From: Escherichia phage Baskent_phicoli_1
Sequence record: PP766721.1
Length of the DNA stretch: 39,500 nucleotides
Direction: 5' to 3' (one strand)
Part shown: positions 1 to 39,500 of the stretch, one piece after another
How positions within the stretch are numbered: the first letter of the stretch is position 1
How the letters are laid out: every line of letters starts with the position of its first letter
Notes under the pieces: generated by a model
What the model was told of the DNA's origin: nothing
What the model saw: only the letters and a program-made list of their open reading frames with translations
The model's database searches: none
Made by a program: the position numbers and the translations under genes

Positions 1-300
1 CATCGTCTGATTTACACCGAGAACTTCGGTCCAATCCCGGATGGTCTGGTAGTCAGGCATAAATGCGACAACCGTTGGTGCGTTAACCCTGAGCACTTAG
101 AGCTTGGGACTCAGCGTGATAACATACACGACTGCGTTACCCGTGGTCGTCACAATAACGCCAAGCTGTCAGACCAGCAGGTCCGTGAAATCCGAAAGGA
201 TAAGCGTAGCTCCCGTGCTGTAGCGGCTGACTATGGCATTGACCATAAGGGCGTATTGGCGGTCAGGAACCGTAAGTCTTATCAACATGTGGAGGACTGA
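1..300 (+). CDS. HNH homing endonuclease, 3' portion (ORF starts at 39165 and continues across the window wrap; stop TGA 298-300)
   Basis: Frame open from base 1; translation ...AHRLIYTENFGPIPDGLVVRHKCDNRWCVNPEHLELGTQRDNIHDC... is a classic HNH motif; bases 1-252 repeat 39249-39500. Confidence 0.85.
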   Translation, partial: HRLIYTENFGPIPDGLVVRHKCDNRWCVNPEHLELGTQRDNIHDCVTRGRHNNAKLSDQQVREIRKDKRSSRAVAADYGIDHKGVLAVRNRKSYQHVED

Positions 301-1167
301 ATGTCTGAAAAGAAAATAGCTCTGGTGCTGGACGGTGATTACCTAGTATTCTCTTCTATGGCTGCTGCCGAGGATGAGACTGACTGGGGTGATGATATTT
401 ATACTCTGATTTGTGACCACGCCAAGGCTCGTCGTATCCTTGAGAACACCATCGCTGAAATCGTTAAGAAGCGCAAGGCGTGGAAAGACGCTAAGATTGT
501 GATGTGCTTCACCGATGACGTGAACTGGCGCAAGTCAATATTACCTACCTATAAGGCTAACCGTAAAGGTTCTCGCAAGCCTGTAGGTTACAAGAAGTTC
601 GTAGCCGAAGTGATGGCTGACCCACGGTTCAACAGCTTCCTTCGTCCTACGCTTGAGGGTGATGACTGTATGGGTATCATCGGGACACGACCTCAGATTG
701 TAGGTTGTGACCATGCGGTTCTGGTATCATGCGATAAGGATTTCAAGACCATCCCGAACTGTGAGTTCTTCTGGTTAACCACTGGTGAAATCCTGAGTCA
801 TACGACTGCTGAGGCAGACTACTGGCACATGGAGCAAACCATCAAGGGTGACACTACAGATGGCTACGGCGGGATTCCGGGGATGGGTGAGGACACCACT
901 CGTGCGTTCCTTGACGAGCCGTACTACTTCGTGCAGGAGAGCCGTGAGCTTAAGACTGGCAAGAACAAAGGCCAGATTAAGACTGAGTGGAAGAAGCATC
1001 CTAAGCGTGAAGACATGACGCTGTGGGACTGCATGGTAACTCTGGCTGCTAAAGCTGGGATGACCGAGGAGGAACTTCTGGTCCAAGCTCAGGTCGCTCG
1101 TATTTGCCGAGCCTCCGACTACGACCCTAAGTCCAAGGAGGTCATCCTGTGGACACCATCCATGTAA
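301..1167 (+). CDS. gp6: 5'-3' exonuclease (T7 gene 6 homolog)
   Basis: 288 aa; CDHAKAR, FTDxVNWRK, YKANRK, KPVGY, LEGDDxMG, SCDKDFKTIPNC, QTIKGDxTDGY, SGKNKGQ, LWDC, AKAGMTEE all align with remembered T7 gp6. Confidence 0.95.
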   Translation: MSEKKIALVLDGDYLVFSSMAAAEDETDWGDDIYTLICDHAKARRILENTIAEIVKKRKAWKDAKIVMCFTDDVNWRKSILPTYKANRKGSRKPVGYKKFVAEVMADPRFNSFLRPTLEGDDCMGIIGTRPQIVGCDHAVLVSCDKDFKTIPNCEFFWLTTGEILSHTTAEADYWHMEQTIKGDTTDGYGGIPGMGEDTTRAFLDEPYYFVQESRELKTGKNKGQIKTEWKKHPKREDMTLWDCMVTLAAKAGMTEEELLVQAQVARICRASDYDPKSKEVILWTPSM

Positions 1168-1293
1168 TTTACTGGGCCGGACTTCTGGCCCTTTACTGCA
1201 TGTACAAGTGGTTCGGGTCGAACAACCGCCCTAAACACTGAGTCTAACCGATAGTCATATCCTATCAATCCAACAGTCATCCATAGGTGAAAC

Positions 1294-1316
1294 ACTAAAC
1301 TATCACTATAGGGACT
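1294..1316 (+). promoter_or_regulatory. Phage RNAP promoter (phi6.5-like), predicted +1 G at 1311
   Basis: TAAACTATCACTATAGGGA; identical to T7 promoters from -8 to +6, distinct at -15 to -9. Confidence 0.8.
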
Positions 1317-1377
1317 TTAGGACCTAAGATATGACTATAAGATAGACTTTAGTCTTAACTTAAAGAGGAGATTCAAG

Positions 1378-1650
1378 ATGGCGATTAATGCTATTGAAAA
1401 CGTTGTTAAGCAGTTACAGGAAGAAAGACTTGATGTCCCGAACATCTCCCAGTCTGCCATCCAGTTCCTGCACGTACTGTTTAACGCAAGCTACGCTGAG
1501 AAGACGGGAGCTATAAGTCTCCTCAAGCAGCAGGGCTACAGCGATGCGTTCATTGCCGGGTTCATCAAGGGTCTCCAGTATTGTTCTGACACTCTCGACT
1601 CTGCGATTGCTATGCGTCGTGAGCTGAAAGATACCGTTCAGTTCGATTAA
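1378..1650 (+). CDS. Hypothetical protein at gene 6.5 position
   Basis: 90 aa ORF with AAGAGGAG Shine-Dalgarno upstream; synteny only. Confidence 0.65.
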   Translation: MAINAIENVVKQLQEERLDVPNISQSAIQFLHVLFNASYAEKTGAISLLKQQGYSDAFIAGFIKGLQYCSDTLDSAIAMRRELKDTVQFD

Positions 1651-1664
1651 CTGTAGGAGGGACT

Positions 1665-1889
1665 ATGTGTTTCAGTCCAAAGATTAGCACTCCGAAGCCT
1701 TCGGTCCAAGCACCTGAACCAGCACCTCTGAGTGAGGAAGTTGCGTCAGTTGACATCGGGGCTGAATCGGATGTGGACACAAACGAGACCAAAGGTATCA
1801 AAGACCTTAAGGTTAAGAAGGAGTCTGCACCAAAAGATAAATCGTCAGTGAGCCGCGCTATGCGAGCCTCTGGCGTAAACATGGGGTAA
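1665..1889 (+). CDS. gp6.7: Virion protein gp6.7 homolog
   Basis: 74 aa; N-terminus MCFSPKI...EPAPL matches remembered T7 gp6.7; basic C-terminus. Confidence 0.8.
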   Translation: MCFSPKISTPKPSVQAPEPAPLSEEVASVDIGAESDVDTNETKGIKDLKVKKESAPKDKSSVSRAMRASGVNMG

Positions 1890-1893
1890 GACA

Positions 1894-2298
1894 ATGCTAC
1901 CATATCTCAACTCACGCGAAGGTCGCCACATGTGTGCCTGTCGCCTCTGGGAAGACGGGCAGTCTAACTTCAAGTCATTCGAGGACTTCAAGGCTCATAC
2001 TTACCGTATGGCTGACGAGTTCGACGGTGAAGAGTACACAATCTACGATGTCTCAGGTCAACCAGTAGCGTATCTCTACATGCTGGCTACCGCATCTTGG
2101 CACCGACCTACTCCCGGTCTTGACCTTTCAATCGTCGCTATTCGTCGTGACTCGCAGTCCTCCCGCAAGGTTCTTGAGACTGTCAGACACATCATAGACG
2201 AAGAGTGCAAGCGTTGGGGTCTTGGCTGGTATTCTCGTGTCAAGCATGTTTCCGGGTCGGTAGACATCGTAACAACTAAGGAGATTAATCGTGGGTAA
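1894..2298 (+). CDS. gp7: Virion protein at gene 7 position (host range protein-like)
   Basis: 134 aa, size and position match T7 gp7; tight coupling to neighbours. Confidence 0.65.
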   Translation: MLPYLNSREGRHMCACRLWEDGQSNFKSFEDFKAHTYRMADEFDGEEYTIYDVSGQPVAYLYMLATASWHRPTPGLDLSIVAIRRDSQSSRKVLETVRHIIDEECKRWGLGWYSRVKHVSGSVDIVTTKEINRG

Positions 2299-2539
2299 AT
2301 CAATCAGTAAGGCCTTCAAGAAAGTGGTGAAAAGTACGCTAGGGACCGTTGGGCTTGGCTCTGATGACGCGCCTAAGGTTGTTGAGGCTCAGACCCCAGC
2401 AGCACCAGTGGAAGTACCGAACGACAAAGTGGAGGATGTGGATACTGAAGCAACCGCATCTGACGAGAAGAAAGTGAAGCGTTCCGGTAAGCGGACCCTT
2501 CAGGTCTCTCGCACCTCGGGTGGCGGTATTTCTATTTAA
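2291..2539 (+). CDS. gp7.3: Tail assembly/ejected protein gp7.3 homolog (GTG start)
   Basis: 82 aa; MGK...KAxKKVxKS N-terminus and SGGGIxI C-terminus as in T7 gp7.3. Confidence 0.8.
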   Translation: MGKSISKAFKKVVKSTLGTVGLGSDDAPKVVEAQTPAAPVEVPNDKVEDVDTEATASDEKKVKRSGKRTLQVSRTSGGGISI

Positions 2540-2550
2540 GGAGGTGACGA

Positions 2551-4119
2551 ATGGCTGAACGCGAAGGGTTCGCTGCTGAAGGAGCCAAAGCGGTCTATGA
2601 CCGACTGAAGAACGGGAGACAGCCATATGAGACACGCGCTCAGAACTGCGCTGCTGTCACTATCCCGTCACTGTTTCCTAAGGAGTCCGACAACTCATCT
2701 ACTGAGTATACCACTCCGTGGCAATCCGTAGGTGCTCGCTGCTTGAACAATTTGGCTGCAAAGCTGATGTTGGCGTTATTCCCTCAGTCACCATGGATGC
2801 GACTGACAGTCTCCGAATATGAGGCAAAGACCTTGAGTCAGGACTCAGAGGCGGCTGCTCGTGTTGACGAAGGGCTGGCTATGGTCGAGCGTGTGTTGAT
2901 GGCTTACATGGAGACTAACAGTTTCCGCGTCCCATTATTCGAGGCGCTGAAGCAGCTTATCGTCTCAGGTAACTGTCTGCTCTACATTCCAGAGCCTGAA
3001 CAGGGTACCTACAGTCCCATGCGAATGTACCGCTTAGTGTCTTACGTTGTTCAACGTGATGCGTTCGGTAACATCTTGCAGATTGTGACTCTCGACAAGG
3101 TAGCGTTTAGTGCTCTACCGGAAGACGTGAAGTCTCAGCTCAACGCAGACGACTATGAGCCTGACACCGAGCTGGAAGTATATACACACATCTACCGTCA
3201 GGACGACGAGTATCTGCGCTACGAGGAAGTGGAAGGCATTGAGGTGACAGGGACCGATGGTTCCTACCCGCTGACTGCATGTCCATACATCCCGGTACGA
3301 ATGGTTCGACTGGATGGTGAAGACTACGGTCGTTCTTACTGCGAGGAGTATCTGGGAGACCTCAACTCGCTGGAGACGATTACAGAAGCTATCACCAAAA
3401 TGGCTAAGGTAGCCTCCAAGGTGGTGGGCCTCGTTAACCCGAACGGTATCACGCAACCTCGACGTCTGAACAAGGCGGCTACAGGTGAGTTCGTGGCTGG
3501 TCGCGTTGAGGACATCAACTTCCTGCAACTGACGAAAGGTCAGGACTTTACGATTGCCAAGTCGGTGGCTGATGCTATCGAGCAACGTTTAGGCTGGGCC
3601 TTCCTTCTTAATAGTGCTGTTCAGCGTAATGCCGAGCGGGTCACTGCTGAAGAGATTCGTTATGTTGCTGGCGAACTGGAGGCGACCTTAGGTGGCGTGT
3701 ACTCAGTTCAGTCACAAGAGCTTCAGTTACCTATAGTCCGTGTGCTGATGAACCAACTTCAGTCTGCTGGCATGATTCCTGACCTTCCGAAAGAAGCGGT
3801 AGAACCTACTGTATCCACTGGTCTGGAAGCTCTGGGCCGTGGTCAGGACTTAGAGAAGCTAACTCAGGCAGTCAACATGATGACCGGGCTACAGCCTCTG
3901 CAACAGGACCCAGACATTAACTTGCCGACCCTGAAGCTGCGACTGCTGAATGCCTTAGGCATTGACACCGCTGGTCTACTGCTGACTCAGGACGAGAAGC
4001 TGCAACGTATGGCTGAACAATCCGCTCAAGGAGCTGTGGTCAACGGTGCGTCTGCTGCTGGTGCTAACATGGGCGCTGCTGTAGGTCAAGGAGCTGGTGA
4101 GGATATGGCTCAGGCCTAA
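2551..4119 (+). CDS. gp8: Portal (head-to-tail connector) protein, gene 8
   Basis: 522 aa; size and position as T7 gp8 (536 aa); GGAGG SD. Confidence 0.93.
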   Translation: MAEREGFAAEGAKAVYDRLKNGRQPYETRAQNCAAVTIPSLFPKESDNSSTEYTTPWQSVGARCLNNLAAKLMLALFPQSPWMRLTVSEYEAKTLSQDSEAAARVDEGLAMVERVLMAYMETNSFRVPLFEALKQLIVSGNCLLYIPEPEQGTYSPMRMYRLVSYVVQRDAFGNILQIVTLDKVAFSALPEDVKSQLNADDYEPDTELEVYTHIYRQDDEYLRYEEVEGIEVTGTDGSYPLTACPYIPVRMVRLDGEDYGRSYCEEYLGDLNSLETITEAITKMAKVASKVVGLVNPNGITQPRRLNKAATGEFVAGRVEDINFLQLTKGQDFTIAKSVADAIEQRLGWAFLLNSAVQRNAERVTAEEIRYVAGELEATLGGVYSVQSQELQLPIVRVLMNQLQSAGMIPDLPKEAVEPTVSTGLEALGRGQDLEKLTQAVNMMTGLQPLQQDPDINLPTLKLRLLNALGIDTAGLLLTQDEKLQRMAEQSAQGAVVNGASAAGANMGAAVGQGAGEDMAQA

Positions 4120-4137
4120 ACTATCACTATAGGAACA
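4115..4137 (+). promoter_or_regulatory. Phage RNAP promoter (phi9-like), +1 G about 4132
   Basis: TAAACTATCACTATAGGAAC overlapping gene 8 stop. Confidence 0.75.
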
Positions 4138-4234
4138 CCGAAAGTAAGAGCGACTAAGCCGACCATATGGTAGCCGTTAGTCCCACACTGCAAGTAGGTG
4201 TTTACCTATTAACGACTTAAAGGAGAATGACTCA

Positions 4235-5119
4235 ATGTCTCAATCAGTTTATGCCGAGTTTGGCGTTAGCTCTACTGCAATCACGGGTTCCGTTGAGGAC
4301 CTGAACGAACACCAAAAGTCTATGCTTGAACAGGACGTAGCTGTTCGTGATGGAGACGACGCTATTACCTTCAAGCAACTGGAAGCCGAAAACGAAGAGG
4401 CGACCGAAGAAGACGAGAACGTCGAAGAGACTGAAGGTGAAGAAGACCATGAGTCCGATGACGAAGAGTCTGAGACCGATGGTGAGCAGCCTGAGTTCAT
4501 CGAACTGGGTGATGCACCGAAAGAGCTGACCGAAAGTGTCACCGCCTTGGATGAAAATGAAGCTGCATTCGACGACATGGTGTCTTCTGCTGTGGAAGCT
4601 GGCAAGGTCACTGCTGATGAAATTACCGCTATCAAGGCTGAATACGCCAAGGACGGTAAGCTGTCTGACGCATCCTACGCTAAGTTGCAGGAAGCAGGTT
4701 ACACCAAGCGTTTCGTAGATTCGTTTGTACGTGGTCAGGAAGCTCTGGCTGAACAGTATGCTGCTGGTGTGGTTCGCTACGCTGGTGGAGCTGAACAGTT
4801 TAATCGAATCCTGTCACACCTTGAGTCCAACGACCCGTCAACTCGTGAAGCACTGGAAGCTGCTATCGTTCGTAAGGACATCGCGACTACCAAAGCTCTG
4901 CTGAATCTGGCTGGAAAGACTCTGGGTAAAGCTGTGGGTGTTAAACCTCAGCGTACCATCACCACTCAGGCTAAACCTGTGGTCGCACCTAAGGCTCCTC
5001 AGACCGAAGCATTCAGCTCCAAGGCTGACATGATTAAGGCAATGAGTGACCCGCGCTACCTGCGTGACGCTAAGTACACGATGGAAGTTCGCGCTAAGGT
5101 AGCTGCCTCAAGCCTGTAG
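4235..5119 (+). CDS. gp9: Capsid assembly scaffolding protein, gene 9
   Basis: 294 aa, strongly acidic (E/D-rich) N-terminal third, position between portal and capsid genes. Confidence 0.88.
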   Translation: MSQSVYAEFGVSSTAITGSVEDLNEHQKSMLEQDVAVRDGDDAITFKQLEAENEEATEEDENVEETEGEEDHESDDEESETDGEQPEFIELGDAPKELTESVTALDENEAAFDDMVSSAVEAGKVTADEITAIKAEYAKDGKLSDASYAKLQEAGYTKRFVDSFVRGQEALAEQYAAGVVRYAGGAEQFNRILSHLESNDPSTREALEAAIVRKDIATTKALLNLAGKTLGKAVGVKPQRTITTQAKPVVAPKAPQTEAFSSKADMIKAMSDPRYLRDAKYTMEVRAKVAASSL

Positions 5120-5120
5120 G

Positions 5121-5143
5121 ACTAAACTATCACTATAGGGAGA
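5121..5143 (+). promoter_or_regulatory. Phage RNAP promoter phi10 (full consensus), +1 G about 5138
   Basis: TAAACTATCACTATAGGGAGA directly upstream of major capsid gene with long leader and strong SD. Confidence 0.85.
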
Positions 5144-5243
5144 CCAAGACGCGACTCAAGGTTTCCCATTACTTCAGTCCATACGGATTGGGCGTACAGT
5201 AAGTAATAAACTTTATCTTTCAATTGAATAGGAGAATTATCAT

Positions 5244-6293
5244 ATGGCAAACGTTCCGGGTCAGAAAATTGGTACAGACCAAGGTAAAGGCAAATCTAGT
5301 TCCGACGCTCTGGCGTTGTTCCTGAAGGTCTTTGCTGGTGAAGTCCTGACCGCATTCACTCGCCGCTCTGTAACGGCTGACAAGCATATTGTCCGTACCA
5401 TTCAGAACGGTAAGTCTGCTCAGTTCCCGGTCATGGGTCGCACCTCTGGTGTGTATCTGGCTCCCGGTGAGCGACTGTCCGATAAGCGTAAAGGTATCAA
5501 ACATACCGAGAAAGTGATTACCATTGATGGTCTGCTGACTGCCGATGTGATGATTTTCGACATTGAAGACGCGATGAACCACTATGACGTGGCTGGCGAG
5601 TACTCCAACCAGTTGGGTGAAGCTCTGGCTATCGCTGCTGATGGTGCGGTTCTGGCTGAAATGGCTCTCCTGTGTAACCTCCCGGCCGCATCCAACGAGA
5701 ATATTGCCGGTCTGGGCACTGCGTCAGTACTTGAAGTTGGTACTAAAGCCGACCTGAACACTCCGGCTAAGCTGGGTGAAGCAATCATCGGTCAACTGAC
5801 CATTGCTCGTGCGAAGCTGACCTCCAACTACGTTCCTGCTGGCGACCGATACTTCTACACCACGCCGGACAACTACTCTGCAATCCTCGCGGCTCTGATG
5901 CCGAACGCTGCTAACTATGCTGCGCTGATTGACCCAGAGACTGGCAACATCCGTAACGTGATGGGCTTCGTTGTTGTTGAGGTCCCGCATCTGGTGCAGG
6001 GTGGTGCTGGTGAGACCCGTGGTGACGATGGTATCTCTATCGCCTCCGGTCAGAAACACGCATTCCCGGCGACTGCTGCTGGCGACGTTAAAGTTGCTAT
6101 GGACAACGTTGTGGGTCTGTTCTCTCACCGTTCTGCTGTGGGTACTGTGAAGCTGCGTGACTTGGCGCTGGAACGTGACCGTGACGTCGATGCTCAGGGC
6201 GACCTGATTGTTGGTAAGTACGCTATGGGTCACGGTGGTCTGCGTCCTGAAGCAGCGGGCGCACTGGTTTTCACAGCAGCGTCAGCGGGTTAA
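5244..6293 (+). CDS. gp10A: Major capsid protein 10A
   Basis: 349 aa; LALFLKVFxGEVLTAF, KSAQFPV, KHTEKVITIDGLLTADV, EDAMNHYDV, LMPNAANYAALIDPE, RNVMGF, HRSAVGTVKLRDLALER, KYAMGHGGLRPEAAGA match T7 gp10A. Confidence 0.97.
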   Translation: MANVPGQKIGTDQGKGKSSSDALALFLKVFAGEVLTAFTRRSVTADKHIVRTIQNGKSAQFPVMGRTSGVYLAPGERLSDKRKGIKHTEKVITIDGLLTADVMIFDIEDAMNHYDVAGEYSNQLGEALAIAADGAVLAEMALLCNLPAASNENIAGLGTASVLEVGTKADLNTPAKLGEAIIGQLTIARAKLTSNYVPAGDRYFYTTPDNYSAILAALMPNAANYAALIDPETGNIRNVMGFVVVEVPHLVQGGAGETRGDDGISIASGQKHAFPATAAGDVKVAMDNVVGLFSHRSAVGTVKLRDLALERDRDVDAQGDLIVGKYAMGHGGLRPEAAGALVFTAASAG

Positions 6294-6556
6294 CGACCTT
6301 TAAGGCCCTCTCTACCGAGGGTCCTACCTTAGAGACGTATAGTTCTACGGTGGGAACCAGCTTGAAGGTTGACTTACCGGAGCTTTCAGATGTGACCGAC
6401 TGGTCGCTGCTTGATGTTACTACGCCTGATGGTGTTAGTTACTCCCGTAGAACCAACAGTCTCTACTTCAAGGCCACCTCTGGCGTGGAAGGTCTAGTGA
6501 TTGTTGAGTATGACGGTTCGCCTGTGCGTTCCTTCAACGTATCTTTCACAAACTAA
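6266..6556 (+). CDS. gp10B: Predicted -1 frameshift extension producing minor capsid protein 10B (slippery heptamer G GTT TTC at 6266-6272; -1 frame open to TAA 6554-6556)
   Basis: The -1 frame is open from 6251 across the 10A stop to 6556; heptamer sits 7 codons before the 10A stop, homologous to the T7 10A/10B site. Confidence 0.6.
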   Translation, partial: GFHSSVSGLTTFKALSTEGPTLETYSSTVGTSLKVDLPELSDVTDWSLLDVTTPDGVSYSRRTNSLYFKATSGVEGLVIVEYDGSPVRSFNVSFTN

Positions 6557-6558
6557 TT

Positions 6559-6598
6559 GAAACCCCTTGGGTGCCTTCGGGTGCTTGAGGGGTTTTTT
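6559..6598 (+). terminator. Tphi-like terminator for phage RNAP
   Basis: AACCCCTTGGGTGCCTTCGGGTGCTTGAGGGGTTTTTTG, near-identical in design to T7 Tphi (AACCCCTTGGGG...CTTGAGGGGTTTTTTG). Confidence 0.8.
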
Positions 6599-6613
6599 GC
6601 TTAAGGAGGGCCT

Positions 6614-7180
6614 ATGGCTCAATACATTCCACTGAATGCTAACGATGACTTAGATGCCATCAACGATATGTTAGCTGCTATCGGTGAACCAGCAGTCCTA
6701 CAGCTTGACGAAGGCAATGCTGACGTCTCGAATGCTCAACGTATCCTGCATCGTGTCAATCGTCAGGTCCAAGCTAAAGGCTGGAACTTTAATATCAACG
6801 AAGCTGCCGTCCTGACACCTGATGTCAAAGACAATAGGATTCGATTCTTGCCGTCATACCTTCGTGTAATGACCGCTGGTGCCACCAGCTACTACAGCAA
6901 CATGGGTGGATACCTGTACGACCTATCCACTCAGTCAACCACTTTCACCGACCCTATCACGGTAGAGCTTGTGGAGATGAAGCCATTCTCCGAGATGCCT
7001 GTGGTCTTCAGGGACTACATCGTCACTAAAGCTAGCCGTGAGTTTAACGCTAAGTTCTTCGGTAGCCCAGAGTCAGAGCTATACCTTCGTGAGCAGGAAG
7101 CAGAACTCTATCAGCAGGTTATGGAGTACGAGATGGACACTGGTCGCTACAACATGATGTCTGACATCGGGAGGGACTAA
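6614..7180 (+). CDS. gp11: Tail tubular protein A, gene 11
   Basis: 188 aa; position and size as T7 gp11 (196 aa). Confidence 0.88.
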   Translation: MAQYIPLNANDDLDAINDMLAAIGEPAVLQLDEGNADVSNAQRILHRVNRQVQAKGWNFNINEAAVLTPDVKDNRIRFLPSYLRVMTAGATSYYSNMGGYLYDLSTQSTTFTDPITVELVEMKPFSEMPVVFRDYIVTKASREFNAKFFGSPESELYLREQEAELYQQVMEYEMDTGRYNMMSDIGRD

Positions 7181-7407
7181 TGGCTAGTCACAACCTGAAG
7201 ATTCACCGCCAGCATTTTGGTCCGGTACAGCTAGGTCTAAAGACAGCAGAGCTTAGACTTAACGACCGGGACTTTAAGGTTGGTGACTGGCTTATCCTGA
7301 ATGAGTGGGACAACGGGTATACTGGACAACAGGTAGCGCGTAAGGTTGTCCACATTGCTGACGTTGGTGACATCGCTGAAGGATACGTCCTAATGAGTAT
7401 GATTTAA
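7180..7407 (+). CDS. DUF3850/ASCH-like small protein (extra gene, not in T7)
   Basis: 75 aa; HNLKIHxxHFxPVxxGxKTAELRLNDRDFKVGDWLILNEW fits the DUF3850 (ASCH/PUA-like) signature from memory; ATGA-coupled to gene 11. Confidence 0.55.
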   Translation: MASHNLKIHRQHFGPVQLGLKTAELRLNDRDFKVGDWLILNEWDNGYTGQQVARKVVHIADVGDIAEGYVLMSMI

Positions 7408-7416
7408 GGAGGGCCT

Positions 7417-9774
7417 ATGCCACTAATTACTCAATCAATCAAGAACCTTAAAGGTGGCATTAGCCAGCAGCCTGATATACTGAGGTTCTCAGACCAAGGC
7501 GAGGCACAGGTTAACTGCTGGTCATCCGAGAGTGATGGCCTCCAGAAGCGCCCACCTACAGTCTTCAAGAGACGTATTAACATCGACGTTGGGAGTAACC
7601 CTAAGTTCCACCTGATTAACCGTGACGAGCATGAGCAGTATTACATCGTGTTCAATGGGTCAAACATTCAGGTAGTTGACTTGAGTGGTAATCAATACCC
7701 AGTGTCAGGTGCGGTAGACTACGTTAAGTCCTCCAACCCACGAGATGACATCCGTGTCGTTACCGTGGCAGACTATACGTTCGTAGTTAACCGTAAGGTT
7801 GTCGTCAAAGGTGGAAGCGAGAAGTCACACTCTGGCTATAACCGCAAAGCACGAGCTTTAATTAATCTTCGTGGTGGACAGTATGGTCGAACCCTTAAGG
7901 TTGGAATCAACGGAGGAGTAAAGGTCTCGCATCAGCTACCAGCAGGTAATGACGCCGAGAATGACCCACTTATGGTGGACGCTCAGGCCATCGGTGCAGC
8001 TCTGAGAGACTATCTTGTTGTTGCGTACCCTACCTTCACGTTCGACCTTGGGTCTGGCTTCCTGTTAATCACTGCCCCTGAAGGGACTGACATTAACTCA
8101 GTGGAGACGGAGGATGGCTACGCTAACCAGCTAATAAGCCCAGTCCTAGACACTGTGCAGACAATCTCTAAACTGCCTCTTGCAGCTCCTAATGGGTATA
8201 TCATTAAGATTCAAGGTGATACAAACAGTAGCGCCGATGAATATTACGTGATGTATGACTCCAACACTAAGACGTGGAAGGAGACAGTGGAGCCGGGAGT
8301 TGTCACTGGGTTCGATGTCACCACAATGCCACATGCTCTGGTCAGACAGTCTGATGGCTCCTTTGAGTTCAAGACTCTGGATTGGTCCAAGCGTGGTGCT
8401 GGCAACGATGACACAAACCCTATGCCTAGCTTCGTGGATGCTGCGATTAATGATGTGTTCTTCTACAGGAACAGACTTGGGTTCTTGTCGGGTGAGAACG
8501 TAATCATGAGCCGTTCAGCCAGCTACTTTGCGTTCTTCCCTAAGAGTGTGGCGACACTGAGTGATGATGACCCTATTGATGTAGCTGTAAGTCACCCTCG
8601 AATCTCAATCCTTAAGTATGCCGTTCCGTTTAGCGAGCAGCTACTACTTTGGTCGGATGAGGTTCAGTTCGTGATGACAAGCTCTGGGGTACTTACCTCG
8701 AAGTCTATCCAGCTTGATGTAGGCTCAGAGTTTGCCCTAGGGGACAATGCCAGACCGTTCGCTGTAGGACGCTCAGTCTTCTTCTCAGCGCCTCGTGGGT
8801 CATTCACCAGCATTAAGCGATACTTTGCTGTAGCTGATGTGTCTGATGTGAAGGATGCCGATGATACAACTGGTCACGTACTGTCCTACATCCCTAACGG
8901 GGTGTTTGATATTCAAGGTACAGGTACTGAGAACTACATCTGCGTCAACTCTACAGGTGCATACAACCGAATCTACATCTACAAGTTCTTGTTTAAGGAT
9001 GGCGTACAGCTTCAAGCCTCTTGGTCACACTGGGAGTTCCCTAAAGATGATAAGATTCTGGCGTCTGCTTCTATTGGCTCTACCATGTTCATCGTTCGTC
9101 AGCACCAAGGAGGGGTAGACATTGAGCACCTTAAGTTCATCAAGGAGGCAACTGACTTCCCGTCAGAGCCTTATAGACTACACATTGACTCCAAGGTGTC
9201 TATGGTAATTCCAATTGGCTCATATAATGCAGACACATATAAGACTACGGTTGACATTGGTGCTGCTTATGGTGGCAACGCTCCGTCTCCCGGTCGGTAC
9301 TATCTGATTGACAGTCGGGGTGCTTATGTGGACCTTGGGGACTTGACCAGTATCTCTACTGTGGTTAGCCTCAACGGCGATTGGTCAGGACGCACAGTGT
9401 TCATCGGACGGTCCTATCTGATGTCCTACAAGTTCTCACGGTTCCTGATTAAGATTGAAGATGATAGTGGCACTCAGTCTGAAGACACTGGTCGTCTACA
9501 ACTTCGTCGGGCTTGGGTCAACTACAAAGACACTGGCGCTCTGAGACTCATTGTCAGAAACGGTGAGCGGGAGTTCGTAAATACCTTCAACGGGTACACC
9601 CTTGGGCAGCAAACCATCGGGACTACAAACATTGGTGACGGGCAGTATCGCTTCGCTATGAATGGTAACGCATTAACCACGAGTCTAACCTTAGAGTCCG
9701 ACTATCCTACCCCAGTGTCAATCGTTGGGTGTGGCTGGGAGGCGTCATACGCTAAGAAAGCTCGTTCCGTCTAA
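7417..9774 (+). CDS. gp12: Tail tubular protein B, gene 12
   Basis: 785 aa; size and position as T7 gp12 (794 aa). Confidence 0.93.
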   Translation: MPLITQSIKNLKGGISQQPDILRFSDQGEAQVNCWSSESDGLQKRPPTVFKRRINIDVGSNPKFHLINRDEHEQYYIVFNGSNIQVVDLSGNQYPVSGAVDYVKSSNPRDDIRVVTVADYTFVVNRKVVVKGGSEKSHSGYNRKARALINLRGGQYGRTLKVGINGGVKVSHQLPAGNDAENDPLMVDAQAIGAALRDYLVVAYPTFTFDLGSGFLLITAPEGTDINSVETEDGYANQLISPVLDTVQTISKLPLAAPNGYIIKIQGDTNSSADEYYVMYDSNTKTWKETVEPGVVTGFDVTTMPHALVRQSDGSFEFKTLDWSKRGAGNDDTNPMPSFVDAAINDVFFYRNRLGFLSGENVIMSRSASYFAFFPKSVATLSDDDPIDVAVSHPRISILKYAVPFSEQLLLWSDEVQFVMTSSGVLTSKSIQLDVGSEFALGDNARPFAVGRSVFFSAPRGSFTSIKRYFAVADVSDVKDADDTTGHVLSYIPNGVFDIQGTGTENYICVNSTGAYNRIYIYKFLFKDGVQLQASWSHWEFPKDDKILASASIGSTMFIVRQHQGGVDIEHLKFIKEATDFPSEPYRLHIDSKVSMVIPIGSYNADTYKTTVDIGAAYGGNAPSPGRYYLIDSRGAYVDLGDLTSISTVVSLNGDWSGRTVFIGRSYLMSYKFSRFLIKIEDDSGTQSEDTGRLQLRRAWVNYKDTGALRLIVRNGEREFVNTFNGYTLGQQTIGTTNIGDGQYRFAMNGNALTTSLTLESDYPTPVSIVGCGWEASYAKKARSV

Positions 9775-9782
9775 CTTATTGA

Positions 9783-9831
9783 AGGGCCTATAGATTTACC
9801 TTAACTATCACTATAGGGGACTATAGGCCCT
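9783..9831 (+). repeat. 11-bp perfect inverted repeat (AGGGCCTATAG / CTATAGGCCCT) enclosing promoter phi13
   Basis: Arms at 9783-9793 and 9821-9831 read directly; promoter core in the 27-nt loop. Confidence 0.8.
9799..9821 (+). promoter_or_regulatory. Phage RNAP promoter (phi13-like), +1 G about 9816
   Basis: TTAACTATCACTATAGGGGA. Confidence 0.75.
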
Positions 9832-9851
9832 TAAGGTTATAAGGAGACTTT

Positions 9852-10322
9852 ATGTATATTCGCAAGGCTACGGAACCAGATGTCCACCACTTTCTGTGGC
9901 ATCTTTCAGCAGATGATGTTAATGAGTGCAAAGCAAACTATGGGTCAACCGTTGGTCTCTCTGAAAGACTGCTTAAGCACCTATCTCCGTCATCTGTGGT
10001 TTTAACGAACGGTGTAGGAGAAGTGTTTGCCTATGGCGGAAACCAAGGGGATAACGTGTGGTTCTTGACTTCCGGTCAGGTCTACAAGCTGAGACCTAAA
10101 GAGAAGAGAGAGTTCATAAAGCGTATCTCTGAGTACAGGGACTTAATGTTAGACCAATACGGGACCATCTGGAACTACGTGTGGTCAGGCAATAAGTCTC
10201 ACATTAAATTCTTGAAGTTGCTTGGAGCTAAATTCCATGATGATTGGACTGTAAGCCCAGTAACTGGTGAGCGTTTTCAACTATTCACTATCTCTAAGGA
10301 GGACGTATGTGCGAGCCAGTAA
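9852..10322 (+). CDS. gp13: Internal virion protein, gene 13
   Basis: 156 aa at the T7 gene 13 position, overlapping gene 14 start. Confidence 0.8.
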   Translation: MYIRKATEPDVHHFLWHLSADDVNECKANYGSTVGLSERLLKHLSPSSVVLTNGVGEVFAYGGNQGDNVWFLTSGQVYKLRPKEKREFIKRISEYRDLMLDQYGTIWNYVWSGNKSHIKFLKLLGAKFHDDWTVSPVTGERFQLFTISKEDVCASQ

Positions 10323-10894
10323 GTATCGGCATGGGTATTATGGCTGTAGCTGGTGCCACTATGTCCGCATCCCAGCAGGCCAAGGCCGAGGGTGCTGCTA
10401 TCGACGCTCAGAACCGACAGGCTCAGGAAATGGTTAAGCAGATGAACTACTCTGACGCCAACCTGAAGATGCAGGAGCGAGACCTGAAGGAGCAGCAGAT
10501 GGCTGAACTGACAGAGACCACGTTAAACGGTATCCGCAATCAGGGTATGGTCCGAGCTGCGGTAGCTGAGTCCGGTCTGGAAGGTAACTCTATGGACAGG
10601 ATTGAACGTCAGGTCGAGGGAGACACAGTCAAGGAGAGGGCCGGGATTACCGAAAGTTACAACCGTGACTATGCGGCTATCTTCGGGAACCGTATCGCCA
10701 ACATTGAGAACACCAAGTCTGCTATCCGTGGTCAAGGTAAAATCATCAAGACCAGCCCACTAGCTCACGCACTTAATGTTGCAAGCGCCGGGATGCAAGG
10801 GTACGCTGCTGGTAAGTCAATCTCTGGGGCATCAAGCTCTGGTGGTTCTGCACCGATTAGTGCTGCTAAAGGCACACCTACAGGTCATAGCTAA
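10307..10894 (+). CDS. gp14: Internal virion (core) protein, gene 14
   Basis: 195 aa; MC... N-terminus, EGxSMDRI, YxRDYxAIF and C-terminal AAKGTxTG as in T7 gp14 (196 aa). Confidence 0.9.
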   Translation: MCEPVSIGMGIMAVAGATMSASQQAKAEGAAIDAQNRQAQEMVKQMNYSDANLKMQERDLKEQQMAELTETTLNGIRNQGMVRAAVAESGLEGNSMDRIERQVEGDTVKERAGITESYNRDYAAIFGNRIANIENTKSAIRGQGKIIKTSPLAHALNVASAGMQGYAAGKSISGASSSGGSAPISAAKGTPTGHS

Positions 10895-10905
10895 GAGGAG
10901 GACTA

Positions 10906-13188
10906 ATGGCTAGTAATATTGAATCAGCTCTGGCTAATCGGACTATGGGTCGTGGCAGAGCGCCTGGTAAAACTATCGCCGTAAACTATCAAGCAGCCAG
11001 CGTTCAGGCTCCGACTGGTGACTCCGGTCTGGCCCGTGCGTTAACCAACTTCGTTGAGTCTGGGACTGGATTGTACAAGCAGTTCAAAGACGATGAGAAG
11101 ACCAGAGCTGACGAGCGGTCTAACGAGATTATCCGTAAGCTGACACCTCAGCAAAGACGTGAGGCTATCCAGAACGGCACACTGCTGTATCAGGACGACC
11201 CTTACGCTATGGAAGCACTTCGAGTCAAGACTGGACGTAACGCTGCCTTTGCGGTGGATGACGAGATTAACGTTAAGATTCAGAACGGTGAGTTCCGTAC
11301 ACGTCAGGAAATGGAAGAATATCGCCACCAGCGACTTCAGGATGCAGCTACGTCCTATGCTGAAGAGGCGGGTATTAACCCTACCGACGAGTTCTTCCAG
11401 CGTGGATTCAACGATAACATCACGGACCGAAACATCGCTATCTATGGGTCTTTCAATAAGTATTTCAGCAAGCAGTCTGAAGAGACAGCAATGTTGAACA
11501 CTCGTATTGAGATGAACTCGTTCCTTAACGATGGGGACCTGATGCGTTCGCCTGAGTCTGGAAAGACCTTCATGGCCTACCTTCGTGATGGACTGACGAC
11601 TGCTGCTATCCCTTCGGACCAGCGAGCACGAGAGGTCATTACCCAGACGGTCCGTGACGCAATCCAGAAGTCTGGTGGCTCAAACTTCCTACAGCAAGTA
11701 CGAGGCGAGCGAATCACCCTTAACGGTGTGGACGCTACAGTCGAGGAGATTGTAGGACCTGATGTCTTCAACGCTGCTATTGTTGAGGCACAAGGAACCG
11801 AGTACAAGCTGGTGGCTAAGTATCAGGAGGACTTAGCGTTAGGCGTTCAGTCTGCGATTCTTCAGGACGACCCAACCATCGGTCTTGCCCAGATTCAGAA
11901 ACTCAAGGAGCAGAACAACCTGCTTCAGCCGGGTGAAGAACTCACGCCTCAGCGTCAGATGCTTATTAATGCCGAAGCCAGCTTACTGGAAGCGGTCAAA
12001 CGTAAGTCTGCTGAACAGGCGAAGGAGAACACTAAGTTAATCCAGACCCAGAACAAGCAGCTAGTCATAGACCAAGTGTATCAGCGACGTCTGGCTGGTG
12101 ACAATGTATCCACCAACTATGAGGACCTTCCGGTCTCAGATGCTACAGGTGAGTTCAAGCGTTCGGACATGAACAACTATGCGTCTGCCAAGCTACAGCA
12201 GATTGACCAGATGGACATCCCTGAGGCTGCTAAAGACGCGCATAAGGTGGCATTGTTAAGGGCTGACACTAACAATGGTCCGTTCCGTAATGCCTTCCAG
12301 ACGCTGACTCAGGACGCTGCTGGTGAGTGGCAAGCTGCGGTCATCCGTGGGCAGTACGACCCAGACAAGATGCAACGCTTCGAATCCCTTCGTCGTGCCT
12401 ACACTCAGGACCCTTCAAGTTTTGCTGCCCTGTATCCTGACCAAGCTCAGTTGTTCTCTACGTTCGACCAGATGGACAAGATAGGTCTGGACCCTCAGAC
12501 GATGATTGAGGCTGATAAGCAAGCTGCAAGTCAAAGCCGTGAGATGCGCATGGAGTCAGACAAGGCGTGGCAGGAGTTGAAGAACGACTCCAAGAACGCC
12601 CAGTTGTCTCGCCTCCCAACGTCTCTGGACTCAAGTGCTCGTAAGGTCTGGGACTCATGGTACTATCGTACAGGTAACGCTGACGCCGCAACTCAGCAGA
12701 CTCAACGCTGGCTGAATGAGAACACCGTAACGTTCCAGTCTGAAGGTTCTGACGGTAAGTCCATCGGCATGGTGTCAAAACACCAGCTTATGGTCGGGGA
12801 TAACCCAGAGTCGTGGCAGGTTGGCCGAGACATTATCGACACAGCTCGTAAGCAGCTCATTAAAGCCAACCCTTGGGTAGTGAACTCTCAGTTGTCCGTT
12901 GTTGAACAGAATGGCTCTATCTTCCTCCAAGACGCTACAGGTACTATTCGTATTCGCTACGATAAGGAACTTGTAGGTAAACTCTACCGCGAACAACAGC
13001 AGAAGGCACAAGATGCCGCATACGCTCAGGCAGAACGTGACGCTAACAAGCGAGCGCGTATCGTCGGGACTAAAGCTGCTGGTGATAAACGTCGAGCTGA
13101 CCGAGAGGCCAACATCGAGAAGCGCGGAGGGATGTACAATGACGTCTCACTGGAGGGTATCGCAAACGCACTAATCGGTAAGGAGTAA
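10906..13188 (+). CDS. gp15: Internal virion (core) protein, gene 15
   Basis: 760 aa; position and size as T7 gp15 (747 aa). Confidence 0.9.
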   Translation: MASNIESALANRTMGRGRAPGKTIAVNYQAASVQAPTGDSGLARALTNFVESGTGLYKQFKDDEKTRADERSNEIIRKLTPQQRREAIQNGTLLYQDDPYAMEALRVKTGRNAAFAVDDEINVKIQNGEFRTRQEMEEYRHQRLQDAATSYAEEAGINPTDEFFQRGFNDNITDRNIAIYGSFNKYFSKQSEETAMLNTRIEMNSFLNDGDLMRSPESGKTFMAYLRDGLTTAAIPSDQRAREVITQTVRDAIQKSGGSNFLQQVRGERITLNGVDATVEEIVGPDVFNAAIVEAQGTEYKLVAKYQEDLALGVQSAILQDDPTIGLAQIQKLKEQNNLLQPGEELTPQRQMLINAEASLLEAVKRKSAEQAKENTKLIQTQNKQLVIDQVYQRRLAGDNVSTNYEDLPVSDATGEFKRSDMNNYASAKLQQIDQMDIPEAAKDAHKVALLRADTNNGPFRNAFQTLTQDAAGEWQAAVIRGQYDPDKMQRFESLRRAYTQDPSSFAALYPDQAQLFSTFDQMDKIGLDPQTMIEADKQAASQSREMRMESDKAWQELKNDSKNAQLSRLPTSLDSSARKVWDSWYYRTGNADAATQQTQRWLNENTVTFQSEGSDGKSIGMVSKHQLMVGDNPESWQVGRDIIDTARKQLIKANPWVVNSQLSVVEQNGSIFLQDATGTIRIRYDKELVGKLYREQQQKAQDAAYAQAERDANKRARIVGTKAAGDKRRADREANIEKRGGMYNDVSLEGIANALIGKE

Positions 13189-13192
13189 CATA

Positions 13193-16100
13193 ATGGCGAC
13201 TCGTGGTATTCGCAATAACAATCCGGGTAACATCCGGGTAAGTAAGGACCAATGGGAAGGAATGACTGGAGATGATGGAGCATTCGTCACCTTCGATAGT
13301 CCAGAGTCTGGCGTCCGAGCTTTAGGTAAAAACCTGCTGTCCTACGGTCGCCAAGGTTATGACTCCATCGAGAAGATTATCAACCGATGGGCTCCTCCTA
13401 ATGAGAATGACACTCAGGCTTATATTGACTCAGTGGTGGCTGCGACTGGTATCCCAGCTACCCAGAGTCTCGACCTCTCTAACCCGGACACCCTGTCTGC
13501 TCTGGCGCAAGCTATCAGCTTCCATGAGACAGGCTCCCGGTACAACCCTGAAGTCTACCAGCAGGGGGTCGCAAGAGCACTCAACGGTATCAGCCCAAAG
13601 ACTCCACCAGTAAGCGCTAACGTATTTGACGCACTCACGGAAGGACTCAAGGCTAAACCTAAAGTAGCTCTGGGTGAGAACCTTCCGACCGCTGCTGGTC
13701 TGAACATTGAGGGTCAAGCACCTGAAGCTCCAAACGAATCGTTCGGTGAGATGTTCTATAAAGCTACTGGAGAGACCATGCAGGAACGAGAGAACCGCTC
13801 TACGTGGTTCGGTTTCGGGGCGGCTACAGAAGCTGAAGTGAAGAACTCTATGGTCGGCGTGGCTATCCGAGCTGGTCAGACTGAGGACTCACTGGATGTC
13901 ATTGGCGATGTGTTCAACCCAACCAGATGGAACAACCATAAGTGGTCTCGTGAAGAGCTGGACCAGATTCGTAACGCTGGGGTTCTGCCTCAGTATTACG
14001 GAGTCATTACTGGTGGTTCTCCTCAGAACCTGACCGAGCTTATTAACTTGGCGCTTGAGAACCAGAAGTTGGACCAAGAGAAGGCCAAGGCTGGGACTGG
14101 TGCTCAGTTGGCTGCTGGTGTGATTGGCGCTGGTGTGGACCCTCTGACCTACGTTCCCATTGCTGGACAGGTTGGTAAGGGCGGTAAGCTGGTCAATAAG
14201 ATGTTCACCGTGGCTGCTCAATCTGGAGCACTAGCTGGTGTGTCTGAGATGGCCCGTACCTCAGTGGCTGGTGGTGATGCTCATGTGGCTGAAGCTATCC
14301 TTGGTGGTGCTCTCTTCGGTGGTGGTATGACTGCTATCGCTGATGGACTAGGCAGAGCCTTAGGCCGAAACACTAATGAGTTTGCTGGTCCAGCTACACG
14401 TCTGGAAGCTCGTGAGACTGCTCGTAACGTTGATGGTCAGGACCTATCTCGTCTACCTATTCAGGAAGGTGAGCAGACCTTTATTCATCAAGGTGTTAAG
14501 TTCGCAGACGTTCCGAACGAGCCGGGTAGTGTACGACTGGAAGATGGTTCAATCCTGATTGGTGAGAACCCTCTGAACCCTAAGACACGTCAAGTCTTTG
14601 ACGAAGTGATTGAGCCGGAACGTGCCGCTGCTGGTGTGAACCTTGGTGGACTTACCGAGATTGGCCTGAAGCTGCTTCGGTCTGAGAACCCTGAGATTCG
14701 TGGAGTAGCTGCTGACTTAGTACGTTCACCGACTGGTATGCAGTCTGGGGCCTCAGGTAAAATAGGGACAACTGCGTCAGACGTGTTCGAGAGACTTCGT
14801 GCTGTTGACCATCGGTTCTACAACGACATCGACGATGCGGTTACTGAGGCACTAAAGGACCCGTACTTCCAGACAGCATTCTGGCGAGACTCTGGCGCAT
14901 TCCGTCAGGACATCTACCAGCGTGTGTCTATGGCTATCGAAGATGGTAGCGGAAACCTGAAGGCTGAACTGACTCCGGGAGAGCTGAAAGTCTATGACCT
15001 ACTGAAGAACCAGTTTGACGCCAAGCGTGAGATGATGGAGAATCCAGCTATGTTTGGTCGTCCAGACGCTAAGTCTATCTTTCCGGGTAGCCGCTTCAAG
15101 GGAACCTACGTCCCTCATGTGTACAGCAAACAGATGAAGGAGCTGTACATCAAGGAGCTTGGGAGTACAGAGGCGTTACAGGAGGCAATCAAGAAGTCAT
15201 GGCTTACCAGCTATGCGTCTCGACCTGAAGTCAAGAAACGCGTGGACGAGGCACTCTTAGAGGCCGACCCTACGTTGACTCCAGAAGGACTTGCGGCTGC
15301 GGTCGATAAGTACGCCAACGATAAGGCTTACGGTATCTCTCACACTGAGCAGTTCGAGCGTTCATCCGTAATGGAAGAGAATATCAACGGTCTGGTAGGT
15401 CTGGAGAACAACAGCTTCCTTGAGGCGCGCAACCTGTTCGATAGCGATATGTCAATCGTCCTGCCTAACGGTCAGACCTTCAGTGTCAATAACCTACGTG
15501 AGTGGGACATGGACAAGATTGTCCCGGCCTACAATCGTCGAGTTAACGGCGACATTGCTATCATGGCTGGTACAGGCAAAACCACGAAGGACATGAAGGA
15601 CTTGGTTGAGACCATGATGAACAAGGCTGGGGATGACGGTAAGTTGAAAGGTGAAGTATCTACCTTACGTGACACCTTGAAGATTCTAACTGGTCGTGCT
15701 CGACGTGATGGTGCTGATGATGCAGCCTTCGCTACCGTGATGCGCACAATGACAGACCTATCGTTCTTCGCTAAGAATGCCTACATGGGTGTTCAGAACT
15801 TAACGGAGATTGGTGGTATGCTGGCTCGTGGCAACGTTCGTGCGCTGCTGCATGGAGTCCCGATTTTCCGTGACCTAGCCTTCCGTAACAAGAAGGTAGG
15901 GGCCTCAGAGATTAAGGACCTGCATAGTGTTCTCTTCGGTAAAGAATTGGATGACTCAATCCGCCCGTCTAAACAGGATGTCATTGACCGTCTGCGATCT
16001 TACAGTGACCTCGGGCGTGGTACAGCTACAGCTCTGGGGACTGCCAAGTATTACACTGGTGAACTTGCAGTACGCTCTCCGTTCACTAAAGTCCTAAACG

Positions 16101-17080
16101 GTACGACCAACTACCTGTTAGATGCTGGACGTCAAGGCTTTCTGTCTGACATCGTGGAGCATAGCCTGACTGGTAGTAAGCGTAAGTTCGATGACCGCTG
16201 GCTGAAGACAGCTGGTATCTCTGACGAGCAGTGGAAGGGCATTAAGTCCCTAATCCGTGAGTCAGTGACTCGTGGTCCAGACGGGAAGTACACCATCAAG
16301 GATAAGAAGGCGTTCAGTCAGGACCCAAGGGCTATGGACCTGTGGCGTATGGGAGACACCATCGCTGACGAAACGTTACTCCGTCCTCATAAGCTGTCAA
16401 ACATGGACGCCAAGGCTTATGGTCCTCTCGCTAAGACTGTCCTTCAGTTTAAGAACTTCGTCATCAAGTCCATCAATGGTCGAACAATGCGAACCTTCTA
16501 TAACGCCACGAAGAACAACCGAGCGATGGATGCTGCTCTGTCCACTGTGATGTCTATGGGCCTTGCTGGTATCTACTACATGGCTCAGGCACACATCAAG
16601 GCTTACGCTATGCAGGATGGTCGAGACCGTGACTATCTCAAGCAAGCTCTGGACCCGACGATGATTGGCTATGCAGCTCTATCGCGTAGTTCACATCTTG
16701 GTGGACCACTTGGGGTAGCTAACATTCTTGGGGGTATCGCTGGGTACGAGGACACTAAGATGCTCCGTTCGTCTATCCTACCTCGTTCGCCTACAGAGAA
16801 GCCTGAACGTGCCATCGCGTATGGTGCATCTACAAGTGACCCTGTGATGAATGTTGTTGGTAACTTCTTGGAGCAGGTTCCAGCTTTCGGATATGCTGCT
16901 AACGTTGGCGCTTCGGCTTACAACTTGGCTGGCTACCTCAAGGCCGATACTCGTGTCAACGAGCGTGACTACATGACAGGGATGTATAATACGTTCCGTG
17001 AACTGGTTCCGAACGACCCCATTACCCAGAGGCTGTTGCTTGGAACGTTTGAGGAGCAAGGCATCCACATCAAGGACTAA
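13193..17080 (+). CDS. gp16: Internal virion (core) protein, gene 16
   Basis: 1295 aa; long collinear similarity to T7 gp16 from about residue 190 (STWFGF, RWNxHxWxxEELxxIR, VITGGSPxNL, AGxIGAGVDPLxYVP, ARETARN, VRSPTGMQSGASGK, TYVPHVY, SFLEARNLFDSD, NYLLDAxRQG, AMDLWR); N-terminal about 120 aa differ. Confidence 0.95.
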   Translation: MATRGIRNNNPGNIRVSKDQWEGMTGDDGAFVTFDSPESGVRALGKNLLSYGRQGYDSIEKIINRWAPPNENDTQAYIDSVVAATGIPATQSLDLSNPDTLSALAQAISFHETGSRYNPEVYQQGVARALNGISPKTPPVSANVFDALTEGLKAKPKVALGENLPTAAGLNIEGQAPEAPNESFGEMFYKATGETMQERENRSTWFGFGAATEAEVKNSMVGVAIRAGQTEDSLDVIGDVFNPTRWNNHKWSREELDQIRNAGVLPQYYGVITGGSPQNLTELINLALENQKLDQEKAKAGTGAQLAAGVIGAGVDPLTYVPIAGQVGKGGKLVNKMFTVAAQSGALAGVSEMARTSVAGGDAHVAEAILGGALFGGGMTAIADGLGRALGRNTNEFAGPATRLEARETARNVDGQDLSRLPIQEGEQTFIHQGVKFADVPNEPGSVRLEDGSILIGENPLNPKTRQVFDEVIEPERAAAGVNLGGLTEIGLKLLRSENPEIRGVAADLVRSPTGMQSGASGKIGTTASDVFERLRAVDHRFYNDIDDAVTEALKDPYFQTAFWRDSGAFRQDIYQRVSMAIEDGSGNLKAELTPGELKVYDLLKNQFDAKREMMENPAMFGRPDAKSIFPGSRFKGTYVPHVYSKQMKELYIKELGSTEALQEAIKKSWLTSYASRPEVKKRVDEALLEADPTLTPEGLAAAVDKYANDKAYGISHTEQFERSSVMEENINGLVGLENNSFLEARNLFDSDMSIVLPNGQTFSVNNLREWDMDKIVPAYNRRVNGDIAIMAGTGKTTKDMKDLVETMMNKAGDDGKLKGEVSTLRDTLKILTGRARRDGADDAAFATVMRTMTDLSFFAKNAYMGVQNLTEIGGMLARGNVRALLHGVPIFRDLAFRNKKVGASEIKDLHSVLFGKELDDSIRPSKQDVIDRLRSYSDLGRGTATALGTAKYYTGELAVRSPFTKVLNGTTNYLLDAGRQGFLSDIVEHSLTGSKRKFDDRWLKTAGISDEQWKGIKSLIRESVTRGPDGKYTIKDKKAFSQDPRAMDLWRMGDTIADETLLRPHKLSNMDAKAYGPLAKTVLQFKNFVIKSINGRTMRTFYNATKNNRAMDAALSTVMSMGLAGIYYMAQAHIKAYAMQDGRDRDYLKQALDPTMIGYAALSRSSHLGGPLGVANILGGIAGYEDTKMLRSSILPRSPTEKPERAIAYGASTSDPVMNVVGNFLEQVPAFGYAANVGASAYNLAGYLKADTRVNERDYMTGMYNTFRELVPNDPITQRLLLGTFEEQGIHIKD

Positions 17081-17098
17081 ACTATCACTATAGGAAAC
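17076..17098 (+). promoter_or_regulatory. Phage RNAP promoter (phi17-like), +1 G about 17093
   Basis: TAAACTATCACTATAGGAAA overlapping gene 16 stop. Confidence 0.75.
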
Positions 17099-17144
17099 TG
17101 GAGGCGCTACCATAGGTCTCCGTTTAAATCACAAAGGAGGCATA

Positions 17145-19301
17145 ATGTCCACGATTACACAATTCCCTTCAGGAAACACTCAGTACAGGATTGAGTTCGA
17201 CTACCTAGCCAGAACGTTTGTTGTTGTTACGCTGGTGAATAGCTCTAACCCTACCCTGAACCGTGTACTGGAAGTTGGTAGAGATTACCGATTCCTTAAT
17301 CCAACGATGATTGAGATGTTGGTTGACCAATCAGGTTTCGACATCGTTCGTATTCACCGTCAGACTGGAACTGACTTAGTGGTAGACTTCAGGAATGGCT
17401 CAGTGTTGACAGCTAGTGACCTGACCAATGCAGAGCTTCAGGCTATCCATATTGCAGAGGAAGGTCGAGACCAAACTGTTGACTTAGCGAAGGAATATGC
17501 TGATGCTGCTGGCAGCTCTGCTGGCAACGCTAAGGATAGCGAGGACGAAGCACGACGAATCGCTGAGAGTATCAAGGCAGCTGGTCGCTTTGGCTATATT
17601 ACCCGTCGCTCCTTCGAGAAAGGCTTCAACGTTACAACATGGAACGAGGCCCTGCTATGGGAAGAGGATGGTGATTATTACCGCTGGGATGGTACGCTTC
17701 CAAAGAACGTTCCTGCTGGTTCAACTCCTGAAGCGTCTGGTGGTATTGGTCTTGGTGCGTGGGTTAGCGTTGGTGACGCATCATTACGAGCCGATTTGTC
17801 GTCAAAAGATGGGATGGAATTAATAGGAGGCGACCTTAAATCATACGGAGCAGATGCTTCTGGGTCAACTCCATGTGACAGCCAACTTTCACAAATGCTA
17901 GCTGATAAAAAATTCATAGTTAACTCTGGAACTTACTTAATAACATCTACTATTGAGGTGGACATTTCCTCACTTGAATATGTAGAAGTTGGTCCTGATG
18001 TTGAATTTATCATTAAAAGCAACATTAATGGTTTCATATTTAAGAATCCGAATGCTAATTTCGACGCTAACGGTATGCGTATAACCGTAGACATCCCCGG
18101 AGGTGGATACACAAGTACAGCACTAACCTTAAGGGGGGGTAAATATTACACTGGGCCTGCTAACTTTAGCCGGTTATCCCATAAGAATAAATTTGGACCA
18201 TTTTACGTATACAACAGACAGGGTGCCGTTAAGCAAGAGTCAGCGTCTGCTCCTGTTACCGATGAGGGGTACGGCTTCTCTATAGACTGCAACTCAGCAG
18301 GTGAAGAAATTCTGATATGGAACGAAGTTGATGTCTCATCCACCGGGTTTACTGTTGCTCATGCAATTGGCGTAGGAACCAATCCACTTAACTTTATTTC
18401 ATCTCTTGACCTTAAGTTGGTATCCTGGTTCAGTACATATCACTTCAGGGACACCAGTATCCCGAAATCTGGCGGCAACGTAGCTGGGGGAATTGGGGAT
18501 GTGCGTGTGCGATTACAATCACAACCTCACGCTCAGATGGTTAAAGTTGTGCATATGGAGCACGCACCTGGCTTCATGAGTGGTTGCCGATTTGACCTGT
18601 CAATCTGGGACCCTAACGCCTATGGATATACCGCGAACGTGGTCGATGCATCCGTGACGAACGAATATACAAATACTATGGAGCGGAAAGCATATCCGTT
18701 AACTCGAGTGTTGAACATGGTAGATGGTAGTATATTCCCGGTCGTGAATTACACCAGTAGCATCCAGCAGTCTGATATACTTTCCAGTAGTGACCCTGAA
18801 CTGGCTAAGTACCTGTACCTATCAACTGTAACGCCAGAAATGACAGTGTTACAAGCATGTAACGCTATTAAAACATGGTGTAACGAAAATAACATCCGTA
18901 ATAATTTTGAATTCAAAGTGTTTTTAGGAGACTCTACCGCCGACATACGTAACGTTTTTCTCCCGTGGATAACAGCTATAGGTGACTCCTCAGGATACTT
19001 ACATCTATATGCTACTTTTTACAATGGAATTATAAATACAGTGCGTGTCGAGTACGAGGTTAATCCGATAACCAGCGGCGGAAAGACAGAAAAACACGAA
19101 ATATTATGGACAAACACAACAGGTCTTGTGTTGCATCGCCTGATTGAGTACTCATTCGGTACCACGGCTGAGATAAAAAGCAAGGTAGCCATACAAGTGA
19201 AAGGCTTCACTACTTTTGACTCAACTTTCAACATCCCTGTTTGGTATAATGGCAATAGTTCATGGCTTAAAGCAGACGGTTCTGTGGCATATTCTGCTTA
19301 A
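17145..19301 (+). CDS. gp17: Tail fiber / tailspike: T7 gp17-like N-terminal adaptor fused to a large C-terminal domain (putative polysaccharide depolymerase)
   Basis: 718 aa; N-terminal about 150 aa (FDYLARTFVVVTL, LVVDFRNGSVLTASDL, QAIHIAEEGRD) match T7 gp17; linker WxSVGDASLRADLSSKDG is typical of tailspike beta-helix starts; C-terminal region is visibly AT-rich. Confidence 0.88.
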   Translation: MSTITQFPSGNTQYRIEFDYLARTFVVVTLVNSSNPTLNRVLEVGRDYRFLNPTMIEMLVDQSGFDIVRIHRQTGTDLVVDFRNGSVLTASDLTNAELQAIHIAEEGRDQTVDLAKEYADAAGSSAGNAKDSEDEARRIAESIKAAGRFGYITRRSFEKGFNVTTWNEALLWEEDGDYYRWDGTLPKNVPAGSTPEASGGIGLGAWVSVGDASLRADLSSKDGMELIGGDLKSYGADASGSTPCDSQLSQMLADKKFIVNSGTYLITSTIEVDISSLEYVEVGPDVEFIIKSNINGFIFKNPNANFDANGMRITVDIPGGGYTSTALTLRGGKYYTGPANFSRLSHKNKFGPFYVYNRQGAVKQESASAPVTDEGYGFSIDCNSAGEEILIWNEVDVSSTGFTVAHAIGVGTNPLNFISSLDLKLVSWFSTYHFRDTSIPKSGGNVAGGIGDVRVRLQSQPHAQMVKVVHMEHAPGFMSGCRFDLSIWDPNAYGYTANVVDASVTNEYTNTMERKAYPLTRVLNMVDGSIFPVVNYTSSIQQSDILSSSDPELAKYLYLSTVTPEMTVLQACNAIKTWCNENNIRNNFEFKVFLGDSTADIRNVFLPWITAIGDSSGYLHLYATFYNGIINTVRVEYEVNPITSGGKTEKHEILWTNTTGLVLHRLIEYSFGTTAEIKSKVAIQVKGFTTFDSTFNIPVWYNGNSSWLKADGSVAYSA

Positions 19302-19403
19302 GTCATGGAATAATTGATTGTGGAGGTATAGGCTAACTACACGCTGACCAACGTATGGTAACAACTTTGGGTCACGGACGACCCGCTTTAAACTGGAGGT
19401 TTT

Positions 19404-19598
19404 ATGATTGAGTTAGACTTCAAGAATGAGGTCCTTAAAGCCTCTCCTATCGTCGGGACCGCTGCGGCTGATGGTGCCAGTCGGTTCTTCTTCGGACTTA
19501 CACTGAACGAATGGTTCTACGTTGCAGCTATCGCGTACACCGTTGTCCAGATTGGTGTGCTAGTCTACAAAACGATTAAAGGAGGTGGTAAAACATGA
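19404..19598 (+). CDS. gp17.5: Holin (T7 gp17.5 homolog)
   Basis: 64 aa; LDFxNExxKAxPIVGT...FFGLxLNEWFYVAAIAYTVVQIG nearly identical to T7 gp17.5. Confidence 0.92.
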   Translation: MIELDFKNEVLKASPIVGTAAADGASRFFFGLTLNEWFYVAAIAYTVVQIGVLVYKTIKGGGKT

Positions 19599-19858
19599 CG
19601 CAGATGGACTTAGAGAAGTTCCTCTTAATGCTAGATACTGAACGTGCTCGACTCATGCTGAAAGACCTGCGGGATGACTCTAAGCGTTCACCTCAGCTCT
19701 ACAACGCCATTGAGAAGCTGCTTGCTCGTCACAACTTTGTGTTAAGCAAGGTGTCTGTGGACGAGAAGACGCTGGCTGATATGGAGGCCCTGAACGCAGA
19801 GTACGATAAGGTGCTTTCAGCGACTGAGGATAATGACACCGGGTATGGTGTTCAATAA
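19595..19858 (+). CDS. gp18: Terminase small subunit (DNA maturase A), gene 18
   Basis: 87 aa, ATGA-coupled to holin; position and size as T7 gp18 (89 aa). Confidence 0.85.
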   Translation: MTQMDLEKFLLMLDTERARLMLKDLRDDSKRSPQLYNAIEKLLARHNFVLSKVSVDEKTLADMEALNAEYDKVLSATEDNDTGYGVQ

Positions 19859-19860
19859 GT

Positions 19861-19908
19861 GTTAGACTCAAGGTCATTACTATATGTAGTGGCCTTTATG
19901 GTTAACAC
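19861..19908 (+). promoter_or_regulatory. Conserved structured element (putative RNase III processing site, R18.5-like)
   Basis: TAGACTCAAGGTCAT-N11-GTGGCCTTTATGGTTA; same motif recurs at 24457, 29273 and 36452. Confidence 0.55.
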
Positions 19909-19959
19909 TAACTAGTGGAGGAGACTCTACGTGAAATCTGATAAACCGGGAGGGCAACT

Positions 19960-20403
19960 ATGCTCGAATTTTTAAAGAGAGCGGCTCCGTGGTTACTTGC
20001 AGCAGTGATGTTTGCTGGTGGCTACCACACCGCTAACAATAAGTGGGAGGCTAAGATCAATGCAGAATACACCTCGAATCTTAAGGCATCGGAAGATACA
20101 AGGCTTGCTGTCCAAGCTGAAGTCAACAAAGTGTCCAAACGGTTTCAGGACGAAATGTCCTCGCTGGAAGGCAGCACTGATAGGATTATTGCTGACCTTC
20201 AGTCTGACAATAAGCGGCTGCGCATCAGAGTCAAACCAACGAGTGGAACCACGCAAAGTGACGGTCGATGCGTCATTGATGATTACGCCGAACTTGACGA
20301 ACGAGATGCTAAACGTCTTATCGCCATCGGAGTGAAAGGAGACAAGTGGATTAAGGCCCTTCAGGACACTGTGAGAGCCTTGCAGCAAGATAGGGGGGAG
20401 TAA
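19960..20403 (+). CDS. gp18.5: Rz-like i-spanin, gene 18.5
   Basis: 147 aa; N-terminal TM helix, EGSTDRIIxDLxSDNKRLRxRVK and DxRDAKRxxAxxxKGDxWIxALQDT match T7 gp18.5. Confidence 0.9.
   Translation: MLEFLKRAAPWLLAAVMFAGGYHTANNKWEAKINAEYTSNLKASEDTRLAVQAEVNKVSKRFQDEMSSLEGSTDRIIADLQSDNKRLRIRVKPTSGTTQSDGRCVIDDYAELDERDAKRLIAIGVKGDKWIKALQDTVRALQQDRGE
20060..20335 (+). CDS. gp18.7: Rz1-like o-spanin lipoprotein embedded in +1 frame of gene 18.5
   Basis: PRWKxALIGLxL...ISGCASES lipobox and PNLTxEMLNV C-terminus match T7 gp18.7; start at internal ATG 20060 inferred. Confidence 0.7.
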   Translation: MQNTPRILRHRKIQGLLSKLKSTKCPNGFRTKCPRWKAALIGLLLTFSLTISGCASESNQRVEPRKVTVDASLMITPNLTNEMLNVLSPSE

Positions 20404-20569
20404 TGATTAGAGTTAAATGCTTAAAGTCTGACTCAAATGGGATTCTTGAGGTGGGTTCAGTCTACTGGGTGGACTCGCTTGATGATATTGACTCCTATGT
20501 GCATATTAGGGGAGGGCGTTATATTGGTATGTTCCCATCTAAGTGGTTCGAGCCTAAGGAGGTGACGCA

Positions 20570-22333
20570 TTGAGTAAAGACTTAGTGGCGCGTCAGGCGC
20601 TAATGACTGCCCGTATGAAGGCAGACTTCGTGTTCTTCCTGTTCGTCCTGTGGAAAGCTCTGTCGCTCCCAGTCCCGACTCGCTGTCAGATTGACATGGC
20701 GAAGAAACTATCGGCTGGGGACAACAGGCGCTTCATCCTGCAGGCGTTCCGTGGTATCGGGAAGTCCTTCATTACGTGTGCCTTCGTTGTCTGGAAGCTA
20801 TGGAACAACCCAGACTTGAAGTTCATGATTGTGTCGGCCTCAAAGGAACGAGCCGATGCTAACTCCATCTTCATCAAGCGAATCATCGACCTCATGCCTC
20901 AGCTTCAGGAACTCAAACCTAAGCAGGGACAGCGAGATGCGGTTATCAGCTTCGACGTTGGACCAGCCAAGCCCGACCACTCACCTTCGGTTAAGTCCGT
21001 TGGTATCACTGGTCAGTTGACTGGTAGTCGTGCTGACATCCTGATTGCCGATGACGTGGAGGTCCCTAACAACTCAGCGACTCAGGCTGCACGAGACCGT
21101 CTGTCAGAGCTTGTGAAAGAGTTCGACGCTATCCTGAAGCCGGGAGGTACAATCATCTATCTGGGTACTCCTCAGAACGAGATGACCTTGTATCGTGAGC
21201 TGGAAGGCCGTGGATACACCACTACTATCTGGCCTGCTCGTTATCCACGCGATAAGAAGGACTGGCAGTCTTACGGCGACCGTCTGGCACCGATGCTTCA
21301 GGCAGAGCTGGAAGAGGACCCTGAGTCCTTCTACTGGCGTCCGACTGATGAAGTACGCTTCGATGATACGGACCTGAAGGAACGTGAGCTGTCCTATGGT
21401 AAAGCTGGCTTCGCTCTACAGTTCATGCTTAACCCGAACCTTAGTGATGCCGAGAAGTACCCTCTGAAGCTCCGTGACCTTATCGTAGCAGACTTGGACC
21501 CAGCGTCCAGCCCAATGGTCTACCAATGGCTGCCAAACCCTCAGAACAAGCGTGAGGACGTCCCTAACGTTGGACTCATGGGTGACTCATACCACACGTA
21601 TCAGACTGTAGGTTCTGCCTTCAGTTCGTACACCCAGAAGATTCTGGTCATTGACCCTAGTGGTCGTGGTAAGGATGAAACTGGCTATGCGGTACTGTAC
21701 CAGCTCAACGGCTACATCTTCGCTATGGAAGTTGGTGGTATGCGTGGTGGTTATGAAGACTCTACGCTGGAAGCTCTGGCTAAGATTGGTCGTAAGTGGA
21801 AGGTCAACGAATACGTCATTGAGGGTAACTTCGGTGATGGTATGTACCTTGAGCTATTCAAGCCCGTAGCAGCCCGTATCCACCCTGCTGCTGTAACTGA
21901 AGTGAAGAGTAAGGGTCAGAAAGAACTCCGCATCTGTGACGTTCTGGAGCCTATCATGGGGTCTCACCGACTTATCGTTAACGCTGCTGCTATCGTCCAA
22001 GACTACCAGTCGGCCTCTGATAAGGATGGTGTTCGTAACCCTATCTACTCTCTCTTCTACCAGATGACACGTATCTCTCGTGAACGTGGAGCCTTGGCAC
22101 ACGATGACAGACTTGATGCGCTGGCTATCGGTGTACAGTTCTTCGTTGAGTCTATGGCTAAGGATGCCAACAAAGGCGAACGTGAAGTCACTGAGGAGTG
22201 GCTGGAGGAACAGATGGAGAACCCACGGAAAGGCTTCGAGTCCATCCACACTGAGTTCTGGGACAATGGGGTCCGGGTAACTCACGATACGGACGACGAG
22301 CTGGGGCTAGGGTCCTACGTTACGTTTCACTAG
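20570..22333 (+). CDS. gp19: Terminase large subunit (DNA maturase B), gene 19; apparent TTG start
   Basis: 587 aa; [23 protein letters not shown], [76 protein letters not shown], [25 protein letters not shown] essentially as in T7 gp19; AAGGAGG SD 7 nt before TTG. Confidence 0.97.
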
Positions 22334-22427
22334 CTGAATGAATAACTATGGGTGAAAGCTGCATGAATACGCAGTTAGTAACCTATGGTTACAACCAGGC
22401 TAACCTACTGTTTTATAAGAAGTTTGG

Positions 22428-22450
22428 ACTTAACTATCACTATAGGGAAG
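22428..22450 (+). promoter_or_regulatory. Phage RNAP promoter (phiOR-like), +1 G about 22445
   Basis: CTTAACTATCACTATAGGGAAG downstream of terminase gene. Confidence 0.75.
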
Positions 22451-22630
22451 ACCCCCGGTTACTTATAGTATTACTGTAGTGAATATACATATGCAGACTT
22501 TATGCAAGACCTTAGGAGGCAGACTCCGAGTTCTTACCTAAGGCTTGCACCGATGGAAGGAGGGTGATATTAATAATAATCCCTCCAATACAGATAGTCA
22601 CCGACCATAGATACAGGAGGTATGTAGCAT

Positions 22631-22789
22631 ATGGCAAAGACCAAAGCTGTACTTAAAGCTCTGGCGACCAATCGAGCTACATACAGGTTTCTTGCTGCTG
22701 TTCTACTTGCTGCTGGCGTTACTGCTGGAAGTAAGTGGGTCGGGTGGGTCGAGACTCTCGTATGTTCTCTGGTGTCTGAGTGTCATTAA
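22631..22789 (+). CDS. gp19.5: gp19.5 homolog (small membrane protein)
   Basis: 52 aa ORF below the ORF-track cutoff; RxTYRFL, hydrophobic core and SLESVVCS-like end resemble T7 gp19.5; AGGAGG SD. Confidence 0.65.
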   Translation: MAKTKAVLKALATNRATYRFLAAVLLAAGVTAGSKWVGWVETLVCSLVSECH

Positions 22790-22949
22790 CGCCATAATGG
22801 TAACAATCAACGAAAGTAAGACCTAAGGTCAGTTCATAGCTGACGCTACTCTACTGACCTTAGCTACTGTAGTCAAGGACTTTAGGTAACACCTTAAGAG
22901 AAGCTCACTTAGGGTCATCCTACTTATTGGTCTATCCTAGTGTCGCCTG

Positions 22950-22987
22950 ACCTACGGTCCTTGACCTACAGTGGCTGTGGCCTACAG
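22950..22987 (+). repeat. CCTAC(G/A)G heptamer repeats just inside the inferred right genome end
   Basis: CCTACGG...CCTACAG...CCTACAG read directly; analogous to T7 CCTAAAG repeats near the terminal repeat. Confidence 0.55.
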
Positions 22988-23026
22988 TAGTGACGATGAG
23001 TTTTGGACCAAAAGTTTGAGACCACA

Positions 23027-23210
23027 TCTCACAGTTCAAGAACCTCAAGTCTCCCCATAGGCCCTCTTTCAGTCCAGACCAAAGGCCCTACCCAGTCTAT
23101 CATAAGGTTGGACCGATGGTCAAGACTTCAGGTCAACGATAGGTTGAGGCTATGGCTGGAGGTCGGGACGATAGGTTGGGACTATGGGTCTGTCTCTGAG
23201 TCTCTATCTG
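23027..23210 (+). repeat. Inferred left genome end and direct terminal repeat (collapsed to one copy here)
   Basis: TCTCACAGTTCAAGAACC...CCCCATAGG matches the T7 left end TCTCACAGTGTACGGACC...CCCCCATAGGGGG; the 3' boundary of the repeat is a guess. Confidence 0.45.
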
Positions 23211-23240
23211 TATAGTGTTATAGTATAACATTACGTCCTA

Positions 23241-23310
23241 CACCTACAGTCTCACTACCTACAGTCTCCGACCATGAGACACTCACTACCTACAGTCATA
23301 GACCTACAGA
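23241..23310 (+). repeat. Array of four (A)CCTACAG(T) heptamer repeats downstream of the terminal repeat
   Basis: ACCTACAGTCTC, CTACCTACAGTCTCC, CTACCTACAGTCAT, GACCTACAGATAA read directly. Confidence 0.6.
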
Positions 23311-23422
23311 TAATAGACATAAAGCTATAGACTTAAGGTCTAAGACATGTTAGTCAAAAGACTACATCCTCTTACACCATGGGGCCGACGATAGCTTAAT
23401 TAATATTATTTCAAATTACCTA

Positions 23423-23452
23423 TTGACTATAGGTCTAGACTGTGGCTTAATA
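23423..23452 (+). promoter_or_regulatory. Host sigma70-type early promoter (A1-like)
   Basis: TTGACT at 23423-23428, 17-bp spacer, CTTAAT; AT-rich UP-like tract upstream; T7 A1 also has TTGACT. Confidence 0.55.
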
Positions 23453-23563
23453 GCTTCCGTCAACACGACACGGCAACAACCGGATAGTGAAGACGCCGGG
23501 TCATCCCGGTTAAGTAGACAGCCTGATAAGTCATACGAACAACAGGCAGATGACAGAAAGTAG

Positions 23564-23593
23564 TTGACAAGCAGTAACGACTTAAAGTAGTAT
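23564..23593 (+). promoter_or_regulatory. Host sigma70-type early promoter (A2-like)
   Basis: TTGACA at 23564-23569, 18-bp spacer, TAGTAT; flanks match the T7 A2 region (ACAGGxxTTGACAA). Confidence 0.6.
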
Positions 23594-23711
23594 GTACCAC
23601 GTAGCAAGATGGCGTAGGGATAGGAACCGAGAAACCTGCCAGAGGCCAGCCAAGGATAAGGCACCAGCCGTGAGTCGAATTCGGTCACTCACCGCATAAA
23701 AGAATAACAGG

Positions 23712-23740
23712 TTGACAGCCTCCTTTAAAAGCTGTAAGCT
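23712..23740 (+). promoter_or_regulatory. Host sigma70-type early promoter (A3-like)
   Basis: TTGACA at 23712-23717, 17-bp spacer, TAAGCT; downstream CCACATCGAAACGACGGTGA matches T7 A3 context CCACATGAAACGACAGTGA. Confidence 0.6.
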
Positions 23741-23941
23741 GTGCCACATCGAAACGACGGTGAAGCCTAACACTGAAACAGGCTAGCACGGCGACGACAG
23801 CCAATGCGAATGCTCTTTAACAATCTGGATAAACTCTTAATGTGCGCCGATAGCGACTAACTACAGGGTCTTTGAGTCTACATCTGAAGGCCCTGACTGA
23901 TAGTCACTAACATACACAAACAACTTTGAGAGGATATAACT

Positions 23942-24277
23942 ATGGAACGTAACGCTAACGCATACTATGAGCTGCTGGCTGCAACCGTTGAAGCATTTAA
24001 CGAGAGCATTCAGTACGACAAAATAGCTGAAGGTGATGACTACAGCGATGCGCTGCATGAAGTCGTAGACAGTCATGTTCCGCACTATTACCACGAGATT
24101 TTCACGGTGATGGCTGCTGATGGTATTGACCATGAGTTCGAAGACTCTGGGCTGATGCCTGAGACCAAGGACGTAACGCGTATACTACAAGCTCGCATTT
24201 ATGAAGCACTGTATAACGATGTATCTAATAGCTCGGATGTAGTCTGGTTCGAGTCTACTGAGGAGGAATGCGAGTGA
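23942..24277 (+). CDS. ocr: Ocr (gene 0.3) DNA-mimic anti-restriction protein
   Basis: 111 aa, very acidic; VPHYYxxIFxVMAxxGIDxEFEDSGLMPxTKDVxRILQARIYE nearly identical to T7 Ocr. Confidence 0.92.
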   Translation: MERNANAYYELLAATVEAFNESIQYDKIAEGDDYSDALHEVVDSHVPHYYHEIFTVMAADGIDHEFEDSGLMPETKDVTRILQARIYEALYNDVSNSSDVVWFESTEEECE

Positions 24278-24429
24278 TGGTAACTTATGGCCTATGCCAG
24301 CACCACGTCACCAACGCCCGGCTTATGGTCAAGACCGGGCAGTTAAACCACGATGCGATTATGCGTCACCTGAAGGCGGTCTATGAGGGCCGCAAGCGTA
24401 TACACGACAGTTTGCACGCTGAGGTGTAA
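24277..24429 (+). CDS. Small early protein at gene 0.4 position (50 aa)
   Basis: ORF below track cutoff, ATG overlapping ocr stop (TGATG); function unassigned. Confidence 0.4.
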   Translation: MVTYGLCQHHVTNARLMVKTGQLNHDAIMRHLKAVYEGRKRIHDSLHAEV

Positions 24430-24456
24430 CTTACTGGCGGGTACTGAGTGATAAAT

Positions 24457-24490
24457 GAGAGGTCATCGACTGATAGGTGGCCTCAAAGAT
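24457..24490 (+). promoter_or_regulatory. Conserved structured element (putative RNase III site, R0.5-like)
   Basis: GAGAGGTCAT-N11-GTGGCCTCAAAGATTA, variant of the AGGTCAT...GTGGCCTT element. Confidence 0.45.
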
Positions 24491-24517
24491 TACCACTTGC
24501 ATTAATAGGAGTTAACT

Positions 24518-24685
24518 ATGAAATTTACAATCATCGCACTTTATGTAACCATTATTCTATCTTGGCTTACTGCGGTGCTCACTGATGGGAACGCATTACG
24601 ACTGGGATGGCTGGCAGTGGACATTATATTCTCTCCGGTAGGGGTCGTGCGGGGCATCTTGATGTGGTTTGGATTGGTGGGATAA
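24518..24685 (+). CDS. Small hydrophobic early protein (55 aa, predicted membrane)
   Basis: MKFTIIALYVTIILSWLTAVL... with AGGAG SD 6 nt upstream; below track cutoff. Confidence 0.4.
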   Translation: MKFTIIALYVTIILSWLTAVLTDGNALRLGWLAVDIIFSPVGVVRGILMWFGLVG

Positions 24686-24774
24686 ACTATGAGTATTGGA
24701 CATTGGGTATGCCTAGCGCCAGTTATCTCGATGATAGGTTATGGGATATATGATTGTATTAAACGGAAATCACT

Positions 24775-24972
24775 ATGAGTCTTGCACTATTGATAGCCAT
24801 AGGATATGGACTTATCGCCTACGTGCTGATGAGAGACATCAACAAAGCGCGTAAAGTCTACAAATTCAACTATGTACGGCTGGGCCGCTGGACTGTACGT
24901 CAACCTAACGGACGATTCATGCGAAACTTAGCGAACGTCTGGGACATAGCAACTCTGGGAGGTAAACTGTGA
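24775..24972 (+). CDS. Small early protein with N-terminal TM helix (65 aa)
   Basis: MSLALLIAIGYGLIAYVLM then basic tail; coupled upstream and downstream. Confidence 0.5.
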   Translation: MSLALLIAIGYGLIAYVLMRDINKARKVYKFNYVRLGRWTVRQPNGRFMRNLANVWDIATLGGKL

Positions 24973-25397
24973 TGGAAAAGCTATGCAGAACATGCCACGC
25001 TTTAAAGCCGCTGGAAGAGTACCACAAGCATAAAACCTCCAAAGACGGCAGGGAGAGTCAGTGTAAGACTTGCCGCAATAAGCAGATTATGAAGACCAGG
25101 AAACTACGATACAGTAAGTCTGCTAGCTTCAGGGAGTCTAAACGGAACGAAACCCTGCGTAAACTGTACGGGATTACAGTAGATGACTATGAGGAGATGT
25201 TTAAGCGGCAGGGCGGGGTGTGCGCTATCTGTCATCAGCCGGAAACTGGTAACATACGAATGGCGGTAGACCACTGTCATGCAAGTGGTAAAGTTCGCGG
25301 GCTACTGTGTAAAAACTGCAACACTGCGCTAGGAAACCTAAAAGACTCGATTGAGATTCTCACAAACGCAATCACATATCTTCAGGAGAACAATTAA
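24969..25397 (+). CDS. Endonuclease VII-family (HNH-fold) nuclease, probable homing endonuclease
   Basis: 142 aa; GGVCAICHQPETGNIRMAVDHCHASGKVRGLLCKNCNTALG aligns with T4 endonuclease VII GKCLICQREL...HLDHDHELNGPKAGKVRGLLCNLCNAAEG; extra N-terminal CxxC...CxxC. Confidence 0.8.
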   Translation: MMEKLCRTCHALKPLEEYHKHKTSKDGRESQCKTCRNKQIMKTRKLRYSKSASFRESKRNETLRKLYGITVDDYEEMFKRQGGVCAICHQPETGNIRMAVDHCHASGKVRGLLCKNCNTALGNLKDSIEILTNAITYLQENN

Positions 25398-25399
25398 TA

Positions 25400-25708
25400 A
25401 TGAGCAAGTCAAACGGTCTGGCATACGCAATGGTGGTAGCAATGGAAGAAGCAATCATGGCCCGTAAGTCCCGCTCTGAACGCGAACAAGCGGAGCGTGA
25501 TATGGTCCTGACTAAGCGCATGTTGGCTGAGGGCCACAAGGTAGACACCATGATTTATGTCTACGGGTCCACCAACATGAAGTCTGAAGACGGTAAGCTG
25601 CTGCTGGCAGGTAGACGGGCTGACATCCAACGGGCAAGCCTGAAGCACACGACACGCGGTGACTTCAGTCATCTTCACGCTAACCAACTGATATGCAAGC
25701 AATTCTGA
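25400..25708 (+). CDS. Hypothetical early protein (102 aa)
   Basis: ORF with compact spacing after the Endo VII-like gene; no motif recognised. Confidence 0.55.
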   Translation: MSKSNGLAYAMVVAMEEAIMARKSRSEREQAERDMVLTKRMLAEGHKVDTMIYVYGSTNMKSEDGKLLLAGRRADIQRASLKHTTRGDFSHLHANQLICKQF

Positions 25709-25730
25709 CTTAACTATCACTATAGGACTC
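25708..25730 (+). promoter_or_regulatory. Phage RNAP promoter immediately upstream of the RNAP gene, +1 G about 25725
   Basis: CTTAACTATCACTATAGGACTC, one or two mismatches to the window consensus, 75 bp before gene 1 ATG. Confidence 0.65.
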
Positions 25731-25799
25731 AAGGTCTAAGACTCCAAGTGAAAGACCAAAGAGACTTTAAGTGAAAGACTAATAACAAGGACTTTAAGT

Positions 25800-28481
25800 A
25801 TGAGCGTCATCTCTATTGACAAACACGACTTCTCTGATGTGTCAAACGCCATTGAGCCGTTTAACCTGCTGGCCGACCACTACGGGCAAGACCTTGCAGT
25901 CAAACAGCTTCAGCTTGAGCATGAGGCATACACTGAAGGCGAGCGACGTTTCATCAAAAACCTTGAGCGACAGACTGAGCGCGGGGAACTGGCAGACAAT
26001 CAGGTCGCCAAGCCTTTGATGCAGACTCTGGTTCCTAAGATTGCGCAAGCCGTCAGGGAGTGGCACGAAGGTCCAGACGGGAAGCTGTCAACCTCTCGTC
26101 CGAGCGTAGCGTTCACCATGTTGAGCACTGAAGAGAAGGCCGTCAAGGACCGCTCTATGCGTATCTCCTGTGAGTCTGCTGCGGTCATCATACTGAAGGT
26201 CATACTCTCCAAGCTGGTCAAGCCTGAAGGTATACCGATTACACCGATGGCCTCAGCGATAGGTCGCACACTTGAGGACGAAATCCGCTTCGGTCGCATC
26301 CGTGACAAGGAGAAGGAGCATTTCAAGAAGGCGATAGCTGAGAACTTGAACAAGCGAGCTGGGGTATCCTACAAGAAAGCCTACATGCAAGCTGTCGAGG
26401 CATCCATGCTGGAGCAAGGCCAACTGGAAGATGCATGGGGAACTTGGAGTCCGACCGAGGCTGTCCACGTTGGAATCAAGATGCTTGAGATCGTCATCCA
26501 GTCAACACAGCTGGTCGAGCTTAAGCGTTATGGTGCTGGCAATGCAGCAGCTGACGTCGAGATGGTCCACCTGACAGACTTCTGGGTCAAGAAGATGGCA
26601 CAACGAGGATTCAGCCTTGCGGGTATCGCTCCAGTCTACCAGCCTTGCGTAGTTCCACCTAAGCCGTGGACTGGTGTAGTGGGAGGTGGATACTGGGCCA
26701 AAGGTCGCAGACCGTTGCCATTGATTCGCTTAGGGTCTAAGTCTGCGGTGGCACGTTATGAAGACGTATACATGCCTGAAGTCTATGACGCTGTGAATAT
26801 CATCCAGAATACACCTTGGAAAGTGAACAAGAAGGTTCTGGACGTGGTGAACATGGTCGAGAAGTTGAACAACACGCCTATTGATGACATCCCTCAGATG
26901 GAGCCACTGAAGCCTGAAGACTATGCGGGCGAGACTGAAGAGGAACTCAAGGCATGGAAGAAAGCTGCTGCTGGTATCTACCGCCGAGAGAAGGCCCGGC
27001 AGTCACGCAGATTGTCACTAAGCTTTATCGTCAACCAAGCGAACAAATTCTCTCAGTTCAAGGCCATCTGGTTCCCGTACAACATGGACTGGCGCGGACG
27101 CGTCTACGCTGTTCCGATGTTCAACCCTCAGGGTAACGACATGCAAAAAGGGCTCCTTACTCTGGCAGTCGGCAAGCCCATTGGTGCCGATGGTTTTAAA
27201 TGGCTGAAGGTCCACGGTGCAAACTGCGCGGGTATTGATAAAGTCACCTTCGAGGAGCGCATCAAGTGGGTGGAAGACAACCACGACAACATCATGGCTG
27301 CTGCTAAGGCACCGATGGACAGCATTGAGTGGTGGGGAAAGTTAGACTCTCCATTCTGCTTCCTAGCGTTCTGCTTCGAGTATGCTGGCGTAATGCACCA
27401 CGGATTGTCTTACTCCTGCTCGCTGCCGATAGCGTTCGATGGGTCATGCTCTGGGATTCAACACTTTAGCGCGATGCTTCGTGATCACATCGGTGGACAT
27501 GCAGTAAACCTGACGCCTTCAGGTAAGGTCCAAGACATCTACCGCATCGTGTCTGACCGCATTGAGGAAGAGCTTAAAGTCCTGCTGGTTAAGGGCACGG
27601 ACAACGAGGTGGTCACTCACGAGGACAAGAAAACTGGTGAGATTACCGAACGTCTCAAGCTGGGGACACGAGAGCTGGCCCGTCAGTGGCTGACTTACGG
27701 TATGTCACGCAAGGTCACTAAGCGCTCAGTCATGACTCTGGCCTACGGGTCGAAAGAGTATGGCTTCGCAGACCAAGTTTACGAGGACATCGTGATGCCA
27801 GCGATTGACTCAGGGTCTGGCGCTATGTTCACCGAACCAAGCCAAGCGTCCCGCTTCATGGCTAAGATGATTTGGGAAGCTGTGAGCGTGACCGTAGTTG
27901 CTGCTGTTGACGCGATGAAGTGGCTTCAGGGTGCTGCCAAGCTGCTGGCTGCTGAAGTGAAGGACAAGAAGACTGGAGAAATCCTGAAGCCTTGCCTTCC
28001 GGTACACTGGGTCACACCTGATGGTTTCCCTGTCTGGCAGGAATACCGCAAGAAGGATACCACTCGTCTGAACCTGATGTTCTTAGGGTCATTCAACCTT
28101 CAACCTACGGTCAACAAGGGCACGAAGAAAGAGCTGGACAAGCACAAGCAGGAGTCAGGCATTAGCCCGAACTTCGTCCACTCACAAGATGGGAGCCACC
28201 TACGCAAGACTGTAGTCCACACTCACCGCAAGTATGGTGTTATGTCATTCGCAGTGATTCACGATAGCTTCGGGACCATCCCGGCTGACGCTGAGTATCT
28301 GTTCCGTGGTGTCCGTGAGACGATGGTCGAGACCTACCGCGACAACGACGTGCTGCTTGACTTCTACGAGCAGTTCGAATACCAGCTTCATGAGAGCCAG
28401 CGCGACAAGTTGCCCGAGCTTCCGAAGAAAGGTAAACTGAACATCGAAGACATTCTGTCTTCAGACTTTGCATTCGCTTAA
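25800..28481 (+). CDS. gp1: Single-subunit DNA-dependent RNA polymerase, gene 1
   Basis: 893 aa; collinear with T7 RNAP throughout (NxAKxDFSD, PFNxLADHYG, FPYNMDWRGRVYAV, MFNPQGNDMxKGLLTLA, DGSCSGIQHFSAMLRD, VTKRSVMTLAYGSKE, VHWVTPDGFPVWQEY, HKQESGIxPNFVHSQDGSHLRKTV, IHDSFGTIPADA, FAFA C-terminus). Confidence 0.98.
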   Translation: MSVISIDKHDFSDVSNAIEPFNLLADHYGQDLAVKQLQLEHEAYTEGERRFIKNLERQTERGELADNQVAKPLMQTLVPKIAQAVREWHEGPDGKLSTSRPSVAFTMLSTEEKAVKDRSMRISCESAAVIILKVILSKLVKPEGIPITPMASAIGRTLEDEIRFGRIRDKEKEHFKKAIAENLNKRAGVSYKKAYMQAVEASMLEQGQLEDAWGTWSPTEAVHVGIKMLEIVIQSTQLVELKRYGAGNAAADVEMVHLTDFWVKKMAQRGFSLAGIAPVYQPCVVPPKPWTGVVGGGYWAKGRRPLPLIRLGSKSAVARYEDVYMPEVYDAVNIIQNTPWKVNKKVLDVVNMVEKLNNTPIDDIPQMEPLKPEDYAGETEEELKAWKKAAAGIYRREKARQSRRLSLSFIVNQANKFSQFKAIWFPYNMDWRGRVYAVPMFNPQGNDMQKGLLTLAVGKPIGADGFKWLKVHGANCAGIDKVTFEERIKWVEDNHDNIMAAAKAPMDSIEWWGKLDSPFCFLAFCFEYAGVMHHGLSYSCSLPIAFDGSCSGIQHFSAMLRDHIGGHAVNLTPSGKVQDIYRIVSDRIEEELKVLLVKGTDNEVVTHEDKKTGEITERLKLGTRELARQWLTYGMSRKVTKRSVMTLAYGSKEYGFADQVYEDIVMPAIDSGSGAMFTEPSQASRFMAKMIWEAVSVTVVAAVDAMKWLQGAAKLLAAEVKDKKTGEILKPCLPVHWVTPDGFPVWQEYRKKDTTRLNLMFLGSFNLQPTVNKGTKKELDKHKQESGISPNFVHSQDGSHLRKTVVHTHRKYGVMSFAVIHDSFGTIPADAEYLFRGVRETMVETYRDNDVLLDFYEQFEYQLHESQRDKLPELPKKGKLNIEDILSSDFAFA

Positions 28482-28493
28482 CAGGAGAGAGTT

Positions 28494-28709
28494 ATGAAAT
28501 TTGCACACAAGCAGACTGGCGTTAAGGGTGGGACTCAAATCGTTACCGTAACAGAACACAACGGCAAGGGTCTGGTGAAGACCACAATCATCCCTACCGA
28601 GATGTCAAAGCAGCTTAACATCCCGTTCAAGACTCTTGTATATCTGGTCGAGTCCAGCCACGAGAAGTACCTGAAGGACGCAGTGTCCAAGCTGGAGCAG
28701 GCAAAATGA
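28494..28709 (+). CDS. Hypothetical early protein (71 aa)
   Basis: ORF 13 bp after gene 1 with AGGAG SD; no phage promoter between it and gene 1. Confidence 0.55.
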   Translation: MKFAHKQTGVKGGTQIVTVTEHNGKGLVKTTIIPTEMSKQLNIPFKTLVYLVESSHEKYLKDAVSKLEQAK

Positions 28710-28783
28710 CATACCTACAGTTACTGGCCATGTGGCTGGGAGCACTTGCAGTATTCACTTTAATCCAACGAAGAAGAGGTTAA
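28706..28783 (+). CDS. Tiny hydrophobic peptide (25 aa), tentative
   Basis: MTYLQLLAMWLGALAVFTLIQRRRG; ATG overlaps preceding stop (ATGA). Confidence 0.3.
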   Translation: MTYLQLLAMWLGALAVFTLIQRRRG

Positions 28784-28787
28784 CCCT

Positions 28788-29258
28788 ATGTTCGGTAAGT
28801 CAAAACTTAAAGCACAAATCAAAGAGTTGAGCATGAAGGTGGCATACTTGGAGCGAGCCATAAAGGTACGGGACTATGACAACGAGAGACTGAAGGCTAA
28901 ACTTGCTGAATCAGAGCGTAAGCGCCTAACGCCACCAGCGGCTGTAACTGTCAAGCGTATGGTCGGCATCAAGTTCAAGGCACTGTTCGACGGTAAGTAT
29001 CAACCGACTGAGTTCAAGACAGGCCCGGGACCATGTGGCAAGACGGTGACGCACTTCACCATAAGTTGGACAGAGCGAAGTATGACCGTCCACCAGCATC
29101 ATACGGATGGCTCTCAGAAGGACTTCGTGTACCGACTGAGCGACATCGACGGTCGAATACAGTATGACTACGAGCAAGTTAAAATCTACGGAGAAGAGGC
29201 CAAACGTGAGTCAGCGCTTCAGGCATTCATGCGGATAGGGCCGCGCATCCTATTCTAA
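28788..29258 (+). CDS. Hypothetical early protein (156 aa), helical/charged N-terminus
   Basis: ORF with GAAGAGG SD; absent from T7 at this position. Confidence 0.6.
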   Translation: MFGKSKLKAQIKELSMKVAYLERAIKVRDYDNERLKAKLAESERKRLTPPAAVTVKRMVGIKFKALFDGKYQPTEFKTGPGPCGKTVTHFTISWTERSMTVHQHHTDGSQKDFVYRLSDIDGRIQYDYEQVKIYGEEAKRESALQAFMRIGPRILF

Positions 29259-29276
29259 ACTATCACTATAGGATTA
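29254..29276 (+). promoter_or_regulatory. Phage RNAP promoter (phi1.1-like), +1 G about 29271
   Basis: TAAACTATCACTATAGGATT. Confidence 0.75.
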
Positions 29277-29318
29277 GACTCAAGGTCATGACTCAAAGTC
29301 GTGGCCTTCATGATTAAC
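29273..29318 (+). promoter_or_regulatory. Conserved structured element (putative RNase III site, R1.1-like)
   Basis: TAGACTCAAGGTCAT-N11-GTGGCCTTCATGATTA. Confidence 0.55.
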
Positions 29319-29366
29319 CCTGTAGCAAAGCTACTACCTAACGTAAACTACTGGAGATTTAACCAC

Positions 29367-29546
29367 ATGTATCAAAACACTATCAACTTCGAGCGCATCC
29401 GTGAACGTCAGCAGACTGAAGGTTACATTCCTAAGGGCCGCAAGCTGAACAAGACTAAACGTGGTGGTGGTATCAAAGGCGCTTTCCGAAACGCTGAAGG
29501 TAAAGACTCTCTGGTCAACCAAGAGAAATACTTCGTAGGAGTGTAA
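29367..29546 (+). CDS. gp1.1: gp1.1-like small basic protein (ORF-track start 29301 lies inside the RNase III-like element; ATG 29367 preferred)
   Basis: KGRKLNKTKR motif as in remembered T7 gp1.1; start choice is inference. Confidence 0.55.
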   Translation: MYQNTINFERIRERQQTEGYIPKGRKLNKTKRGGGIKGAFRNAEGKDSLVNQEKYFVGV

Positions 29547-29549
29547 GCC

Positions 29550-29801
29550 ATGAGTAAACGTTGGTTATTCGACGCATCCCCGAGCCAGTGGTCAGTGTTA
29601 GGCCGGACTCACCGCGAGATGAGTGAGGCAGGACTTGATGTCCTAATGGATGACTCGCCGTGCTCCGGAAAAACTCTGGTCAGAATAATTGAAGCAGACG
29701 GTGGGAGGTTTCTGGTCTCCAGAGAATTTACCGAAGATGAAATCTTTAGCTGTGAGCAATGGTGCTTACAACAATTGAACGCTTATAGGAGCTGGAAATA
29801 A
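29550..29801 (+). CDS. gp1.2: gp1.2-like protein (dGTPase inhibitor position)
   Basis: 83 aa, same size and position as T7 gp1.2, ends ...WK; similarity is weak by eye. Confidence 0.5.
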   Translation: MSKRWLFDASPSQWSVLGRTHREMSEAGLDVLMDDSPCSGKTLVRIIEADGGRFLVSREFTEDEIFSCEQWCLQQLNAYRSWK

Positions 29802-30919
29802 TGACAACTATTAAAACCAACCCGCACCGCGCTGTAGATTACTCTGAGTATGGCATTAAGAAGGCGCTGGAAGCAGCCGGGTCTCTGGAAGCTGAAGTGA
29901 AGTACGATGGTGTGCGGTTGAACCTTCCAGTATTCCCAACAGGAGAGACCCAATGGTTGAGCCGTGAGTCCAAAGAGCTTCCAGCGCTTCAGCATCTGAA
30001 GTCAGAACATGGGAGTCCTACCGAATTAACAAACTGTGGAGACTGGCGATGGTTCCTTAAACAGGCTGGCTACGAAGGTACGGGCCTGATGATTGACGGT
30101 GAGGTCATGGTTCCTGCAACCGACTTCAACACTTCCTCAGGTCTAGTCCGTACCATGTGGTCAGACACTAAGAACTACGCTTGGAATGGCAACCCAGATG
30201 CTGACATCGACACCAAGAAGAAGCATAAGGTCCCTTTCCATCTGGCAACCGACCACATCCGTGTGGTTGTCTACGGTATCGTAGACCTTAACGTCATCAA
30301 CGACCCGAAAGCAGAAGGACCTATCCATAGCGTAACCCGCCTGAAGGCCGAAGCTATCGTCCCTCTCCTGCAGAAATACTTCCCGGAAATCGACTGGGTT
30401 CTGTCTGAGTCACACACGGTCTATGACCTTGAGTCGCTCAACTCCCTGTACGAAGAGAAGCGTCTGGAAGGACATGAGGGTCTGGTAGTCAAGGACCCAC
30501 TTGGTAAATACAAGCGTGGCAAGAAGTCTGGTATGTGGAAAATGAAGCCTGAAGACACCATTGACGGTATCGTGGTCGGACTGAATTGGGGGACTGAAGG
30601 TCTCGCAAACGAAGGTAAAGTGATTGGGTTCGACGTACTGCTTGAGAACGGTATGGTAGTGGCCGCTAACAATATCTCTCAGGCCCTGATGGATGAGTTC
30701 ACCGAAGCGGTTAAAGCTGAACGTGCCTATATTTGGAATGACTGCATGACTGATATTGAGCGGGAAGAATGTGATGATGAATGTCTTGAGGATGTGAACC
30801 CCTACAAAGGACATCAATGCGAAGTCTCCTACATGGAGATGACACCAGATGGTTCCTTACGTCACCCTAGCTTCAAGTGCTGGCGCGGGACGGAAGATAA
30901 CCCGACCATTAAGAGCTAA
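29801..30919 (+). CDS. gp1.3: ATP-dependent DNA ligase, gene 1.3
   Basis: 372 aa; IKTNP, AExKYDGVR (active-site lysine motif), EGHEGLxVKDP, YKRGKKSGxWKMKPE, WGTxGLANEGKVIGFxVLLE, TPDGSLRHPSF, RGTEDNP match T7 ligase. Confidence 0.95.
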   Translation: MTTIKTNPHRAVDYSEYGIKKALEAAGSLEAEVKYDGVRLNLPVFPTGETQWLSRESKELPALQHLKSEHGSPTELTNCGDWRWFLKQAGYEGTGLMIDGEVMVPATDFNTSSGLVRTMWSDTKNYAWNGNPDADIDTKKKHKVPFHLATDHIRVVVYGIVDLNVINDPKAEGPIHSVTRLKAEAIVPLLQKYFPEIDWVLSESHTVYDLESLNSLYEEKRLEGHEGLVVKDPLGKYKRGKKSGMWKMKPEDTIDGIVVGLNWGTEGLANEGKVIGFDVLLENGMVVAANNISQALMDEFTEAVKAERAYIWNDCMTDIEREECDDECLEDVNPYKGHQCEVSYMEMTPDGSLRHPSFKCWRGTEDNPTIKS

Positions 30920-30928
30920 CTAAATGTC

Positions 30929-30960
30929 AACCCAGTGGTCTTAGGACTACTGGGTTTCTT
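30929..30960 (+). terminator. Intrinsic terminator (TE-like) after the ligase gene
   Basis: AACCCAGT...ACTGGGTT 8-bp stem with 12-nt loop followed by TCTTT; same position as T7 TE. Confidence 0.7.
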
Positions 30961-30983
30961 TACGTCTAGGACACCAGCTAGAC

Positions 30984-31006
30984 CCTAAGCTATCACTATA
31001 GGACAA
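30984..31006 (+). promoter_or_regulatory. Phage RNAP promoter variant, +1 G about 31001
   Basis: CTAAGCTATCACTATAGGACAA (G at -12). Confidence 0.65.
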
Positions 31007-31030
31007 CCATCAACAACCTAAGGAGACTCT

Positions 31031-31291
31031 ATGTCTAAGAACTTAATGTTCAACCGTTATTCCAATACCTTCCACCTGTCCAACAACCCGTTCGCTTGCA
31101 TTAAGAGAAACGAGAAGCTGGGCTACTTCGGTAAGGCCGTTAAGCTGTCACCTACAGTATTCGCTCTGATTACTCCGGGCAAAGCTGAAGAGGCTCGCCA
31201 GAAGCGTGAGACAAATGTGCCCGTGGTCTACACCAAGTGGCCCCGCGTTCGTCTGTTCGTTGAGTTCGTGAAGGAGGTGATAAATGATTAA
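31031..31291 (+). CDS. Hypothetical protein (gene 1.4-1.6 region)
   Basis: 86 aa ORF with AAGGAG SD; synteny only. Confidence 0.55.
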   Translation: MSKNLMFNRYSNTFHLSNNPFACIKRNEKLGYFGKAVKLSPTVFALITPGKAEEARQKRETNVPVVYTKWPRVRLFVEFVKEVIND

Positions 31292-31727
31292 GGTGGGGGA
31301 TATAGTTAAATATGTTGGACCAATTAACACCCACAGAGGACGCTCATGTGGCAAGGTGATAATGGTTAAAAATGAGCACATAGCTGTTGTTAAGTGGCCC
31401 CGTTTATCTGAACCACTTAGTCACTCCATTAGTGCCTTAAGTATTACCAATCAGGATCAGGCCGAGCCGACAACCGTAGGTCATGAAGATATCGTCCGCA
31501 AGCCATCCCACTATCAGGTCTTTGACGGTGTTGAGTCCATTGAGATTATAGCTCGGTCCATGACCATGAGCGAGTTCCGTGGGTTCTGCATGGGTAACGT
31601 CCTGAAGTATCGACTACGGGCTGGTAAGAAGTCCGAGCTGGCTACTATGGAGAAGGACCTGAACAAAGCAGCCTTCTATCAGGAGCTGTTCGACCTGCAT
31701 AAAGGTAAGTGCTATGCTGCCGAGTGA
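31284..31727 (+). CDS. gp1.7: Nucleotide kinase gp1.7 homolog
   Basis: C-terminal half KPSHYxxFDxxExIExIARSMTxxxFxGxCxGNxLKYRLRAGKKSELAxxEKDLxKAxFYxELFxxHKxKCYA matches T7 gp1.7. Confidence 0.8.
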   Translation: MIKVGDIVKYVGPINTHRGRSCGKVIMVKNEHIAVVKWPRLSEPLSHSISALSITNQDQAEPTTVGHEDIVRKPSHYQVFDGVESIEIIARSMTMSEFRGFCMGNVLKYRLRAGKKSELATMEKDLNKAAFYQELFDLHKGKCYAAE

Positions 31728-31921
31728 GTGGTGCCGGGGGATGTATGAGAAGACTCTCAACCCAGACTACATTACGTTATACAACCAATGGAAGGAGCGC
31801 GGTTTATGAACCAAGACCAGATTAACTTTGTGTGTCAGCTTATTAAGGAGTTCGTGGACTTCACTGATTTATCCGAAGATGAACTTGTTAAGCTGGAAGA
31901 GATTCTAGACAAGGAGATTTT

Positions 31922-32080
31922 ATGAGTGACGCCGAGAAGAAATACATCGTTGAGCTTGAGGGCCGCACTCAGTACTTCGAGGTTCCTGTGTACGCAAAGT
32001 CTCTTGAAGAGGCTACCCTGAAGTCCCAAGAGTATGAGGACGCTGGGTTTGTGGTCGGACGGATTCGTCCTGAGACCTAA
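31922..32080 (+). CDS. gp2: Host RNA polymerase inhibitor gp2 homolog
   Basis: 52 aa ORF below track cutoff; [13 protein letters not shown]...[10 protein letters not shown] matches T7 Gp2 FEVPIYAETLDEA...AGFEVTRVRP; AAGGAG SD. Confidence 0.75.
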
Positions 32081-32098
32081 ACTATCACTGTAGGACAG
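32076..32098 (+). promoter_or_regulatory. Phage RNAP promoter variant (phi2.5-like), +1 G about 32093
   Basis: TAAACTATCACTGTAGGACAG (G at -3). Confidence 0.6.
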
Positions 32099-32137
32099 AC
32101 GTCCAGTTCGTAACTTTAAATTAGGAGATTTACACCG

Positions 32138-32836
32138 ATGGCTAAAGAGCAACTGAAGACTTTCACCACTCCGGTAGCTGGTATCGTTGAGCCTTACGCA
32201 TGGCTGAACAAAGCAGACACCAAGTTTAACGAGCGTGGTGAGCATAAGGTTAACCTGACTTTCAGTCTGGATGACCCGAAGGTCCGTAAGATGATTGATG
32301 TCTTACAGAAGATTCACGACGATGCGTATGCGAAAGCACTCGCAGACCACGAGAAGAACCCGCCTCAGGTTCAGCGTGGCAAGAAGCCTATCGAGCCGCG
32401 TGAGGGCGACATGCCGTGGGTTGAGAATGGTGACGGTACTGTTACCATGAAGTTCAAATGCTTTGCGTCTTACCTGAAAGACGGCAAGTCAGAGCCTATC
32501 GTATTACGGTTCTATGACACCGATGCTAAACTCATCCGTGACGTCCCGAATATTGGCGCTGGGTCTAAGCTGAAGGTCAAGTTTAAAGTCCTGCCGTTCA
32601 AGTGGAACGCTGCGACTGGTGCAAGCGTTAAGCTCCAGCTTGAGTCCTGCCTTCTGGTAGAACTGAAGGAGTGGAAAGGTGATGGTGCTGGTGGCGATGG
32701 TGGTTGGGGTGATGATGAAGACCTCGGTACTGGTTACAAAGCGTCAACTGATGGTGACTTCGGGTCGGATGACTTCGGTGACGATGGTTCCGAAGGGGGT
32801 GACGACTCCGGCTCTGGTGGTGATTACGACTTCTAA
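32138..32836 (+). CDS. gp2.5: Single-stranded DNA-binding protein, gene 2.5
   Basis: 232 aa; EPYAWxxKxD, ANPPxVxRGKKP, EGDMPWxxNGDGTxTxKFKC, GSKLKVKF, WNAATGASVKLQLES and acidic tail ending DF as in T7 gp2.5. Confidence 0.95.
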   Translation: MAKEQLKTFTTPVAGIVEPYAWLNKADTKFNERGEHKVNLTFSLDDPKVRKMIDVLQKIHDDAYAKALADHEKNPPQVQRGKKPIEPREGDMPWVENGDGTVTMKFKCFASYLKDGKSEPIVLRFYDTDAKLIRDVPNIGAGSKLKVKFKVLPFKWNAATGASVKLQLESCLLVELKEWKGDGAGGDGGWGDDEDLGTGYKASTDGDFGSDDFGDDGSEGGDDSGSGGDYDF

Positions 32837-33291
32837 TGGCCCAATGGTCTGCAAAACGGGGGCACTCTGTGGGTGCCTACCGCTCTGGACTTGAAGCCAA
32901 GAACCAGCAGTGGCTGGAACAGAATGGCGTCAAAGCGGAGTACGAAAGCCATTATATCAACTATGTGATTCCGGCTTCCGACCACAAGTACACACCAGAC
33001 TTTATCCTTCCTAACGGTATCATCGTTGAGACCAAAGGTATCTTCGATAGTGAAGACCGTAAGAAGCACCTTCTGGTACGAGAACAGCACCCAGAGTTAG
33101 ACATCCGGTTCGTGTTCTCAAGTTCACGCTCCAAGTTATACAAAGGGTCTCCGACCACGTATGGCGCATGGTGCGAAAAGAACGGCTATAAGTATGCCGA
33201 TAAGTTCATCCCGGTTGAGTGGTTGCGAGAGGCGACTGTACGTCTGCCTTCAGGTATACTCATTCCCAAGAAGAAAGGAGTTAAGAAATGA
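32836..33291 (+). CDS. gp3: Endonuclease I (Holliday junction resolvase), gene 3
   Basis: 151 aa; GAxRSGLE, YVIPASxHxYTPDFxLPNGIxVETKG, DRKKHLLxREQHPELDIRxVFSSSRxKLYKGSPTxYG match T7 gp3. Confidence 0.95.
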   Translation: MAQWSAKRGHSVGAYRSGLEAKNQQWLEQNGVKAEYESHYINYVIPASDHKYTPDFILPNGIIVETKGIFDSEDRKKHLLVREQHPELDIRFVFSSSRSKLYKGSPTTYGAWCEKNGYKYADKFIPVEWLREATVRLPSGILIPKKKGVKK

Positions 33292-33779
33292 GCAAGAAGT
33301 TTAAACTGTCAGTAGATACGTGTGGCTGGCCTCGTGGAACTATCGTTACCAAGTGTGAGAAGGCTCCCAGATCCTATCCGCACATGACCCTAGTTGAGTG
33401 CCGTACTCCAGGCCGCTACAAACACGGGTCTAACGGCTACGATACTCAGCCTGATGGTATGTGGGGAGCATGGGTCTATGATCATCAACTTGAGGAAATC
33501 AAGCCGGAAGAGAAACTCACTGGTGTACAGACCACTCAAGTCCTGCCAGCTTCGAGCGTACCGCCTGTGACTGTGAAGCGTGAAGTCCTGACCATCGACA
33601 AGATTGGTGTAGGCCAGACGTTCATCGTCCACGGAAAGCCTGAAGAAGTTTACGTTAAGATTAGCAACTCACACGTCTTCAACCATAAGCGTCTCCAGAT
33701 GCACACCACGGACGCACAACGCTTCACCCAGCACCTGAATCTGGTGGTCGTAGAATTGGTGGTGTACAATGGTAAGTAA
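33288..33779 (+). CDS. Hypothetical protein (163 aa) inserted between endonuclease I and amidase genes
   Basis: ORF overlapping both neighbours by a few bases; no T7 counterpart at this position; no motif recognised. Confidence 0.6.
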   Translation: MSKKFKLSVDTCGWPRGTIVTKCEKAPRSYPHMTLVECRTPGRYKHGSNGYDTQPDGMWGAWVYDHQLEEIKPEEKLTGVQTTQVLPASSVPPVTVKREVLTIDKIGVGQTFIVHGKPEEVYVKISNSHVFNHKRLQMHTTDAQRFTQHLNLVVVELVVYNGK

Positions 33780-34227
33780 GGTACAGTTCAACCCCCGGTC
33801 CCGGACTGACGCTATCTTCGTTCACTGTTCGGCTACCAAGCCAGAGATGGACATCGGGGTAGAGACAATCCGTATGTGGCACAAGCAGCAAGGCTGGCTG
33901 GACGTAGGCTACCACTTTATCATCAAGCGCGATGGCACTGTGGAAGAGGGTCGCCCGGTCAATGTCGTAGGGTCACACGTTAAGGACTGGAACTCCAAGT
34001 CCGTAGGCGTCTGCCTTGTAGGTGGAATCAACGCTAAGGGCAAGTTTGAAGCTAACTTCACTCCGGCTCAGATGAACTCCCTGCGAAACAAGCTGGCTGA
34101 CCTGAAGGCCATGTATCCTCAGGCTGAAATAAAAGCACACCATGACGTAGCGCCAAAGGCGTGTCCAAGTTTCGACTTGCAACGCTGGCTGTCTACCAAC
34201 GAGCTGGTCACTTCCGACCATGGTTAA
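33769..34227 (+). CDS. gp3.5: N-acetylmuramoyl-L-alanine amidase (T7 lysozyme, gene 3.5)
   Basis: 152 aa; TDAIFVHCSATKP, WHKxQGWLDVGYHFIIKRDGTVE, GVCLVGGI, KGKFxANFTPAQM, AHHxVAPKACPSFDL, NELVTSD match T7 gp3.5. Confidence 0.96.
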   Translation: MVSKVQFNPRSRTDAIFVHCSATKPEMDIGVETIRMWHKQQGWLDVGYHFIIKRDGTVEEGRPVNVVGSHVKDWNSKSVGVCLVGGINAKGKFEANFTPAQMNSLRNKLADLKAMYPQAEIKAHHDVAPKACPSFDLQRWLSTNELVTSDHG

Positions 34228-34251
34228 TAAACTCTAAAGGAGAACAACTCA

Positions 34252-34467
34252 ATGATTAAACTTATCGAATTTCTGGGTCGTCTGGTGGTGCGTGGTTATC
34301 GTCGCGCTGCGGCTATGGAACGAAAGGTAGCAGAGAAGTCTGCTGACGGTGCGGCTGATGCTGCTGCTCTGGCTGACAAGCTAACCATCACATCACTGGA
34401 AGCTGGCATGAGGGCGCGTCAAGCTGATACCAAGGCTGACCAGTTGGCCCAGTTCTTCAAAGCCTAA
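34252..34467 (+). CDS. Hypothetical small protein (71 aa)
   Basis: ORF with AAGGAGA SD; Ala-rich; ends QLAQFFKA. Confidence 0.55.
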   Translation: MIKLIEFLGRLVVRGYRRAAAMERKVAEKSADGAADAAALADKLTITSLEAGMRARQADTKADQLAQFFKA

Positions 34468-34485
34468 ACTATCACCTTAGGGATG
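34463..34485 (+). promoter_or_regulatory. Degenerate phage promoter-like sequence upstream of gene 4
   Basis: TAAACTATCACCTTAGGGAT: two mismatches in the -4/-3 melting region. Confidence 0.35.
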
Positions 34486-34532
34486 GGACCATAAGTCCTG
34501 TCCCTCTGTTCGCATTTGTGATTAAGGAGTGA

Positions 34533-36236
<1,704 letters not shown>

Positions 36237-36287
36237 ATGTCAATGCCCTGATTGCGACTGGAAGTCACCATACGGAGGACACCATTA

Positions 36288-36452
36288 GTGTTTACGAAAC
36301 TTAAAGCTCGATACCATCGGTTCATGTACAAATGGTGGAGCGATGAAGCAGCCTGCCTGTCGAACATTCTGGGAGACCAGCGGTTCAACTCTGCGGCGTG
36401 GAAGAGAGCTAACCGTAAGTTTATGTATCACTTCTTGCGTACAGACTTCTAG
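36288..36452 (+). CDS. Tentative small protein (54 aa from GTG 36288), C-terminus ...LRTDF
   Basis: GGAGG 9 nt upstream of GTG; ORF-track version starts at TTG 36252; no homolog recognised. Confidence 0.3.
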   Translation: MFTKLKARYHRFMYKWWSDEAACLSNILGDQRFNSAAWKRANRKFMYHFLRTDF

Positions 36453-36497
36453 GTCTAGACTCAAGGTCATTCACATCGAGTGGCCTTTATGATTAGA
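36452..36497 (+). promoter_or_regulatory. Conserved structured element (putative RNase III site, R4.7-like) upstream of gene 5
   Basis: TAGACTCAAGGTCAT-N10-GTGGCCTTTATGATTA. Confidence 0.55.
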
Positions 36498-36515
36498 CTA
36501 AACGGAGGATTAACC

Positions 36516-38687
36516 ATGTTTGACCTTAAGAGTATCTGGGGTTCTGACATCGAGACCAACGGTCTCCTTGATACAGTCTCCCAGTTTCACTGTGGGGTCC
36601 TGATTAACGCCGAGTCGAATGAGACCCTTAAGTATGGGGTGGCTCCGATGGTCGGTATCGTCGGTGGCTTCAAAGAGTATGTGCGGAAGGTGGAAGAGAT
36701 TGCCGCATCACCTGATGGTATGCTGGTATTCCACAATGGTATCAACTATGACGTCCCTGCTATTGACAAGCTGAAACGTCTGTACTTTGGGAAACGATTT
36801 AACTTCCCGAAACACAAGATGATTGATACCTTGGTTCTGGGACGCTTGATGTATCCCAACATTAAGTTCTCAGACATGGGCGCGGTGAAAGCTGGTCGTC
36901 TGCCACCTAAGATGATGGGACGCCAGTCTCTTGAGGCTTGGGGCTATCGTCTCGGTGAAATGAAGGGTGAGTACAAACACGATTACGTTGCCAAGTGCAA
37001 GGCTGAAGGTATCGAATATAAGTCTGGGGACGAATGGTTGTTCCCGTCTCAGGAGATGCTGGACTATAACGTTCAGGACGTTGTGGTCACATTGGCATTG
37101 TTCAAGAAGTTCCTGACTGACAAGTATTACTTCCAGTCTGAACAGTTCGCCTTCGAACAGATTTATGCGTTGCGTCTGGAACATGATGCTGCGTGGACCT
37201 GTGCGAAGATGGAGCGTAACGGCTATCCGATGAACACAGAGATGGTCGAAGGCTTATATCGTGAACTCACTGTCAAACGTGCGGAGTTGCTGGACAAGCT
37301 GCGCTCGACTTTCGGTAGCTGGTATGCACCAAAGGGTGGCAAGGAGTTCTTCAGGCATCCACGTACAGGTAAGGACCTTCCGAAGTATCCGAGAGTCGTG
37401 TATCCTAAGGTCGGTGGCATCTTTAAGAAGCCGAAGAACAAAGCTCAACGCTTAGGTCTTGAACCTTGTGAACGCGATACGCGAGACACGATGGAAGGAG
37501 CACCATTCACGCCAATCACTTACGTTGAGTTTAATCCGGGAAGCGGAGACCACTTAGCGAAAGTCTTGATGGAGCGTGGCTGGGAGCCTGTGGACTTCAC
37601 TGACACTGGGAAACCTGTAGTCGATGACGAGACGTTGGAACACGTTAAGTTACCAGACGCAGAGGCTCAGGCTTGCGTAGAGCTGGTCCGTGAGTATCTG
37701 GTAGTCCAGAAGCGCATCGGGCAGGCTGCTGAAGGTAAGAACGCTTGGTTGAAACTTGTAGGTCCAGACGGACGTATGCACGGTTCAATCAACCCTTGTG
37801 GAGCAGTAACCGGACGTGCGACCCATAGTTCACCAAACATGGCTCAGGTCCCGGCTAACGGTGCTCCGTATGGTGAGACTTGCCGTGGTGCTTTCGGTGC
37901 AGCGTGGAACAAGAAGGACGGTAAGCCAGACCCTTGGATTCAAGTAGGTGTGGACGCCTCAGGTCTTGAGCTTCGTTGTCTGGGGAACCGAGCGGCTCCG
38001 TTTGATGGTGGAGATTATGCGAAGACTGTGGTCGAAGGTGACATCCACTGGGCCAACGCAGTCAACGCTGGGTTAGCACCTAACGTCCCACGCGACAAGT
38101 CGAGCCACGACCACGATGCTTTCCGTAACAACGCTAAGACGTTCATCTATGCGTTCCTGTATGGTGCAGGGGCAGCTAAGATTGGACTGATAGTCGGCGG
38201 TGGTAAGAAGGAAGGCGCGGCCCTGATGAAGAAATTCATTGAGGGTACACCAGCCATCAAGGATCTGCGAGAGGCTGTGCAGAACACGCTCATCTCAGAG
38301 TCGAAGTGGGTAGATGGTGAGAACATCGTGAAGTGGAAACGTCGCTGGCTGAAAGGTCTGGATGGTCGCCGCATTCACATCCGGTCCCCACACTCAGCAC
38401 TTAACGCCCTACTTCAGGGTGATGGTGCGGTAGTCTGTAAGCACTGGATTGTCGAGACCGAGCGTATGCTCGAAGAGGCCGGGTATGTCCACGGCTGGGA
38501 AGGAGACTTCGCGTACATGGCTTGGGTTCACGATGAGCTACAGATTGCGTGTCGTACTCAGGAGATTGCCGAAGAAGTCGTCAAGATTGCTCAACTTGCT
38601 ATGCGTAAGGTGGGTGAGTTCTATAACTTTAAATGTGTCCTTGATACCGAAGGTAAGATTGGACCAACGTGGAAGGAGTGTCACTAA
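36516..38687 (+). CDS. gp5: DNA polymerase, gene 5 (start moved to ATG 36516 with GGAGG SD; ORF-track start 36480 lies in the upstream element)
   Basis: DIExNxLLxxVxxFHCGV, HNGxxYDVPA, IDTLVLxRL, LEAWGYRLGEMKGEY, DYNVQDVVVT, thioredoxin-binding-loop-like PKYPRxxxPKVGGIFKKPKNKAQR, AVTGRATH, DASGLELRCL, NAKTFIYxFLYGAG, AYMAWVHDE match T7 gp5. Confidence 0.96.
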   Translation: MFDLKSIWGSDIETNGLLDTVSQFHCGVLINAESNETLKYGVAPMVGIVGGFKEYVRKVEEIAASPDGMLVFHNGINYDVPAIDKLKRLYFGKRFNFPKHKMIDTLVLGRLMYPNIKFSDMGAVKAGRLPPKMMGRQSLEAWGYRLGEMKGEYKHDYVAKCKAEGIEYKSGDEWLFPSQEMLDYNVQDVVVTLALFKKFLTDKYYFQSEQFAFEQIYALRLEHDAAWTCAKMERNGYPMNTEMVEGLYRELTVKRAELLDKLRSTFGSWYAPKGGKEFFRHPRTGKDLPKYPRVVYPKVGGIFKKPKNKAQRLGLEPCERDTRDTMEGAPFTPITYVEFNPGSGDHLAKVLMERGWEPVDFTDTGKPVVDDETLEHVKLPDAEAQACVELVREYLVVQKRIGQAAEGKNAWLKLVGPDGRMHGSINPCGAVTGRATHSSPNMAQVPANGAPYGETCRGAFGAAWNKKDGKPDPWIQVGVDASGLELRCLGNRAAPFDGGDYAKTVVEGDIHWANAVNAGLAPNVPRDKSSHDHDAFRNNAKTFIYAFLYGAGAAKIGLIVGGGKKEGAALMKKFIEGTPAIKDLREAVQNTLISESKWVDGENIVKWKRRWLKGLDGRRIHIRSPHSALNALLQGDGAVVCKHWIVETERMLEEAGYVHGWEGDFAYMAWVHDELQIACRTQEIAEEVVKIAQLAMRKVGEFYNFKCVLDTEGKIGPTWKECH

Positions 38688-38959
38688 TGGCTATTACTAA
38701 ACGCCTTACCTGTAAGTTTGACATGAAGATTGTAGTTACGTCTGAGGACGTGGAGTCATACGTTCTTAATATGGTGGAGCTTACCAAGGGTTATGTCTCA
38801 GGTGAGAAACTGGACGGCATGGCCCGGAAGCTGGTAGAGACTGCTGTAGAGCAGGGTGTCGAAGCTGCCATTGAGCTGCACCTGAAGTCTGTTCTAGCAT
38901 CCAAACTGAAAGACGAGCTGCAAGGGGTCTACAATATCAGCACGAGGTTCAAGCAATGA
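38687..38959 (+). CDS. gp5.5: gp5.5 homolog (H-NS-binding protein in T7)
   Basis: ATG overlapping gene 5 stop (TAATG); MAxTKxxxxxFDxxxxxxSxDV N-terminus resembles T7 gp5.5. Confidence 0.7.
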   Translation: MAITKRLTCKFDMKIVVTSEDVESYVLNMVELTKGYVSGEKLDGMARKLVETAVEQGVEAAIELHLKSVLASKLKDELQGVYNISTRFKQ

Positions 38960-39165
38960 GTGAATACTTACGGGTCCTAGCGGCCCTTAAGTCCTGCCCG
39001 AAGACCTTCCAGTCCAACTATGTGCGCAACAACGCTGCACTTGTGGCTGAGGCTGCGAGTCGTGGACATCTGAGCTGCCTGTCTACGGATGGGCGTAACA
39101 ATGGTGCGTGGGAGATTACCGCCGAAGGCGTTAAGTTCCTGAACAAACATGGAGGCTGTCTATAA
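38956..39165 (+). CDS. gp5.7: gp5.7 homolog (host RNAP/sigma-S associated inhibitor in T7)
   Basis: 69 aa; MSEYLRVLAALKSCPKTFQSNYVRNNAALVAEAASRGHLSCL...GAWEITAEG...GGC nearly identical to T7 gp5.7. Confidence 0.88.
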   Translation: MSEYLRVLAALKSCPKTFQSNYVRNNAALVAEAASRGHLSCLSTDGRNNGAWEITAEGVKFLNKHGGCL

Positions 39166-39500
39166 TGACCGAGTGTACCCGTTGGACTGGCTATTTCCTA
39201 TCTAATGGGTATGGTCAGATAAAGAAATCTGGCGTCAAGTGGCTGGCTCATCGTCTGATTTACACCGAGAACTTCGGTCCAATCCCGGATGGTCTGGTAG
39301 TCAGGCATAAATGCGACAACCGTTGGTGCGTTAACCCTGAGCACTTAGAGCTTGGGACTCAGCGTGATAACATAAACGACTGCGTTACCCGTGGTCGTCA
39401 CAATAACGCCAAGCTGTCAGACCAGCAGGTCCGTGAAATCCGAAAGGATAAGCGTAGCTCCCGTGCTGTAGCGGCTGACTATGGCATTGACCATAAGGGC
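39165..39500 (+). CDS. HNH homing endonuclease, 5' portion (continues at window start; full gene 384 nt / 127 aa)
   Basis: ATG overlaps gp5.7 stop (TAATG); MTECTRWTGYFLSNGYGQIKKSGVKWLAHRLIYTENFGPIPDGLVVRHKCDNRWCVNPEHLELGT... Confidence 0.85.
   Translation, partial: MTECTRWTGYFLSNGYGQIKKSGVKWLAHRLIYTENFGPIPDGLVVRHKCDNRWCVNPEHLELGTQRDNINDCVTRGRHNNAKLSDQQVREIRKDKRSSRAVAADYGIDHKG

Follow-up and report, generated by a model that had tools for sequence, protein, structure and literature searches.

Eleven short elements on one strand of a phage genome share a sequence, and the question they raise is which enzyme reads them and whether that enzyme and its promoters form a new pair. The DNA analyzed here, called the window throughout, is the whole 39,500-nucleotide stretch of Escherichia phage Baskent_phicoli_1 (PP766721.1). 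An earlier note, written from the sequence, took the elements to be promoters of the phage's own RNA polymerase, with a consensus distinct from those of T7, T3, SP6 and K11, and saw in them one half of an orthogonal promoter/polymerase pair. We conclude that the eleven repeats almost certainly belong to the promoter/polymerase pair of K1F, a known pair already in use as orthogonal to T7; the supposed new pair would then be one that is already in synthetic-biology use.

The window is a K1F-like phage genome

To place the sites in their genomic setting, we compared the window with phage records. Its best matches were Kayfunavirus records at about 94-95% identity; the nearest phages covered 91% of one half of the window at 95.5% identity and 88% of the other half at 94.4%. 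The polymerase region matched 549 phage records, the best of which were Kayfunavirus or K1F-like at 92-94% nucleotide identity. Both the best matches and the lineage of the matched records place the phage in the genus Kayfunavirus.

When the proteins of phage EcoDS1 were mapped onto the window, a complete T7-like gene order was recovered in circularly permuted form, beginning within gene 6 and finishing after gene 5.7. As a whole, the window is the genome of a K1F-like, T7-family phage of the genus Kayfunavirus, circularly permuted; it may represent a new species-level member of this genus, which has about 70 named species. The tail spike matches those of relatives over its N-terminal 224 residues alone.

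Eleven sites share a promoter consensus distinct from T7

All eleven sites that the earlier note had listed were present at their positions, and every one of them lies on the + strand. They are numbered here from -17 to +6, and their existence, their statistics, the gene positions and the identity with K1F and EcoDS1 are read directly from the window:

1294..1316, + strand: phi6.5 (-17 to +6), ACTAAACTATCACTATAGGGACT; +1 at 1311, with gene 6.5 67 nt further on; the same 23-mer occurs in K1F and EcoDS1, where the annotated EcoDS1 feature begins 2 nt further upstream
4115..4137, + strand: phi9, CCTAAACTATCACTATAGGAACA; its first bases lie within the end of gene 8; corresponds to EcoDS1 phi9 and K1F 19999
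5121..5143, + strand: phi10, ACTAAACTATCACTATAGGGAGA; the site named in the earlier note, before the major capsid gene; the same sequence is found at EcoDS1 20819 and K1F 20998
9799..9821, + strand: phi13, CCTTAACTATCACTATAGGGGAC; counterpart of EcoDS1 phi13
17076..17098, + strand: phi17, ACTAAACTATCACTATAGGAAAC; shares bases with the end of gene 16; corresponds to EcoDS1 phi17
22428..22450, + strand: phiOR, ACTTAACTATCACTATAGGGAAG; past gene 19, upstream of gene 19.5 and the terminal-repeat region; corresponds to EcoDS1 phiOR
25708..25730, + strand: promoter of the RNA polymerase gene, ACTTAACTATCACTATAGGACTC; 75 nt upstream of that gene; counterparts at EcoDS1 2244 and K1F 2475
29254..29276, + strand: promoter ahead of gene 1.1, TCTAAACTATCACTATAGGATTA; lies partly within the end of gene 1.05; corresponds to EcoDS1 6034
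30984..31006, + strand: phi1.6, CCTAAGCTATCACTATAGGACAA; has G at -12 and comes after the early terminator; corresponds to EcoDS1 phi1.6
32076..32098, + strand: phi2.5, CCTAAACTATCACTGTAGGACAG; has G at -3; the end of gene 2 covers its first two bases; corresponds to EcoDS1 phi2.5
34463..34485, + strand: phi4, upstream of gene 4, CCTAAACTATCACCTTAGGGATG; C at -4 and T at -3; corresponds to EcoDS1 11107

A search of the window with CTWAACTATCACTATAGG, allowing up to two mismatches, returned exactly these eleven sites, compared to 0.00 expected from 100 dinucleotide-preserving shuffles. In the alignment of the 23-mers (-17 to +6, n = 11), 14 positions are invariant and two more are nearly so. 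The conserved block reads CT[A/T]AACTATCACTATAGG and runs from -16 to +2. Within it, ATCAC at -9 to -5 and TAGG at -2 to +2 do not vary, and there are three single-site deviations at -4/-3. Positions -12 to -8 read ACTAT at ten of the eleven sites; the exception is phi1.6, which has GCTAT here and likewise in K1F and EcoDS1.

The shared consensus proposed in the note therefore stands for the -16 to +2 core and fails for its 3' extension, since GGGAGA (+1 to +6) is found at 5121 only. Position +3 is A in six sites and G in five, and +4 to +6 are variable. A 14-mer, TCACTATAGGGAGA, was also considered as the common core; it was rejected, as it fits four of the eleven sites at up to two mismatches, and the -16 to +2 core replaced it. 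The sites furthest from the consensus are phi1.6, phi2.5 and phi4, each of which precedes DNA-metabolism genes. The site with a perfect GGGAGA stands before the capsid gene, just as in T7. T7 and the window are alike in having the stronger consensus at late genes.

The position weight matrix that the note had suggested as a check was built from the eleven sites, which score between 29.3 and 35.3 bits against it; the poorest match, at 29.3 bits, is 34463..34485. The runner-up in the window reached 15.4 bits (1323-1345, sub-threshold) and the maximum on the - strand was 3.9 bits. No twelfth or weaker promoter was found when both strands of the window were searched with this matrix.

Compared to T7, the window consensus differs at eight of the 23 positions from -17 to +6. 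These eight fall without exception between -17 and -9, and -8 to +2 has the same bases. Positions -17 to -13 read (A/C)CT(A/T)A here and TAATA in T7. As the note had stated, -12 to -9 is unlike T7 (ACTA versus CGAC); the motifs that it quoted alongside, CCCT for T3 and GCAC for K11, are shifted by one and two bases, respectively, which leaves the conclusion of a difference intact. The consensus at -12 to -9 is ACCC for T3, GGGC for K11 and GTGA for SP6. When the consensus promoters of these phages were scored on the window matrix, T7 obtained -1.4 bits, T3 11.6, K11 2.6 and SP6 3.1, compared to at least 29.3 for the real sites, and the sites belong to none of these four classes. The note was right to read the sites as promoters of the phage's own single-subunit RNA polymerase. 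No T7-type site was found in the window at up to four mismatches, nor was any window-type site found in the T7 genome at the same threshold.

The sites have the general traits of T7-family promoters: a length of 23 bp, a (T)CACTATA-type sequence at -8 to -1, a G(G) start and repetition on the coding strand. The same genome encodes a cognate single-subunit RNA polymerase, and the sites precede gene clusters in T7-like order, with TE and Tphi terminators present. T7 and the window have in common the 23-bp architecture, -8 to -1 (TCACTATA), the GG start and the fold and catalytic core of the polymerase.

The specificity loop changes in step with the promoters

We then turned to the enzyme that would read these sites. 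Three features are relevant:

25800..28481, + strand: gene 1, single-subunit RNA polymerase of 893 aa, with Pfam RNA_pol and RPOL_N
28062..28151, + strand: specificity-loop region, residues 755-784 (T7 745-774), from alignment to T7 RNAP
26076..26108, + strand: counterpart of the AT-rich recognition loop of T7 (T7 93-101), from alignment to T7 RNAP

The gene 1 product scored 1277 bits against T7 RNAP chains in the PDB. Its identity to the gp1 proteins of related phages is 882/893 residues for K1F, 883/893 for EcoDS1 and 844/893 for Ro45lw. The specificity-loop region is identical in the window phage, K1F and EcoDS1, and the 11 differences from K1F all lie outside it. A loop region of 61 residues with at least 99% identity occurs in at least 132 phage records, and in 72 more the identity is 95-99%.

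The note had claimed that the loop is substituted in step with the promoters, and the alignment that it called for bears this out. The segment that it quoted, FLGSFNLQPTVNKGTKKELDKHKQ, is exact and comprises residues 761-784; its coordinates, given as about 28020-28110, need correction to nt 28080-28151. Compared to T7, the loop has S764 (T7 Q754), N766 (R756) and V771 (I761) as well as differences in its distal part. In T7 numbering these substitutions are Q754S, R756N and I761V, and S, N and V at positions 754, 756 and 761 are the residues of a K1F-type loop. The T7 contact residues R746, N748 and Q758 are conserved in the window polymerase.

In the structure of T7 RNAP with its promoter, base-specific hydrogen bonds are made by R746, N748, R756 and Q758 (PMC11880802). 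Of these, R756 is replaced by N in the window polymerase. A promoter that is like T7 at -7 and -8 and changed from -9 to -12 would fit retained contacts together with an altered residue 756. N748 is kept, however, although -11 and -10 differ from T7, and a scheme of one residue for one base is therefore insufficient to explain everything. It is we who infer which individual residue is assigned to which individual base.

A second difference lies near the N terminus. That T7 residues 93-101 act as the AT-rich recognition loop is well established from the structure of T7 RNAP bound to its promoter. The corresponding segment in the window (26076..26108) reads DGKLSTSRPSV; it has fewer basic residues than that of T7, and after it come 11 residues that are inserted relative to T7. 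Judging from this comparison, the segment probably reads the -17 to -13 sequence, which also differs from T7.

Orthogonality of the K1F pair

The behavior of this class of polymerase has been described in several studies. Temme et al. (2012; PMC3458549) moved the specificity loop of the K1F subfamily, together with the consensus of its predicted promoters (-12 to -7), into a T7 scaffold. The resulting T7(K1F) graft was active, gave 17-fold induction and was orthogonal to the T7, T3 and N4 variants (PMC3458549). Its loop residues, 754S, 756N and 761V, and its cognate sequence, ACTAT at -12 to -8, are those of the window (PMC11880802, Table 2). T7(K1F) has since been reused in a split-polymerase resource allocator and a Salmonella controller (PMC4299498, PMC5436071). 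The graft is a chimera in which the rest of the enzyme and promoter positions -17 to -13 come from T7, in contrast to the native pair of the window, where both the N-terminal AT-rich recognition loop and -17 to -13 differ. These differences could tighten the orthogonality of the native pair, which would be an incremental gain.

Native enzymes have been studied as well. K1F RNAP and PK1F are functional in Halomonas and in E. coli, with on-target activity up 46,470-fold; non-cognate pairings within the MmP1/K1F/VP4 set gave 6- to 27-fold by comparison. The polymerase of Ro45lw was purified, a minimal promoter, ACTTAACTATCACTATAGGGA, was defined and the start was mapped to the +1 G (PMC12272871, J Biol Chem 2025).

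One possibility is that the pair is not truly orthogonal, and that T7 RNAP could make useful transcripts from window-type promoters or the window polymerase could work on those of T7. We regard this as unlikely. It would be in keeping with the identity to T7 from -8 to +2 and with the conservation of three of the four T7 base-contact residues (R746, N748 and Q758), and a 2025 re-analysis (PMC11880802) assigned the 2012 graft set 8-fold orthogonality by a strict measure, with relatively high non-cognate activity. In addition, Takatsuki et al. explained the variable background of their cell-free screen by T7 RNAP cross-reacting with certain test promoters. However, Temme et al. describe each graft as highly orthogonal (PMC3458549), native K1F RNAP discriminates more than 1000-fold against the MmP1 and VP4 promoters, and the difference from T7 at 8/23 consensus positions argues in the same direction. 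Orthogonality is not absolute, but the K1F literature supports the claim of the note that the pair is orthogonal to T7.

The promoter/polymerase pair is that of K1F

The same literature bears on whether the pair had escaped characterization. The novelty implied by the note is refuted on the terms that the note itself set: identical promoters, served by an already characterized polymerase, are those of K1F. A previously uncharacterized pair might have been expected from a consensus distinct from those of T7, T3, SP6 and K11 and from a genome whose identity to the nearest phages is only about 94-95%, across 88-91% of its length. This reading is scarcely tenable: K1F and EcoDS1 have the identical promoter core and loop, the sites are annotated in GenBank, experiments exist on both graft and native enzymes, and the consensus CTWAACTATCACTATAGG was given, and interpreted as promoters, in a 2026 genome note on another Kayfunavirus.

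The comparison with individual relatives supports the assignment to the K1F pair. K1F (DQ111067) has 11 promoters at the same relative positions, eight of which are identical over all 23 bases. The gene 1.1 site, phi4 and phi13 differ between K1F and the window by one or two bases and phiOR by three, in each case outside the -16 to +2 core. The two phages also differ elsewhere: the tail spike of K1F, an endosialidase, is unlike that of the window, and the K1F annotation has a split DNA polymerase gene, which the window lacks.

In EcoDS1 (EU734172), 11 features are annotated as 'promoter', and ten of them match the window in map position and have an identical or nearly identical 23-mer. EcoDS1 and the window both possess TE, Tphi, a terminal repeat and a concatemer-junction signal. 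They diverge in accessory genes (gp13 is 66%, gp5.5 33% and ligase 73% identical), in homing-endonuclease ORFs and in the C-terminus of the tail spike. A more distant relative, Enterobacter phage vB_EclP_26, likewise has 11 sites.

Ro45lw (also written 'Ro45Iw') belongs to the same genus, and its minimal promoter has the same core as the window. Its loop region shows two conservative changes, M to L and T to S. The Ro45lw enzyme has been characterized in vitro, whereas the activity of the window polymerase is predicted from its sequence.

A predicted transcription map of the window

With the K1F pair as the preferred reading, the sites can be arranged into a map of 11 promoters, two terminators and three candidate host promoters. 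By their positions, the sites are promoters for genes 1, 1.1, 1.6, 2.5, 4, 6.5, 9, 10, 13 and 17, together with phiOR. A start codon with a Shine-Dalgarno sequence lies 30-186 nt downstream of each of the eleven, and several of them overlap the last codons of the preceding gene. The two terminators are as follows:

6559..6600, + strand: Tphi-like terminator, located between genes 10 and 11 and formed by a hairpin of 17 pairs with a U run after it (-25.2 kcal/mol, z = -5.05)
30929..30956, + strand: early (TE-like) terminator hairpin, after the ligase gene and just upstream of phi1.6

The 69-nt stretch that holds the TE-like hairpin (30917-30985) folds at -28.3 kcal/mol (z = -4.46), and the EcoDS1 annotation puts TE and Tphi terminators at the corresponding places. 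The phi10 transcript is predicted from folding to begin with a stem-loop.

The eleven 23-bp elements are almost certainly the class II and class III promoters of the phage. In the mechanism that we propose, the gene 1 polymerase would bind duplex DNA from -17 to -5, with -12 to -8 (ACTAT) read in the major groove by the specificity-loop hairpin (N in place of R756, with S754 and V761) and -17 to -13 probably read by the N-terminal AT-rich recognition loop. The enzyme would then melt the TATA segment and initiate at the first G of GG, producing transcripts that would run rightwards over genes 1.1-19.5, with the hairpins TE and Tphi as punctuation. From the literature on K1F and Ro45lw we carry over to the window phage, by analogy, that the sites are transcribed, where +1 lies and that the pair is orthogonal.

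Some T7 promoters also serve in replication initiation and packaging. That the repeats are mainly replication origins, packaging signals or recombination sites is nevertheless highly improbable: site 22428 does adjoin the terminal-repeat region, but all eleven are co-oriented with the genes and lie ahead of gene clusters, their -8 to +2 core is the universal initiation region of the T7 family, and transcription from the same sequence has been shown both in vitro (Ro45lw) and in vivo (K1F).

K1F-class promoters in an Enterobacteriaceae island

The promoter 18-mer was found many times in IMG/VR contigs of about 40 kb. The scan of viral contigs also matched loci that are otherwise dissimilar to the window. 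Two of these, L039 and L066, are related to each other and belong to a small chromosomal island that lies outside the window.

Of 5,426 complete E. coli genomes, 168 contain this integrative island. In E. coli CFSAN064035 it is bounded by 17-bp direct repeats of the 3' end of a tRNA-Gly gene, 6,374 bp apart. Its parts occur in the following order:

tRNA-Gly att site
tyrosine integrase
RAZR
promoter array
conserved structured leader, about 0.5 kb
further promoters
Rha or KilA-N-like gene
two genes without a family match

The DUF4145 protein of the island matches PD-T7-4 of PADLOC (E = 1e-102), which is RAZR. RAZR has been described as an abortive-infection RNase whose activators are the portal proteins of T7 and T3. 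The Rha-family gene is followed by proteins of 163 and 329 residues, neither of which had a Pfam, PHROG or PADLOC match. Homologues of the 329-residue protein occur in Enterobacterales only, at 69% identity or more, and its AlphaFold2 model, with a mean pLDDT of 34.5, is too poor to use.

Three co-oriented phage-type promoters, one of the ACCCA class and two of the K1F class, are found in the CFSAN064035 island. PGAP leaves stretches unannotated in the interval that separates the two K1F-class promoters and past the last one; together they amount to about 0.9 kb. The island thus holds exact copies of K1F-class promoters, flanks included, in tandem with promoters of other T7-like classes.

To assess the distribution of these copies, we searched one genome per bacterial species for the K1F 18-mer and obtained 24 matches, ten of them in Enterobacteriaceae; assuming uniform base composition, 596 Gb would be expected to give about 35 matches by chance to an 18-mer with one two-fold position. 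Eight of the ten Enterobacteriaceae matches fall in the island family (E. coli, Shigella, Citrobacter, Leclercia, Buttiauxella and Enterobacter), and seven of these eight have one to three further T7-like promoters alongside. A match in a Pseudocitrobacter prophage (L076/L110) and the matches outside Enterobacteriaceae were taken as chance or as one conserved flavobacterial locus.

The promoter classes of the island were compared at -12 to -8. ACTAT and GCTAT, both of the K1F class, are nearly always present. ACCCT is the class of another group of T7-like phages of about 40 kb, and CCCCT, AACCT, CCCAC, CACCT, ACCTT and ATTAT also occur. At one position Buttiauxella has AACCT in place of the GCTAT of the others, with +1 to +9 unchanged, which reads as a change of specificity in place.

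The first island leader, about 450-560 nt long, is almost invariant across genera and contains a branched domain with two main sequence forms. A 25-nt leader motif is common to 15 metagenome contigs, and all 14 that extend upstream of it have phage-type promoters just upstream (degraded copies in one). For 24 predicted leader pairs, 96.6% of cells were paired, compared to 77.8% in shuffles and 31-50% with slid partners. Fifteen pairs changed on both sides, a number reached in 0 of 500 shuffles, and the two forms mean that very few independent events underlie these changes. An Rfam search of the leader returned no match at E up to 1.

The leader was also considered as a mimic of the phage packaging region (phiOR and the concatemer junction). 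This idea was unsupported, as the similarity to the window consists of the promoters alone; the ATCTGT signal is absent from the leader.

We found no description of phage promoters in the RAZR island in the literature, in a search that was not exhaustive and leaves the novelty of the observation unproven. The K1F-class promoter may serve as more than a signal internal to the phage: the chances seem to us about even that infection activates the island through the window polymerase and the polymerases of other T7-like phages. If so, the island would act as a satellite or as a defence element, sensing the invader via its RNA polymerase. Should such islands carry multi-specificity promoter arrays, the classes of T7-like polymerases would also be selected by host-borne elements, and this would add to the selection on specificity classes that arises from the phage's own gene expression. 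A precedent for a small satellite of a virulent phage is provided by the 6.1-kb PICMI elements of vibrios, which are packaged as concatemers. It could be speculated that the size of the island is of interest in this respect: six copies of 6.37 kb make 38.2 kb, close to a T7-like genome.

Phage promoters in a chromosomal island

Outside the window, promoters of the K1F class (ACTAT or GCTAT at -12 to -8) were found in a 6.4-kb island of the E. coli CFSAN064035 chromosome (NZ_CP031134.1; locus L101, 9539-15929), which has 17-bp tRNA-Gly att repeats at both ends. The island encodes a tyrosine integrase, RAZR/PD-T7-4, a Rha or KilA-N protein, and two proteins without a family match (163 and 329 residues), and it carries T7-family phage promoters in tandem, K1F class together with other classes. 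Copies were seen at loci L101, L066, L039, L102, L104, L112, L117, L118, L120, L124, L125, and L129-L144. Of 5,426 complete E. coli genomes, 168 carried the island; across the Enterobacteriaceae it occurred in at least six genera, and a literature search found no paper describing it. Its promoters point away from RAZR, an anti-T7 abortive-infection RNase, and toward the remainder of the island. Possibly the island is a satellite or serves defence, and is turned on by the RNA polymerase of an infecting phage.

The class of a given promoter varied among island copies. In Buttiauxella (L120, about 6910) we observed an AACCT-class promoter at the island position that is K1F class, ACTAT or GCTAT, in other genera (compared at L118 5675, L125 4058, and L101 12569). 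The Buttiauxella copy and the K1F-class copies have the same bases from +1 to +9, so that, judged from sequence, polymerase specificity looks to have been swapped in place. The upstream partner promoter also differs among copies, reading ACCCT, CCCCT, CCCAC, CACCT, ACCTT, or ATTAT at -12 to -8.

The two promoter groups are separated by a leader some 450-560 nt long (L101 12017-12556 and homologues, alignment A4) that has no PGAP annotation and is near-invariant across genera. It contains a branched domain that occurs in two main sequence forms, with both sides changed in 15 pairs; 96.6% of the alignment cells at predicted pairs are paired, compared to 77.8% in shuffles. No Rfam match was obtained for the leader. 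We regard it as a candidate for a structured RNA that phage polymerases would transcribe.

One exact K1F-type promoter was also observed in a temperate prophage of Pseudocitrobacter faecalis (L076/L110, about 11879), with packaging genes to one side, lysis genes to the other, and a partial inverted copy, CTATCACTTATAGGGG, on the opposite strand. This site may be a chance match, since we estimate that scanning 596 Gb of genomes would yield about 35 matches by chance.

Promoters and transcripts in the window

The phage promoter at 25708-25730 lies 75 nt upstream of the RNA polymerase gene, where it would place that gene under positive feedback. The same site is present and annotated in the relative EcoDS1 (EU734172), and it is therefore a feature of the genus. 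Our scan of the T7 record found no phage promoters between 388 and 5832 (T7 gene 1 spans 3172-5823).

A stable stem-loop, GGGAGACC...GGUUUCCC (5138-5167), stands at the 5' end of the phi10 transcript and is similar to the one that opens the T7 gene 10 mRNA; the 106-nt phi10 leader gave z = -2.59. At 1323-1345, 29 nt downstream of phi6.5, there is a degenerate promoter-like copy, CCTAAGATATGACTATAAGATAG, that scored 15.4 bits on the matrix of the 11 window sites and is identical in EcoDS1 and K1F (DQ111067). This copy could be what is left of a duplicated promoter, or an element for processing or pausing; the stability of the 5' UTR was ordinary (z = 0.01).

Genome ends, tail spike, and endonucleases

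Bases 1-252 are repeated at 39249-39500 with a single mismatch (127 versus 39375). This repeat is overlap from circular assembly, and the genome unit is 39,248 bp. The physical ends are in the region of the following features:

23027-23212, 179-bp terminal-repeat sequence, single copy
23423-23750, three sigma-70-like early promoters (TTGACT at 23423, TTGACA at 23564 and 23712)

The concatemer-junction signal TCTCTATCTGTATAG stands between them, following the terminal repeat as it does in EcoDS1.

Three further genes were compared with those of the relatives:

17145-19301, tail spike gp17 (Phage_T7_tail and Tail_spike_N domains)
about 39164-39500 and on into about 253-290, HNH (HNH_3) homing-endonuclease ORF, crossing the window junction
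24972-25394, endonuclease VII family ORF (PF02945), early region, directly upstream of gene 1

EcoDS1 gp17 is 91% identical to that of the window, but only over residues 1-224, which carry the two domains. The C-terminal receptor-binding part differs, as a swapped host-range module, and it is not the endosialidase of K1F. The HNH ORF separates gene 5.7 from gene 6, a place taken in EcoDS1 by another small ORF. The endonuclease VII family ORF is probably another mobile endonuclease; it shares 48% identity with gp13.5 of EcoDS1, a protein encoded at a different place in the EcoDS1 genome.

Follow-up and report, generated by a model that had tools for sequence, protein, structure and literature searches.

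A probable T7-type programmed -1 ribosomal frameshift in capsid gene 10 of a Kayfunavirus and the predicted Ig-like extension of its 10B product

The window analysed here, a stretch of DNA with a length of 39,500 nucleotides, originates from a Kayfunavirus, hence from the K1F-like phages of the T7 group. Its gene 10A product matches the Pfam family Gp10A-like with an E value of 9.6e-105, and relatives that are 95-97% identical label their gene 10A counterpart as major capsid protein. The gene order scaffold, gene 10, gene 11 was found to be kept in relatives. Upstream of gene 10 a promoter-like sequence for the phage RNA polymerase was located (Table 1), which may resemble the T7 consensus, ...CACTATAGGGAGA, and the records of T7 and T3 mark the phi10 promoter at the equivalent place.

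Close to its 3' end, gene 10A carries a heptamer that is identical to the shift site of T7 gene 10. The preliminary description had placed this GGTTTTC seven codons ahead of the 10A stop and had reported the -1 frame to be open from 6251 to 6556, and direct reading of the sequence confirmed both statements. Counted from 5244, the zero-frame codons at the slip site are GTT (6267-6269, codon 342, Val) and TTC (6270-6272, codon 343, Phe), with TTC located seven codons before the stop codon TAA (6291-6293, codon 350). In the -1 frame a TGA at 6248-6250 is followed by a stretch without any stop that ends with the TAA at 6554-6556, whereby the first codon to be read after a tandem slip is CAC (6272-6274) and the last sense codon is AAC (6551-6553). 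The predicted 10B protein thus comprises 437 aa, namely 343 residues in common with 10A and 94 new ones. The earlier statement that a shift adds about 94 residues is therefore correct for the number of new codons but not for the net gain over the 349 aa of 10A, which is 88. Taken by itself, the heptamer GGTTTTC is no rarity; within the window it occurs once, with 4.3 occurrences expected. The open -1 frame past the stop was rejected as stand-alone evidence for frameshifting, as many genes of the window possess the like; with genes packed this closely, the -1 frame past a stop is commonly kept open over a long distance by the following gene, which is often encoded in it.

Table 1. Features of the gene 10 region, given in positions of the window
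Feature	Position	Strand	Basis
Promoter-like sequence for phage RNA polymerase, ACTAAACTATCACTATAGGGAGA	5121..5143	+	Location upstream of gene 10, context
Gene 10A, major capsid protein, 349 aa, zero frame	5244..6293	+	ORF; Pfam Gp10A-like PF21703
Slip site G GTT TTC	6266-6272	+	Sequence; same as T7 gene 10 shift site
10B-specific coding region, 94 codons and stop TAA 6554-6556	6272..6556	+	-1 frame translation, pN/pS
Linker, extension residues 1-20, predicted to be disordered	6272..6331	+	AF2 pLDDT
RNA hairpin, core stem 6304-6310 with 6317-6323	6298..6334	+	Folding energy, synonymous randomisation
Predicted Ig-like beta-sandwich, extension residues 21-94, 7 strands	6332..6553	+	Structure model
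Mechanically called ORF, GTG start, 68 aa	6350..6556	+	Tail of the extension
Tphi-like intrinsic terminator hairpin, CCCC 6563-6566	6559..6596	+	Terminator scan, folding energy

Comparison with relatives also bore out the claim that the frameshift site is conserved. The slip codons GTT and TTC were found without any codon change in 62 distinct relatives, T7 and K1F among them, while the background is given by 5 codon-invariant codons out of 27 nearby degenerate codons that are invariant at the amino acid level; the Ala and Gly codons flanking the slip site vary freely at their synonymous sites. At most loci GTTTTC is preceded by G; L029 has A at this position, and the Dickeya phages have C, so that re-pairing in the P site is not conserved. 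The C following the T run and the A thereafter are both strictly conserved. For the extension, pN/pS was determined to be 0.22-0.25 in the -1 frame, as compared with about 1.6 for each of the remaining frames, and the purifying selection acting on the -1 frame is strong in two independent clades. The -1 ORF is unbroken in 70 of the 72 slip-site loci, and the extension peptide (PHROG 7473) is present in 454 phage records, with 40-55% identity across genera. Judged by these comparative data, the slip site is non-random.

The ORF starting with GTG at 6350 had been described as forming the end of the extension rather than a gene of its own, an assignment which is upheld by several findings. For the post-slip codons 9-26, i.e., the 18 codons that follow the 10A stop and precede the GTG, pN/pS in the -1 frame is 0.27, which documents that the sequence ahead of the GTG is selected in the same frame. 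Moreover, no SD sequence precedes the GTG, and the lineages have no conserved start codon in common. The opposite reading, according to which the ORF is an independent gene for a free Ig-like protein with the heptamer being incidental, is very improbable, even though gene callers mark the ORF in this way in many relatives and even though it spans nearly the whole folded domain. Against it stand the start position, which shifts among relatives such that the gene callers propose proteins of anything between 54 and 87 aa, the -1 frame itself, which no lineage interrupts on the way back to the slip site, and the invariance of the slip codons. The extension of K1F contains no ATG, GTG or TTG anywhere. 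As to existing annotations, the extension tail is recorded as a separate gene in Pkp-1, U8 and 101120B2; the Kayfunavirus Peacock is annotated with a joined CDS of predicted 437 aa, accompanied by a note that cites -1 frameshifting.

A free protein, in this case of about 87 aa, would also result from reinitiation at or near the 10A stop, i.e., from translational coupling without formation of a fusion. One sub-lineage (L007, L008 and L031; proteins P0001-P0003) indeed possesses an ATG that overlaps the 10A stop in the form TAATG, which is a classic coupling arrangement. However, the window has ACG at this position and no start codon before 6350, and the ATG is missing from most Kayfunaviruses as well as from all Przondovirus and Ningirsuvirus loci. 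Reinitiation furthermore leaves the invariance of GTT TTC unexplained, and overall it was considered to be highly unlikely.

As another source of 10B a minority transcript was considered, which would be formed when the phage RNA polymerase stutters on the run of four T and adds one U. The invariant core of the site is the homopolymer TTTT, and no computed result tells slippage at the RNA level from slippage at the level of the ribosome, but appreciable transcriptional slippage needs runs of about 7-9 or more, a length which four T do not come near. In the recoding literature the T7 site is treated as a case of ribosomal tandem slippage (PMC5009743). The strictly kept C and A behind the run fit codon-anticodon re-pairing better than stuttering, to which little probability was given. 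Next to none was assigned to the view that the open -1 frame is the decaying relic of a once fused domain whose expression has been lost: the two remaining slip-site loci (L026 and L069, 2/72) do have deletions within the extension domain that damage it, meaning that in some cases at least the phage can do without the domain, and T7 10B is generally regarded as non-essential, but the strong purifying selection in two independent clades, the frame kept intact in 70/72 loci and the identity retained across genera contradict the loss of expression.

With programmed -1 frameshifting as the preferred reading, RNA structures in the vicinity of the slip site come into focus. For a stimulatory structure the preliminary description had pointed to positions 6273-6320; the search carried out there revealed none at canonical spacing, and a selected hairpin was found to start only from 6298. 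Positions 6273-6297 are unstructured (dG -2.4, z +0.31), and no stem-loop or pseudoknot was found 5-9 nt 3' of the heptamer. Upstream of the heptamer, an SD-like stimulator conserved among the relatives was likewise not found: Peacock has AGGAG upstream of the slip site (GCA GGA GCA), and the window reads GCG GGC GCA. The hairpin at 6298-6334 has a dG of -14.7 kcal/mol (z -2.6) and is more stable than synonymous-codon randomisations of the same region (z -3.0, p about 0.002). It is separated from the slip site by a spacer of 25 nt (31 nt in case of the core stem), and is located 4-10 nt 3' of the 10A stop. Other clades with the Ig-like module possess hairpins at the same place which are unrelated in sequence; the Przondovirus hairpin shows covariation, and compensatory changes within the hairpins of the clades carrying the module even alter amino acids. 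The stability signal is absent in K1F and not significant in T7. It is conceivable, if rather doubtful, that the hairpin has a function at the RNA level and was inherited together with the Ig-like module, serving either as a long-spacer (21-31 nt) modulator of 10B:10A or acting on ribosomes at the 10A stop. If true, neither role would conform to the 5-9 nt spacing that is canonical for stimulators of -1 frameshifting.

Further candidate elements were considered and rejected. For Przondovirus, RNAalifold predicted a long-range helix whose closing pair lies 4-5 nt 3' of the heptamer, but it showed no covariation and did not differ from shuffles; this helix is not predicted in the Kayfunavirus alignment. 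A slip in the P site on G GGT TAA at the stop was discarded, with the context being unconserved outside one sub-clade. Likewise discarded was a queue at the 10A stop, in which the terminating ribosome would force the one behind it onto the heptamer: the distance between heptamer and stop varies between 5 and 8 codons, counted from GTT, and such a distance is shorter than the ribosome footprint, which was counted against the queue model. The terminator hairpin (dG -25.2 kcal/mol, z -5.5) begins 3 nt past the 10B stop and can be aligned to T7 Tphi as well as to the terminators of K1F and Przondovirus, whereby its CCCC is located 291 nt 3' of the heptamer. In T7, the CCCC within the terminator, more than 200 nt downstream, was reported to affect gene 10 frameshifting (PMC5009743). 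Pairing of the CCCC in the window with GGG at 6287-6289 (GCG GGT TAA) was identified by inspection, but was dropped because it comprises 5 bp only and because the GGG is absent from L009-type and Przondovirus loci.

The protein added by the -1 frame had been described earlier as the C-terminal decoration domain of a 10B-like minor capsid protein. This description is supported insofar as the structural model, with a linker followed by an Ig-like domain, is consistent with surface decoration. For the extension residues 1-16 an AF2 pLDDT below 50 was obtained, and the linker differs in both sequence and length between the clades, the frame always being kept. Behind this presumably flexible linker the extension is predicted to fold as an Ig-like domain, and comparison of the modelled domain with the PDB using Foldseek yielded the lambda gpV C-terminal domain as best match. 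At the sequence level, no significant Pfam family was found for the extension in a search with the window and 8 diverse members, no sequence match was found in the PDB, and no similarity was detectable between the T3 Big_2 extension and that of the window (hhalign probability 1.2%). An exhaustive profile search matched the BACON-repeat protein P0038 with an E value of 1.5e-13 summed over 5 repeats; hhalign with one BACON repeat gave a probability of 83%, a weak similarity for which there is no direct Pfam BACON match, and the other profile-search matches are assorted Ig-like repeat proteins. With the C-terminal domain of lambda gpV, T4 Hoc and the BACON-type domains of gut phages the extension shares an Ig-like sandwich on a virion protein, which is a prediction in the case reported here, and it differs from these decorations in having no significant Pfam Ig-like match. 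A role as weak surface or glycan adhesin may be speculated upon by analogy.

Among known systems, T7 is closest with regard to the slip site; its programmed -1 frameshift of gene 10A/10B was reportedly described by Condron, Atkins and Gesteland in 1991. The T7 GGTTTTC site is reported to work with an efficiency of about 10%, with constructs into which the heptamer alone was transplanted giving <1% (PMC1635266). Mechanistically it was assigned to ribosomal tandem slippage on G_GUU_UUC, with G_GU representing the X_XX part, and is listed as an intermediate case (PMC5009743). The window and T7 have in common the gene family, the identical heptamer at the homologous position 5-8 codons ahead of the 10A stop and a -1 ORF that extends to the homologous Tphi terminator with its CCCC; with K1F included, the aligned C-terminal codons give the context ...AGA(L/V) V F.... 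The T7 tail, however, comprises 56 residues after the slip and is Ala/Glu/Lys-rich and not Ig-like, whereas the 94 residues of the window, consisting of a linker and a predicted Ig-like domain, are unrelated to it, and the local hairpins of T7 are unlike that of the window in sequence and spacing.

K1F, the type species of its genus, shares with the window the genus, the heptamer and its context (CTG GTT TTC) and the terminator. It differs by a shorter extension of 48 residues after the slip ('44 triplets' being added according to PMC6277420), which is T7-tail-like (TLTPQQKAARTRAAN), and lacks both the Ig-like module and the selected hairpin. When GFP was fused to K1F g10b it was displayed and the virions were fluorescent (PMC6277420), and further g10b fusions were reported (PMC13370021), which means that the -1 frame of K1F is translated and its product incorporated into virions. 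The 10B proteins of T3 and phiYeO3-12 are likewise products of a -1 frameshift in gene 10 and end before Tphi in an Ig-like domain that is about as large (PMC5009743), but the T3 slip site is C CCA AAG on Pro-Lys codons and the domain is recognisably of the Big_2 type. For the Kluyvera phage Kvp1, 10B was verified by mass spectrometry, with the slip located at TTTTCA (PMC2579914). Kvp1 provides direct peptide evidence for this class of mechanism, i.e., a poly-U/Phe slip in a T7-like capsid gene, albeit from another genus and with a shorter extension, its 10B having about 372 aa. In the literature, a larger minor capsid species has been demonstrated in virions for T7 and Kvp1, and in an indirect manner for K1F. 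Proteomic proof of the longer 10B in Kayfunavirus or Przondovirus was not found in literature searches. The canonical bacterial -1 cassette, as known from E. coli dnaX, consists of an upstream SD, the heptamer X XXY YYZ and a stem-loop after about 6 nt. To this type the window is similar as regards tandem slippage and the formation of two products at fixed ratio from one gene. It differs in that its heptamer is an imperfect X XXY YYZ, with GGT as first triplet and with C GTT TTC and A GTT TTC also occurring in relatives, and in having neither a conserved SD-like element upstream nor a structure 5-9 nt downstream.

Considering all of this, capsid gene 10 of the window is suggested, with a probability of roughly 90%, to undergo programmed -1 ribosomal frameshifting of the T7 type. 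What the sequence comparisons show is the anatomy of the site, the invariance of the slip codons, purifying selection acting on the -1 frame and the fact that the extension has no start of its own. As such the frameshift is already known, as it is established in T7, Kvp1 and K1F and annotated in Peacock, and for the phage described here the slip itself and its efficiency are proposed by homology. The suggested mechanism assumes that most ribosomes read 10A through to its stop codon TAA (6291-6293), yielding the 349-aa major capsid protein, and that a minority, with GUU in the P site and UUC in the A site (6267-6272), slips back by one base. Here, re-pairing of tRNA-Phe would be full (UUC to UUU) and that of tRNA-Val partial (GUU to GGU). 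After the slip, translation would continue with CAC at 6272 for 94 codons and end at the TAA just ahead of the Tphi-like terminator. Within the 10B protein thus formed, the junction peptide YAMGHGGLRPEAAGALVFHSSVSGLTTFK, spanning Val-Phe-His, is to be expected. As the capsid body of 10B is the same as that of 10A, 10B would co-assemble into the shell, with its C-terminus, i.e., a flexible linker of ~20 residues and an Ig-like domain of ~74 residues, being exposed on the capsid surface.

The understanding of frameshifting is unchanged by this result, the practical value of which mainly concerns annotation. For Kayfunavirus, Przondovirus and their relatives, many GenBank records list the extension as a separate 'hypothetical protein' of 54-87 aa, and some of these records tag the 10A-length capsid CDS as 'minor capsid protein', where a joined 10B CDS is due instead. 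Relevance to phage-display and phage-therapy engineering arises because the K1F fusions were placed at the natural 10B C-terminus (PMC6277420, PMC13370021). With respect to the Studiervirinae as a whole, the comparison shows that different C-terminal modules can be exchanged behind a slip site that itself stays the same (GTT TTC). In T7 and K1F it is followed by short charged tails, while most Kayfunaviruses, Przondovirus and Ningirsuvirus have an orphan Ig-like domain there; in T3 a Big_2 domain is found behind another slip site.

The best-supported account of how 10B arises in the window is a programmed -1 frameshift of the T7 type at the heptamer GGTTTTC (6266-6272), which the frame of 10A, the zero-frame product of capsid gene 10, reads as G GTT TTC (Val-342, Phe-343). 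As claimed in the preliminary description, this slip site lies seven codons before the 10A stop (TAA 6291-6293, codon 350, seven past TTC), and the -1 frame is open after TGA 6248-6250 and on to TAA 6554-6556. Since slippage leads to CAC (6272-6274) as the next codon and to 94 residues, translation across the slip yields a 10B of 437 aa as compared to 349 aa for 10A; the earlier estimate of about 94 added residues hence holds when counted from the slip, the net gain over 10A being 88. By itself the heptamer is statistically unremarkable (1 occurrence in the window vs 4.3 expected), and an open -1 frame beyond a stop is commonplace in this tightly packed genome. The weight of the case rests on comparative evidence and neither on the heptamer count nor on the open frame.

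Features in and around capsid gene 10 of the window
Feature	Position	Strand	Support
Scaffold gene, one flank of gene 10	4235-5119		
T7-type major capsid protein (10A)	5244-6293	+	Pfam Gp10A-like, E 9.6e-105
RNA hairpin closely following the 10A stop	6298-6334 (core stem 6304-6310/6317-6323)	+	dG -14.7, z -2.6
Intrinsic terminator, 17-bp hairpin and U-run	6559-6596	+	dG -25.2, z -5.5
Tail tubular gene 11, other flank of gene 10	6614-7180		

A similarity search with the 1.6 kb around the site matched 306 phage records, mainly Kayfunavirus (K1F-like, Studiervirinae, T7 group) phages of Escherichia, Salmonella, Enterobacter and Klebsiella, with the Kayfunavirus AN24P4 as top match (97% identity). 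The window resembles a circularly permuted, near-complete genome of ~39.5 kb that opens with the late structural genes (portal at 2551, ORF of terminase large subunit size at 20570-22333) and has, in the second half, ORFs of RNA polymerase size (25800-28481) and DNA polymerase size (36480-38687), all these roles being taken from ORF size and order only. In many close relatives, terminator and gene 11 are separated by an additional ~100 bases (L003, L004 positions 1760-1918), where a 30-aa ORF is annotated in MZ234023; BLAST matches fall into two pieces because the window is without this segment (between 6600 and 6614). Between tail genes 11 and 12, a 75-aa ORF (7180-7407, + strand), whose ATG overlaps the gene 11 stop, encodes a DUF3850/ASCH-domain protein (Pfam E 1.9e-19), a gene that T7 does not have at this position and that is annotated at the same place in the related phage EV136_1.

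The comparison drew on 74 related loci, taken from phage records in GenBank and contigs in IMG/VR. All 72 loci that cover the region with a site of this type, T7 and K1F included, have GTT TTC in the homologous place, preceded by G in most, by C in four Dickeya (Ningirsuvirus) loci and by A in one. Across 62 distinct sequences both GTT and TTC are codon-invariant, as compared to 5 of the 27 amino-acid-invariant degenerate codons within the last 40 codons of 10A, and the neighbouring Ala and Gly codons make free use of two or three synonymous codons. Judged from the alignment, such invariance is what selection acting on the slip site at the nucleotide level would be expected to leave, and the site was rightly described as conserved. 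In T3, C CCA AAG lies past the GTT TTC position by one to two codons, in agreement with a report of shifting on lysyl codons in T3 and phiYeO3-12 and on the poly-U/Phe site in Kvp1 and phiA1122 (PMC2579914).

In 70 of the 72 loci with a slip site, the -1 ORF runs unbroken from the heptamer onwards and ends at a stop directly ahead of the terminator. Beyond the 10A stop, pN/pS of this frame (Nei-Gojobori counts) amounts to 0.22 among 17 distinct Kayfunavirus-type and 0.25 among 41 Przondovirus/Ningirsuvirus-type sequences, vs ~1.6-1.7 in the remaining two frames. The 18 codons from the 10A stop to GTG 6350 behave alike (0.27 vs 1.9-2.1), and translation must therefore enter upstream of this GTG, for which no Shine-Dalgarno sequence was found. 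Candidate starts within the extension vary by lineage, and that of K1F holds no ATG, GTG or TTG anywhere. As neither a Shine-Dalgarno sequence nor a start is shared between lineages, gene callers deliver products of 54, 63, 64, 68, 75 and 82-87 aa for this region.

Four alternatives were weighed, to which jointly less than one chance in ten is given, each clashing with the pattern of selection, with the absence of conserved starts or with the codon invariance of the slip site. Termination-reinitiation at the 10A stop finds a point in its favour in one Kayfunavirus sub-lineage (L007, L008, L031; locus ~720-722) where the stop reads TAATG, but the window has ACG in place of this ATG. In the sub-lineage (proteins P0001-P0003, P0005) the ATG lies in the extension frame and, as it overlaps the 10A stop, a free 87-aa linker-plus-domain protein could also arise there. 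An independent 68-aa gene at 6350-6556 conflicts with purifying selection upstream of its GTG, the missing Shine-Dalgarno sequence and starts that are not shared, which bears out the earlier reading of this ORF as the tail of the extension. Transcriptional slippage on the run of four T and a decaying relic of an ORF are judged improbable on the same body of evidence.

Programmed frameshifting is suggested to proceed as a tandem -1 slip on G GUU UUC, whereby the A-site tRNA-Phe would re-pair fully (UUC to UUU) and the P-site tRNA-Val only partially (GUU to GGU), consistent with C or A being tolerated at the first heptamer position in relatives. For T7, an efficiency of ~10% in native context and of <1% for the transplanted heptamer was reported (PMC1635266), hence context elements matter. 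The proposed search for stimulatory structure at 6273-6320 revealed none in the first 25 nt after the heptamer, which are unstructured (dG -2.4, z +0.3) and thus provide no canonical proximal stimulator, and returned a hairpin starting at 6298, off the usual stimulator spacing. Lying 25-31 nt from the heptamer, this hairpin is equalled in folding by 0.2% of 1000 synonymous-codon randomisations (z -3.0) and has equivalents in L007, L009 and L010-L015. Other lineages with the Ig module (linker and predicted Ig-like domain) gave z -2.1 to -5.3, the latter for Przondovirus; no significant signal was obtained in L032 (a Kayfunavirus sub-lineage), L029, K1F (z +0.8) or T7 (z -1.6), and the rest of the extension yielded nothing. 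The hairpins of the different clades are unlike in sequence and alike in place, 17-29 nt past the heptamer, a distance larger than a canonical frameshift stimulator allows. In Przondovirus the hairpin is 98.9% paired over 26 sequences with 10 double-change cells vs 3.5 +/- 1.3 in shuffles (0/500 as high), the compensatory changes altering residues on both arms (Thr to Val/Ala with Ser to Pro). Given the stability excess over synonymous codons and the covariation, the hairpin appears to be under selection. The terminator hairpin begins after a 2-nt gap from the 10B stop. It can be aligned at every base to T7 Tphi as well as to its K1F and Przondovirus counterparts, and they have in common a CCCC run, a candidate distant element located 291 nt from the heptamer in the window; for T7, such a run in the terminator was reported to influence gene 10 frameshifting (PMC5009743). 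In phage Peacock (L001, ~1458-1469) AGGAG, part of GCA GGA GCA, precedes the heptamer at a distance of 4 nt, the window counterpart (6254-6265) being GCG GGC GCA; this AGGAG resembles the Shine-Dalgarno-like stimulator of dnaX, and being strain-specific it could make frameshift efficiency differ among close relatives.

Behind GTT TTC the 10B tails fall into mutually unrelated classes. That of T7 comprises 56 post-slip residues and is Ala/Glu/Lys-rich; the K1F tail resembles it and has 48 post-slip residues, a length in line with the addition of '44 triplets' given in PMC6277420. The window class, with 91-96 residues in most loci and 103 in L029, is shared by most Kayfunaviruses and reappears, at 40-55% identity, in Przondovirus phages of Klebsiella and Ningirsuvirus phages of Dickeya. 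An AlphaFold2 model from 25 sequences (mean pLDDT 81) predicts residues 1-16 as disordered and seven strands within residues 21-94 (pLDDT ~90), and this modelled Ig-like fold supports the earlier proposal of a C-terminal decoration domain at fold level. The domain matches PHROG 7473, whose function is unannotated, and gave no significant match in Pfam, none among PDB sequences and no similarity to the Big_2-type tail of T3 (hhalign probability 1.2%), rendering it an orphan by sequence. When 1.8 billion representatives were searched exhaustively with a profile, the hits were chiefly the same small ORF fragments, next to various Ig-like repeat proteins, a BACON-repeat protein among them, that matched weakly over several repeats. 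These weak matches of the domain profile (6332-6553) are to large secreted proteins with Ig-like repeats in tandem (P0038, P0040, P0046), of the types BACON with Por secretion tail, He_PIG/PKD and invasin/Big_1. With an hhalign probability of 83% against a single BACON repeat, a remote BACON-like relationship may exist and is taken as a lead only. Two loci carry natural deletions, L026 (IMGVR_UViG_2974604219) of the domain's second half together with the terminator 5' arm, and L069 (IMGVR_UViG_3300045988_007064) of 32 nt that include the final beta-strand as well as the stop of 10B, which suggests, unless these are assembly errors, that the Ig-like domain is dispensable. T7 10B is likewise held to be dispensable.

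As the whole capsid fold is common to both proteins, 10B would co-assemble with 10A, and the linker and Ig-like domain would project out of the shell. Direct precedents are Kvp1 10B, verified by mass spectrometry (PMC2579914), and K1F g10b::GFP and adhesin fusions, which decorate virions (PMC6277420, PMC13370021). In K1F, type species of Kayfunavirus, the frameshift has been both described and put to use, and the Peacock record contains a joined CDS, likewise predicted at 437 aa, with a note attributing it to -1 frameshifting. The T7 gene 10 frameshift has been textbook knowledge since 1991. In view of these precedents the call is correct but already known. Many public records mis-annotate the extension tail, listing it on its own under the name 'hypothetical protein' or 'minor capsid protein'. 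Less documented are the orphan Ig-like nature of the window's extension class, the way 10B tails are exchanged as modules while the slip site stays the same, and the apparently selected hairpin just past the 10A stop.

Follow-up and report, generated by a model that had tools for sequence, protein, structure and literature searches.

ASCH proteins of the GKTR (YqfB-type) and GKER kinds deacetylate N4-acetylcytidine (ac4C), both as the nucleoside and in tRNA, and the Lys and Glu of their conserved octapeptide form an essential dyad (bioRxiv 10.64898/2026.02.27.708502). The fold of the DUF3850 family was solved in 2009 (PDB 3iuw), and in phages and prophages a ParB-CTPase fold is frequently fused to DUF3850 (bioRxiv 10.1101/2025.10.10.680097). 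A DUF3850 gene is also already known and annotated in public Kayfunavirus genomes, where its GenBank labels are hypothetical protein, RNA-binding protein, DUF3850 domain-containing protein and activating signal cointegrator, and a small accessory ORF wedged between essential genes is an arrangement of a known kind. Our literature search found no functional study of DUF3850 or of the gene in K1F-like phages; a match to "gp11.5" was rejected as an unrelated K1E gene. Here we describe the locus in a further phage of this group and weigh what its product might do.

Results

The window, by which we mean the whole 39,500-nucleotide stretch of Escherichia phage Baskent_phicoli_1 that was analysed (PP766721.1), belongs to a K1F-like phage of the genus Kayfunavirus (Autographiviridae, Studiervirinae). 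Its nearest genomes are those of Escherichia phages TH20, TH16 and PH1061, at ~94% identity over 88% of the first 25 kb, and around the locus it shares 97% identity with Klebsiella phage Pkp-1 and Escherichia phage PE3-1. In comparison with the canonical T7 map the window appears to be circularly permuted, since its late genes come first. Gene 11, encoding tail tubular protein A, lies at 6614-7180 on the plus strand (Pfam Tube PF17212, E=3.9e-46; PHROG 446), and gene 12, encoding tail tubular protein B or nozzle, at 7417-9774 on the same strand (Pfam Phage_nozzle PF25675, E=0, profile positions 1-793 of 794). Between the two is an extra 75-aa ORF at 7180-7407 (+), with an ATG start and a TAA stop at 7405-7407, exactly as the original prediction had described it. 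In T7, for which the prediction had placed gene 12 straight after gene 11, a spacer of just 23 nt lies between the end of gene 11 (24818) and the start of gene 12 (24842). The coupling to gene 11 had been read as ATGA and has to be corrected to TAATG, as the junction is GGG AGG GAC TAA TGG CT, with the gene-11 stop at 7178-7180, the ATG at 7180-7182 and one base common to both. Read off the sequence, a Shine-Dalgarno (SD) motif for the ORF, GGAGGG at 7170-7175 (+), is contained within the final gene-11 codons GGG AGG GAC, and the SD of gene 12, AAGGAGGG at 7406-7413 (+), overlaps the TAA of the ORF both in the sequence and in the table of junctions.

The K1F-type promoter consensus used for the window was derived from the annotated promoters of PE3-1. 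Allowing up to 3 mismatches to TAAACTATCACTATAGGRA, 11 promoters were found, all on the plus strand (1296, 4117, 5123, 9801, 17078, 22430, 25710, 29256, 30986, 32078 and 34465), as opposed to 0.03 expected by chance. The last of these upstream of the DUF3850 gene is a phi10-like phage RNA-polymerase promoter at 5123-5141 (+), an exact match to the consensus TAAACTATCACTATAGGGA, and a phi13-like promoter with 2 mismatches follows at 9801-9819 (+), downstream of gene 12, the equivalent place to that of T7 phi13; the consensus scan of the window returned no phage promoter between 5141 and 9801. A terminator scan located a Tphi-like hairpin and T-run at 6574-6600 (+; hairpin 6574-6591) just upstream of gene 11, which is the position annotated as phiTE in PE3-1 and corresponds to Tphi of T7, directly before gene 11. 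Sigma-70-like and terminator-like sites occurred at chance level, with none flanking the DUF3850 ORF, and the GC content of the ORF is like that of its neighbours. The lack of a promoter of its own, together with the stop and SD overlaps, would make the ORF part of the late gene 11-12 message, and the overlaps point to translational coupling with both genes. Without its own promoter and terminator the ORF is not an autonomous "moron" cassette, and this half of the proposal that it is an accessory regulator or a moron falls away, while its accessory character is borne out by the natural non-carriers described below.

In the same late region, the capsid gene (5244-6293) is followed in the -1 frame by a 68-aa ORF at 6350-6556 (+) that matches PHROG 7473, a group of unknown function. 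As the corresponding part of PE3-1 is annotated as being reached through a slippery-sequence frameshift, this ORF is probably a gp10B-type capsid extension and not a separate gene.

The predicted assignment of the 75-aa protein to DUF3850/ASCH held in a Pfam HMM search, with both families above their cutoffs. The match to DUF3850 (PF12961; E=1.9e-19, 70.1 bits against a cutoff of 22.9) places residues 4-73 on profile positions 2-76 of 77, and that to ASCH (PF04266; 26.2 bits against 21.2) covers profile positions 2-61 of 103, the N-terminal 60%. The DUF3850 assignment is thus far beyond chance. The protein also matched PHROG 986 ("RNA-binding protein", E=2.8e-35) and PDB 3iuw, its sole solved relative by sequence (E=1.2e-10 in a single-sequence search, 4.6e-19 when a profile was used); it shares the fold of this solved family representative. 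A BFVD fold search matched only unannotated DUF3850/ASCH phage proteins, an AlphaFold2 model built with 22 homologues had a mean pLDDT of 85, and PADLOC and NCBIfam scans of the protein gave no significant match. A full-length ASCH domain has ~100-120 aa with C-terminal elements and this protein stops at residue 75; it is a shortened, minimal and stand-alone ASCH/PUA-like beta-barrel.

The codons at 7234-7269 (+) specify the ASCH octapeptide GxKxxExR as G19-L-K21-T-A-E24-L-R26, which is of the GKER type, followed by the DUF3850 signature N28-D29-R30. K21, E24 and R26, like the N28-D29-R30 signature, were invariant and G19 nearly so in our alignment A1, and all are conserved at 96% or above across 150 diverse family representatives, the best of the profile-search matches, drawn from 50%-identity clusters. 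In these best 150, conservation reaches 90% or more at 13 polar positions (H4, K7, K21, E24, R26, N28, D29, R30, D36, E42, T48, Y69 and S73), and the window protein has all 13. It is slightly acidic (pI 6.4, net charge -1), in line with the median pI of 6.5 among stand-alone family members. So many invariant polar residues in a protein that is not basic speak for a defined pocket, enzymatic or for a flipped base, and against a general RNA-binding surface. K21 and E24 correspond to the catalytic Lys and Thr/Glu of the ac4C amidohydrolases. F13 and Y69 are candidates by position only for the roles of Glu74 in YqfB and of Tyr14 and Tyr81 in TthASCH, and Y69 as the replacement of TthASCH Tyr81 or YqfB Glu74 is a positional guess.

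The coding status of the ORF was assessed from pairwise Nei-Gojobori comparisons among 11 K1F-like loci (protein identity 45-100%), in which the median dN/dS was 0.128 for the DUF3850 ORF, 0.139 for gp12 and 0.047 for gp11; these ratios are approximate because dS is saturated in many pairs. Judged by them, the ORF is under purifying selection, with a constraint similar to that on gp12 and weaker than that on gp11. Even alleles of only 45% identity keep to a length of 74-76 aa, and none of the carriers examined has a disrupted frame. In each of the 20 distinct junctions from carriers, gene 11 ends GGG AG(G/A) GAC TAA, which provides a GGAGG SD 5 nt before the overlapping ATG. This embedded SD is missing from all nine non-carriers with an 11-13 nt spacer, eight of which end gene 11 with GGT CGA GAC TAA, encoding the same Gly-Arg-Asp, and one (L025) with AGC CGA GAG TAA; each of the nine has a separate SD within the spacer. 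The junction SD pattern is the strongest sequence-level sign that the ORF is translated, and we regard it as virtually certain that it is a real DUF3850 gene.

A survey of relatives, as the original prediction had proposed, showed that the gene is widespread in the K1F-like phages and also naturally absent from some of them. By tblastn, the DUF3850 protein was found at 60% identity or above in 180 phage records, and gp11, which at the same threshold served as the marker of the K1F-like clade, in 222, so that about 81% of deposited K1F-like genomes (~180 of ~222) carry the gene. All five carrier records that were checked (PE3-1, CR44b, Kc166A, LET1 and phage B1) are assigned to Kayfunavirus, and carrier hosts include Escherichia, Salmonella, Klebsiella, Enterobacter, Citrobacter, Kosakonia and Pectobacterium. 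The order Tube-DUF3850-nozzle recurs in metagenomic relatives at 67-83% identity. In Citrobacter phage CR44b the gene is named 11.05 (L023:3567-3788) and occupies the same slot with a 45%-identical allele, in which K7 and N28-D29-R30 are lost and E24 is replaced by D; compared with the window copy it has a dN/dS of 0.35, a sign that selection may have been relaxed or the function changed.

The gene is missing from 11 of 25 K1F-like loci in IMG/VR, as well as from T7, K1F, ZG49 and others, and the non-carriers are of two types. In the first, genes 11 and 12 are separated by a short spacer with its own SD; this was the case in SH3 and SH5 (an 11-nt gap by the published coordinates) and in the IMG/VR loci L011 and L015-L025. 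The second type is a clean absence, in which the carrier-type gp11 ending is kept and the gene-12 ATG occupies the position of the DUF3850 ATG, and was found in K1F, ZG49, phiYIO1-1, BUCT788, IME177, pO2, vB_EcoP-R1 and Zappy. In K1F and ZG49, whose gp11 is 99.5% and gp12 ~97% identical to those of the window, the stop codon of gene 11 and the ATG of gene 12 overlap (GACTAATGCC), with the embedded SD kept (ZG49, L002:3560-3570; K1F, L118:1935-1945), the K1F-type junction being GACTAATGCCACT. These clean absences look like the outcome of excision between the short flanking repeats GGAGGGACTAATG and GGAGGGCCTATG, as inferred from the junction sequences.

In a comparison of the window with locus L111, nucleotide identity is 91-98% throughout gene 11 and 60-80% from 7178 through gene 12. 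There is thus a sharp mosaic breakpoint at ~7178, at the boundary between gene 11 and the DUF3850 gene, which means that the small gene travels with the nozzle allele and not with gene 11. As a separate observation on the nozzle, gp12 of a K1F-like contig from Logan (SRR17238234; L114:3740-6745) has 1001 aa, compared with ~787, and Pfam GDSL-lipase/SGNH domains interrupt its Phage_nozzle match, so that the tail nozzle may have an esterase built into it.

For the family as a whole, a word-indexed homologue search reached no more than 31 close relatives, and it was the exhaustive profile search, against 1.84 billion representatives of 50%-identity clusters, that revealed the family, with 16,078 representatives at E<=1e-3 and 5,282 at E<=1e-10. 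When the window proteins of at least 100 aa were compared by tblastn with 68 non-K1F-like DUF3850 loci from IMG/VR, there were no matches, so these loci are without detectable similarity to this T7-like genome. The nearest sizeable neighbours of their DUF3850 genes were DNA methyltransferases (D12 Dam, N6_N4), primases, helicases, NinG, HNH nucleases and HTH/sigma-like regulators, and no structural genes were among the most frequent neighbour families of the 68 loci. Fusions were seen among 85 long representatives, with DUF551 in 12, a MazG-like dNTP pyrophosphohydrolase in one and a LexA DNA-binding domain in one. In addition, the viral contig IMGVR_UViG_3300010261_000168 (L054:3530-4228) has a 232-aa single ORF in which Dam (PF05869, E=1.8e-35) is followed by a C-terminal DUF3850 domain (E=5.4e-28); this predicted Dam-DUF3850 fusion directly links the family to DNA methylation.

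Discussion

The best overall explanation of these data, which we hold tentatively and at slightly less than an even chance, is that the gene encodes a late cytoplasmic accessory protein with a modified-base pocket and possible N4-acyl-cytosine-type hydrolysis. It would be transcribed together with genes 11 and 12 on late phage-polymerase transcripts that pass the Tphi-like terminator, and its translation would be coupled via TAATG, an SD contained in the end of gene 11 and a stop codon that lies on the gene-12 SD. The protein would most likely act in the infected cytoplasm, and not as a tail part or tail-assembly factor. Its pocket would comprise H4, K7, K21, E24, R26, N28-D29-R30, D36, E42, Y69 and S73 and would accommodate a modified nucleobase, be it part of RNA, of DNA or of a free nucleotide. 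Hydrolysis of an N4-acyl-cytosine-type substrate, for example ac4C in host tRNA or nucleosides, would then be probable, and is proposed because the catalytic Lys-Glu(-Arg) GKER octapeptide of the ASCH N4-acetylcytidine amidohydrolases is kept. The parts of this explanation differ in strength. That the product is a modified-base pocket protein is reasonably probable from the pattern of conserved residues. That it is specifically an ac4C-type hydrolase, by analogy with the ASCH enzymes, is the leading specific hypothesis but doubtful, and its boldest form appears quite unlikely: a late minimal ASCH enzyme that would erase the ac4C of the host's elongator tRNA-Met or free cytidine nucleotides of N4-acyl groups so that they can be salvaged or, alternatively, a compact modified-base binder directed against a defence system.

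Several observations speak against the enzymatic reading. The C-terminal third of the canonical ASCH domain is missing from the predicted protein; the family's company of DNA methyltransferases, primases, helicases and ParB-like folds, with a Dam-DUF3850 fusion among them, points to DNA at least as much as to tRNA; late expression has no obvious rationale for the editing of host tRNA; and at least one lineage, that of CR44b, manages without the full motif, having lost K7 and the NDR signature and carrying E24D.

The alternative that survives best is that the protein is a DNA-modification reader or anti-restriction accessory, whose pocket would recognise a methylated, otherwise modified or unmodified target base and thereby counter methylation-dependent or restriction-type defences of the host. 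PUA-like EVE, SRA and ASCH modules have such a defence-related role in other systems. The single-ORF Dam (PF05869)-DUF3850 fusion, although from one viral contig, is in keeping with this possibility, and so is the presence of D12 Dam methylases, an N6_N4 methylase, primase/helicase, NinG and HNH genes near DUF3850 in the 68 non-T7 viral loci; furthermore, the fusion partners of the ParB-CTPase fold in phages are either DUF3850 or DNA methyltransferases (bioRxiv 10.1101/2025.10.10.680097). However, the four D12-methylase neighbours (L096, L098-L100) come from nearly identical elements and really amount to one observation, and a methyltransferase gene was not seen in the annotated stretches of the K1F-like phages examined. 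Late expression also fits the protection of incoming DNA poorly, PADLOC and NCBIfam gave no match and the protein is slightly acidic. The family's genomic company supports a DNA-modification reader about equally well as a hydrolase, and we consider the reader unlikely.

Somewhat weaker is the case for a non-catalytic RNA-binding regulator, which late in infection would attach to RNA of the phage or the host and adjust its translation or stability. The first predictions for PUA-like and ASCH folds made them RNA binders, and PHROG 986 and RefSeq attach the label "RNA-binding protein" to the gene, a label which is nevertheless a transfer by homology. ZmASCH is reported to act on ssRNA (PMC5615036). 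On the other hand, stand-alone ASCH catalytic domains gave no tRNA shift in EMSA, whereas a separate HTH domain did (bioRxiv 10.64898/2026.02.27.708502). A pI of 6.4 and net charge of -1, with a stand-alone family median pI of 6.5, do not favour RNA binding either, and the density of invariant polar residues resembles an active site more than a binding surface, so that we regard this role as rather unlikely.

The location of the gene between both tail-tube genes, its apparent co-transcription and translational linkage with them, and the divergence of DUF3850 together with gp12 in the mosaics raise the possibility that the product is associated with the tail or virion, as a minor tail component, a gp11/gp12 assembly chaperone or a passenger ejected into the cell. 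Yet the gene is not conserved wherever a gp11-gp12 tail is made (T7, K1F, ZG49, SH3 and SH5 are without it), and it is absent, apparently through clean excision, from natural phages whose gp11 and gp12 have 97-99% identity to those of the window, which indicates that the tail does not need it. CsCl-purified virions of the K1F-like Citrobacter phage SH3 contain gp11 and gp12 by LC-MS/MS, and those of SH4 contain gp12 (PMC4925675); neither phage has the DUF3850 gene, so these virions contain tail-tube proteins without it. In phage B1 the gene is ORF40, and the proteomics of that phage identified six gel bands only. Moreover, the family is found elsewhere in replication or nin-type modules, with no structural genes among its most frequent neighbour families, and the window protein has no similarity to any T7 structural protein. 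A role in the tail or virion is therefore improbable, and the gene is very probably an accessory one and not a tail component.

Finally, a spurious or decaying ORF without function, to which its dispensability in nature and the loss of several family-invariant residues from the CR44b allele might be thought to point, is effectively refuted, with a negligible residual chance, by the full-length Pfam match, a dN/dS of ~0.13, the intact frame in examined carriers and the adapted SD within gene 11.

The remaining interest lies in the biochemistry of the DUF3850 family, which is very large and phage-enriched. The Kayfunavirus copy offers a convenient model, being stand-alone, of 75 residues and carried by a genetically tractable lytic phage, for which natural clean-deletion relatives such as K1F and ZG49 could be isogenic-like controls. 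The intact ASCH Lys-Glu motif, tied by recent work to ac4C deacetylation, adds to its value as a model. Were the protein an ac4C eraser, no smaller eraser of an RNA modification than DUF3850 would be known, and the phage would have in it a means to edit the epitranscriptome of its host.

In comparison with known systems, the closest are the public Kayfunavirus copies, such as those of PE3-1 (PE3_037, "RNA-binding protein"), Pkp-1, vB_EcoP_FFK3 ("DUF3850 domain-containing protein") and JSS1 ("activating signal cointegrator"), which are the same gene, in the same gene 11/12 slot and with the same TAATG; the protein is 100% identical in several records, nothing of substance differs and the window represents another strain. 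The solved relative 3iuw, an 83-aa "activating signal cointegrator" of Enterococcus faecalis from structural genomics, is of bacterial or prophage origin. The ASCH ac4C amidohydrolases (E. coli YqfB, 9kyf; T. thermophilus TthASCH; human EOLA1 and TRIP4-ASCH) have ~103-121 aa, whereas the window protein, with its putative activity, has 75 and lacks the C-terminal secondary structure (helices and strands) in which YqfB Glu74 and TthASCH Tyr81 lie, but has in addition the invariant signature of N-D-R, H4, D36 and E42. The ParB-CTPase-DUF3850 and Dam-DUF3850 fusions contain the same DUF3850 domain; in contrast to them, the domain in the window stands alone, in the structural gene block of a lytic T7-like phage.

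Follow-up and report, generated by a model that had tools for sequence, protein, structure and literature searches.

The R1.1 site of phage T7 is a classic substrate of Escherichia coli RNase III (the R1.1 RNA of the Nicholson laboratory), and the T7 kinase gp0.7 phosphorylates and stimulates this enzyme. The early genes of T7 are transcribed by the host polymerase into a polycistronic precursor of about 7,000 nt. RNase III cleaves this RNA at five positions and acts on the middle and late precursors as well (PMC4858673). The strong late sites are R3.8, R4.7, R6.5 and R18.5 (bioRxiv 10.1101/106799). Internal loops confine cleavage to one phosphodiester on one strand, and the 3′ hairpin left behind is protective against 3′-5′ exonucleases; for good reactivity, cut and loop must be at least about 11 bp apart (PMC1540722). 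R0.5 and R1.1 also function as portable sites in other constructs (PMC3643576).

The T7 records NC_001604 and V01146 list no RNase III features. The T7 cleavage positions used here, 890, 1468, 3138, 5887, 6450, 11203, 13892, 18563, 27281 and 36856, are reportedly those of Dunn and Studier (1983). They are corroborated only indirectly. A 28-nt cleavage product of a minimal R1.1 substrate (uR1.1) has been described (PMC1540722), and one listed stem-loop RNA has the upper-stem sequence of R1.1 and ends in ...CCUUUAU (PMC10359600); both fit a cut after UAU. Six T7 sites (R0.3, R0.5, R1.1, R1.3, R4.7 and R18.5) share the core ACTCAAGGTC ... GTGGCCTTTATGAT.

The window, by which we mean the whole 39.5 kb stretch of DNA analysed here, holds in circularly permuted form the genome of a podovirus that belongs to the T7 group and to the genus Kayfunavirus (K1F/EcoDS1-like). 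EcoDS1 and related phages share about 94% DNA identity with it across 16.5 kb, and at the protein level its RNA polymerase is 99% and its large terminase 100% identical to those of K1F. All genes relevant to the elements described below lie on the + strand. The core CACTATAGG marks phage promoters at 1304, 4125, 5131, 9809, 17086, 22438, 25718, 29264 and 30994, which correspond to annotated EcoDS1 promoters. The gp1.1 family gene is followed by that of the dGTPase inhibitor gp1.2 (PHROGs). Near the right genome end, downstream of a phiOR-like promoter, lies an 11-bp inverted repeat, CTAAGGTCAGT ... ACTGACCTTAG (22822-22863, +).

Three places in this genome carry an exact repeat made of two halves. 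The 5′ half, TAGACTCAAGGTCAT, occurs at 19863, 29275 and 36456, on the + strand only. The 3′ half, GTGGCCTTYATGRTTA, lies at 19889, 29301 and 36480, and a variant with three mismatches is found at 24477. When up to three mismatches are allowed, TAGACTCAAGGTCAT has nine matches compared to 1.24 expected, a count that none of 100 shuffles reaches. An earlier note on this DNA had described a hairpin repeat in four copies. Both halves of the motif are present as it claimed. Its start coordinates fall 2-4 nt short of the true ones, and the spacer, given there as 10-11 nt, measures 11, 11 and 9 nt in the three exact copies. All four copies that it named exist (elements A to D in Table 1), yet the total is five: a diverged copy, element E, was absent from its list. 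The conserved core ACUCAAGG(U/C)C ... G(G/U)CCUU(U/C)AUG(A/G), known from T7 sites that were mapped by experiment, is exact in elements A, B and C and partial in D and E.

The 9-mer GACTCAAGG is frequent in its own right, with nine occurrences in the window against 0.48 expected. Outside the elements it is found in the phi10 leader hairpin, at the +1 position of the promoter that precedes gene 1, and within coding DNA, where its three minus-strand sites lie. As candidate elements, these minus-strand half-motifs (2831, 4819 and 30427) were rejected; there is no 3′ half near 2831 or 30427.

For all five elements the minimum-free-energy fold is a two-tier hairpin with an internal loop (z-scores from -2.7 to -5.4). 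Folding of each copy had been proposed as a check, and all four stretches of the earlier list form such a hairpin, at -19.1 to -25.5 kcal/mol. The pairing of AAGGTC with GGCCTT, including a G-U pair, had been recognised correctly and belongs to an upper stem of 9-12 bp. The lower stem had been overlooked. Its sequence varies between copies and its complementarity is kept: GUGUUA/UAACAC, GGUCUA/UAGACU and GGAUUA/UAACCC in the window are different yet complementary.

In element A the lower stem AGUGUU/AACACU is followed by the internal loop and an 11-bp upper stem, AAGGUCAUUAC/GUAGUGGCCUU, with the loop UAUAU; stems and internal loop are the same as in K1F and EcoDS1. The upper stem has 12 bp in element B (AAGGUCAUGACU/AGUCGUGGCCUU), where the first lower-stem base is the +1 G of the promoter (29271). 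In element C it has 10 bp (AAGGUCAUUC/GAGUGGCCUU) and the 3′ loop strand reads UAUGAUU; upper stem and loop strand both equal those of T7 R1.1 (compared with T7 5861-5900). Element D combines the lower stem GAGUG.AUA/UUA.CACUU and a 9-bp upper stem, GAGGUCAUC/GGUGGCCUC, with the internal loop AAAUGA/CAAAGA. Element E pairs AGCGACUA/UAGUCACU in the lower and CAGGGUCUU/AAGGCCCUG in the upper stem, and its internal loop, ACUAC/GACUGAU, is diverged.

To compare the elements with T7, we built a covariance model from the six aligned T7 sites only (R0.3, R0.5, R1.1, R1.3, R4.7 and R18.5), with the two stems as structure, and searched the whole window on both strands with filters off. The best four matches are the four copies of the earlier note and the fifth is element E, all on the + strand. 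As a positive control, the model recovered T7 R6.5, which is outside the training set. Hence, the likeness to T7 R18.5, R1.1, R4.7 and R0.5 that had been proposed holds. It extends to position, since the gene neighbourhoods correspond: PHROGs assigns small terminase and spanin, the gp1.1 family and DNA polymerase to the genes next to the exact copies, and the variant lies between early ORFs, all as had been stated. For elements D and E reactivity is less certain, because their internal loops are diverged and their model scores are low (24.4 and 20.4 bits).

In alignments with T7, the elements appear as local identity peaks of 0.67-0.73 above flanks of 0.3-0.5. Pairwise alignment was uninformative at the junction of genes 4 and 5 because T7 has extra genes there. 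Over stems and internal loop, elements A, B and C are 78-82% alike among themselves compared to 62-76% with their positional counterparts in T7 (L001). This greater likeness could stem from homogenisation within the genome or from a lineage-specific optimum.

Table 1. Elements, predicted cuts, neighbouring genes and related features in the window (leader: distance from the predicted cut to the start codon).
Feature	Position	Strand	Model match (bits; E)	Fold (kcal/mol; z)	Remarks
Small terminase (gp18)	19595-19858	+			PHROGs
Element A	19858..19909	+	19851-19919 (52.7; 9.6e-11)	-23.4; -4.69 (antisense -14.3; -2.04)	T7 R18.5 position, between small terminase stop codon 19856-19858 and spanin ATG 19960
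Predicted scissile bond, element A	19899..19900	+			CCUUUAU/GG, cut after UAU, by alignment to T7 R18.5 and R1.1; leader 60 nt to gp18.5 (ATG 19960)
Rz-like spanin (gp18.5)	19960-20403	+			PHROGs
Element E	23851..23909	+	23845-23918 (20.4; 0.018)	-22.9; -3.26	T7 R0.3 position, 33 nt upstream of ocr-like gene (ATG 23942)
Putative cut, element E	after about U23898	+			By alignment; leader 43 nt to ocr (ATG 23942)
Element D	24446..24498	+	24440-24507 (24.4; 0.0017)	-19.1; -2.69	T7 R0.5 position, variant class, between two small early ORFs downstream of ocr
Putative cut, element D	after about A24487	+			By alignment, less certain; leader 30 nt to small ORF (ATG 24518)
Phage RNA polymerase promoter TCTAAACTATCACTATAGGATTA	29254..29276	+			Identical to annotated EcoDS1 promoter 6034-6056
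Element B	29271..29320	+	29263-29331 (38.3; 4.7e-7)	-25.5; -5.37	T7 R1.1 position, upstream of gp1.1 (ATG 29367)
Predicted cut, element B	after U29311	+			CCUUCAU then GA; leader 55 nt to gp1.1 (ATG 29367)
gp1.1 coding sequence	29367..29546	+			Probable true start; 59 aa, the length of EcoDS1 gp1.1; ORF-track GTG 29301 inside element B
Element C	36452..36499	+	36444-36509 (47.4; 2.2e-9)	-19.4; -3.68	T7 R4.7 position, between gp4.3-like ORF stop codon 36450-36452 and DNA polymerase ATG 36516
Predicted cut, element C	after U36490	+			Leader 25 nt to DNA polymerase (ATG 36516)
DNA polymerase coding sequence	36516..38687	+			Probable true start; 723 aa, the length of EcoDS1 gp5; ORF-track GTG 36480 inside element C
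GACTCAAGG outside the three elements	2831, 4819, 30427	-			
GACTCAAGG outside the three elements	5153, 13644, 25726	+			

The elements are specific to one strand. We searched 80 related loci (1.38 Mb) on both strands, and 283 of 283 model matches lie on the transcribed strand, that of the RNA polymerase gene. The antisense folds of all five elements are 2-9 kcal/mol weaker and have weaker z-scores, as the conserved G-U pairs of the upper stem, which become A-C mismatches there, would lead one to expect.

Covariation in relatives, another check that had been suggested, supports both stems. The alignment draws on the window, T7, K1F, EcoDS1 and 23 other loci and comprises 110 distinct sequences. 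Standard pairs fill 94.1% of the pair cells, a value somewhat inflated by fitting the alignment to the model, versus 27-48% in controls whose 3′ partners were slid along by 1-3 columns. Changes on both sides occur in 12 of the 16 pairs, with 233 compensatory cells versus 26-42 in the slid controls, and none of 500 shuffles reaches the observed covariation score. The slid-partner control is subject to the same fit; we therefore argue that inflation by fitting is not the whole effect.

Copies upstream of gene 19 in relatives carry the upper stems GGUCAU/GUGGCC, GGCCAC/GUGGUC and GGUUCUCC/GGAGCC, and the lower stems GUGUUA/UAACAC and GAUAGAAUA/UAUUUUAUC. Most of the K1F-like relatives searched have the class of element D in their early region, where GGUCAU/GUGGCC covaries to GGCCAC/GUGGUC. 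The class of element E also occurs in K1F (L004:702) and in two further loci (L125:845 and L131:1228). Among K1F-like phages, the class at the R0.3 position keeps the loop ACUAC/GACUGAU and the class at the R0.5 position keeps GACGAG/CAAAGAU. Both diverged early classes show covariation of their own across these phages.

More distant, largely environmental T7-like contigs (loci L226-L255, with terminases 70-76% identical to that of the window) mostly have no model match upstream of gene 19. The motif may thus be confined to the T7, T3, K1F and K11 lineages, because most of these contigs give no match. When viral contigs were scanned with the loose pattern ACTCAAGG-N16-36-CTTTATG, most matches had arisen by chance in unrelated contigs; real model matches came only from contigs in the size range of T7-like genomes, about 38-44 kb.

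Two ORF-track starts, 29301 and 36480, both GTG, had been suspected to fall inside the repeat. They do lie within hairpins, and the true starts are probably the in-frame ATGs downstream (Table 1), both of which are preceded by Shine-Dalgarno sequences. Between element A and the start of gp18.5 there is also a GTG ORF of 14 codons (19931-19975, +). Its Shine-Dalgarno sequence, GGAGGAG, is strong, and the ORF extends across the gp18.5 ATG in a different frame.

Motif, fold, strand specificity, shared gene positions and covariation all point in one direction: the five elements are very probably RNase III processing signals of a K1F-like T7-group phage, homologous to the mapped T7 sites. In a + strand transcript each element would form a lower stem of 6-8 bp, an internal loop and an upper stem of 9-12 bp, and the two stems together would span about two helical turns. 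The early region with elements E, D and B would be transcribed by the host RNA polymerase, the regions with B, C and A by the phage polymerase. Host RNase III would bind the helix and make a single cut in the internal loop, on its 3′ strand; in elements A, B and C this cut would fall after the U of UAU-G or CAU-G. The upstream mRNA would then end in the upper hairpin and be shielded from 3′-exonucleases, while the downstream mRNA would begin 25-60 nt ahead of its own start codon. By homology with T7, cleavage itself, the exact cut position and the effect on mRNA stability and translation would be those of the T7 sites.

One observation runs against RNase III processing. Between 23300 and 25800 of the window there is no homologue of the gp0.7 protein kinase (best tblastn E-value 6.8), and the largest + strand ORF listed between about 23400 and gene 1 has 142 aa. 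We count this lack of the kinase as a point against reading the elements as RNase III sites. It is conceivable, if unlikely, that the classes at the R0.3 and R0.5 positions are not plain single-cut sites but distinct reactivity classes that tune early mRNA in phages without gp0.7. If true, they might, for example, bind without cleavage, be cleaved on both strands or react with altered kinetics.

The hairpins might also be structured RNA that RNase III does not cut, particularly elements D and E, whose internal loops are unlike the T7 consensus and whose model scores are weak. They could stabilise 3′ ends made by another nuclease, serve as sites where RNase III only binds, or regulate translation of the downstream gene. 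Motifs that permit RNase III binding but block cleavage exist (PMC1540722). However, elements A, B and C have the upper stem and the cleaved-strand sequence of T7 sites whose cleavage is experimental, and no hairpin extends over a Shine-Dalgarno sequence or a start codon. We consider uncut RNA structures highly improbable overall, though less so for D and E. If the repeat acted at the DNA level, with an incidental RNA fold, it might be a mobile repeat, a site where a protein binds, or a sequence of recombination or of module junctions. Gene conversion could explain why the copies resemble each other (78-82%) more than their T7 counterparts (62-76%), and GACTCAAGG is over-represented, minus strand included. 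Yet complete elements occur on the transcribed strand only (283 of 283), and the conserved G-U pairs turn into A-C mismatches on the opposite strand. Moreover, compensatory changes keep the pairing and not the sequence, and the lower stems vary but stay complementary. There is very little left to recommend a DNA-level repeat.

Stable intergenic hairpins could, finally, be transcription terminators or pause sites, or the elements could harbour host sigma-70 promoters; the T7 record has minor E. coli promoters B, C and E near R0.5, R1 and R18.5. The hairpins are not followed by a U-run, though, but by AUGAUUA or similar. In a consensus scan of the element A region only, no sigma-70-like site was found, and the sole terminator-like match (19952-19965) lies outside the element. 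The homologous T7 elements are read through by transcription, which also speaks against termination. To terminators, pause sites and promoters we give next to no weight.

The same elements occur in the closest relatives, at 36441, 12848, 5561, 1761 and 702 in K1F (DQ111067) and at 35931, 13036, 6043 and 1485 in EcoDS1 (EU734172). Their stems and internal loops are identical or nearly identical to those of the window, with small differences in the loops and in element D. The database records of K1F and EcoDS1 do not annotate the hairpins and list no RNase III features. An Rfam scan of the whole window gave 0 matches at or above any family's gathering threshold, and Rfam appears to have no model for these phage sites. 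No specific report of RNase III sites in K1F-like phages turned up in the literature searched, which did not include Li et al. 1993, the K1F genome paper or the T7 refactoring paper.

The RNase III site class itself is textbook knowledge, and the sites in the window are further instances. They leave our understanding of phage biology unchanged, and their main practical value is annotation. Knowing them moves the start of gp1.1 to 29367 and that of DNA polymerase to 36516, which corrects both genes, and makes the set of mature mRNAs of K1F-like phages predictable. Several RNase III sites of distinct sequence could also serve as insulators in synthetic constructs, like T7 R0.5 and R1.1.

How far the correspondence with T7 goes differs between sites. 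Ten R-site positions were checked in T7, whereas the window has five detectable sites. The positions of R1, R1.3, R6.5 and R13 have neither a model match nor a significant fold in the window. As members of the family we rejected three leaders, all of them without model match: the one after the gene 1 promoter (25726-25799, z -0.5), the phi6.5 leader (1311-1377, z 0.0) and the phi13 leader (9816-9851, z +0.8). T7 carries the gp0.7 kinase and the phage of the window does not. Apical loops and lower-stem sequences are not the same in both phages, and the elements at the R0.3 and R0.5 positions, E and D, have internal loops diverged from those of T7.

T7 R3.8 and the phi10 leader represent another type of hairpin, GGGAGACC...GGUUUCCC, whose sequence class differs from the repeat described here. 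Directly after its gene 4 promoter, the window has a hairpin GGGAUGGGAC...GUCCUGUCCC followed by UGUUCGCAUU, as in T7 R3.8. The covariance model does not pick up this hairpin. It reads GGGAUGGGAC-CAUAA-GUCCUGUCCC at 34479-34520 (+), and the segment 34470-34535 folds at -22.9 kcal/mol (z -2.55); the UGUUCGCAUU that follows aligns with the phi3.8/R3.8 region of T7. The hairpin is possibly an additional RNase III site that belongs to another sequence class.

The five elements share with the T7 R-sites the two-tier hairpin with internal loop, the orientation on the transcribed strand and the gene neighbourhoods. ACUCAAGGUC...GUGGCCUUUAUGAU is common to T7 R0.5, R1.1, R4.7 and R18.5 and to the window elements. 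In an identity check against T7 R1.1, aimed at the proximal-box and distal-box base pairs beside the cut, element C is equal in 10 of 10 upper-stem pairs and A and B in the first eight, while D and E differ. Element D occupies the equivalent of the R0.5 place, which in T7 follows the second early ORF. Like R4.7, element C comes after the gene 4 block, but since the window lacks genes 4.5 and 4.7, the next gene after it is gene 5. Element A lies between gp18 and gp18.5, just as R18.5 lies between genes 18 and 18.5. T7 R1.1 directly follows the promoter phi1.1A and precedes gene 1.1; element B likewise begins at the +1 of a phage promoter and stands before gp1.1 and gp1.2.

Follow-up and report, generated by a model that had tools for sequence, protein, structure and literature searches.

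The stretch of DNA analysed here, which we call the window, is 39,500 nucleotides long and carries the genes of a T7-type phage in the T7 order: tail fibre, holin, small terminase, Rz, large terminase, gene 19.5, junction, ocr and RNA polymerase (PHROG assignments). The junction region lies in the non-coding interval that separates gene 19.5, the last of the late genes and the one after terminase gene 19, from gene 0.3, the first of the early genes, in a genome collinear with T7. Both the small and the large terminase genes are encoded, as the T7/T3 class of packaging signals requires (PHROG); the gene 18 homologue is presumed to be the recognition protein for the packaging signal, and the gene 19 homologue is presumed to cut the genome ends. 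The coordinates of all these features are collected in Table 1.

The locus, its promoters and the assembly

Regarding the identity of the phage, a 25-kb query against deposited phages found Kayfunavirus records to be the closest, with around 94% identity over around 88% of the query, and therefore, judging by sequence similarity, the phage is a new relative within this known genus. The window has a period of 39,248 bp, since its first 252 bases are found again at 39249-39500, a single mismatch apart (127 C vs 39374 A; scripted self-comparison), and this overlap bears out the unit length of 39,248 bp claimed by an earlier sequence-only reading of this DNA. The window is thus the circularly permuted assembly of a Kayfunavirus, K1F-like and belonging to the T7 group.

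The mismatch in the overlap may reflect variation in the population, or a mistake in assembly or polishing. It alters DNI(H/N)DC in an ORF that resembles HNH homing endonucleases, as judged by eye from the translation, and that runs over ~39163-39500 and continues into 253-~300. The neighbours of this ORF are a gene 5.7-like ORF and a 288-aa ORF at 301-1167, both named from the T7 gene order. The closest relatives do not have the HNH-like ORF, their matches beginning at about query position 304-307, and it is probably a mobile insertion.

Between the two terminal genes, an ORF at 23003-23215 was considered as a gene across the repeat and rejected: it had no PHROG match and its conservation is not codon-like. 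Small ORFs were also called across 22932-23231, and these are spurious.

The phiOR-like site upstream of the junction fits the window's own 9-copy promoter consensus, CT(A/T)AACTATCACTATAGG, and its position agrees with those of T7 phiOR and K11 phiOR. Downstream, the three early host-type promoter candidates were read from the sequence, and the consensus scan passed only the one at 23564; a layout of three early promoters is also found in T7 and T3. We rejected CTATAGG at 23427 as a phiOL-type promoter, because it matches only 9/15 consensus positions and overlaps the TTGACT -35 box of the first early candidate. Far from the junction, at ~32076-32094 (+), CCTAAACTATCACTGTAGG departs from the phage promoter consensus at one base (CTGTAGG for CTATAGG).

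Table 1. Positions of the genes, signals and repeats around the junction (window numbering unless another genome is named)
Feature	Position	Strand	Details
Tail fibre	17145-19301		PHROG assignment/gene order
Holin	19404-19598		PHROG assignment/gene order
Gene 18 homologue, small terminase subunit	19595-19858	+	PHROG 1351 'terminase small subunit', E = 1e-34
Rz-like spanin	19960-20403		PHROG assignment/gene order
Gene 19 homologue, large terminase subunit (ATPase/nuclease)	20570-22333	+	PHROG 38 'terminase large subunit', E = 8e-132
Phage RNA polymerase promoter, phiOR analogue	22425-22450	+	between genes 19 and 19.5; points rightward to the junction
Gene 19.5 homologue, final gene of the genome	22631-22789	+	PHROG 2193, E = 4e-24; counterpart named gene 19.5 in the CR44b record
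Nearly invariant block	22818-23070	+	~210 bp of unique right-end DNA, with the three upstream heptamers, and first 45 bp of the repeat
Perfect 11-nt inverted repeat	22823-22833 / 22853-22863		CTAAGGTCAGT / ACTGACCTTAG; 19-nt spacer; ~30 nt after gene 19.5
Imperfect 26-nt inverted repeat	22862-22887 / 22950-22976		upstream heptamers face inverted copies (CTGTAG, CTTTAGG)
Upstream heptamer array	22951-22987	+	CCTACGG 22951, CCTACAG 22965, CCTACAG 22981; 76, 62 and 46 bp before the left end
Predicted direct terminal repeat, 179 bp	23027-23205 (right edge 23204-23209)	+	alignment to K1F, SH3, Penshu1, EPr2, Midid, CR44b
ATCTGTA, counterpart of the T7 class II pause signal ATCTGTT	23206-23212	+	adjoins the right edge of the repeat
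Downstream heptamer array, (A)CCTACAG(T)	23243-23309	+	copies at 23243, 23258, 23289, 23303; scripted motif search
Early host-type promoter candidates, T7 A1-A3 analogues	23421-23745	+	-35 boxes: TTGACT 23421, TTGACA 23564, TTGACA 23712
Gene 0.3 homologue (ocr-like anti-restriction), first gene of the genome	23942-24277	+	PHROG 2568, E = 1e-53
Single-subunit RNA polymerase	25800-28481		PHROG assignment/gene order
Equivalent inverted repeat, T7	39568-39608		669-709 in sequence L007
Equivalent inverted repeats, sequences L038, L039, L040	275-315; 335-379; 240-280		

The predicted terminal repeat and its two cut sites

The octamer TCTCACAG occurs once on the + strand, at 23027-23034 (scripted search of the window), and it is identical to the first 8 bases of T7 DNA, as the sequence-only reading had stated. 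The second element which that reading placed shortly after the octamer was also found: CCCCATAGG is present once, at 23053-23061, and T7 carries CCCCCATAGGGGG in the equivalent place.

A 214-bp query containing the candidate repeat matched 228 phage records. The match begins at base 1 of the record in Penshu1, YZ1, yong1 and phiYIO1-1, and no more than 2 bases from the record start in GA2A, KM02, CR44b and TM1, while in Midid, Emlis, Bia and Mt1B1_P3 it runs to the last base on the opposite strand. Pairwise mapping placed base 1 of K1F, SH3, Penshu1 and EPr2 at window position 23027, and base 1 of YZ1 likewise, so that homology puts the physical ends in the interval where they had been proposed.

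Regarding the length of the repeat, comparison of head and tail in complete linear records gave exact repeats of 178 bp in K1F, 179 bp in Midid and 160 bp in T7. The Penshu1 repeat, called by PhageTerm, is 179 bp, the same length as that annotated in EPr2. The ends of SH3 were determined by run-off sequencing of phage DNA, giving a repeat of 183 bp, and the K1F repeat is cited as 179 bp (PMC4925675). The repeat of the window is therefore homologous to repeats whose ends come from experiment or from reads (K1F, SH3 by run-off, Penshu1 by PhageTerm, and EPr2). When the annotated right boundaries of the relatives are transferred to the window, they fall at 23204 (K1F record), 23205 (Penshu1 and EPr2), 23206 (CR44b) and 23209 (SH3), a spread of 6 bases in which 23205 is the commonest position. 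The Midid repeat also stops at the equivalent of 23205, at ...CT^ATCTGTA (here and below, ^ marks the cut). Several linear IMG/VR genomes of the group end with ...GAGTCTCT, 179-191 bp past the start of TCTCACAG, and permuted IMG/VR contigs carry CT^ATCTGT at the same distance of 179-191 bp. Of the repeat first placed at about 23027-23210, the left edge thus stands and the right edge is refined to 23205. From these alignments we predict that the mature left end begins with base 23027 and that the mature right end finishes with base 23205 (23204-23209).

The window holds a single copy of the candidate repeat. Assemblies of T7-like phages are documented to collapse the terminal repeat to one copy, often midway along the contig (PMC10438801), and the suggestion that this had happened here agrees with both facts. 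The virion DNA would then be ~39,427 bp long (39,248 + 179), beginning with TCTCACAG and ending with approximately ...GAGTCTCT. The placement of the physical ends and of the doubled repeat is supported by homology.

The region could instead be an intergenic regulatory region only, with the physical ends elsewhere or not fixed at all, as in headful packaging. The assembly does look circular, and its 252-bp overlap sits in another part of the genome; however, that overlap (1-252) falls in the HNH endonuclease ORF and not at a packaging site. Furthermore, identity between the region and the ends of relatives whose termini have been determined is 85-98%, terminase and gene order are both those of a T7-type phage, and the maturation cleavage of T3 and T7 is sequence-specific (PMC3185743). 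We therefore consider this explanation very improbable.

Some other observations were made within the repeat. It contains a 20-nt direct repeat, ACGATAGGTTG(A/G)G(G/A)CTATGG, at 23136-23155 and 23168-23187. On the - strand, from 23123 to 23094, there is a leftward sigma-70-like site (TTGACC, an 18-nt spacer and TAGACT, with TG), which recalls the leftward A0 promoter annotated within the T3 repeat; this part of the repeat is poorly conserved. The EPr2 record (OM256482.1, a Providencia phage) carries two annotated copies of the 179-bp repeat at its left end (1-179 and 501-679), with gene 19.5-like sequence after the first of them. The end of this record is probably misassembled or mis-oriented.

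Both cut contexts are conserved across T7, T3, phiYeO3-12, K11, K1F and the window, that is, in four genera. The consensus of the left cut is AAA(A/G)TyTGAG...A^TCTCAyAGT, the window having CAAAAGTTTGAGACCACA^TCTCACAGTTCA and T7 TAAAAATCTGAGTGACTA^TCTCACAGTGTA. As in the other five genomes, the left end of the window (23003-23038) starts with TCTCA(C/T)AG and is preceded by AAA(A/G)T.TGAG......A. The consensus of the right cut is TCTCTG(A/T)GTCyCT^ATCTGT, with TCTCTGAGTCTCT^ATCTGTA in the window and TCTCTGTGTCCCT^ATCTGTT in T7; in a comparison of window positions 23194-23212 with six reference genomes, ...TC(C/T)CT was directly followed by ATCTGT. The boundary shared by T7, T3, phiYeO3-12 and K11 is ...CCCT^ATCTGTT.

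The heptamer that adjoins the right edge, ATCTGTA, is invariant in 15/15 Kayfunavirus junctions aligned, and T7, T3, phiYeO3-12 and K11 have ATCTGTT at the equivalent place, which the K11 record labels 'concatemeric junction'. ATCTGTT is the class II pause/termination signal at the T7 concatemer junction (bioRxiv 10.1101/2021.01.11.426313; bioRxiv 10.64898/2026.02.12.705533), and the pause of the polymerase-lysozyme complex at this junction has been linked to the start of packaging (PMC3276506). The T7 class II (CJ) signal is defined strictly as ATCTGTT on the non-template strand, after A, C or T, with the pause 6-8 nt downstream, and the window, with T-ATCTGTA, differs from it at the seventh base. 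The T7 polymerase reportedly tolerates no base change in ATCTGTT, any change abolishing the effect (bioRxiv 10.1101/2021.01.11.426313), and therefore pausing by the polymerase of this phage is putative. Since the variant ATCTGTA does not change within Kayfunavirus, it may be a signal adapted to the polymerase of this lineage.

Heptamer arrays, conservation and inverted repeats

The repeat is flanked by heptamers of the CCTNNAG type in the same orientation, three copies upstream and four downstream, with counterparts in T7, T3, K11 and K1F. The sequence-only reading had described clusters of CCTAC(A/G)G on both sides, and actually all seven + strand copies of the region lie inside the two intervals that it gave, 22950-22987 and 23241-23310; position 23237 has a near-copy, CCTACAC. 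The most frequent 7-mer in the region is CCTACAG, whose extended unit is ACCTACAGT(C). Tandem Repeats Finder reported only weak arrays of 2-2.5 copies, the heptamers being interspersed and not strictly tandem.

Genome-wide, CCTAC(A/G)G occurs 18 times on the + strand, compared with the 4.3 copies expected from composition or from a first-order Markov model. Outside the junction, another 11 + strand and 10 - strand copies are dispersed over coding regions, and these copies elsewhere in the genome showed no association with promoters or intergenic regions. Each of the motifs is short, and such scattered copies could suggest that both the T7-like octamer and the heptamer cluster match by chance. 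However, 7/18 of the + strand copies are packed within ~360 bp, whereas 300 simulated first-order Markov genomes never gave more than 2 in any 370-bp window. Moreover, both the heptamer and the octamer are conserved in the relatives, and the alignment to the termini of these relatives extends well past the short motifs. The probability that we give to chance is consequently negligible.

In order to describe the conservation of the region, 15 junction sequences, 69-94% identical to the window, were aligned over 680 bp. The 20 bases at 23025-23044, which were used to fish the IMG/VR loci, are conserved by construction, and the rest of the alignment is free of this bias. Conservation is concentrated at both boundaries of the repeat. 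Almost all the columns of 22818-23070 are identical across the 15 junctions, which makes this block a candidate terminase recognition region (pacB-like), as far as sequence conservation can indicate it. A second invariant island, at ~23190-23212, spans the right boundary. The variable parts are the interior of the repeat (23090-23150) and the stretch just right of the boundary (23213-23240). The palindrome TGTTATAgTATAACA, at 23217-23231, was rejected as a processing element, because it is not conserved in the relatives.

The two heptamer arrays behave differently in this alignment. The upstream copies are found within 2 bp of the same offsets (-76, -62 and -46) in 14/15 junctions, the remaining one, L018, keeping the first two only. 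In the downstream array the heptamer itself is conserved, with 2-7 copies and a spacing of ~15 or 30 bp.

The flanking repeat also differs among genera: CCTAAAG in T7, CCTAAAG and CTTAAAG in T3 and phiYeO3-12, ACCTGAG in K11 and CCTACAG in Kayfunavirus. In T7 there are eight copies at 175-332, to the right of the repeat, two at 39671 and 39700, to its left, and three inside it. The analogy with the T7 arrays that had been drawn from the sequence is thus sound in layout, and on sequence grounds the CCTAC(A/G)G arrays appear as the genus-specific version of the CCTAAAG arrays. Their part in concatemer processing is assumed from this analogy.

The heptamers might have no role in end processing, being by-products of slippage or recombination, or serving genome entry, replication or the binding of host factors. 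The range of 2-7 downstream copies argues against a strict requirement for copy number, and both the number and the spacing of these copies vary freely among close relatives. The change of the heptamer from genus to genus points the same way, and in the accessible literature we found no source demonstrating that heptamers have a processing role, or are required for processing, in any T7-group phage. Nevertheless, the three upstream heptamers hold their sequence and position within the most conserved block of the region, and same-orientation arrays flank the repeat in four genera despite the sequence drift, which argues for selection tied to the junction. We regard heptamers without any part in processing as possible, although we rather doubt it.

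Two inverted repeats lie in the conserved block. The centre of the perfect one (22823-22863) is 184 bp to the left of the left-end cut, and T7, T3, phiYeO3-12 and K11 have an equivalent inverted repeat ~30 nt past gene 19.5 and 145-210 bp before the repeat. These four share its sequence (AGGGATTC...CATCCCT), whereas that of the K1F-like phages is unrelated. The imperfect one does not vary among the 15 relatives, and a similar pair, of 23 nt, is present in K11. Single-strand folding of 22810-23030 gave z = -3.3 vs shuffles, and an Rfam scan of 22300-24100 at E <= 1 found no RNA family. Chung, Nardone and Hinkle (J Mol Biol 1990) reportedly described a hairpin intermediate left of the T7 junction, of which two packaging reviews make no mention. 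The positional parallel between this intermediate and the inverted repeat of the window is suggestive, no more.

The concatemer junction and its counterparts in other phages

With the repeat, the cut contexts and the arrays taken together, we are highly confident that 22818-23320 is the concatemer junction of a K1F-like (Kayfunavirus) phage of the T7 group, whose linear genome was circularised by the assembler. The homology, the boundaries found by alignment, the conservation pattern and the non-random heptamers are features of the region itself, and from them we infer all the functional steps by homology, on the model of T7 and T3. In concatemers there is one repeat per junction and the second copy is made during maturation (PMC10438801); gp18 recognises PacB and gp19 cleaves PacC (PMC9860248).

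Following this model, the phage RNA polymerase would start at ~22434, at the phiOR-like site, read through gene 19.5, the conserved block and the repeat, and pause at or just after ATCTGTA, beyond the repeat. The gp18 and gp19 terminase, bound on the conserved block, would cut at ~23205/23206 and package leftward. The repeat would be copied, so that one copy stays with the neighbouring genome, and another specific cut, at 23026/23027, would produce the next left end. The heptamer arrays would most likely be reiterated protein-binding or structural elements that help the processing complex to assemble.

A further proposal, which we hold to be unlikely, is that the K1F lineage co-evolved its junction signals (ATCTGTA, to which the T7 polymerase would not respond, the CCTACAG array and the unrelated but positionally conserved hairpin) with its own enzymes. 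The junction would then be a specificity module against cross-packaging between co-infecting T7-group genera, and the near-fixed upstream heptamers, together with their inverted partner (the imperfect 26-nt repeat of Table 1), would form the recognition structure of gp18.

The feature is an ordinary, textbook property of T7-group phages, already described for K1F-like phages, to which the window adds one member, and the current understanding of T7-group biology is unchanged. For annotators, it suggests re-orienting the contig to start at 23027 and appending 23027-23205 at the right end, which would bring the contig to the predicted genome length of ~39,427 bp. The comparison adds that the cut contexts are kept in four genera, that the upstream heptamers are near-fixed and the downstream ones variable, and that the position of the hairpin is kept and its sequence is not. 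This picture may be useful for designing transducing particles or rebooted genomes of K1F-like therapeutic phages.

Among the known systems, the closest are those of the K1F group. K1F, SH3, Penshu1, CR44b and Midid have the same first bases as the window, TCTCACAGTTCAAGAACCTCAAGTCTCCCCATAGG, and the group shares the 24 bases before the left cut, the right boundary GAGTCTCT^ATCTGTA, the three upstream heptamers and a repeat of ~179 bp. The junction region of K1F itself is ~89% identical to that of the window, and differs in the interior of the repeat and in the downstream array: both have four downstream copies of CCTAC(A/G)G, at offsets of +37 to +97 in the window and +67 to +128 in K1F. The palindrome at 23217-23231 is present in the window and not in K1F.

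T7 shares with the window its first 8 bases, the later CCCCATAGG element, the right boundary ...CT^ATCTGT, the same-orientation heptamer arrays on both sides, phiOR upstream and three early host promoters downstream. It likewise has an inverted repeat, centred ~185-190 bp left of the terminal repeat, although the sequence of this inverted repeat is unrelated to that of the window. The two phages differ in the length of the terminal repeat (179 bp in the window, 160 bp in T7), in the heptamer (CCTACAG, with none inside the repeat, compared with CCTAAAG, with three inside) and in the pause motif (ATCTGTA compared with ATCTGTT). Furthermore, unlike T7, the window has no phiOL-type phage promoter between the repeat and the first early promoter, according to the consensus comparison.

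T3 and phiYeO3-12 (Teetrevirus) and K11 (Przondovirus) conserve both cut contexts and have flanking repeats of the CCTNNAG type, in variants that differ from the heptamer of the window. The repeat is 231-232 bp long in T3 and phiYeO3-12, whose left end is TCTCATAG, and 180-181 bp in K11.

Follow-up and report, generated by a model that had tools for sequence, protein, structure and literature searches.

The four small open reading frames that follow the ocr gene in Escherichia phage Baskent_phicoli_1 (ORFs A to D; 50, 55, 29 and 65 amino acids, respectively) are real, conserved early genes of a K1F-like phage of the T7 group, and they are new members of already known phage families. The analysis was made on a stretch of 39,500 nucleotides (sequence record PP766721.1), referred to here as the window, and the coordinates and lengths that had been proposed for the four ORFs were confirmed exactly (Table 1). 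An earlier note on this DNA had considered none of them to be identifiable by eye. This holds for inspection by eye but not for searches, by which ORF A was recognized as a divergent member of the T7 Gp0.4 (FtsZ inhibitor) family, ORF B as K1F gp0.36, and ORF D as a homologue of T3 gp0.6 and of phiYeO3-12 gp0.6A.

Table 1. Features of the early region downstream of and including ocr, with positions in the window
Feature	Position	Strand	Evidence
ocr (gene 0.3)	23942..24277	+	Pfam PF08684, E 1.4e-31; phrog_2568, E 1.2e-53
ORF A, 50 aa, soluble, K1F gp0.35	24277..24429	+	phrog_5058, E 1.6e-28
RNA hairpin in the A-B spacer, match to R0.5-type RNase III site	24445..24499	+	Alignment with T7, T3 and phiYeO3-12 sites
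ORF B, 55 aa, predicted two-helix membrane hairpin, K1F gp0.36	24518..24685	+	phrog_7319, E 2.3e-24
ORF C, 29-aa single-pass microprotein	24689..24778	+	Intact ORF in 19 related loci; dN/dS
ORF D, 65 aa, K1F gp0.37, T3 gp0.6 homologue	24775..24972	+	phrog_2385, E 8.7e-32
Endonuclease VII-like gene	24972..25397	+	PF02945, E 2.3e-29
102-aa ORF, K1F gp0.38 family	25400..25708	+	phrog_7066, E 3.2e-25

The closest records to the window are Kayfunavirus (K1F-like) genomes, and the gene order in the window is the same as in K1F, EcoDS1, PE3-1 and Vec13. A, B and D have direct orthologues, with identities of 77-96% and in the same order, in gp0.35, gp0.36 and gp0.37 of K1F; elsewhere the orthologues carry the names gp0.35 and gp0.6 (EcoDS1) and gp0.36 (PE3-1). 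ORF C is missing from K1F and ORF B is missing from EcoDS1, whereas the window contains both. The window also differs from its counterparts in K1F, EcoDS1 and PE3-1 in having an endonuclease VII cassette after D. This gene is a sporadic cassette, which is missing in most relatives and 43-48% identical in four loci. The K1F gp0.38-family ORF was found in all relatives, with approximately 55% identity, and it is the final gene ahead of the RNA polymerase gene (25800-28481). Our overall explanation, which we regard as probable, is that the region belongs to the early (class I) operon of a K1F-like phage, of which it forms the part nearest the promoter, and this operon would be transcribed by the E. 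coli RNA polymerase in the first minutes of infection.

Conservation in relatives had been set beforehand as a test by which the four ORFs could be refuted, and all four were found to be kept. Matches in deposited phage genomes were detected by tblastn for A (181 genomes), B (50), C (91) and D (220), and the ORFs and their start contexts were intact across approximately 29 loci. The PHROG matches for A, B and D had E values from 1e-24 to 1e-32. Pooled dN/dS values of 0.23 for A, 0.23 for B, 0.15 for C and 0.25 for D indicate purifying selection, and the variation in all four ORFs fell mainly on third codon positions. Scans of the four ORFs against Pfam and NCBIfam gave no meaningful match, the copy of Pfam searched being one without PF26807.

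The ORFs had also been described as translationally coupled, and this turned out to be correct for only some of the junctions. The stop codon of ocr overlaps the start of ORF A by 1 nt (TGATG), ORFs C and D overlap at ATGA, and the stop of ORF D overlaps the start of the endonuclease VII-like gene (TGATG); ORFs B and C are separated by a 3-nt gap. However, coupling does not extend from A to B, between which there is an 88-nt spacer with a hairpin, and ORF B has a strong ribosome-binding site of its own (TAGGAG). The sequence upstream of D is devoid of a ribosome-binding site only in those loci where C precedes D. Because D has no good ribosome-binding site when C is present, the translation of D is probably driven by the translation of C.

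The hairpin in the spacer between A and B has a fold energy z-score of -2.1 and was kept in 18 distinct relative sequences. When it was aligned with the RNase III sites annotated in T7, T3 and phiYeO3-12, 19 pairs were predicted, 3 of them with compensatory changes, and the lower stem, internal loop and upper stem of the R0.5-type site were found to be conserved at the same inter-cistronic position. No family was matched when positions 23300-25900 were scanned against Rfam. By analogy with T7, RNase III would cut the early transcript at this hairpin, between ORF A and ORF B.

The relationship between ORF A and T7 Gp0.4 was detected by several kinds of comparison. BLASTP aligned the two proteins with an E value of 2e-6 and 39% identity over 41 amino acids, the PHROG families of ORF A (phrog_5058) and of T7 gp0.4 (phrog_7202) hit each other with E values of 5.9e-5 and 9e-5, and alignment of the two families by hhalign gave an E value of 8.8e-6 and a probability of 83%. 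The precomputed label PF26807 (Phage_T7_GP04) was present on all 84 of the 84 relatives of ORF A, including proteins 94-96% identical to it, and likewise on 43 of 43 relatives of T7 gp0.4; for ORF A the label is one known through these close relatives. The two proteins are also nearly equal in length (50 amino acids for ORF A and 51 for T7 Gp0.4), have the motifs YGL, MV+xG and LKxxYE in common, and occupy the same slot, since the start of ORF A overlaps the ocr stop and an R0.5-like hairpin is located downstream, as for T7 gene 0.4. A search of PDB sequences with the ORF A profile gave no match.

It has been shown that the toxicity of T7 Gp0.4 requires each of the residues V15, V22, W28, M32, L35 and Y39, which are located at the predicted FtsZ interface (PMC13423816). 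These residues align with V11, V18, H25, M29, L32 and Y36 of ORF A, so that five of the six are identical, and the retained interface residues occupy the columns that vary least in the two families. The exception is the equivalent of W28, a position at which the ORF A family has an almost invariant His. In T7 Gp0.4, W28L abolishes FtsZ binding, and either W28L or W28A abolishes activity (PMC13423816). There are further differences between the two proteins, namely in net charge (+3 for ORF A and -2 for T7 Gp0.4), in the C-terminus, which is basic in ORF A and acidic in T7 Gp0.4, and in the five residues with which T7 Gp0.4 contacts the defence protein CapRel-Ebc, none of which is identical in ORF A. 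It has been reported that cells infected with K1F form filaments with multiple Z-rings and mislocalised FtsZ and stop dividing (PMC9372555, 2022). In the same report K1F was said to lack gene 0.4, and the inhibitor was given as unknown and probably novel (PMC9372555); in our literature searches, no later work was found that identifies the FtsZ inhibitor of K1F.

Judging from this homology, ORF A most likely binds FtsZ and blocks the assembly of the Z-ring. The protein would bind monomeric FtsZ, Z-ring assembly would be blocked, the infected cell would stop dividing, and more phage would be produced. It is possible, however, that the target of ORF A has shifted or been lost. ORF A might be a true relative of Gp0.4 that no longer targets FtsZ, with the division block of K1F being due to another early protein, for instance a membrane protein acting on the division machinery. 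The His found throughout the ORF A family at the position of W28, where the substitutions W28L and W28A inactivate T7 Gp0.4, would agree with such a loss, as would the identity of only 39% and the basic instead of acidic C-terminus. Division-blocking small membrane proteins also have a precedent in other phages, for example gp56 of SPO1 (bioRxiv 10.1101/2020.02.06.938217). Nevertheless, we consider this loss of the target unlikely, as five of the six required interface residues are identical in ORF A and lie in the most conserved columns, and the filament phenotype of K1F with its multiple rings is the same as that of T7.

Two of the four ORFs had been described as strongly hydrophobic, and these proved to be ORFs B and D, with best Kyte-Doolittle windows of 2.40 (over 17 amino acids) and 2.39 (residues 3-19), respectively; ORF A is not hydrophobic. 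ORF B, which has a GRAVY value of 1.43, is 83.6% identical to K1F gp0.36 and carries the motif of that family (WLTxV...D...GW...D....PxGVVRG..MW.G). It has 19 invariant columns, including D35, P40 and R45. The AF2 model consists of two helices (2-22 and 24-50) and is of low confidence (pLDDT 67). Based on hydropathy and charge, ORF B is predicted to form a two-helix hairpin in the inner membrane, the second helix of which contains conserved charged residues. The T7 counterpart in position is gp0.5 (phrog_16572), a hydrophobic class I protein, whose gene is likewise the first after the R0.5 RNase III site. It resembles ORF B in its size of about 50 amino acids, its GRAVY value of about 1.4 and its two hydrophobic stretches, but the two proteins have no sequence similarity (BLASTP E 4) and their PHROG families differ. 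The exact sequence of ORF B had no record in the assembly index. As the sole match in a plasmid search, a homologue of ORF B in which every invariant residue is kept was found as cargo of a 3.7-kb Klebsiella plasmid. A relationship of ORF B to C or D was rejected on sequence comparison, and a holin or lysis role was set aside by inference, as the gene is located in the early operon transcribed by the host polymerase and not in the late lysis region.

ORF D matched T3 gp0.6 by BLASTP (E 8e-11, 41% identity over 63 amino acids) and by hhalign of the D family (E 3.8e-13, probability 97.9%). The protein is of the same length as T3 gp0.6 and phiYeO3-12 gp0.6A (65 amino acids), and the slot in the early operon is the same. 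The architecture of T3 gp0.6 recurs in ORF D, with its membrane helix, RD..K junction, strand motif TVR..NGRF and helix at the C-terminus; however, 5 residues of the first loop are deleted in ORF D, and its C-terminus (LGGKL) is longer. The genetic contexts also differ, for in the window there is neither a 0.65/0.6B frameshift partner downstream of D nor a gp0.7 kinase after it, unlike in T3 and phiYeO3-12. The AF2 model of ORF D is fairly confident (pLDDT 81.6) and comprises a helix at residues 3-28, three strands and a helix at residues 55-64. Fold matches in BFVD reached a TM-score of 0.93, and phiYeO3-12 0.6B was matched with a probability of 1.00. Foldseek against the PDB with the same model gave a best E value of 0.5, T7 gp1.2 and HicA-like chains appearing among the hits, all insignificant, and a PDB sequence search with the ORF D profile gave no match. 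When the full library of 1.8 billion proteins was searched with phmmer, only 7 representatives were retrieved, and ORF D therefore has no distant cellular relatives. The plasmid search gave no match for ORF D, and its exact sequence had no record in the assembly index.

Selection on ORF D is unevenly distributed, with a dN/dS of 0.066 for core residues 36-62 and 0.44 for the membrane helix, and the core is nearly identical across phages of Escherichia, Salmonella, Enterobacter, Citrobacter, Klebsiella and Cronobacter. The net charge is +9, and basic residues are located right after the helix. ORF D is the conserved core gene, and its variable N-terminal helix would tether a domain that is strongly basic and nearly invariant. 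With the topology taken from hydropathy and charge, this domain would face the cytoplasm according to the positive-inside rule.

The suggestion that such small early proteins of the T7 group include inhibitors of cell division and of host enzymes was borne out insofar as this class I group contains a member of a cell-division inhibitor family, ORF A, but an inhibitor role of the hydrophobic proteins B, C and D stays a guess. In the searchable literature, no experiment was found on the four proteins of the window, on K1F gp0.35-0.37 or on T3 gp0.6. B, C and D are real small proteins, which should insert into the inner membrane. B and C are present or absent depending on the relative, and in the relatives L021 and L026 other small hydrophobic ORFs replace them. 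We infer, tentatively and only in general form, that the tethered domain of D binds a target conserved in Enterobacterales on the cytoplasmic side of the inner membrane, and that B and C are accessory membrane cassettes that can be swapped and act in exclusion or host-specific adaptation; this general form may well be wrong, and any named target is much less likely. Such a target could be a housekeeping machine of the envelope or the cytoskeleton, or the DNA-entry apparatus of the phage itself.

Alternatively, B, C and D could be superinfection-exclusion or immunity proteins that block the DNA entry of competing T7-like phages or guard against membrane-acting toxins. All three are small, early and predicted membrane proteins, and small proteins of the inner membrane are also found among the known exclusion proteins of phages, T4 Imm being one. 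The turnover of the B and C cassettes and their replacement by hydrophobic mini-ORFs is what is expected of accessory competition genes, and the presence of the B homologue on the small Klebsiella plasmid, with all invariant residues, points in the same direction. However, neither sequence nor fold links B, C or D to any known exclusion protein, and the very strong purifying selection on the core of D, which is near-invariant across the phages of many host genera, is atypical of arms-race genes. Exclusion or immunity as the common role of the three proteins is, in our view, improbable.

Somewhat lower still is the likelihood we give to an anti-defence role, in which B, C and/or D would neutralise membrane-associated host immune systems. 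These genes adjoin the anti-restriction gene ocr in the part of the genome that is expressed first, and the distribution of B and C is patchy. In contrast, searches of PHROG, Pfam and NCBIfam revealed no similarity to any described family, and D, which occurs almost throughout the genus, is highly constrained. Moreover, we know of no defence system that is countered by T3 gp0.6. One more specific version of the proposal for D, to which we give equally little weight, is that D acts, with help from the swappable proteins B and C, as an effector of an undescribed kind that is tethered to the membrane and targets a conserved inner-membrane machine, C being its translationally coupled partner. Such an effector would either block the genome entry of competing T7-like phages or inhibit the machinery of elongation or division from the membrane.

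The name gp0.6, under which ORF D appears in the EcoDS1 and K1F (DQ111067) records, raises the question of whether T7 gp0.6 has its Kayfunavirus counterpart in this protein, which would then inhibit the actin-like MreB from its membrane tether. T7 gp0.6A/B resembles ORF D in its basic character, in its similar operon position, between the R0.5 site and the RNA polymerase gene, and in its name in some records. In addition, T3 gp0.6 and T7 gp0.6A have a C-terminal stretch of 13 residues in common (KANKVGVFYIATH versus KINKIGSGYDRTH), for which 8 of 5000 shuffles scored as high. MreB works on the inner side of the membrane, a location that would suit a tethered domain of basic character. However, D and T7 gp0.6A (phrog_8393) belong to different PHROG families that do not hit each other, the T7 gp0.6A family, when compared by hhalign with the D family alone or with D plus T3, gave a probability of 0.4-0.5%, and the Smith-Waterman score of D against T7 gp0.6A was no better than those of shuffled sequences (1568 of 5000). 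T7 gp0.6A is also without a membrane helix. A relationship of ORF D to T7 gp0.6A was rejected at the sequence level by hhalign and Smith-Waterman comparison, and the gp0.6 label on D gives no link to the T7 MreB inhibitor. Inhibition of MreB by D is thus quite improbable, and D is better regarded as the T3-type protein described above.

ORF C is moderately hydrophobic, a point absent from the earlier note, with a best Kyte-Doolittle window of 1.5, and has a basic C-terminal tail (DCIKRKSL). In 19 related loci it is intact, has exactly 29 codons from ATG to stop, and always abuts D, and the frame and the ATGA overlap are retained where the protein identity drops to approximately 58%. The numbers of variable columns at the first, second and third codon positions were 13, 8 and 28, respectively, the last out of 29. 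Alternative-frame ORFs overlapping ORF C are not conserved. The IGYG present in both C and D led us to consider C as a truncated paralogue of the N-terminus of D; this was rejected on the basis of an hhalign probability of 2% and a Smith-Waterman score reached by 394 of 5000 shuffles. That the small ORFs, or at least C, are chance frames in an untranslated leader or spacer that make no protein would fit the lack of any PHROG, Pfam or NCBIfam match for C, its moderate hydrophobicity, its frequent omission from the annotation of the GenBank records that contain it and the annotation of another frame at this spot in EcoDS1, but is very improbable in view of the intact frame of C at such low protein identity, its dN/dS and third-position bias, the lack of conservation of the alternative frames, and the strong family matches of A, B and D.

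These assignments bear on several aspects of the biology of K1F-like phages. K1F gp0.35, a member of the ORF A family, is an obvious and directly testable candidate for the division inhibitor of K1F. As none of the five CapRel-Ebc contact residues is identical in ORF A, this protein may exemplify a case in which the target is kept while the surface recognised by a host sensor changes. The gp0.6 of Kayfunavirus records corresponds to the T3 gene and not to the T7 MreB inhibitor, and this distinction should prevent a wrong transfer of function. ORF C is a conserved gene of 29 amino acids that many annotations have missed, and ORF D encodes a very constrained membrane-tethered domain present in more than 200 phage genomes; both are reasonable targets for work on therapeutic K1-type phages. 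If the version in which D blocks genome entry were true, D would be the missing superinfection-exclusion determinant of this phage group.

The four small ORFs that follow ocr (gene 0.3), here called A to D, were found at exactly the coordinates and lengths that the earlier note had read from the sequence (see table). The two that it had described as strongly hydrophobic are B and D, for which the best 17-residue Kyte-Doolittle means are 2.40 and, at the N-terminus, 2.39; C reaches a moderate 1.5, and ORF A is not hydrophobic. The proposed translational coupling held only in part: overlaps of 1 to 4 nt join ocr to A, C to D, and D to the next gene, and the B/C gap is 3 nt, but A and B are 88 nt apart, and B has its own upstream ribosome-binding site, TAGGAG. 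The homologous region was taken from approximately 29 related genomes and each ORF was located in it, and conservation in relatives, the absence of which the earlier note had named as one of two refuting outcomes, was found for all four ORFs: reading frames and ATG starts were intact; pooled Nei-Gojobori dN/dS over distinct sequences was 0.23 for A (20 sequences), 0.23 for B (8), 0.15 for C (18), and 0.25 for D (27); variable alignment columns were concentrated at third codon positions in every ORF (for C, 13, 8, and 28 at positions 1, 2, and 3); tblastn matches were present in 181 (A), 50 (B), 91 (C), and 220 (D) of 50,697 phage records; and overlapping alternative-frame ORFs, including one annotated in EcoDS1, were not conserved in the relatives. 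These comparative data indicate that the four ORFs are real genes, and a non-coding reading is effectively excluded.

Features of the early region, in window coordinates
Feature	Position	Strand	Length or match
ocr	23942-24277	+	PF08684, E 1.4e-31
ORF A	24277-24429	+	50 aa
ORF B	24518-24685	+	55 aa
ORF C	24689-24778	+	29 aa
ORF D	24775-24972	+	65 aa
Endonuclease VII-like gene	24972-25397	+	PF02945, E 2.3e-29
gp0.38-like ORF	25400-25708	+	102 aa
Phage RNA polymerase gene	25800-28481

The annotated records of T7, T3, phiYeO3-12, K1F, and EcoDS1 identify this as the class I region, transcribed by the host, of a T7-group phage. In megablast, 23900-25800 matched 244 phage records, nearly all from Kayfunavirus, K1F-like Studiervirinae such as PE3-1, Vec13, EcoDS1, and K1F; no single one of the 244 reached at least 80% coverage of this stretch, and the early region is therefore a mosaic. 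The Endonuclease VII-like gene lies between D, whose stop its start overlaps, and the gp0.38-like ORF. It is missing from most relatives, is only 43-48% identical in four loci, and looks like a sporadic mobile cassette. The gp0.38-like ORF is also mosaic: most relatives align from residue 24 on, at approximately 55% identity, and locus L024 alone matches from residue 1, at 91%. In Vec13 (MH400309; L002 645-977), the GenBank label "protein kinase" for ocr is an annotation error.

ORF A corresponds to gp0.35 of K1F and EcoDS1 and matched phrog_5058 (E 1.6e-28) and, second, phrog_7202 (5.9e-5), while T7 gp0.4 gave the reverse order (phrog_7202, 4.6e-33; phrog_5058, 9e-5). Direct BLASTP aligned ORF A with T7 gp0.4 over 41 residues at 39% identity (E 2e-6), and a profile-profile comparison of 20 gp0.35-type with 18 gp0.4-type sequences aligned 42 columns with a probability of 83% (E 8.8e-6). 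The precomputed label PF26807, which is a label on relatives and not a model score of ORF A itself, was carried by 84 of 84 database relatives of ORF A and 43 of 43 of T7 gp0.4; a contig whose encoded protein shares 94% identity with ORF A gives the family name as Phage_T7_GP04. The position agrees as well, since T7 gene 0.4 starts at the gene 0.3 stop, with the R0.5 RNase III site next downstream. Homology thus places ORF A in the Gp0.4 family. In T7 Gp0.4, an FtsZ inhibitor, alanine at V15, V22, W28, M32, L35, or Y39, all at the predicted FtsZ interface, abolishes toxicity, and W28L and L35P abolish FtsZ binding (PMC13423816). These residues align with V11, V18, H25, M29, L32, and Y36 of ORF A, so that five of the six are kept and W28 is replaced by H25; the gp0.35 family has L32 and Y36 without exception and M29 almost always. 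None of the five residues with which T7 Gp0.4 specifically contacts the defence protein CapRel-Ebc (A12, T14, L16, S19, R23) is identical in ORF A (Q8, H10, T12, R15, K19). K1F infection leads to filaments with about four Z-rings per cell; according to the study that showed this, K1F "lacks the 0.4 genes" and the inhibitor "is currently unknown" (PMC9372555), and our literature search found no later paper naming it. The family of ORF A is the obvious candidate for this inhibitor. Taken with the two published studies, ORF A probably inhibits FtsZ, the main doubts being the W28-to-His change and the charge reversal relative to T7 Gp0.4.

The A-B spacer contains a hairpin (24445-24499; fold z-score -2.1 against shuffles) that is kept in relatives. 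It has no Rfam model, and can be aligned column by column to the RNase III sites annotated as T7 R0.5, T3 R0.5, and phiYeO3-12 R0.45, with the lower stem GAGUG.UA/UA.CACUU in common and compensatory changes in 3 of 19 predicted pairs. The hairpin is homologous to the T7-group RNase III processing sites and, by analogy with T7, the early transcript would be cut here into an ocr-A message and a message beginning with B, C, and D.

ORF D matched phrog_2385 (E 8.7e-32); K1F records call it gp0.37 or "0.6", and EcoDS1 has it as gp0.6. It is a homologue of T3 gp0.6 (41% identity over 63 aa, E 8e-11) and of phiYeO3-12 gp0.6A (32% identity), and hhalign related the D and T3 gp0.6 families with a probability of 97.9%. 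No relationship with T7 gp0.6A/B, a reported MreB inhibitor, was detectable: the PHROG families differ, hhalign gave 0.5%, and Smith-Waterman scores were no better than shuffles. The C-termini of T3 gene 0.6 (KANKVGVFYIATH; L032 1031-1228) and T7 gene 0.6A (KINKIGSGYDRTH; L005 1237-1398) are alike, with a score matched by 8 of 5000 shuffles, which hints at a remnant relationship; this signal is absent from the D of the window. The D family is narrow: in 1.8 billion proteins, clustering at 50% leaves it 7 representatives, and a plasmid search found no D. AlphaFold2 predicted with fair confidence (pLDDT 81.6) a helix (3-28), three strands (30-34, 38-42, 48-52), and a second helix (55-64). D has a net charge of +9, and basic residues directly follow the membrane helix, so that by the positive-inside rule the soluble domain should be cytoplasmic. 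The dN/dS is 0.44 in the membrane helix, 0.15 in residues 21-65, and 0.066 in the core (36-62); the soluble domain is near-invariant across phages of many enterobacterial genera, which speaks for a conserved target and against a partner in an arms race.

ORF B is K1F gp0.36 (phrog_7319). Nineteen of its positions are invariant, among them D35, P40, and R45 within the second hydrophobic stretch, and AF2 modeled it as two helices with low confidence (pLDDT 67). T7 gp0.5 resembles B in being encoded by the first gene downstream of the RNase III site, in its length of approximately 50 aa, and in its hydrophobicity (GRAVY ~1.4), but the two have no sequence similarity. A 59-aa homologue, 48% identical and with all invariant residues, is encoded on the 3.7-kb Klebsiella plasmid NZ_CP056430 (L072 3049-3228), together with a replication initiator and MobC, so that the B family also occurs outside phages.

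ORF C (consensus MS.G.WVCL.PVI....GYG.YDCIKRKSL, 29 aa) overlaps D by ATGA at its end in every case. In genomes with C, the sequence upstream of D (aaacggaaatcact) has no good Shine-Dalgarno, and in K1F and Vec13, which lack C, D takes over the GGCGGG site used by C in the window; C therefore probably drives translation of D. The combinations of B and C differ among relatives: B is missing from EcoDS1 and C from K1F and Vec13. In L021 (1484-1588) and L026 (1464-1601), which have neither, unrelated hydrophobic ORFs of 34 and 45 aa directly precede the D homologue, and D preceded by a small membrane protein may be a recurrent layout; in some other relatives D is preceded by a gp0.7-like 244-aa gene. 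Copies of the heptamer ACTATGA, of which the window has 11 against 5.7 expected, coincide precisely with the starts of B, C, and D (24515, 24686, 24772), and the clean gain or loss of B and C could be due to short repeats of this kind at cassette borders. ZG49 (L030 1520-1663) has a natural in-frame fusion of the C membrane helix with the last 20 residues of D, and the metagenomic protein P0153 joins, in frame, the first ~39 residues of an A-type protein with the C-terminal 27 of D; in both cases a deletion seems to have produced the fusion. Many deposited Kayfunavirus genomes leave C unannotated, and in EcoDS1 (L001) a non-conserved ORF in another frame (1143-1286) is annotated at its place (1213-1302).

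Everything in the region belongs to families already in PHROGs or Pfam, and the family assignments, processing-site homology, and architectures hold. In the mechanism that we propose, A would block FtsZ, B, C, and D would be inner-membrane proteins, and D would offer its conserved basic domain to a membrane-located partner that is itself conserved. For B, C, and D, inhibition of the MreB type, superinfection exclusion, and anti-defence are each improbable, and the data do not favour one of these three roles over the others. The analysis brings out a K1F gp0.35-Gp0.4 link that has been overlooked by the experimental literature, corrects the misleading "gp0.6" label of D, shows in D a strongly constrained domain with a predicted membrane tether, and reveals in the 29-aa C a gene that is conserved yet under-annotated.

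Follow-up and report, generated by a model that had tools for sequence, protein, structure and literature searches.

A predicted cognate promoter directly upstream of the RNA polymerase gene in a K1F-like phage and its relatives

Introduction

In the textbook model of T7, the polymerase gene is strictly an early gene transcribed by the host. The stretch of DNA analysed here (the window; 39,500 nucleotides of Escherichia phage Baskent_phicoli_1, PP766721.1) is the circularly permuted genome of a K1F-like phage (Kayfunavirus, Studiervirinae), in which all long open reading frames (ORFs) lie on the plus strand. The initial annotation of this sequence had placed a near-consensus phage promoter immediately before gene 1, the gene of the phage RNA polymerase, and had suggested that a promoter read by the product of the gene it precedes would form a positive-feedback loop. 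This raises the question of whether the site is a genuine member of the phage promoter family, whether its position sets this phage apart from its relatives, and which role it may have been selected for.

Results

Position and parts of the site

The 22-mer CTTAACTATCACTATAGGACTC occupies positions 25709-25730 on the plus strand. Extended by one base at its 5' end, it becomes the 23-mer ACTTAACTATCACTATAGGACTC (25708-25730, +), a predicted cognate promoter of the phage polymerase that spans positions -17 to +6 and matches the family 18-mer without a mismatch. The initial annotation had located the site correctly, except that its start at 25708 is one base early for the 22-mer. Alignment to T7-type promoters puts the predicted initiating G (+1) at 25725, inside the core CACTATAGG (25718-25726). 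From this G to the ATG at 25800 the distance is exactly 75 nt, a value that had been estimated as about 75 bp. The site is intergenic. It begins at the stop codon of the last early ORF (25400-25708, +), which encodes a gp0.38-like protein of 102 aa (phrog_7066, 3.2e-25; no Pfam domain found) and abuts the promoter so closely that base 25708 is both the last base of its TGA and promoter position -17; gene 1 follows 75 nt after the predicted start. The initial transcribed bases are GGACTC, and a GGAC start is shared with the middle promoters whose +1 lies at 31001 and 32093. Judged by its sequence, the site between the 0.38-like gene and gene 1 is a 'middle'-type promoter with a predicted initial transcript GGAC....

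The promoter family of the genome

The 18-mer TTAACTATCACTATAGGA has 10 matches at up to three mismatches in the window, all on the plus strand, compared with an expectation of 0.00 from 100 dinucleotide shuffles. A relaxed scan added an eleventh, weaker family site at 34467, and the family consensus over -17 to +6 reads CTAAACTATCACTATAGG. When a position weight matrix (PWM) was built from the other 10 sites with the gene 1 site left out, the latter scored 30.5 bits versus 17.6 bits for the best non-member on either strand, a gap of 13 bits. The 11 members range from 29.3 to 34.8 bits, with the gene 1 site tenth (second-lowest). The proposed phage promoter directly upstream of the polymerase gene is a full member of the family at the reported place, and by its score it is probably below maximal strength. 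Its second-lowest score and its GGACTC start, versus GGGAGA at the capsid promoter, suggest that it may be weak.

All of the other members also lie on the plus strand. The next phage promoter 3' of gene 1, a PWM and 18-mer match, is found at 29254-29276 (+1 at 29271, GGATTA), and middle promoters follow at 30984-31006 (+1 at 31001, GGACAA) and, before the gene 2.5 homologue, at 32076-32098 (+1 at 32093, CACTGTAGG). The weak eleventh site, a middle promoter with two mismatches before the primase/helicase gene (34463-34485, +1 at 34480, CACCTTAGG), is kept in K1F and BHUENT8. The remaining sites are located at the position of K1F phi6.5 (1294-1316, +1 at 1311), before the gene 9 homologue (4115-4137, +1 at 4132), before the major capsid gene (5121-5143, +1 at 5138, GGGAGACC), before the gene 13 homologue (9799-9821, +1 at 9816), before the tail fibre/spike gene (17076-17098, +1 at 17093) and, as a phiOR-type promoter near the right end of the genome, after the terminase gene (22428-22450, +1 at 22445).

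The early region and the leader of gene 1

Gene 1 (25800-28481, +) encodes a single-subunit RNA polymerase of 893 aa with the specificity loop TRLNLMFLGSFNLQ; the protein shares 98.8% identity with the K1F polymerase and 63.9% with that of T7. The left end of the genome, which is T7-like (TCTCACAG...), lies at about 23027 and is followed by sigma-70-like promoters. The best of these, TTGACA-18-TAGTAT at 23564-23593 (+), is a consensus match only, with 10 of 12 consensus positions, and presumably gives rise to the earliest transcripts of gene 1; other such sites near the left end were identified by eye, again as consensus matches. Short ACCTACAGT-like repeat clusters (about 22950-23320) flank the presumed genome end/terminal-repeat region, and the record of Citrobacter phage CR8 annotates a similar (acctacagtcaac)3 repeat.

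The early ORFs comprise an ocr-like ORF, several small ones of unknown function, an Endonuclease VII/HNH-type ORF and the gp0.38-like ORF. The endonuclease ORF (24969-25397, +; 142 aa; PF02945, 1.8e-29; phrog_2633) looks like the insertion of a mobile (homing) endonuclease into the early region. On the 5' side of gene 1, the nucleotide sequence resembles that of K1F only from about 25627 onwards. On the 3' side, gene 1 is followed by two small ORFs, the phage promoter with +1 at 29271, the ligase gene and a TE-like hairpin, AACCCAGT...ACTGGGTT plus a T-run (30929-30965, +). This hairpin, with a perfect 8-bp stem and a 12-nt loop, was read from the sequence, as the pattern scan missed loops longer than 8 nt. 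Its position matches that of TE in T7 and T3, and it is presumed to be the end of early transcription by the host polymerase.

The predicted leader of the gene 1 transcript (25725-25799, +) is 75 nt long and 62% A+T. A Shine-Dalgarno-like AAGGA is read at 25787-25791 (+), 8 nt before the ATG; it is kept in Kayfunavirus sequences, and CR8 has AACAG at the aligned columns. The pattern scan found no terminator-like element between +1 (25725) and the ATG (25800). The predicted fold of the leader is weak (-13.5 kcal/mol), no better than that of shuffles. The leader also contains two 21-nt direct repeats, AGACTCCAAGTGAAAGACCAA and AGACTTTAAGTGAAAGACTAA (25739-25782, +), with 86% identity and a spacing of 23 nt. 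The word GACTNNAAGT occurs 12 times in the window versus about 2 expected, three of the 12 being in this leader, and GACT..AAG-like words are found after other promoters as well as in the leaders of Dev2, CR8 and EcpYZU01.

The same site in close relatives

Superposition of the locus on that of K1F (DQ111067 / NC_007456, about 2476-2498) revealed an identical 22-mer at the same distance from gene 1 and a leader that is the same but for single bases, with no substantive difference from the window. The site carries no annotation in either K1F record, neither of which annotates promoters. A promoter at the gene 1 position was kept in 29 of 29 sequences of relatives inspected, some of which are the same phages in two collections. 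Among the IMG/VR contigs of relatives, some of which correspond to phages with a GenBank record, 20 of 20 have it at a distance of about 75-90 nt from gene 1. It is likewise present in PE3-1, Dev2, BHUENT8, PRF-SP4, CHRF_20120, GW1, Ro103C3lw and EcpYZU01. A homologous region occurs in 227 phage records, of which 223 cover most of the query, and promoter integrity was checked in a sampled subset of these. In PE3-1 (KJ748011, 2874-2896), the homologous 23-mer ACTTAACTATCACTATAGGACTC is labelled 'host RNAP promoter'. This label is probably wrong, as the 23-mer is a perfect promoter of the phage type.

The idea that the arrangement is unusual did not hold: it is identical in K1F, kept in every Kayfunavirus sequence examined, and present also in CR8, gh-1, Pf1 ERZ-2017 and RpY2. 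The initial annotation had itself named the possibility that the arrangement is routine in relatives and without regulatory role. Comparison with close relatives bears out the routine part, the same layout being present in all relatives sampled.

Co-variation with the specificity of the polymerase

In some relatives the block from -12 to -8 of the site has changed. The ACTAT of the window is replaced there by CCCTC or GGTAC in GW1, Ro103C3lw, EcpYZU01 and CR8. Comparison of this block with the specificity loop of the polymerase yields three pairs, in which N748/N756 goes with ACTAT, D748/R756 with CCCTC and K748 with GGTAC, and the gene 1 site tracks the loop type in each of the three promoter types. 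In Cronobacter phage GW1, every one of the 12 promoters is of the AAACCCTCAC / AAACCCTCACTATAGG type, with no K1F-type site, and the specificity loop of the polymerase is T3-like: T7 positions 748 and 756 are D and R, both being N in the window. The GW1 gene 1 site, gattAAACCCTCACTATAGGactcaaggtct, has the specificity block swapped, while the end of the upstream ORF and the leader are nearly as in the window. The block is swapped genome-wide in EcpYZU01, and at the gene 1 site in Ro103C3lw, of which that region was read. CR8 (Caroctavirus), whose polymerase is 78.9% identical and has a K11-like K748, uses promoters of the AAGGAAGGTACAC / AAGGAAGGTACACTATAGG type. Its site at the gene 1 position, annotated as 'predicted promoter' (3356-3378), matches the CR8 consensus perfectly.

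The assignment of loop to block is supported by the finding that T7 RNA polymerase engineered to carry the K1F loop works on the promoter of the K1F subfamily and is orthogonal for it (PMC3458549). Since the site keeps its place while its recognition block has changed with the polymerase in at least two shifts of specificity, it is under selection as a promoter. In our judgement of the sequences, this co-variation is the strongest evidence for promoter function short of experiments.

Two specificities also occur within Kayfunavirus, AACTATCAC with N748/N756 and AAACCCTCAC with the T3-like D748/R756, in highly similar surroundings. As read from these genomes, this pair is a natural switch of polymerase-promoter specificity, and the promoter-swap series of K1F, GW1 and CR8 is a clean natural example of polymerase-promoter co-evolution.

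Layout in other T7-like phages

Promoters of further phages were collected by unbiased k-mer motif discovery on whole genomes, a method validated by its recovery of the annotated promoters of T7, T3 and K11. These three phages have no cognate promoter directly before gene 1 but a phiOL 2.6-2.8 kb upstream of it. The statement of the initial annotation that T7 gene 1 has no strong phage promoter directly upstream is essentially right according to the RefSeq annotations of T7, T3 and K11. The slot before gene 1 is occupied in T7 and T3 by the minor E. coli promoter C, which is of the host type, and the T3 record also places the RNase III site R1 there; this C/R1 slot corresponds in its location to the gene 1 site of the window. 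Their phiOL, to the left of the host promoters, is nevertheless also a phage promoter upstream of gene 1, and in principle the phage polymerase of T7, T3 and K11 could read from it into gene 1. No gene-1-proximal promoter was found in the Berlinvirus Carena, in Vibrio phage ICP3 or in SP6, the last of which has a sigma-70-type promoter there. Far upstream, Carena has no phage promoter detected at up to four mismatches, and ICP3 and SP6 have a weak distant match only.

Similar to the window, gh-1 (NC_004665, 939-961) has a perfect cognate promoter about 100 nt before gene 1, annotated as 'phi1; putative gh-1 RNAP promoter', with no far-upstream one (no phiOL) and a putative R1 nearby. It differs in having no early genes before gene 1, so that its phi1 also lies near the left end. 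Pf1 ERZ-2017, a relative of gh-1, does have early genes and has kept the promoter about 100 nt upstream of gene 1, again with no far-upstream one. CR8 has its promoter in the same slot as the window, between the 0.38-like gene and gene 1, with a different promoter specificity and polymerase loop. Ralstonia phage RpY2 has two tandem gene-1-proximal promoters and one weak match (three mismatches) 6.7 kb upstream. The tandem cognate promoters, GATTAACCCACACTAGAG and GATTAACCCGCACTATAGG (7305-7370), lie 158 and 116 nt before the polymerase gene, and the ligase gene is upstream of gene 1 in this phage.

A phage-specific promoter directly before the polymerase gene, phi1, has also been described for LUZ100, where its start was mapped by ONT-cappable-seq (PMC10134795). 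The authors, who termed the arrangement peculiar, proposed that host read-through makes the first polymerase and that transcription is then self-amplified (PMC10134795). LUZ100 has a MarR-like repressor and an integrase, and its promoter was proposed as a lysis/lysogeny switch, whereas no regulator or integrase of this kind was found among the early-region products scanned in the window. A synthetic 'autogene', T7 gene 1 under a T7 promoter, was reportedly made by Dubendorff and Studier in 1991. Like the locus in the window, the autogene places the polymerase gene under its own cognate promoter, giving autocatalytic expression. It differs in being engineered and in needing tight repression, whereas the arrangement in the window is natural, presumably primed by the host and part of a lytic programme of minutes. 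The autogene concept was employed in later work (PMC1500874, PMC6395690).

The layout is already known, being annotated in CR8 and gh-1 and discussed for LUZ100, but it is little studied, and some phage genome papers are silent on it. The gene-1-proximal promoter recurs across the family, and T7 is not representative in this respect.

Discussion

Alternative explanations

The site is very probably functional as a promoter, given its membership in the family and its co-variation with the polymerase. A chance match or a decaying relic without function is extremely improbable. The shuffles gave no matches by chance, the score lies far above that of the best non-member, and every relative sampled has kept the site, with adaptation to at least two new specificities; at the sequence level, the co-variation refutes this reading. 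It is also conceivable that the selected feature is an R1-type RNase III hairpin in the early mRNA made by the host polymerase, with the promoter-like sequence merely forming one of its arms. An imperfect hairpin is indeed predicted at 25717-25774 (+), in the read-through RNA only, with the promoter core as the 5' arm (UCACU..AGG) and CUU..AGUGA as the 3' arm. The core pairs with this segment about 50 nt downstream with a probability above 0.9 in both the K1F and the GW1 type. In the Dev2 type, a change of T to A at -2 makes TATCACTAAAG a perfect complement of the downstream CTTTAGTGATA over 11 nt, and in the T3 annotation R1 occupies the same place, with several of the RNase III sites overlapping promoters. 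However, no such hairpin is predicted for EcpYZU01 or CR8, the prediction for the Dev2 type is ambiguous, folding is energetically no more favourable than in shuffles (z = 0.47 and 0.82), and the region has no match in Rfam. The specificity block lies outside the paired bases and yet tracks the polymerase, which a hairpin arm would not need to do. We therefore consider the hairpin very unlikely to be what selection has kept. Because the 5' arm would be missing from a transcript started at 25725, the fold model implies different structures for the two forms of the RNA, and this difference may be of relevance. In the Dev2-type sublineage, CACTAAAGG is found in the gene 1 promoter alone, beside the perfectly complementary CTTTAGTGATA downstream.

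If the site works as a promoter, its selected role may still be another than the supply of polymerase. It could be a relocated phiOL, serving in the take-over of genome entry and/or in the priming of replication, with the extra gene 1 mRNA as a by-product. In T7, phiOL and an AT-rich stretch form a secondary origin, and T7 RNA polymerase can pull the genome into the cell from phiOL. No phiOL-type phage promoter was found between the left end and gene 1 in the window (23027-25707), K1F (1-2470), Dev2 (1-3350), GW1 or CR8; together with gh-1 and Pf1 ERZ-2017, these are all the genomes with a proximal promoter whose left end was scanned, and such a site is absent from every one of them, with the reverse in T7, T3 and K11, where phiOL is present and the proximal site absent. 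In the window, a partial match GACTATAGG at 23425 was rejected as a phiOL candidate, as it is without the specificity block and overlaps a sigma-70-like site. A rule that every genome has either phiOL or a gene-1-proximal promoter fails for Carena, which has neither at up to four mismatches, and ICP3 and SP6 offer only weak distant sites; the either/or pattern is consequently not a rule. The leader is moderately A+T-rich (62-68%) compared with the genome mean of 50% and contains phased direct repeats, but the richest 60-nt windows of the genome reach 73-77%, and because the leader is unremarkable by this measure the idea of a replication origin is weak. In addition, the early genes all precede the site, which is about 2.7 kb away from the left end (about 23027) rather than in the few hundred bp that enter first. 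Taken together, we regard a relocated phiOL as an unlikely account of what the site was selected for, and a role of this type would not exclude feedback. The conservation indicates that the promoter is selected, though the selected effect may be on downstream genes, genome entry or replication and not on a boost of gene 1.

A further-reaching idea is that the gene-1-proximal promoter is an obligatory hand-over point that replaces phiOL in the lineages of K1F, CR8 and gh-1, and that the linked promoter-polymerase pair is the unit in which new specificities arise. The promoter is only 75 nt from the polymerase gene, which suggested the pair as such a unit, and two specificities in one genus with near-identical flanks would fit it. 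We hold this idea to be rather doubtful and offer it as a speculation.

A model of polymerase expression

The reading that we prefer is that the site is a working cognate promoter of the phage's own polymerase, which makes gene 1 both an early and a middle gene with self-amplifying expression; on the sequences compared here, we consider this likely. In the proposed scheme, the host polymerase would start at the sigma-70-type promoters of the left end and read the early region including gene 1 up to the TE-like terminator. The first molecules of phage polymerase would then recognise the gene 1 site, which would be the first cognate promoter to enter the cell, start at G25725 and transcribe gene 1 again with a 75-nt leader and a Shine-Dalgarno site. 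Gene 1 would become early and middle at once, and the production of polymerase would amplify itself. Transcripts from 25725 would run on into genes 1.1-1.3 and beyond, and in T7 the phage RNA polymerase is known to pass TE-type terminators without stopping. Later, by analogy with T7, the loop might be limited by lysozyme, which would inhibit the polymerase at weaker promoters.

The scheme is based on the observed family membership, position, conservation and co-variation of the site; that transcription begins at 25725, how large the feedback is and how it is shut off we infer. Positive feedback as suggested by the initial annotation is plausible and would be a natural consequence of the layout, the same idea having been proposed for LUZ100. 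Self-amplification is, however, not essential to this lifestyle, as T7, T3, K11, the Berlinvirus Carena, ICP3 and SP6 lack a gene-1-proximal promoter and do without it.

Implications

The polymerase gene is very probably wired to its own promoter in K1F, in about 220 database genomes of the genus, in CR8, in gh-1-like phages and in a Ralstonia phage. For annotation, this concerns a site that is unannotated in K1F and mislabelled, in all probability, in PE3-1. The arrangement would be relevant for modelling the timing of infection in phages with a gene-1-proximal promoter. It would also be relevant for the engineering of K1F-type phages, K1F being a workhorse of synthetic biology, and of orthogonal polymerase circuits, as a natural 'autogene' would exist here. 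The locus does not represent a new kind of system, but it offers a useful correction to the T7-centred expectation of how the polymerase gene is expressed.

Follow-up and report, generated by a model that had tools for sequence, protein, structure and literature searches.

A conserved three-gene block behind the RNA polymerase gene of a Kayfunavirus, with a candidate membrane peptide beside gp1.05

In phage T7 the interval between gene 1, the RNA polymerase (RNAP) gene, and gene 1.1 holds only the promoters phi1.1A and phi1.1B, and gene 1.05 is lacking. The same interval of Escherichia phage Baskent_phicoli_1 (record PP766721.1) is occupied by three ORFs of 71, 25 and 156 aa, which a first-pass annotation, made from the letters alone, had placed between gene 1 and a phi1.1-like promoter and described as absent from T7. 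The ORF list reproduces their coordinates exactly, and the contrast with T7 is as described. What, then, are these ORFs: are they genes at all, when would they be transcribed, and what might their products do?

By the window we mean the whole stretch of DNA analysed, 39,500 nt long, within which the genome is circularly permuted. Megablast searches with the region and with the whole early region assign it to the genus Kayfunavirus (Autographiviridae, Studiervirinae), as a K1F/EcoDS1-like phage. Identity is ~93% to Escherichia phage Bas105 and 84–91% to Klebsiella phage SEA1f, EcoDS1, Hafnia phage yong1 and Citrobacter phage SH3. The features around the three ORFs, in window coordinates, are as follows.

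23942-24277: Ocr (PF08684), upstream of gene 1
24969-25397: endonuclease VII-type gene, after Ocr
Between the endonuclease VII-type gene and the phage promoter before gene 1: ORF of 102 aa, no assignment
25708..25730, + strand: predicted phage-RNAP promoter directly before gene 1 (TTAACTATCACTATAGGACTCAA), exact core match, predicted +1 at 25725
25800-28481, + strand: gene 1, T7-type single-subunit RNA polymerase, 893 aa (from the ORF list; annotated as RNA polymerase in relatives)
28494-28709, + strand: 71-aa ORF
28706-28783, + strand: 25-aa ORF (MTYLQLLAMWLGALAVFTLIQRRRG), predicted single-pass membrane peptide
28788-29258, + strand: gp1.05, 156 aa
29254..29276, + strand: phage promoter phi1.1, overlapping the end of gp1.05, predicted +1 at 29271 (annotated at the same position in EcoDS1)
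29282..29308, + strand: 12-bp hairpin just downstream of phi1.1, probable R1.1-type RNase III site
29367-29546: gp1.1 (PF08200), after phi1.1
Between gp1.1 and the ligase gene: gene in the gp1.2 slot, matching the PHROG 'dGTPase inhibitor' family
29801-30919: ligase gene, followed by the terminator hairpin
30926..30962, + strand: early terminator TE, GC-rich hairpin and U run after the ligase gene, fold z -3.2 (TE annotated likewise in EcoDS1)

Evidence that the three ORFs are genes

The ORFs of 71, 25 and 156 aa are real, conserved genes. All three are intact in every Kayfunavirus relative or locus that we fetched, the database relatives number 154 for the 71-aa protein and 237 for the 156-aa protein, and pN/pS (pooled Nei-Gojobori estimates across relatives) is 0.16 for the 71-aa ORF, 0.28 for the 25-aa ORF and 0.18 for the gp1.05 domain. 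Direct orthologues include EcoDS1 (EU734172) AS9_0008 and AS9_0009 and their counterparts in SEA1f, yong1, TM1, SH3 and ST31. Translation signals are also in place: AGGAG at 28483-28487 lies 6 nt before the ATG of the 71-aa ORF, the start codon of the 25-aa ORF overlaps the stop of the 71-aa ORF (ATGA at 28706-28709), and gp1.05 has AGAGG (28775-28779) 8 nt ahead of its ATG. The ATGA-type coupling described by the first-pass annotation is found at the 71/25-aa junction; at the 25/156-aa junction 4 nt separate the stop codon from the gp1.05 ATG, and coupling is close without an ATGA overlap.

The 71-aa protein is not novel, as it belongs to PHROG 8082 (E 3.4e-42, aa 1-66 aligned to all 66 positions of the profile), a family that carries no assigned function. 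Its homologues in the database search were all close relatives, Kayfunavirus-type sequences only, and its orthologues in EcoDS1, SEA1f, yong1, TM1, SH3 and ST31 are 76-96% identical. The structure model (pLDDT 82) has three beta strands followed by two helices, as a small soluble protein. EcoDS1 calls this ORF 'gp1.1', yet the PF08200 homologue of gp1.1 is the next gene downstream. The region is an insertion hotspot, with an extra 76-aa ORF directly behind gene 1 in EcoDS1 and in L009.

The smallest of the three ORFs is absent from the annotation of all five records checked (EcoDS1, SEA1f, yong1, Peacock and MBBL139). Among relatives it occurs in 25 distinct DNA versions that encode 13 peptides. 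The peptide of Baskent_phicoli_1 consists of one hydrophobic helix, enough for a single transmembrane (TM) pass, followed by QRRRG, and all 13 peptides keep both the hydrophobic core and a C-terminal Q(R/Q)RRG. The C-terminus is predicted to lie in the cytoplasm because basic residues follow the helix.

One might suppose that this ORF does nothing as a peptide and is conserved for nucleic-acid signals, such as the ribosome-binding and coupling region of gp1.05 or an RNA structure; its last 12 nt do hold the gp1.05 Shine-Dalgarno sequence, and it is too short for gene callers and missing from the annotation of the records checked. We consider this quite improbable. Synonymous sites vary as they do in the neighbouring genes (pS of 0.39, against 0.39 and 0.43), and non-synonymous change is suppressed in this frame alone, the other two frames of the region each giving a pN/pS of about 1.18. 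Furthermore, the length of 25 codons, the start overlap and the stop codon are kept in all 25 distinct versions, the overlap with the upstream stop always reading (A/G)TGA so that even the lineage with a GTG start retains it, and the amino-acid replacements that do occur leave the helix hydrophobic. An Rfam search of 22000-32000 returned no match. On these substitution patterns the 25-aa ORF is a conserved gene under purifying selection that annotation has missed, and it adds a small gene to the Kayfunavirus genomes examined.

Transcription of the block

Phage promoters were sought with the core CTATCACTATAGGA, taken from the same genome, at up to three mismatches. Ten strong sites were returned, two of which (starts at 25714 and 29260) bracket the three-ORF block; the same search gave zero sites between 28481 and 29259, and no terminator-like site was found from gene 1 to 29259. 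By these scans the three ORFs form one transcription unit with gene 1, in agreement with the first-pass annotation, which had held that they are co-transcribed with the polymerase gene and that no phage promoter intervenes. A sigma-70-like site at 28876-28903, inside gp1.05, was dismissed as a chance occurrence, as it scores 9/12 and the regional count of such sites equals the shuffle expectation.

The promoter at 25708..25730 has the consensus sequence, stands 75 nt upstream of gene 1 and has flanks like those of the other nine sites; 19 of its nucleotides recur, as a direct repeat, in the promoter at 29255-29273, and its equivalent in EcoDS1 is annotated as 'promoter phi'. The curated EcoDS1 record, in which promoters and TE have positions that match those found here, lists three host promoters at the left end, phage promoters before gene 1 and across the end of gp1.05, and TE behind the ligase gene. 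Judged by these signals, the block should lie inside the early operon that host RNAP transcribes from the host promoters to TE, and phage RNAP should transcribe it too, from the predicted promoter before gene 1. Host RNAP is probably not the only enzyme to transcribe the block, given this promoter so close before gene 1; hence the earlier proposal of early expression by host RNAP stands as regards the host operon, but not as an account of all transcription of the block.

The hairpin at 29282-29308 is probably an RNase III site of the R1.1 type, at which the gene 1-to-gene 1.05 message would end, cleavage being expected here by analogy with T3, whose annotation puts RNase III site R1.1 directly after the phi1.1 promoter. 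The surrounding segment (29272-29366) folds at -23.5 kcal/mol, with a z of -2.9. Taken together, the cassette would be transcribed early by host RNAP within the TE-ended operon and then by phage RNAP from the 25708..25730 promoter, and an RNase III cut at the R1.1-like hairpin would leave one mRNA carrying gene 1 and the three ORFs.

This arrangement differs from that of T3, K11 and AP5, which have a phi1.05 promoter directly after gene 1. T3 gene 1.05 thus has a promoter of its own, whereas gp1.05 here has none and is separated from gene 1 by two ORFs. The missing phi1.05 is a difference of regulation, not of protein.

gp1.05 and the PF25755 family

The first-pass annotation recognised no motif in the 156-aa protein and thought that it might be new. 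It is in fact a member of a known family, matching Pfam PF25755 (Phage_T3_1_05) with E 1.2e-26 and 92.9 bits against a gathering cut-off of 27, over aa 58-128 of the protein and positions 2-73 of the 73 in the model. BLASTP aligns it with T3 gp1.05 (NP_523302) at 38% identity over 77 aa (E 5e-14), it also matches PHROG 8103, and the EcoDS1 orthologue carries the annotation gp1.05; orthologues in EcoDS1, SEA1f, yong1, TM1, SH3 and ST31 are 80-92% identical. The gp1.05 and 71-aa ORFs are therefore already catalogued, as part of the gene 1.05 region of phages like K1F and EcoDS1; EcoDS1 and many relatives have both annotated, although their families are uncharacterised. What is new here is modest: a conserved membrane peptide of 25 aa, and how it corresponds to the anchor segment in the fused gp1.05 of K11 and KP32 (see below).

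The AF2 model of gp1.05 (pLDDT 85) begins with a coiled-coil helix of 46 residues with a heptad pattern (aa 2-47), which leads into the six-strand beta domain of PF25755 (aa 53-133) and ends with a helix at aa 135-150. The protein starts MFGKSK, has no hydrophobic segment there and thus carries no N-terminal TM helix in the same polypeptide. Two conserved motifs are present, F-K-x-G-x-G-x-C-G-K and Q-x-(H/C)-T-D-G...K-x-F-x-Y...G-R. Within the Kayfunavirus set F76, K77, G79, G81, C83, G84 and K85 of the first motif are invariant, as are Q103, H105, D107, K111, F113, Y115 and G122 of the second; seven of these (G79, C83, G84, Q103, K111, F113, G122) are also invariant in the alignments of TM-type and coiled-coil-type members, while the other motif columns vary in at least one of the two, for example by exchange of H105 with Cys or D107 with Asn. 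The gp1.05 proteins of yong1 and TM1 are labelled 'microtubule-binding protein', a label for which we found no support, as the only Pfam match of the N-terminal region is a sub-threshold TMF_DNA_bd hit (E 0.28); it probably reflects the coiled coil.

An exhaustive profile search for the PF25755 family yielded 165 representative proteins with three architectures: a solitary domain of 75-100 aa, the T3 form; a coiled coil with the domain; and an N-terminal TM helix followed by a coiled coil and the domain (160-220 aa). Proteins with the coiled coil and domain, and no TM partner, occur in other genera, in two lineages (L116, L117). Given these, and the solitary domain of T3, a membrane anchor is not obligatory for the family. 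Gene 1.05 is among the most widely conserved genes of T7-like phages to be annotated without a function, and it is present in hundreds of sequenced genomes.

The genomic position of the gene was surveyed in 77 IMG/VR loci. It begins 17-165 nt after the RNAP gene in 65, with an N-terminal TM helix encoded in 59 of these, and lies immediately upstream of the RNAP gene in another two, so that it adjoins that gene, on one side or the other, in 67 of the 77. Nine loci had no RNAP gene nearby; the five of these that were scanned are flanked by DNA polymerase A and/or 5'-3' exonuclease. High-GC relatives keep the domain gene away from the RNAP gene, between DNA polymerase A and 5'-3' exonuclease.

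Such neighbours invite the thought that gp1.05 acts on phage nucleic-acid transactions (modulation of phage RNAP, the switch from class I to class II, origin firing), not on a host target. Besides the RNAP gene next door in most loci and the replication genes flanking it in the high-GC relatives, there is the fact that T3 gene 1.05 overlaps the annotated primary replication origin. Nonetheless we think this unlikely, since T7, with the same logic of RNAP, promoters and origin, works without gene 1.05, and since the N-terminal TM helix of many members would be odd in a transcription or replication factor. Nor was any nucleic-acid-binding fold or motif detected in Pfam, fold and PDB searches. 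The PDB sequence search returned only coiled-coil and designed-repeat noise for gp1.05 and the 71-aa protein. In the BFVD fold search the significant matches of gp1.05 (E <= 0.001) were without exception phage proteins that are themselves uncharacterised, almost all of them encoded by T7-like phages, which infect many different hosts.

A possible membrane-associated pair

Comparison with the better-known members of the family places gp1.05 and the 25-aa peptide in a common frame. T3 gp1.05 shares the beta domain, is encoded in the corresponding slot, with gene 1 on one side and phi1.1/gene 1.1 on the other, and likewise has no function assigned; it is the domain alone, in 90 aa, whereas gp1.05 of Baskent_phicoli_1 adds the coiled coil and the C-terminal helix. 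In the Klebsiella phages K11 (ACF15838, 'gp1.05 fusion protein') and KP32 ('fusion protein'), and in most Przondovirus-type phages, a TM helix, a coiled coil and the PF25755 domain follow one another in one chain. These fused proteins sit where the peptide and gp1.05 sit here, after gene 1 and before phi1.1, and are 185-190 aa long, against 25 + 156 = 181 aa. On the one hand, gp1.05 as modelled shares with them a coiled-coil stalk followed by a C-terminal PF25755 domain. On the other hand, theirs is a single polypeptide under its own phi1.05, whereas the TM helix here is a separate ORF, and the coiled-coil sequences cannot be aligned with that of gp1.05 beyond their general character. As far as these sequences go, the cassette is partly common to T3, K11 and KP32-type phages.

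The same place, the same order and nearly the same combined length suggest a gene pair that has been split or fused, and, as is commonly argued for pairs of this kind, their products probably cooperate. The 25-aa peptide looks like the detached anchor of a K11-type gp1.05, in a correspondence of position and architecture only, because common ancestry with the TM segment of the fused proteins cannot be established on 25 hydrophobic residues and any N-terminal anchor would score alike. Variants of the peptide show no co-variation with variants of the gp1.05 N-terminus.

Could the two ORFs be joined during translation instead? If ribosomes shifted frame, as a programmed event, at the rare Arg codons near the end of the 25-aa ORF (CGA-AGA-AGA-GGT-TAA), a K11-type chain would result; tandem rare Arg codons are shift-prone sites, gp1.05 lies at +1 with respect to the 25-aa ORF in this genome, and its reading frame has no stop codon in the 24 nt that precede the ATG. 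We rejected this as very improbable, because the spacer between the peptide stop and the gp1.05 start is 3, 4 or 5 nt in different relatives and the frame relation is accordingly not conserved. Moreover, relatives conserve the start codon of gp1.05, the Shine-Dalgarno sequence before it and an N-terminal 'MF', as expected of independent initiation.

The explanation that we favour, at a probability of about one half, is that the block is an accessory cassette carried in the gene 1 message, whose peptide and gp1.05 are the two halves of the K11/KP32 architecture and work together at the membrane. The peptide would keep a gp1.05 dimer at the inner membrane, on the cytoplasmic side, or recruit it to that place, where the conserved loops of the beta domain (with the invariant Cys in G-x-G-x-C-G-K, and Q-x-(H/C)-T-D-G) would bind a target. 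In most phages the TM helix and coiled-coil stalk would keep the PF25755 domain near that same face, the anchor of Kayfunavirus being a separate peptide. On this view gp1.05 would be an accessory factor associated with the membrane and probably dimeric. That most PF25755 members bear a membrane anchor, and that Kayfunavirus has a separate 25-residue peptide in its place, provides a hypothesis of membrane localisation and of a two-part complex for the family.

Several observations limit how far this can be pressed. The full-length form of gp1.05 is dispensable at least in Peacock, where the protein is broken into 38 + 99 aa. This break, the domain standing alone in T3, the two anchorless lineages and the lack of the gene in T7 weaken the idea that membrane anchoring is essential; the same four observations indicate a dispensable, host-dependent role. 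A dispensable host-interaction function is the most likely one for the cassette. The T7 accessory proteins Ocr, gp0.4, gp0.7, gp1.2 and gp2 are small, are dispensable in T7, and have genomic neighbourhood and expression class in common with the cassette.

Another explanation, which follows the first-pass annotation, takes one or more of the proteins as host-takeover or anti-defence inhibitors of the Ocr, gp0.4, gp1.2 or gp2 kind, which would bind a host enzyme or a defence protein stoichiometrically and in soluble form, with the membrane peptide uninvolved. Such a role is plausible from the neighbourhood, an early/class II accessory region near Ocr, gp1.1 and the gp1.2 slot; the proteins are small and lineage-variable, and the insertion hotspot after gene 1 is in keeping with it. 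Searches, however, gave it no help. PADLOC and NCBIfam had no match for gp1.05 or the 71-aa protein, Pfam matched gp1.05 to the uncharacterised PF25755 only and neither the 71-aa nor the 25-aa protein to anything, and hhalign put the probability of a relationship between the 71-aa family and gp1.2 at 0.2%. With the fold search added, these comparisons found no sequence or convincing fold relationship of the cassette proteins to the T7 accessory proteins. The literature on gp1.05, gene 1.05, PF25755 and Kayfunavirus early genes consists of genome-annotation tables with no function reported, and we found no experimental report of an inhibitor there. We regard the inhibitor explanation as possible, though doubtful; it is compatible with the favoured one, from which it drops only the membrane link.

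A bolder extension of the favoured explanation would make the peptide and gp1.05 a two-piece, membrane-tethered dimeric effector, and PF25755 an unrecognised class of host-directed inner-membrane factor. We put this forward tentatively, with the odds against it. Were it true, conceivable targets would include a defence sensor at the membrane, an exclusion system, and the machinery of division or elongation.

A minor observation concerns the beta domain itself: C83 is invariant and H105 alternates with Cys across the PF25755 family, so that the two form a candidate Cys/His metal site.

Insertions at the gene 1 / gene 1.05 junction

The junction between the RNAP gene (gene 1) and gene 1.05 is a hotspot for insertion. 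In some members of Kayfunavirus, among them phage EcoDS1 (locus L001) and the fetched relatives L009 and L113, gene 1 and the 71-aa ORF are separated by an additional ORF of 76 aa (MSMKLVAHNKAFNDGSGR...), for which searches against Pfam and with PADLOC returned no match.

L001 1598-1828: 76-aa ORF of EcoDS1, directly after gene 1
L001 1839-2054 (EU734172.1 5274-5489): EcoDS1 orthologue of the 71-aa ORF

The latter orthologue carries the label 'gp1.1' in the EcoDS1 record, while the EcoDS1 homologue of gp1.1 (PF08200) is a later gene (6127-6306). The label is probably an annotation slip, and one that might propagate to other records.

Forms of gp1.05

The gp1.05 of Escherichia phage Peacock (L140 690-1151) is in two pieces, a 38-aa N-terminal part and a 99-aa ORF that comprises the domain only. 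The database relatives of gp1.05 likewise include N-terminal fragments on their own and proteins of 99-131 aa that consist of the domain only, and such broken or short forms represent either natural truncations or assembly errors.

In family members that lack a transmembrane helix, the N-terminus is often rich in F, I and K and amphipathic-looking, as in MINIKTFFKNIFKL of T3 or in MFNFIKNIF. Such N-termini were found in T3 gp1.05 (L139 218-487), in the relatives' loci L085 and L123, and in the family proteins P0253, P0255 and P0304. Such a segment could be a peripheral membrane-binding helix.

Leader of gene 1 and the early region upstream

Three features were found 5' of gene 1:

window 24969-25397: early-region ORF of 142 aa that matches endonuclease VII (PF02945, E 1.8e-29), located between the genes for Ocr and RNAP
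window 25708-25730: phage-RNAP promoter matching the consensus, 75 nt 5' of the RNAP gene
window 25739-25782: tandem direct repeat of about 21 nt (AGACTCCAAGTGAAAGACCAA / AGACTTTAAGTGAAAGACTAA) in the gene 1 leader, just 3' of the promoter

Since the consensus promoter at 25708-25730 precedes the RNAP gene, the phage RNAP can, as predicted from sequence, transcribe its own gene in a positive loop. The same promoter site is annotated before gene 1 in the EcoDS1 record. No phage promoter is known at that position in T7 or T3. The predicted fold of the gene 1 leader was no better than that of shuffled sequences (z -0.5). The product of the 142-aa ORF is probably a homing-type endonuclease.

The gene 1.2 slot

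Close relatives differ in what occupies the gene 1.2 slot, just 3' of gp1.1. Comparison of window 29550-29801 with L002-L010 shows several sequence types that look different by eye:

type 1: 83 aa, PHROG 6515 'dGTPase inhibitor'; window and L007
type 2: T7 gp1.2-like, 87-95 aa; L002, L003, L004, L006 and L010
type 3: 'M(N/T)HYEL...', 86-91 aa; L005 and L008

The slot looks like a site where alternative accessory genes swap.
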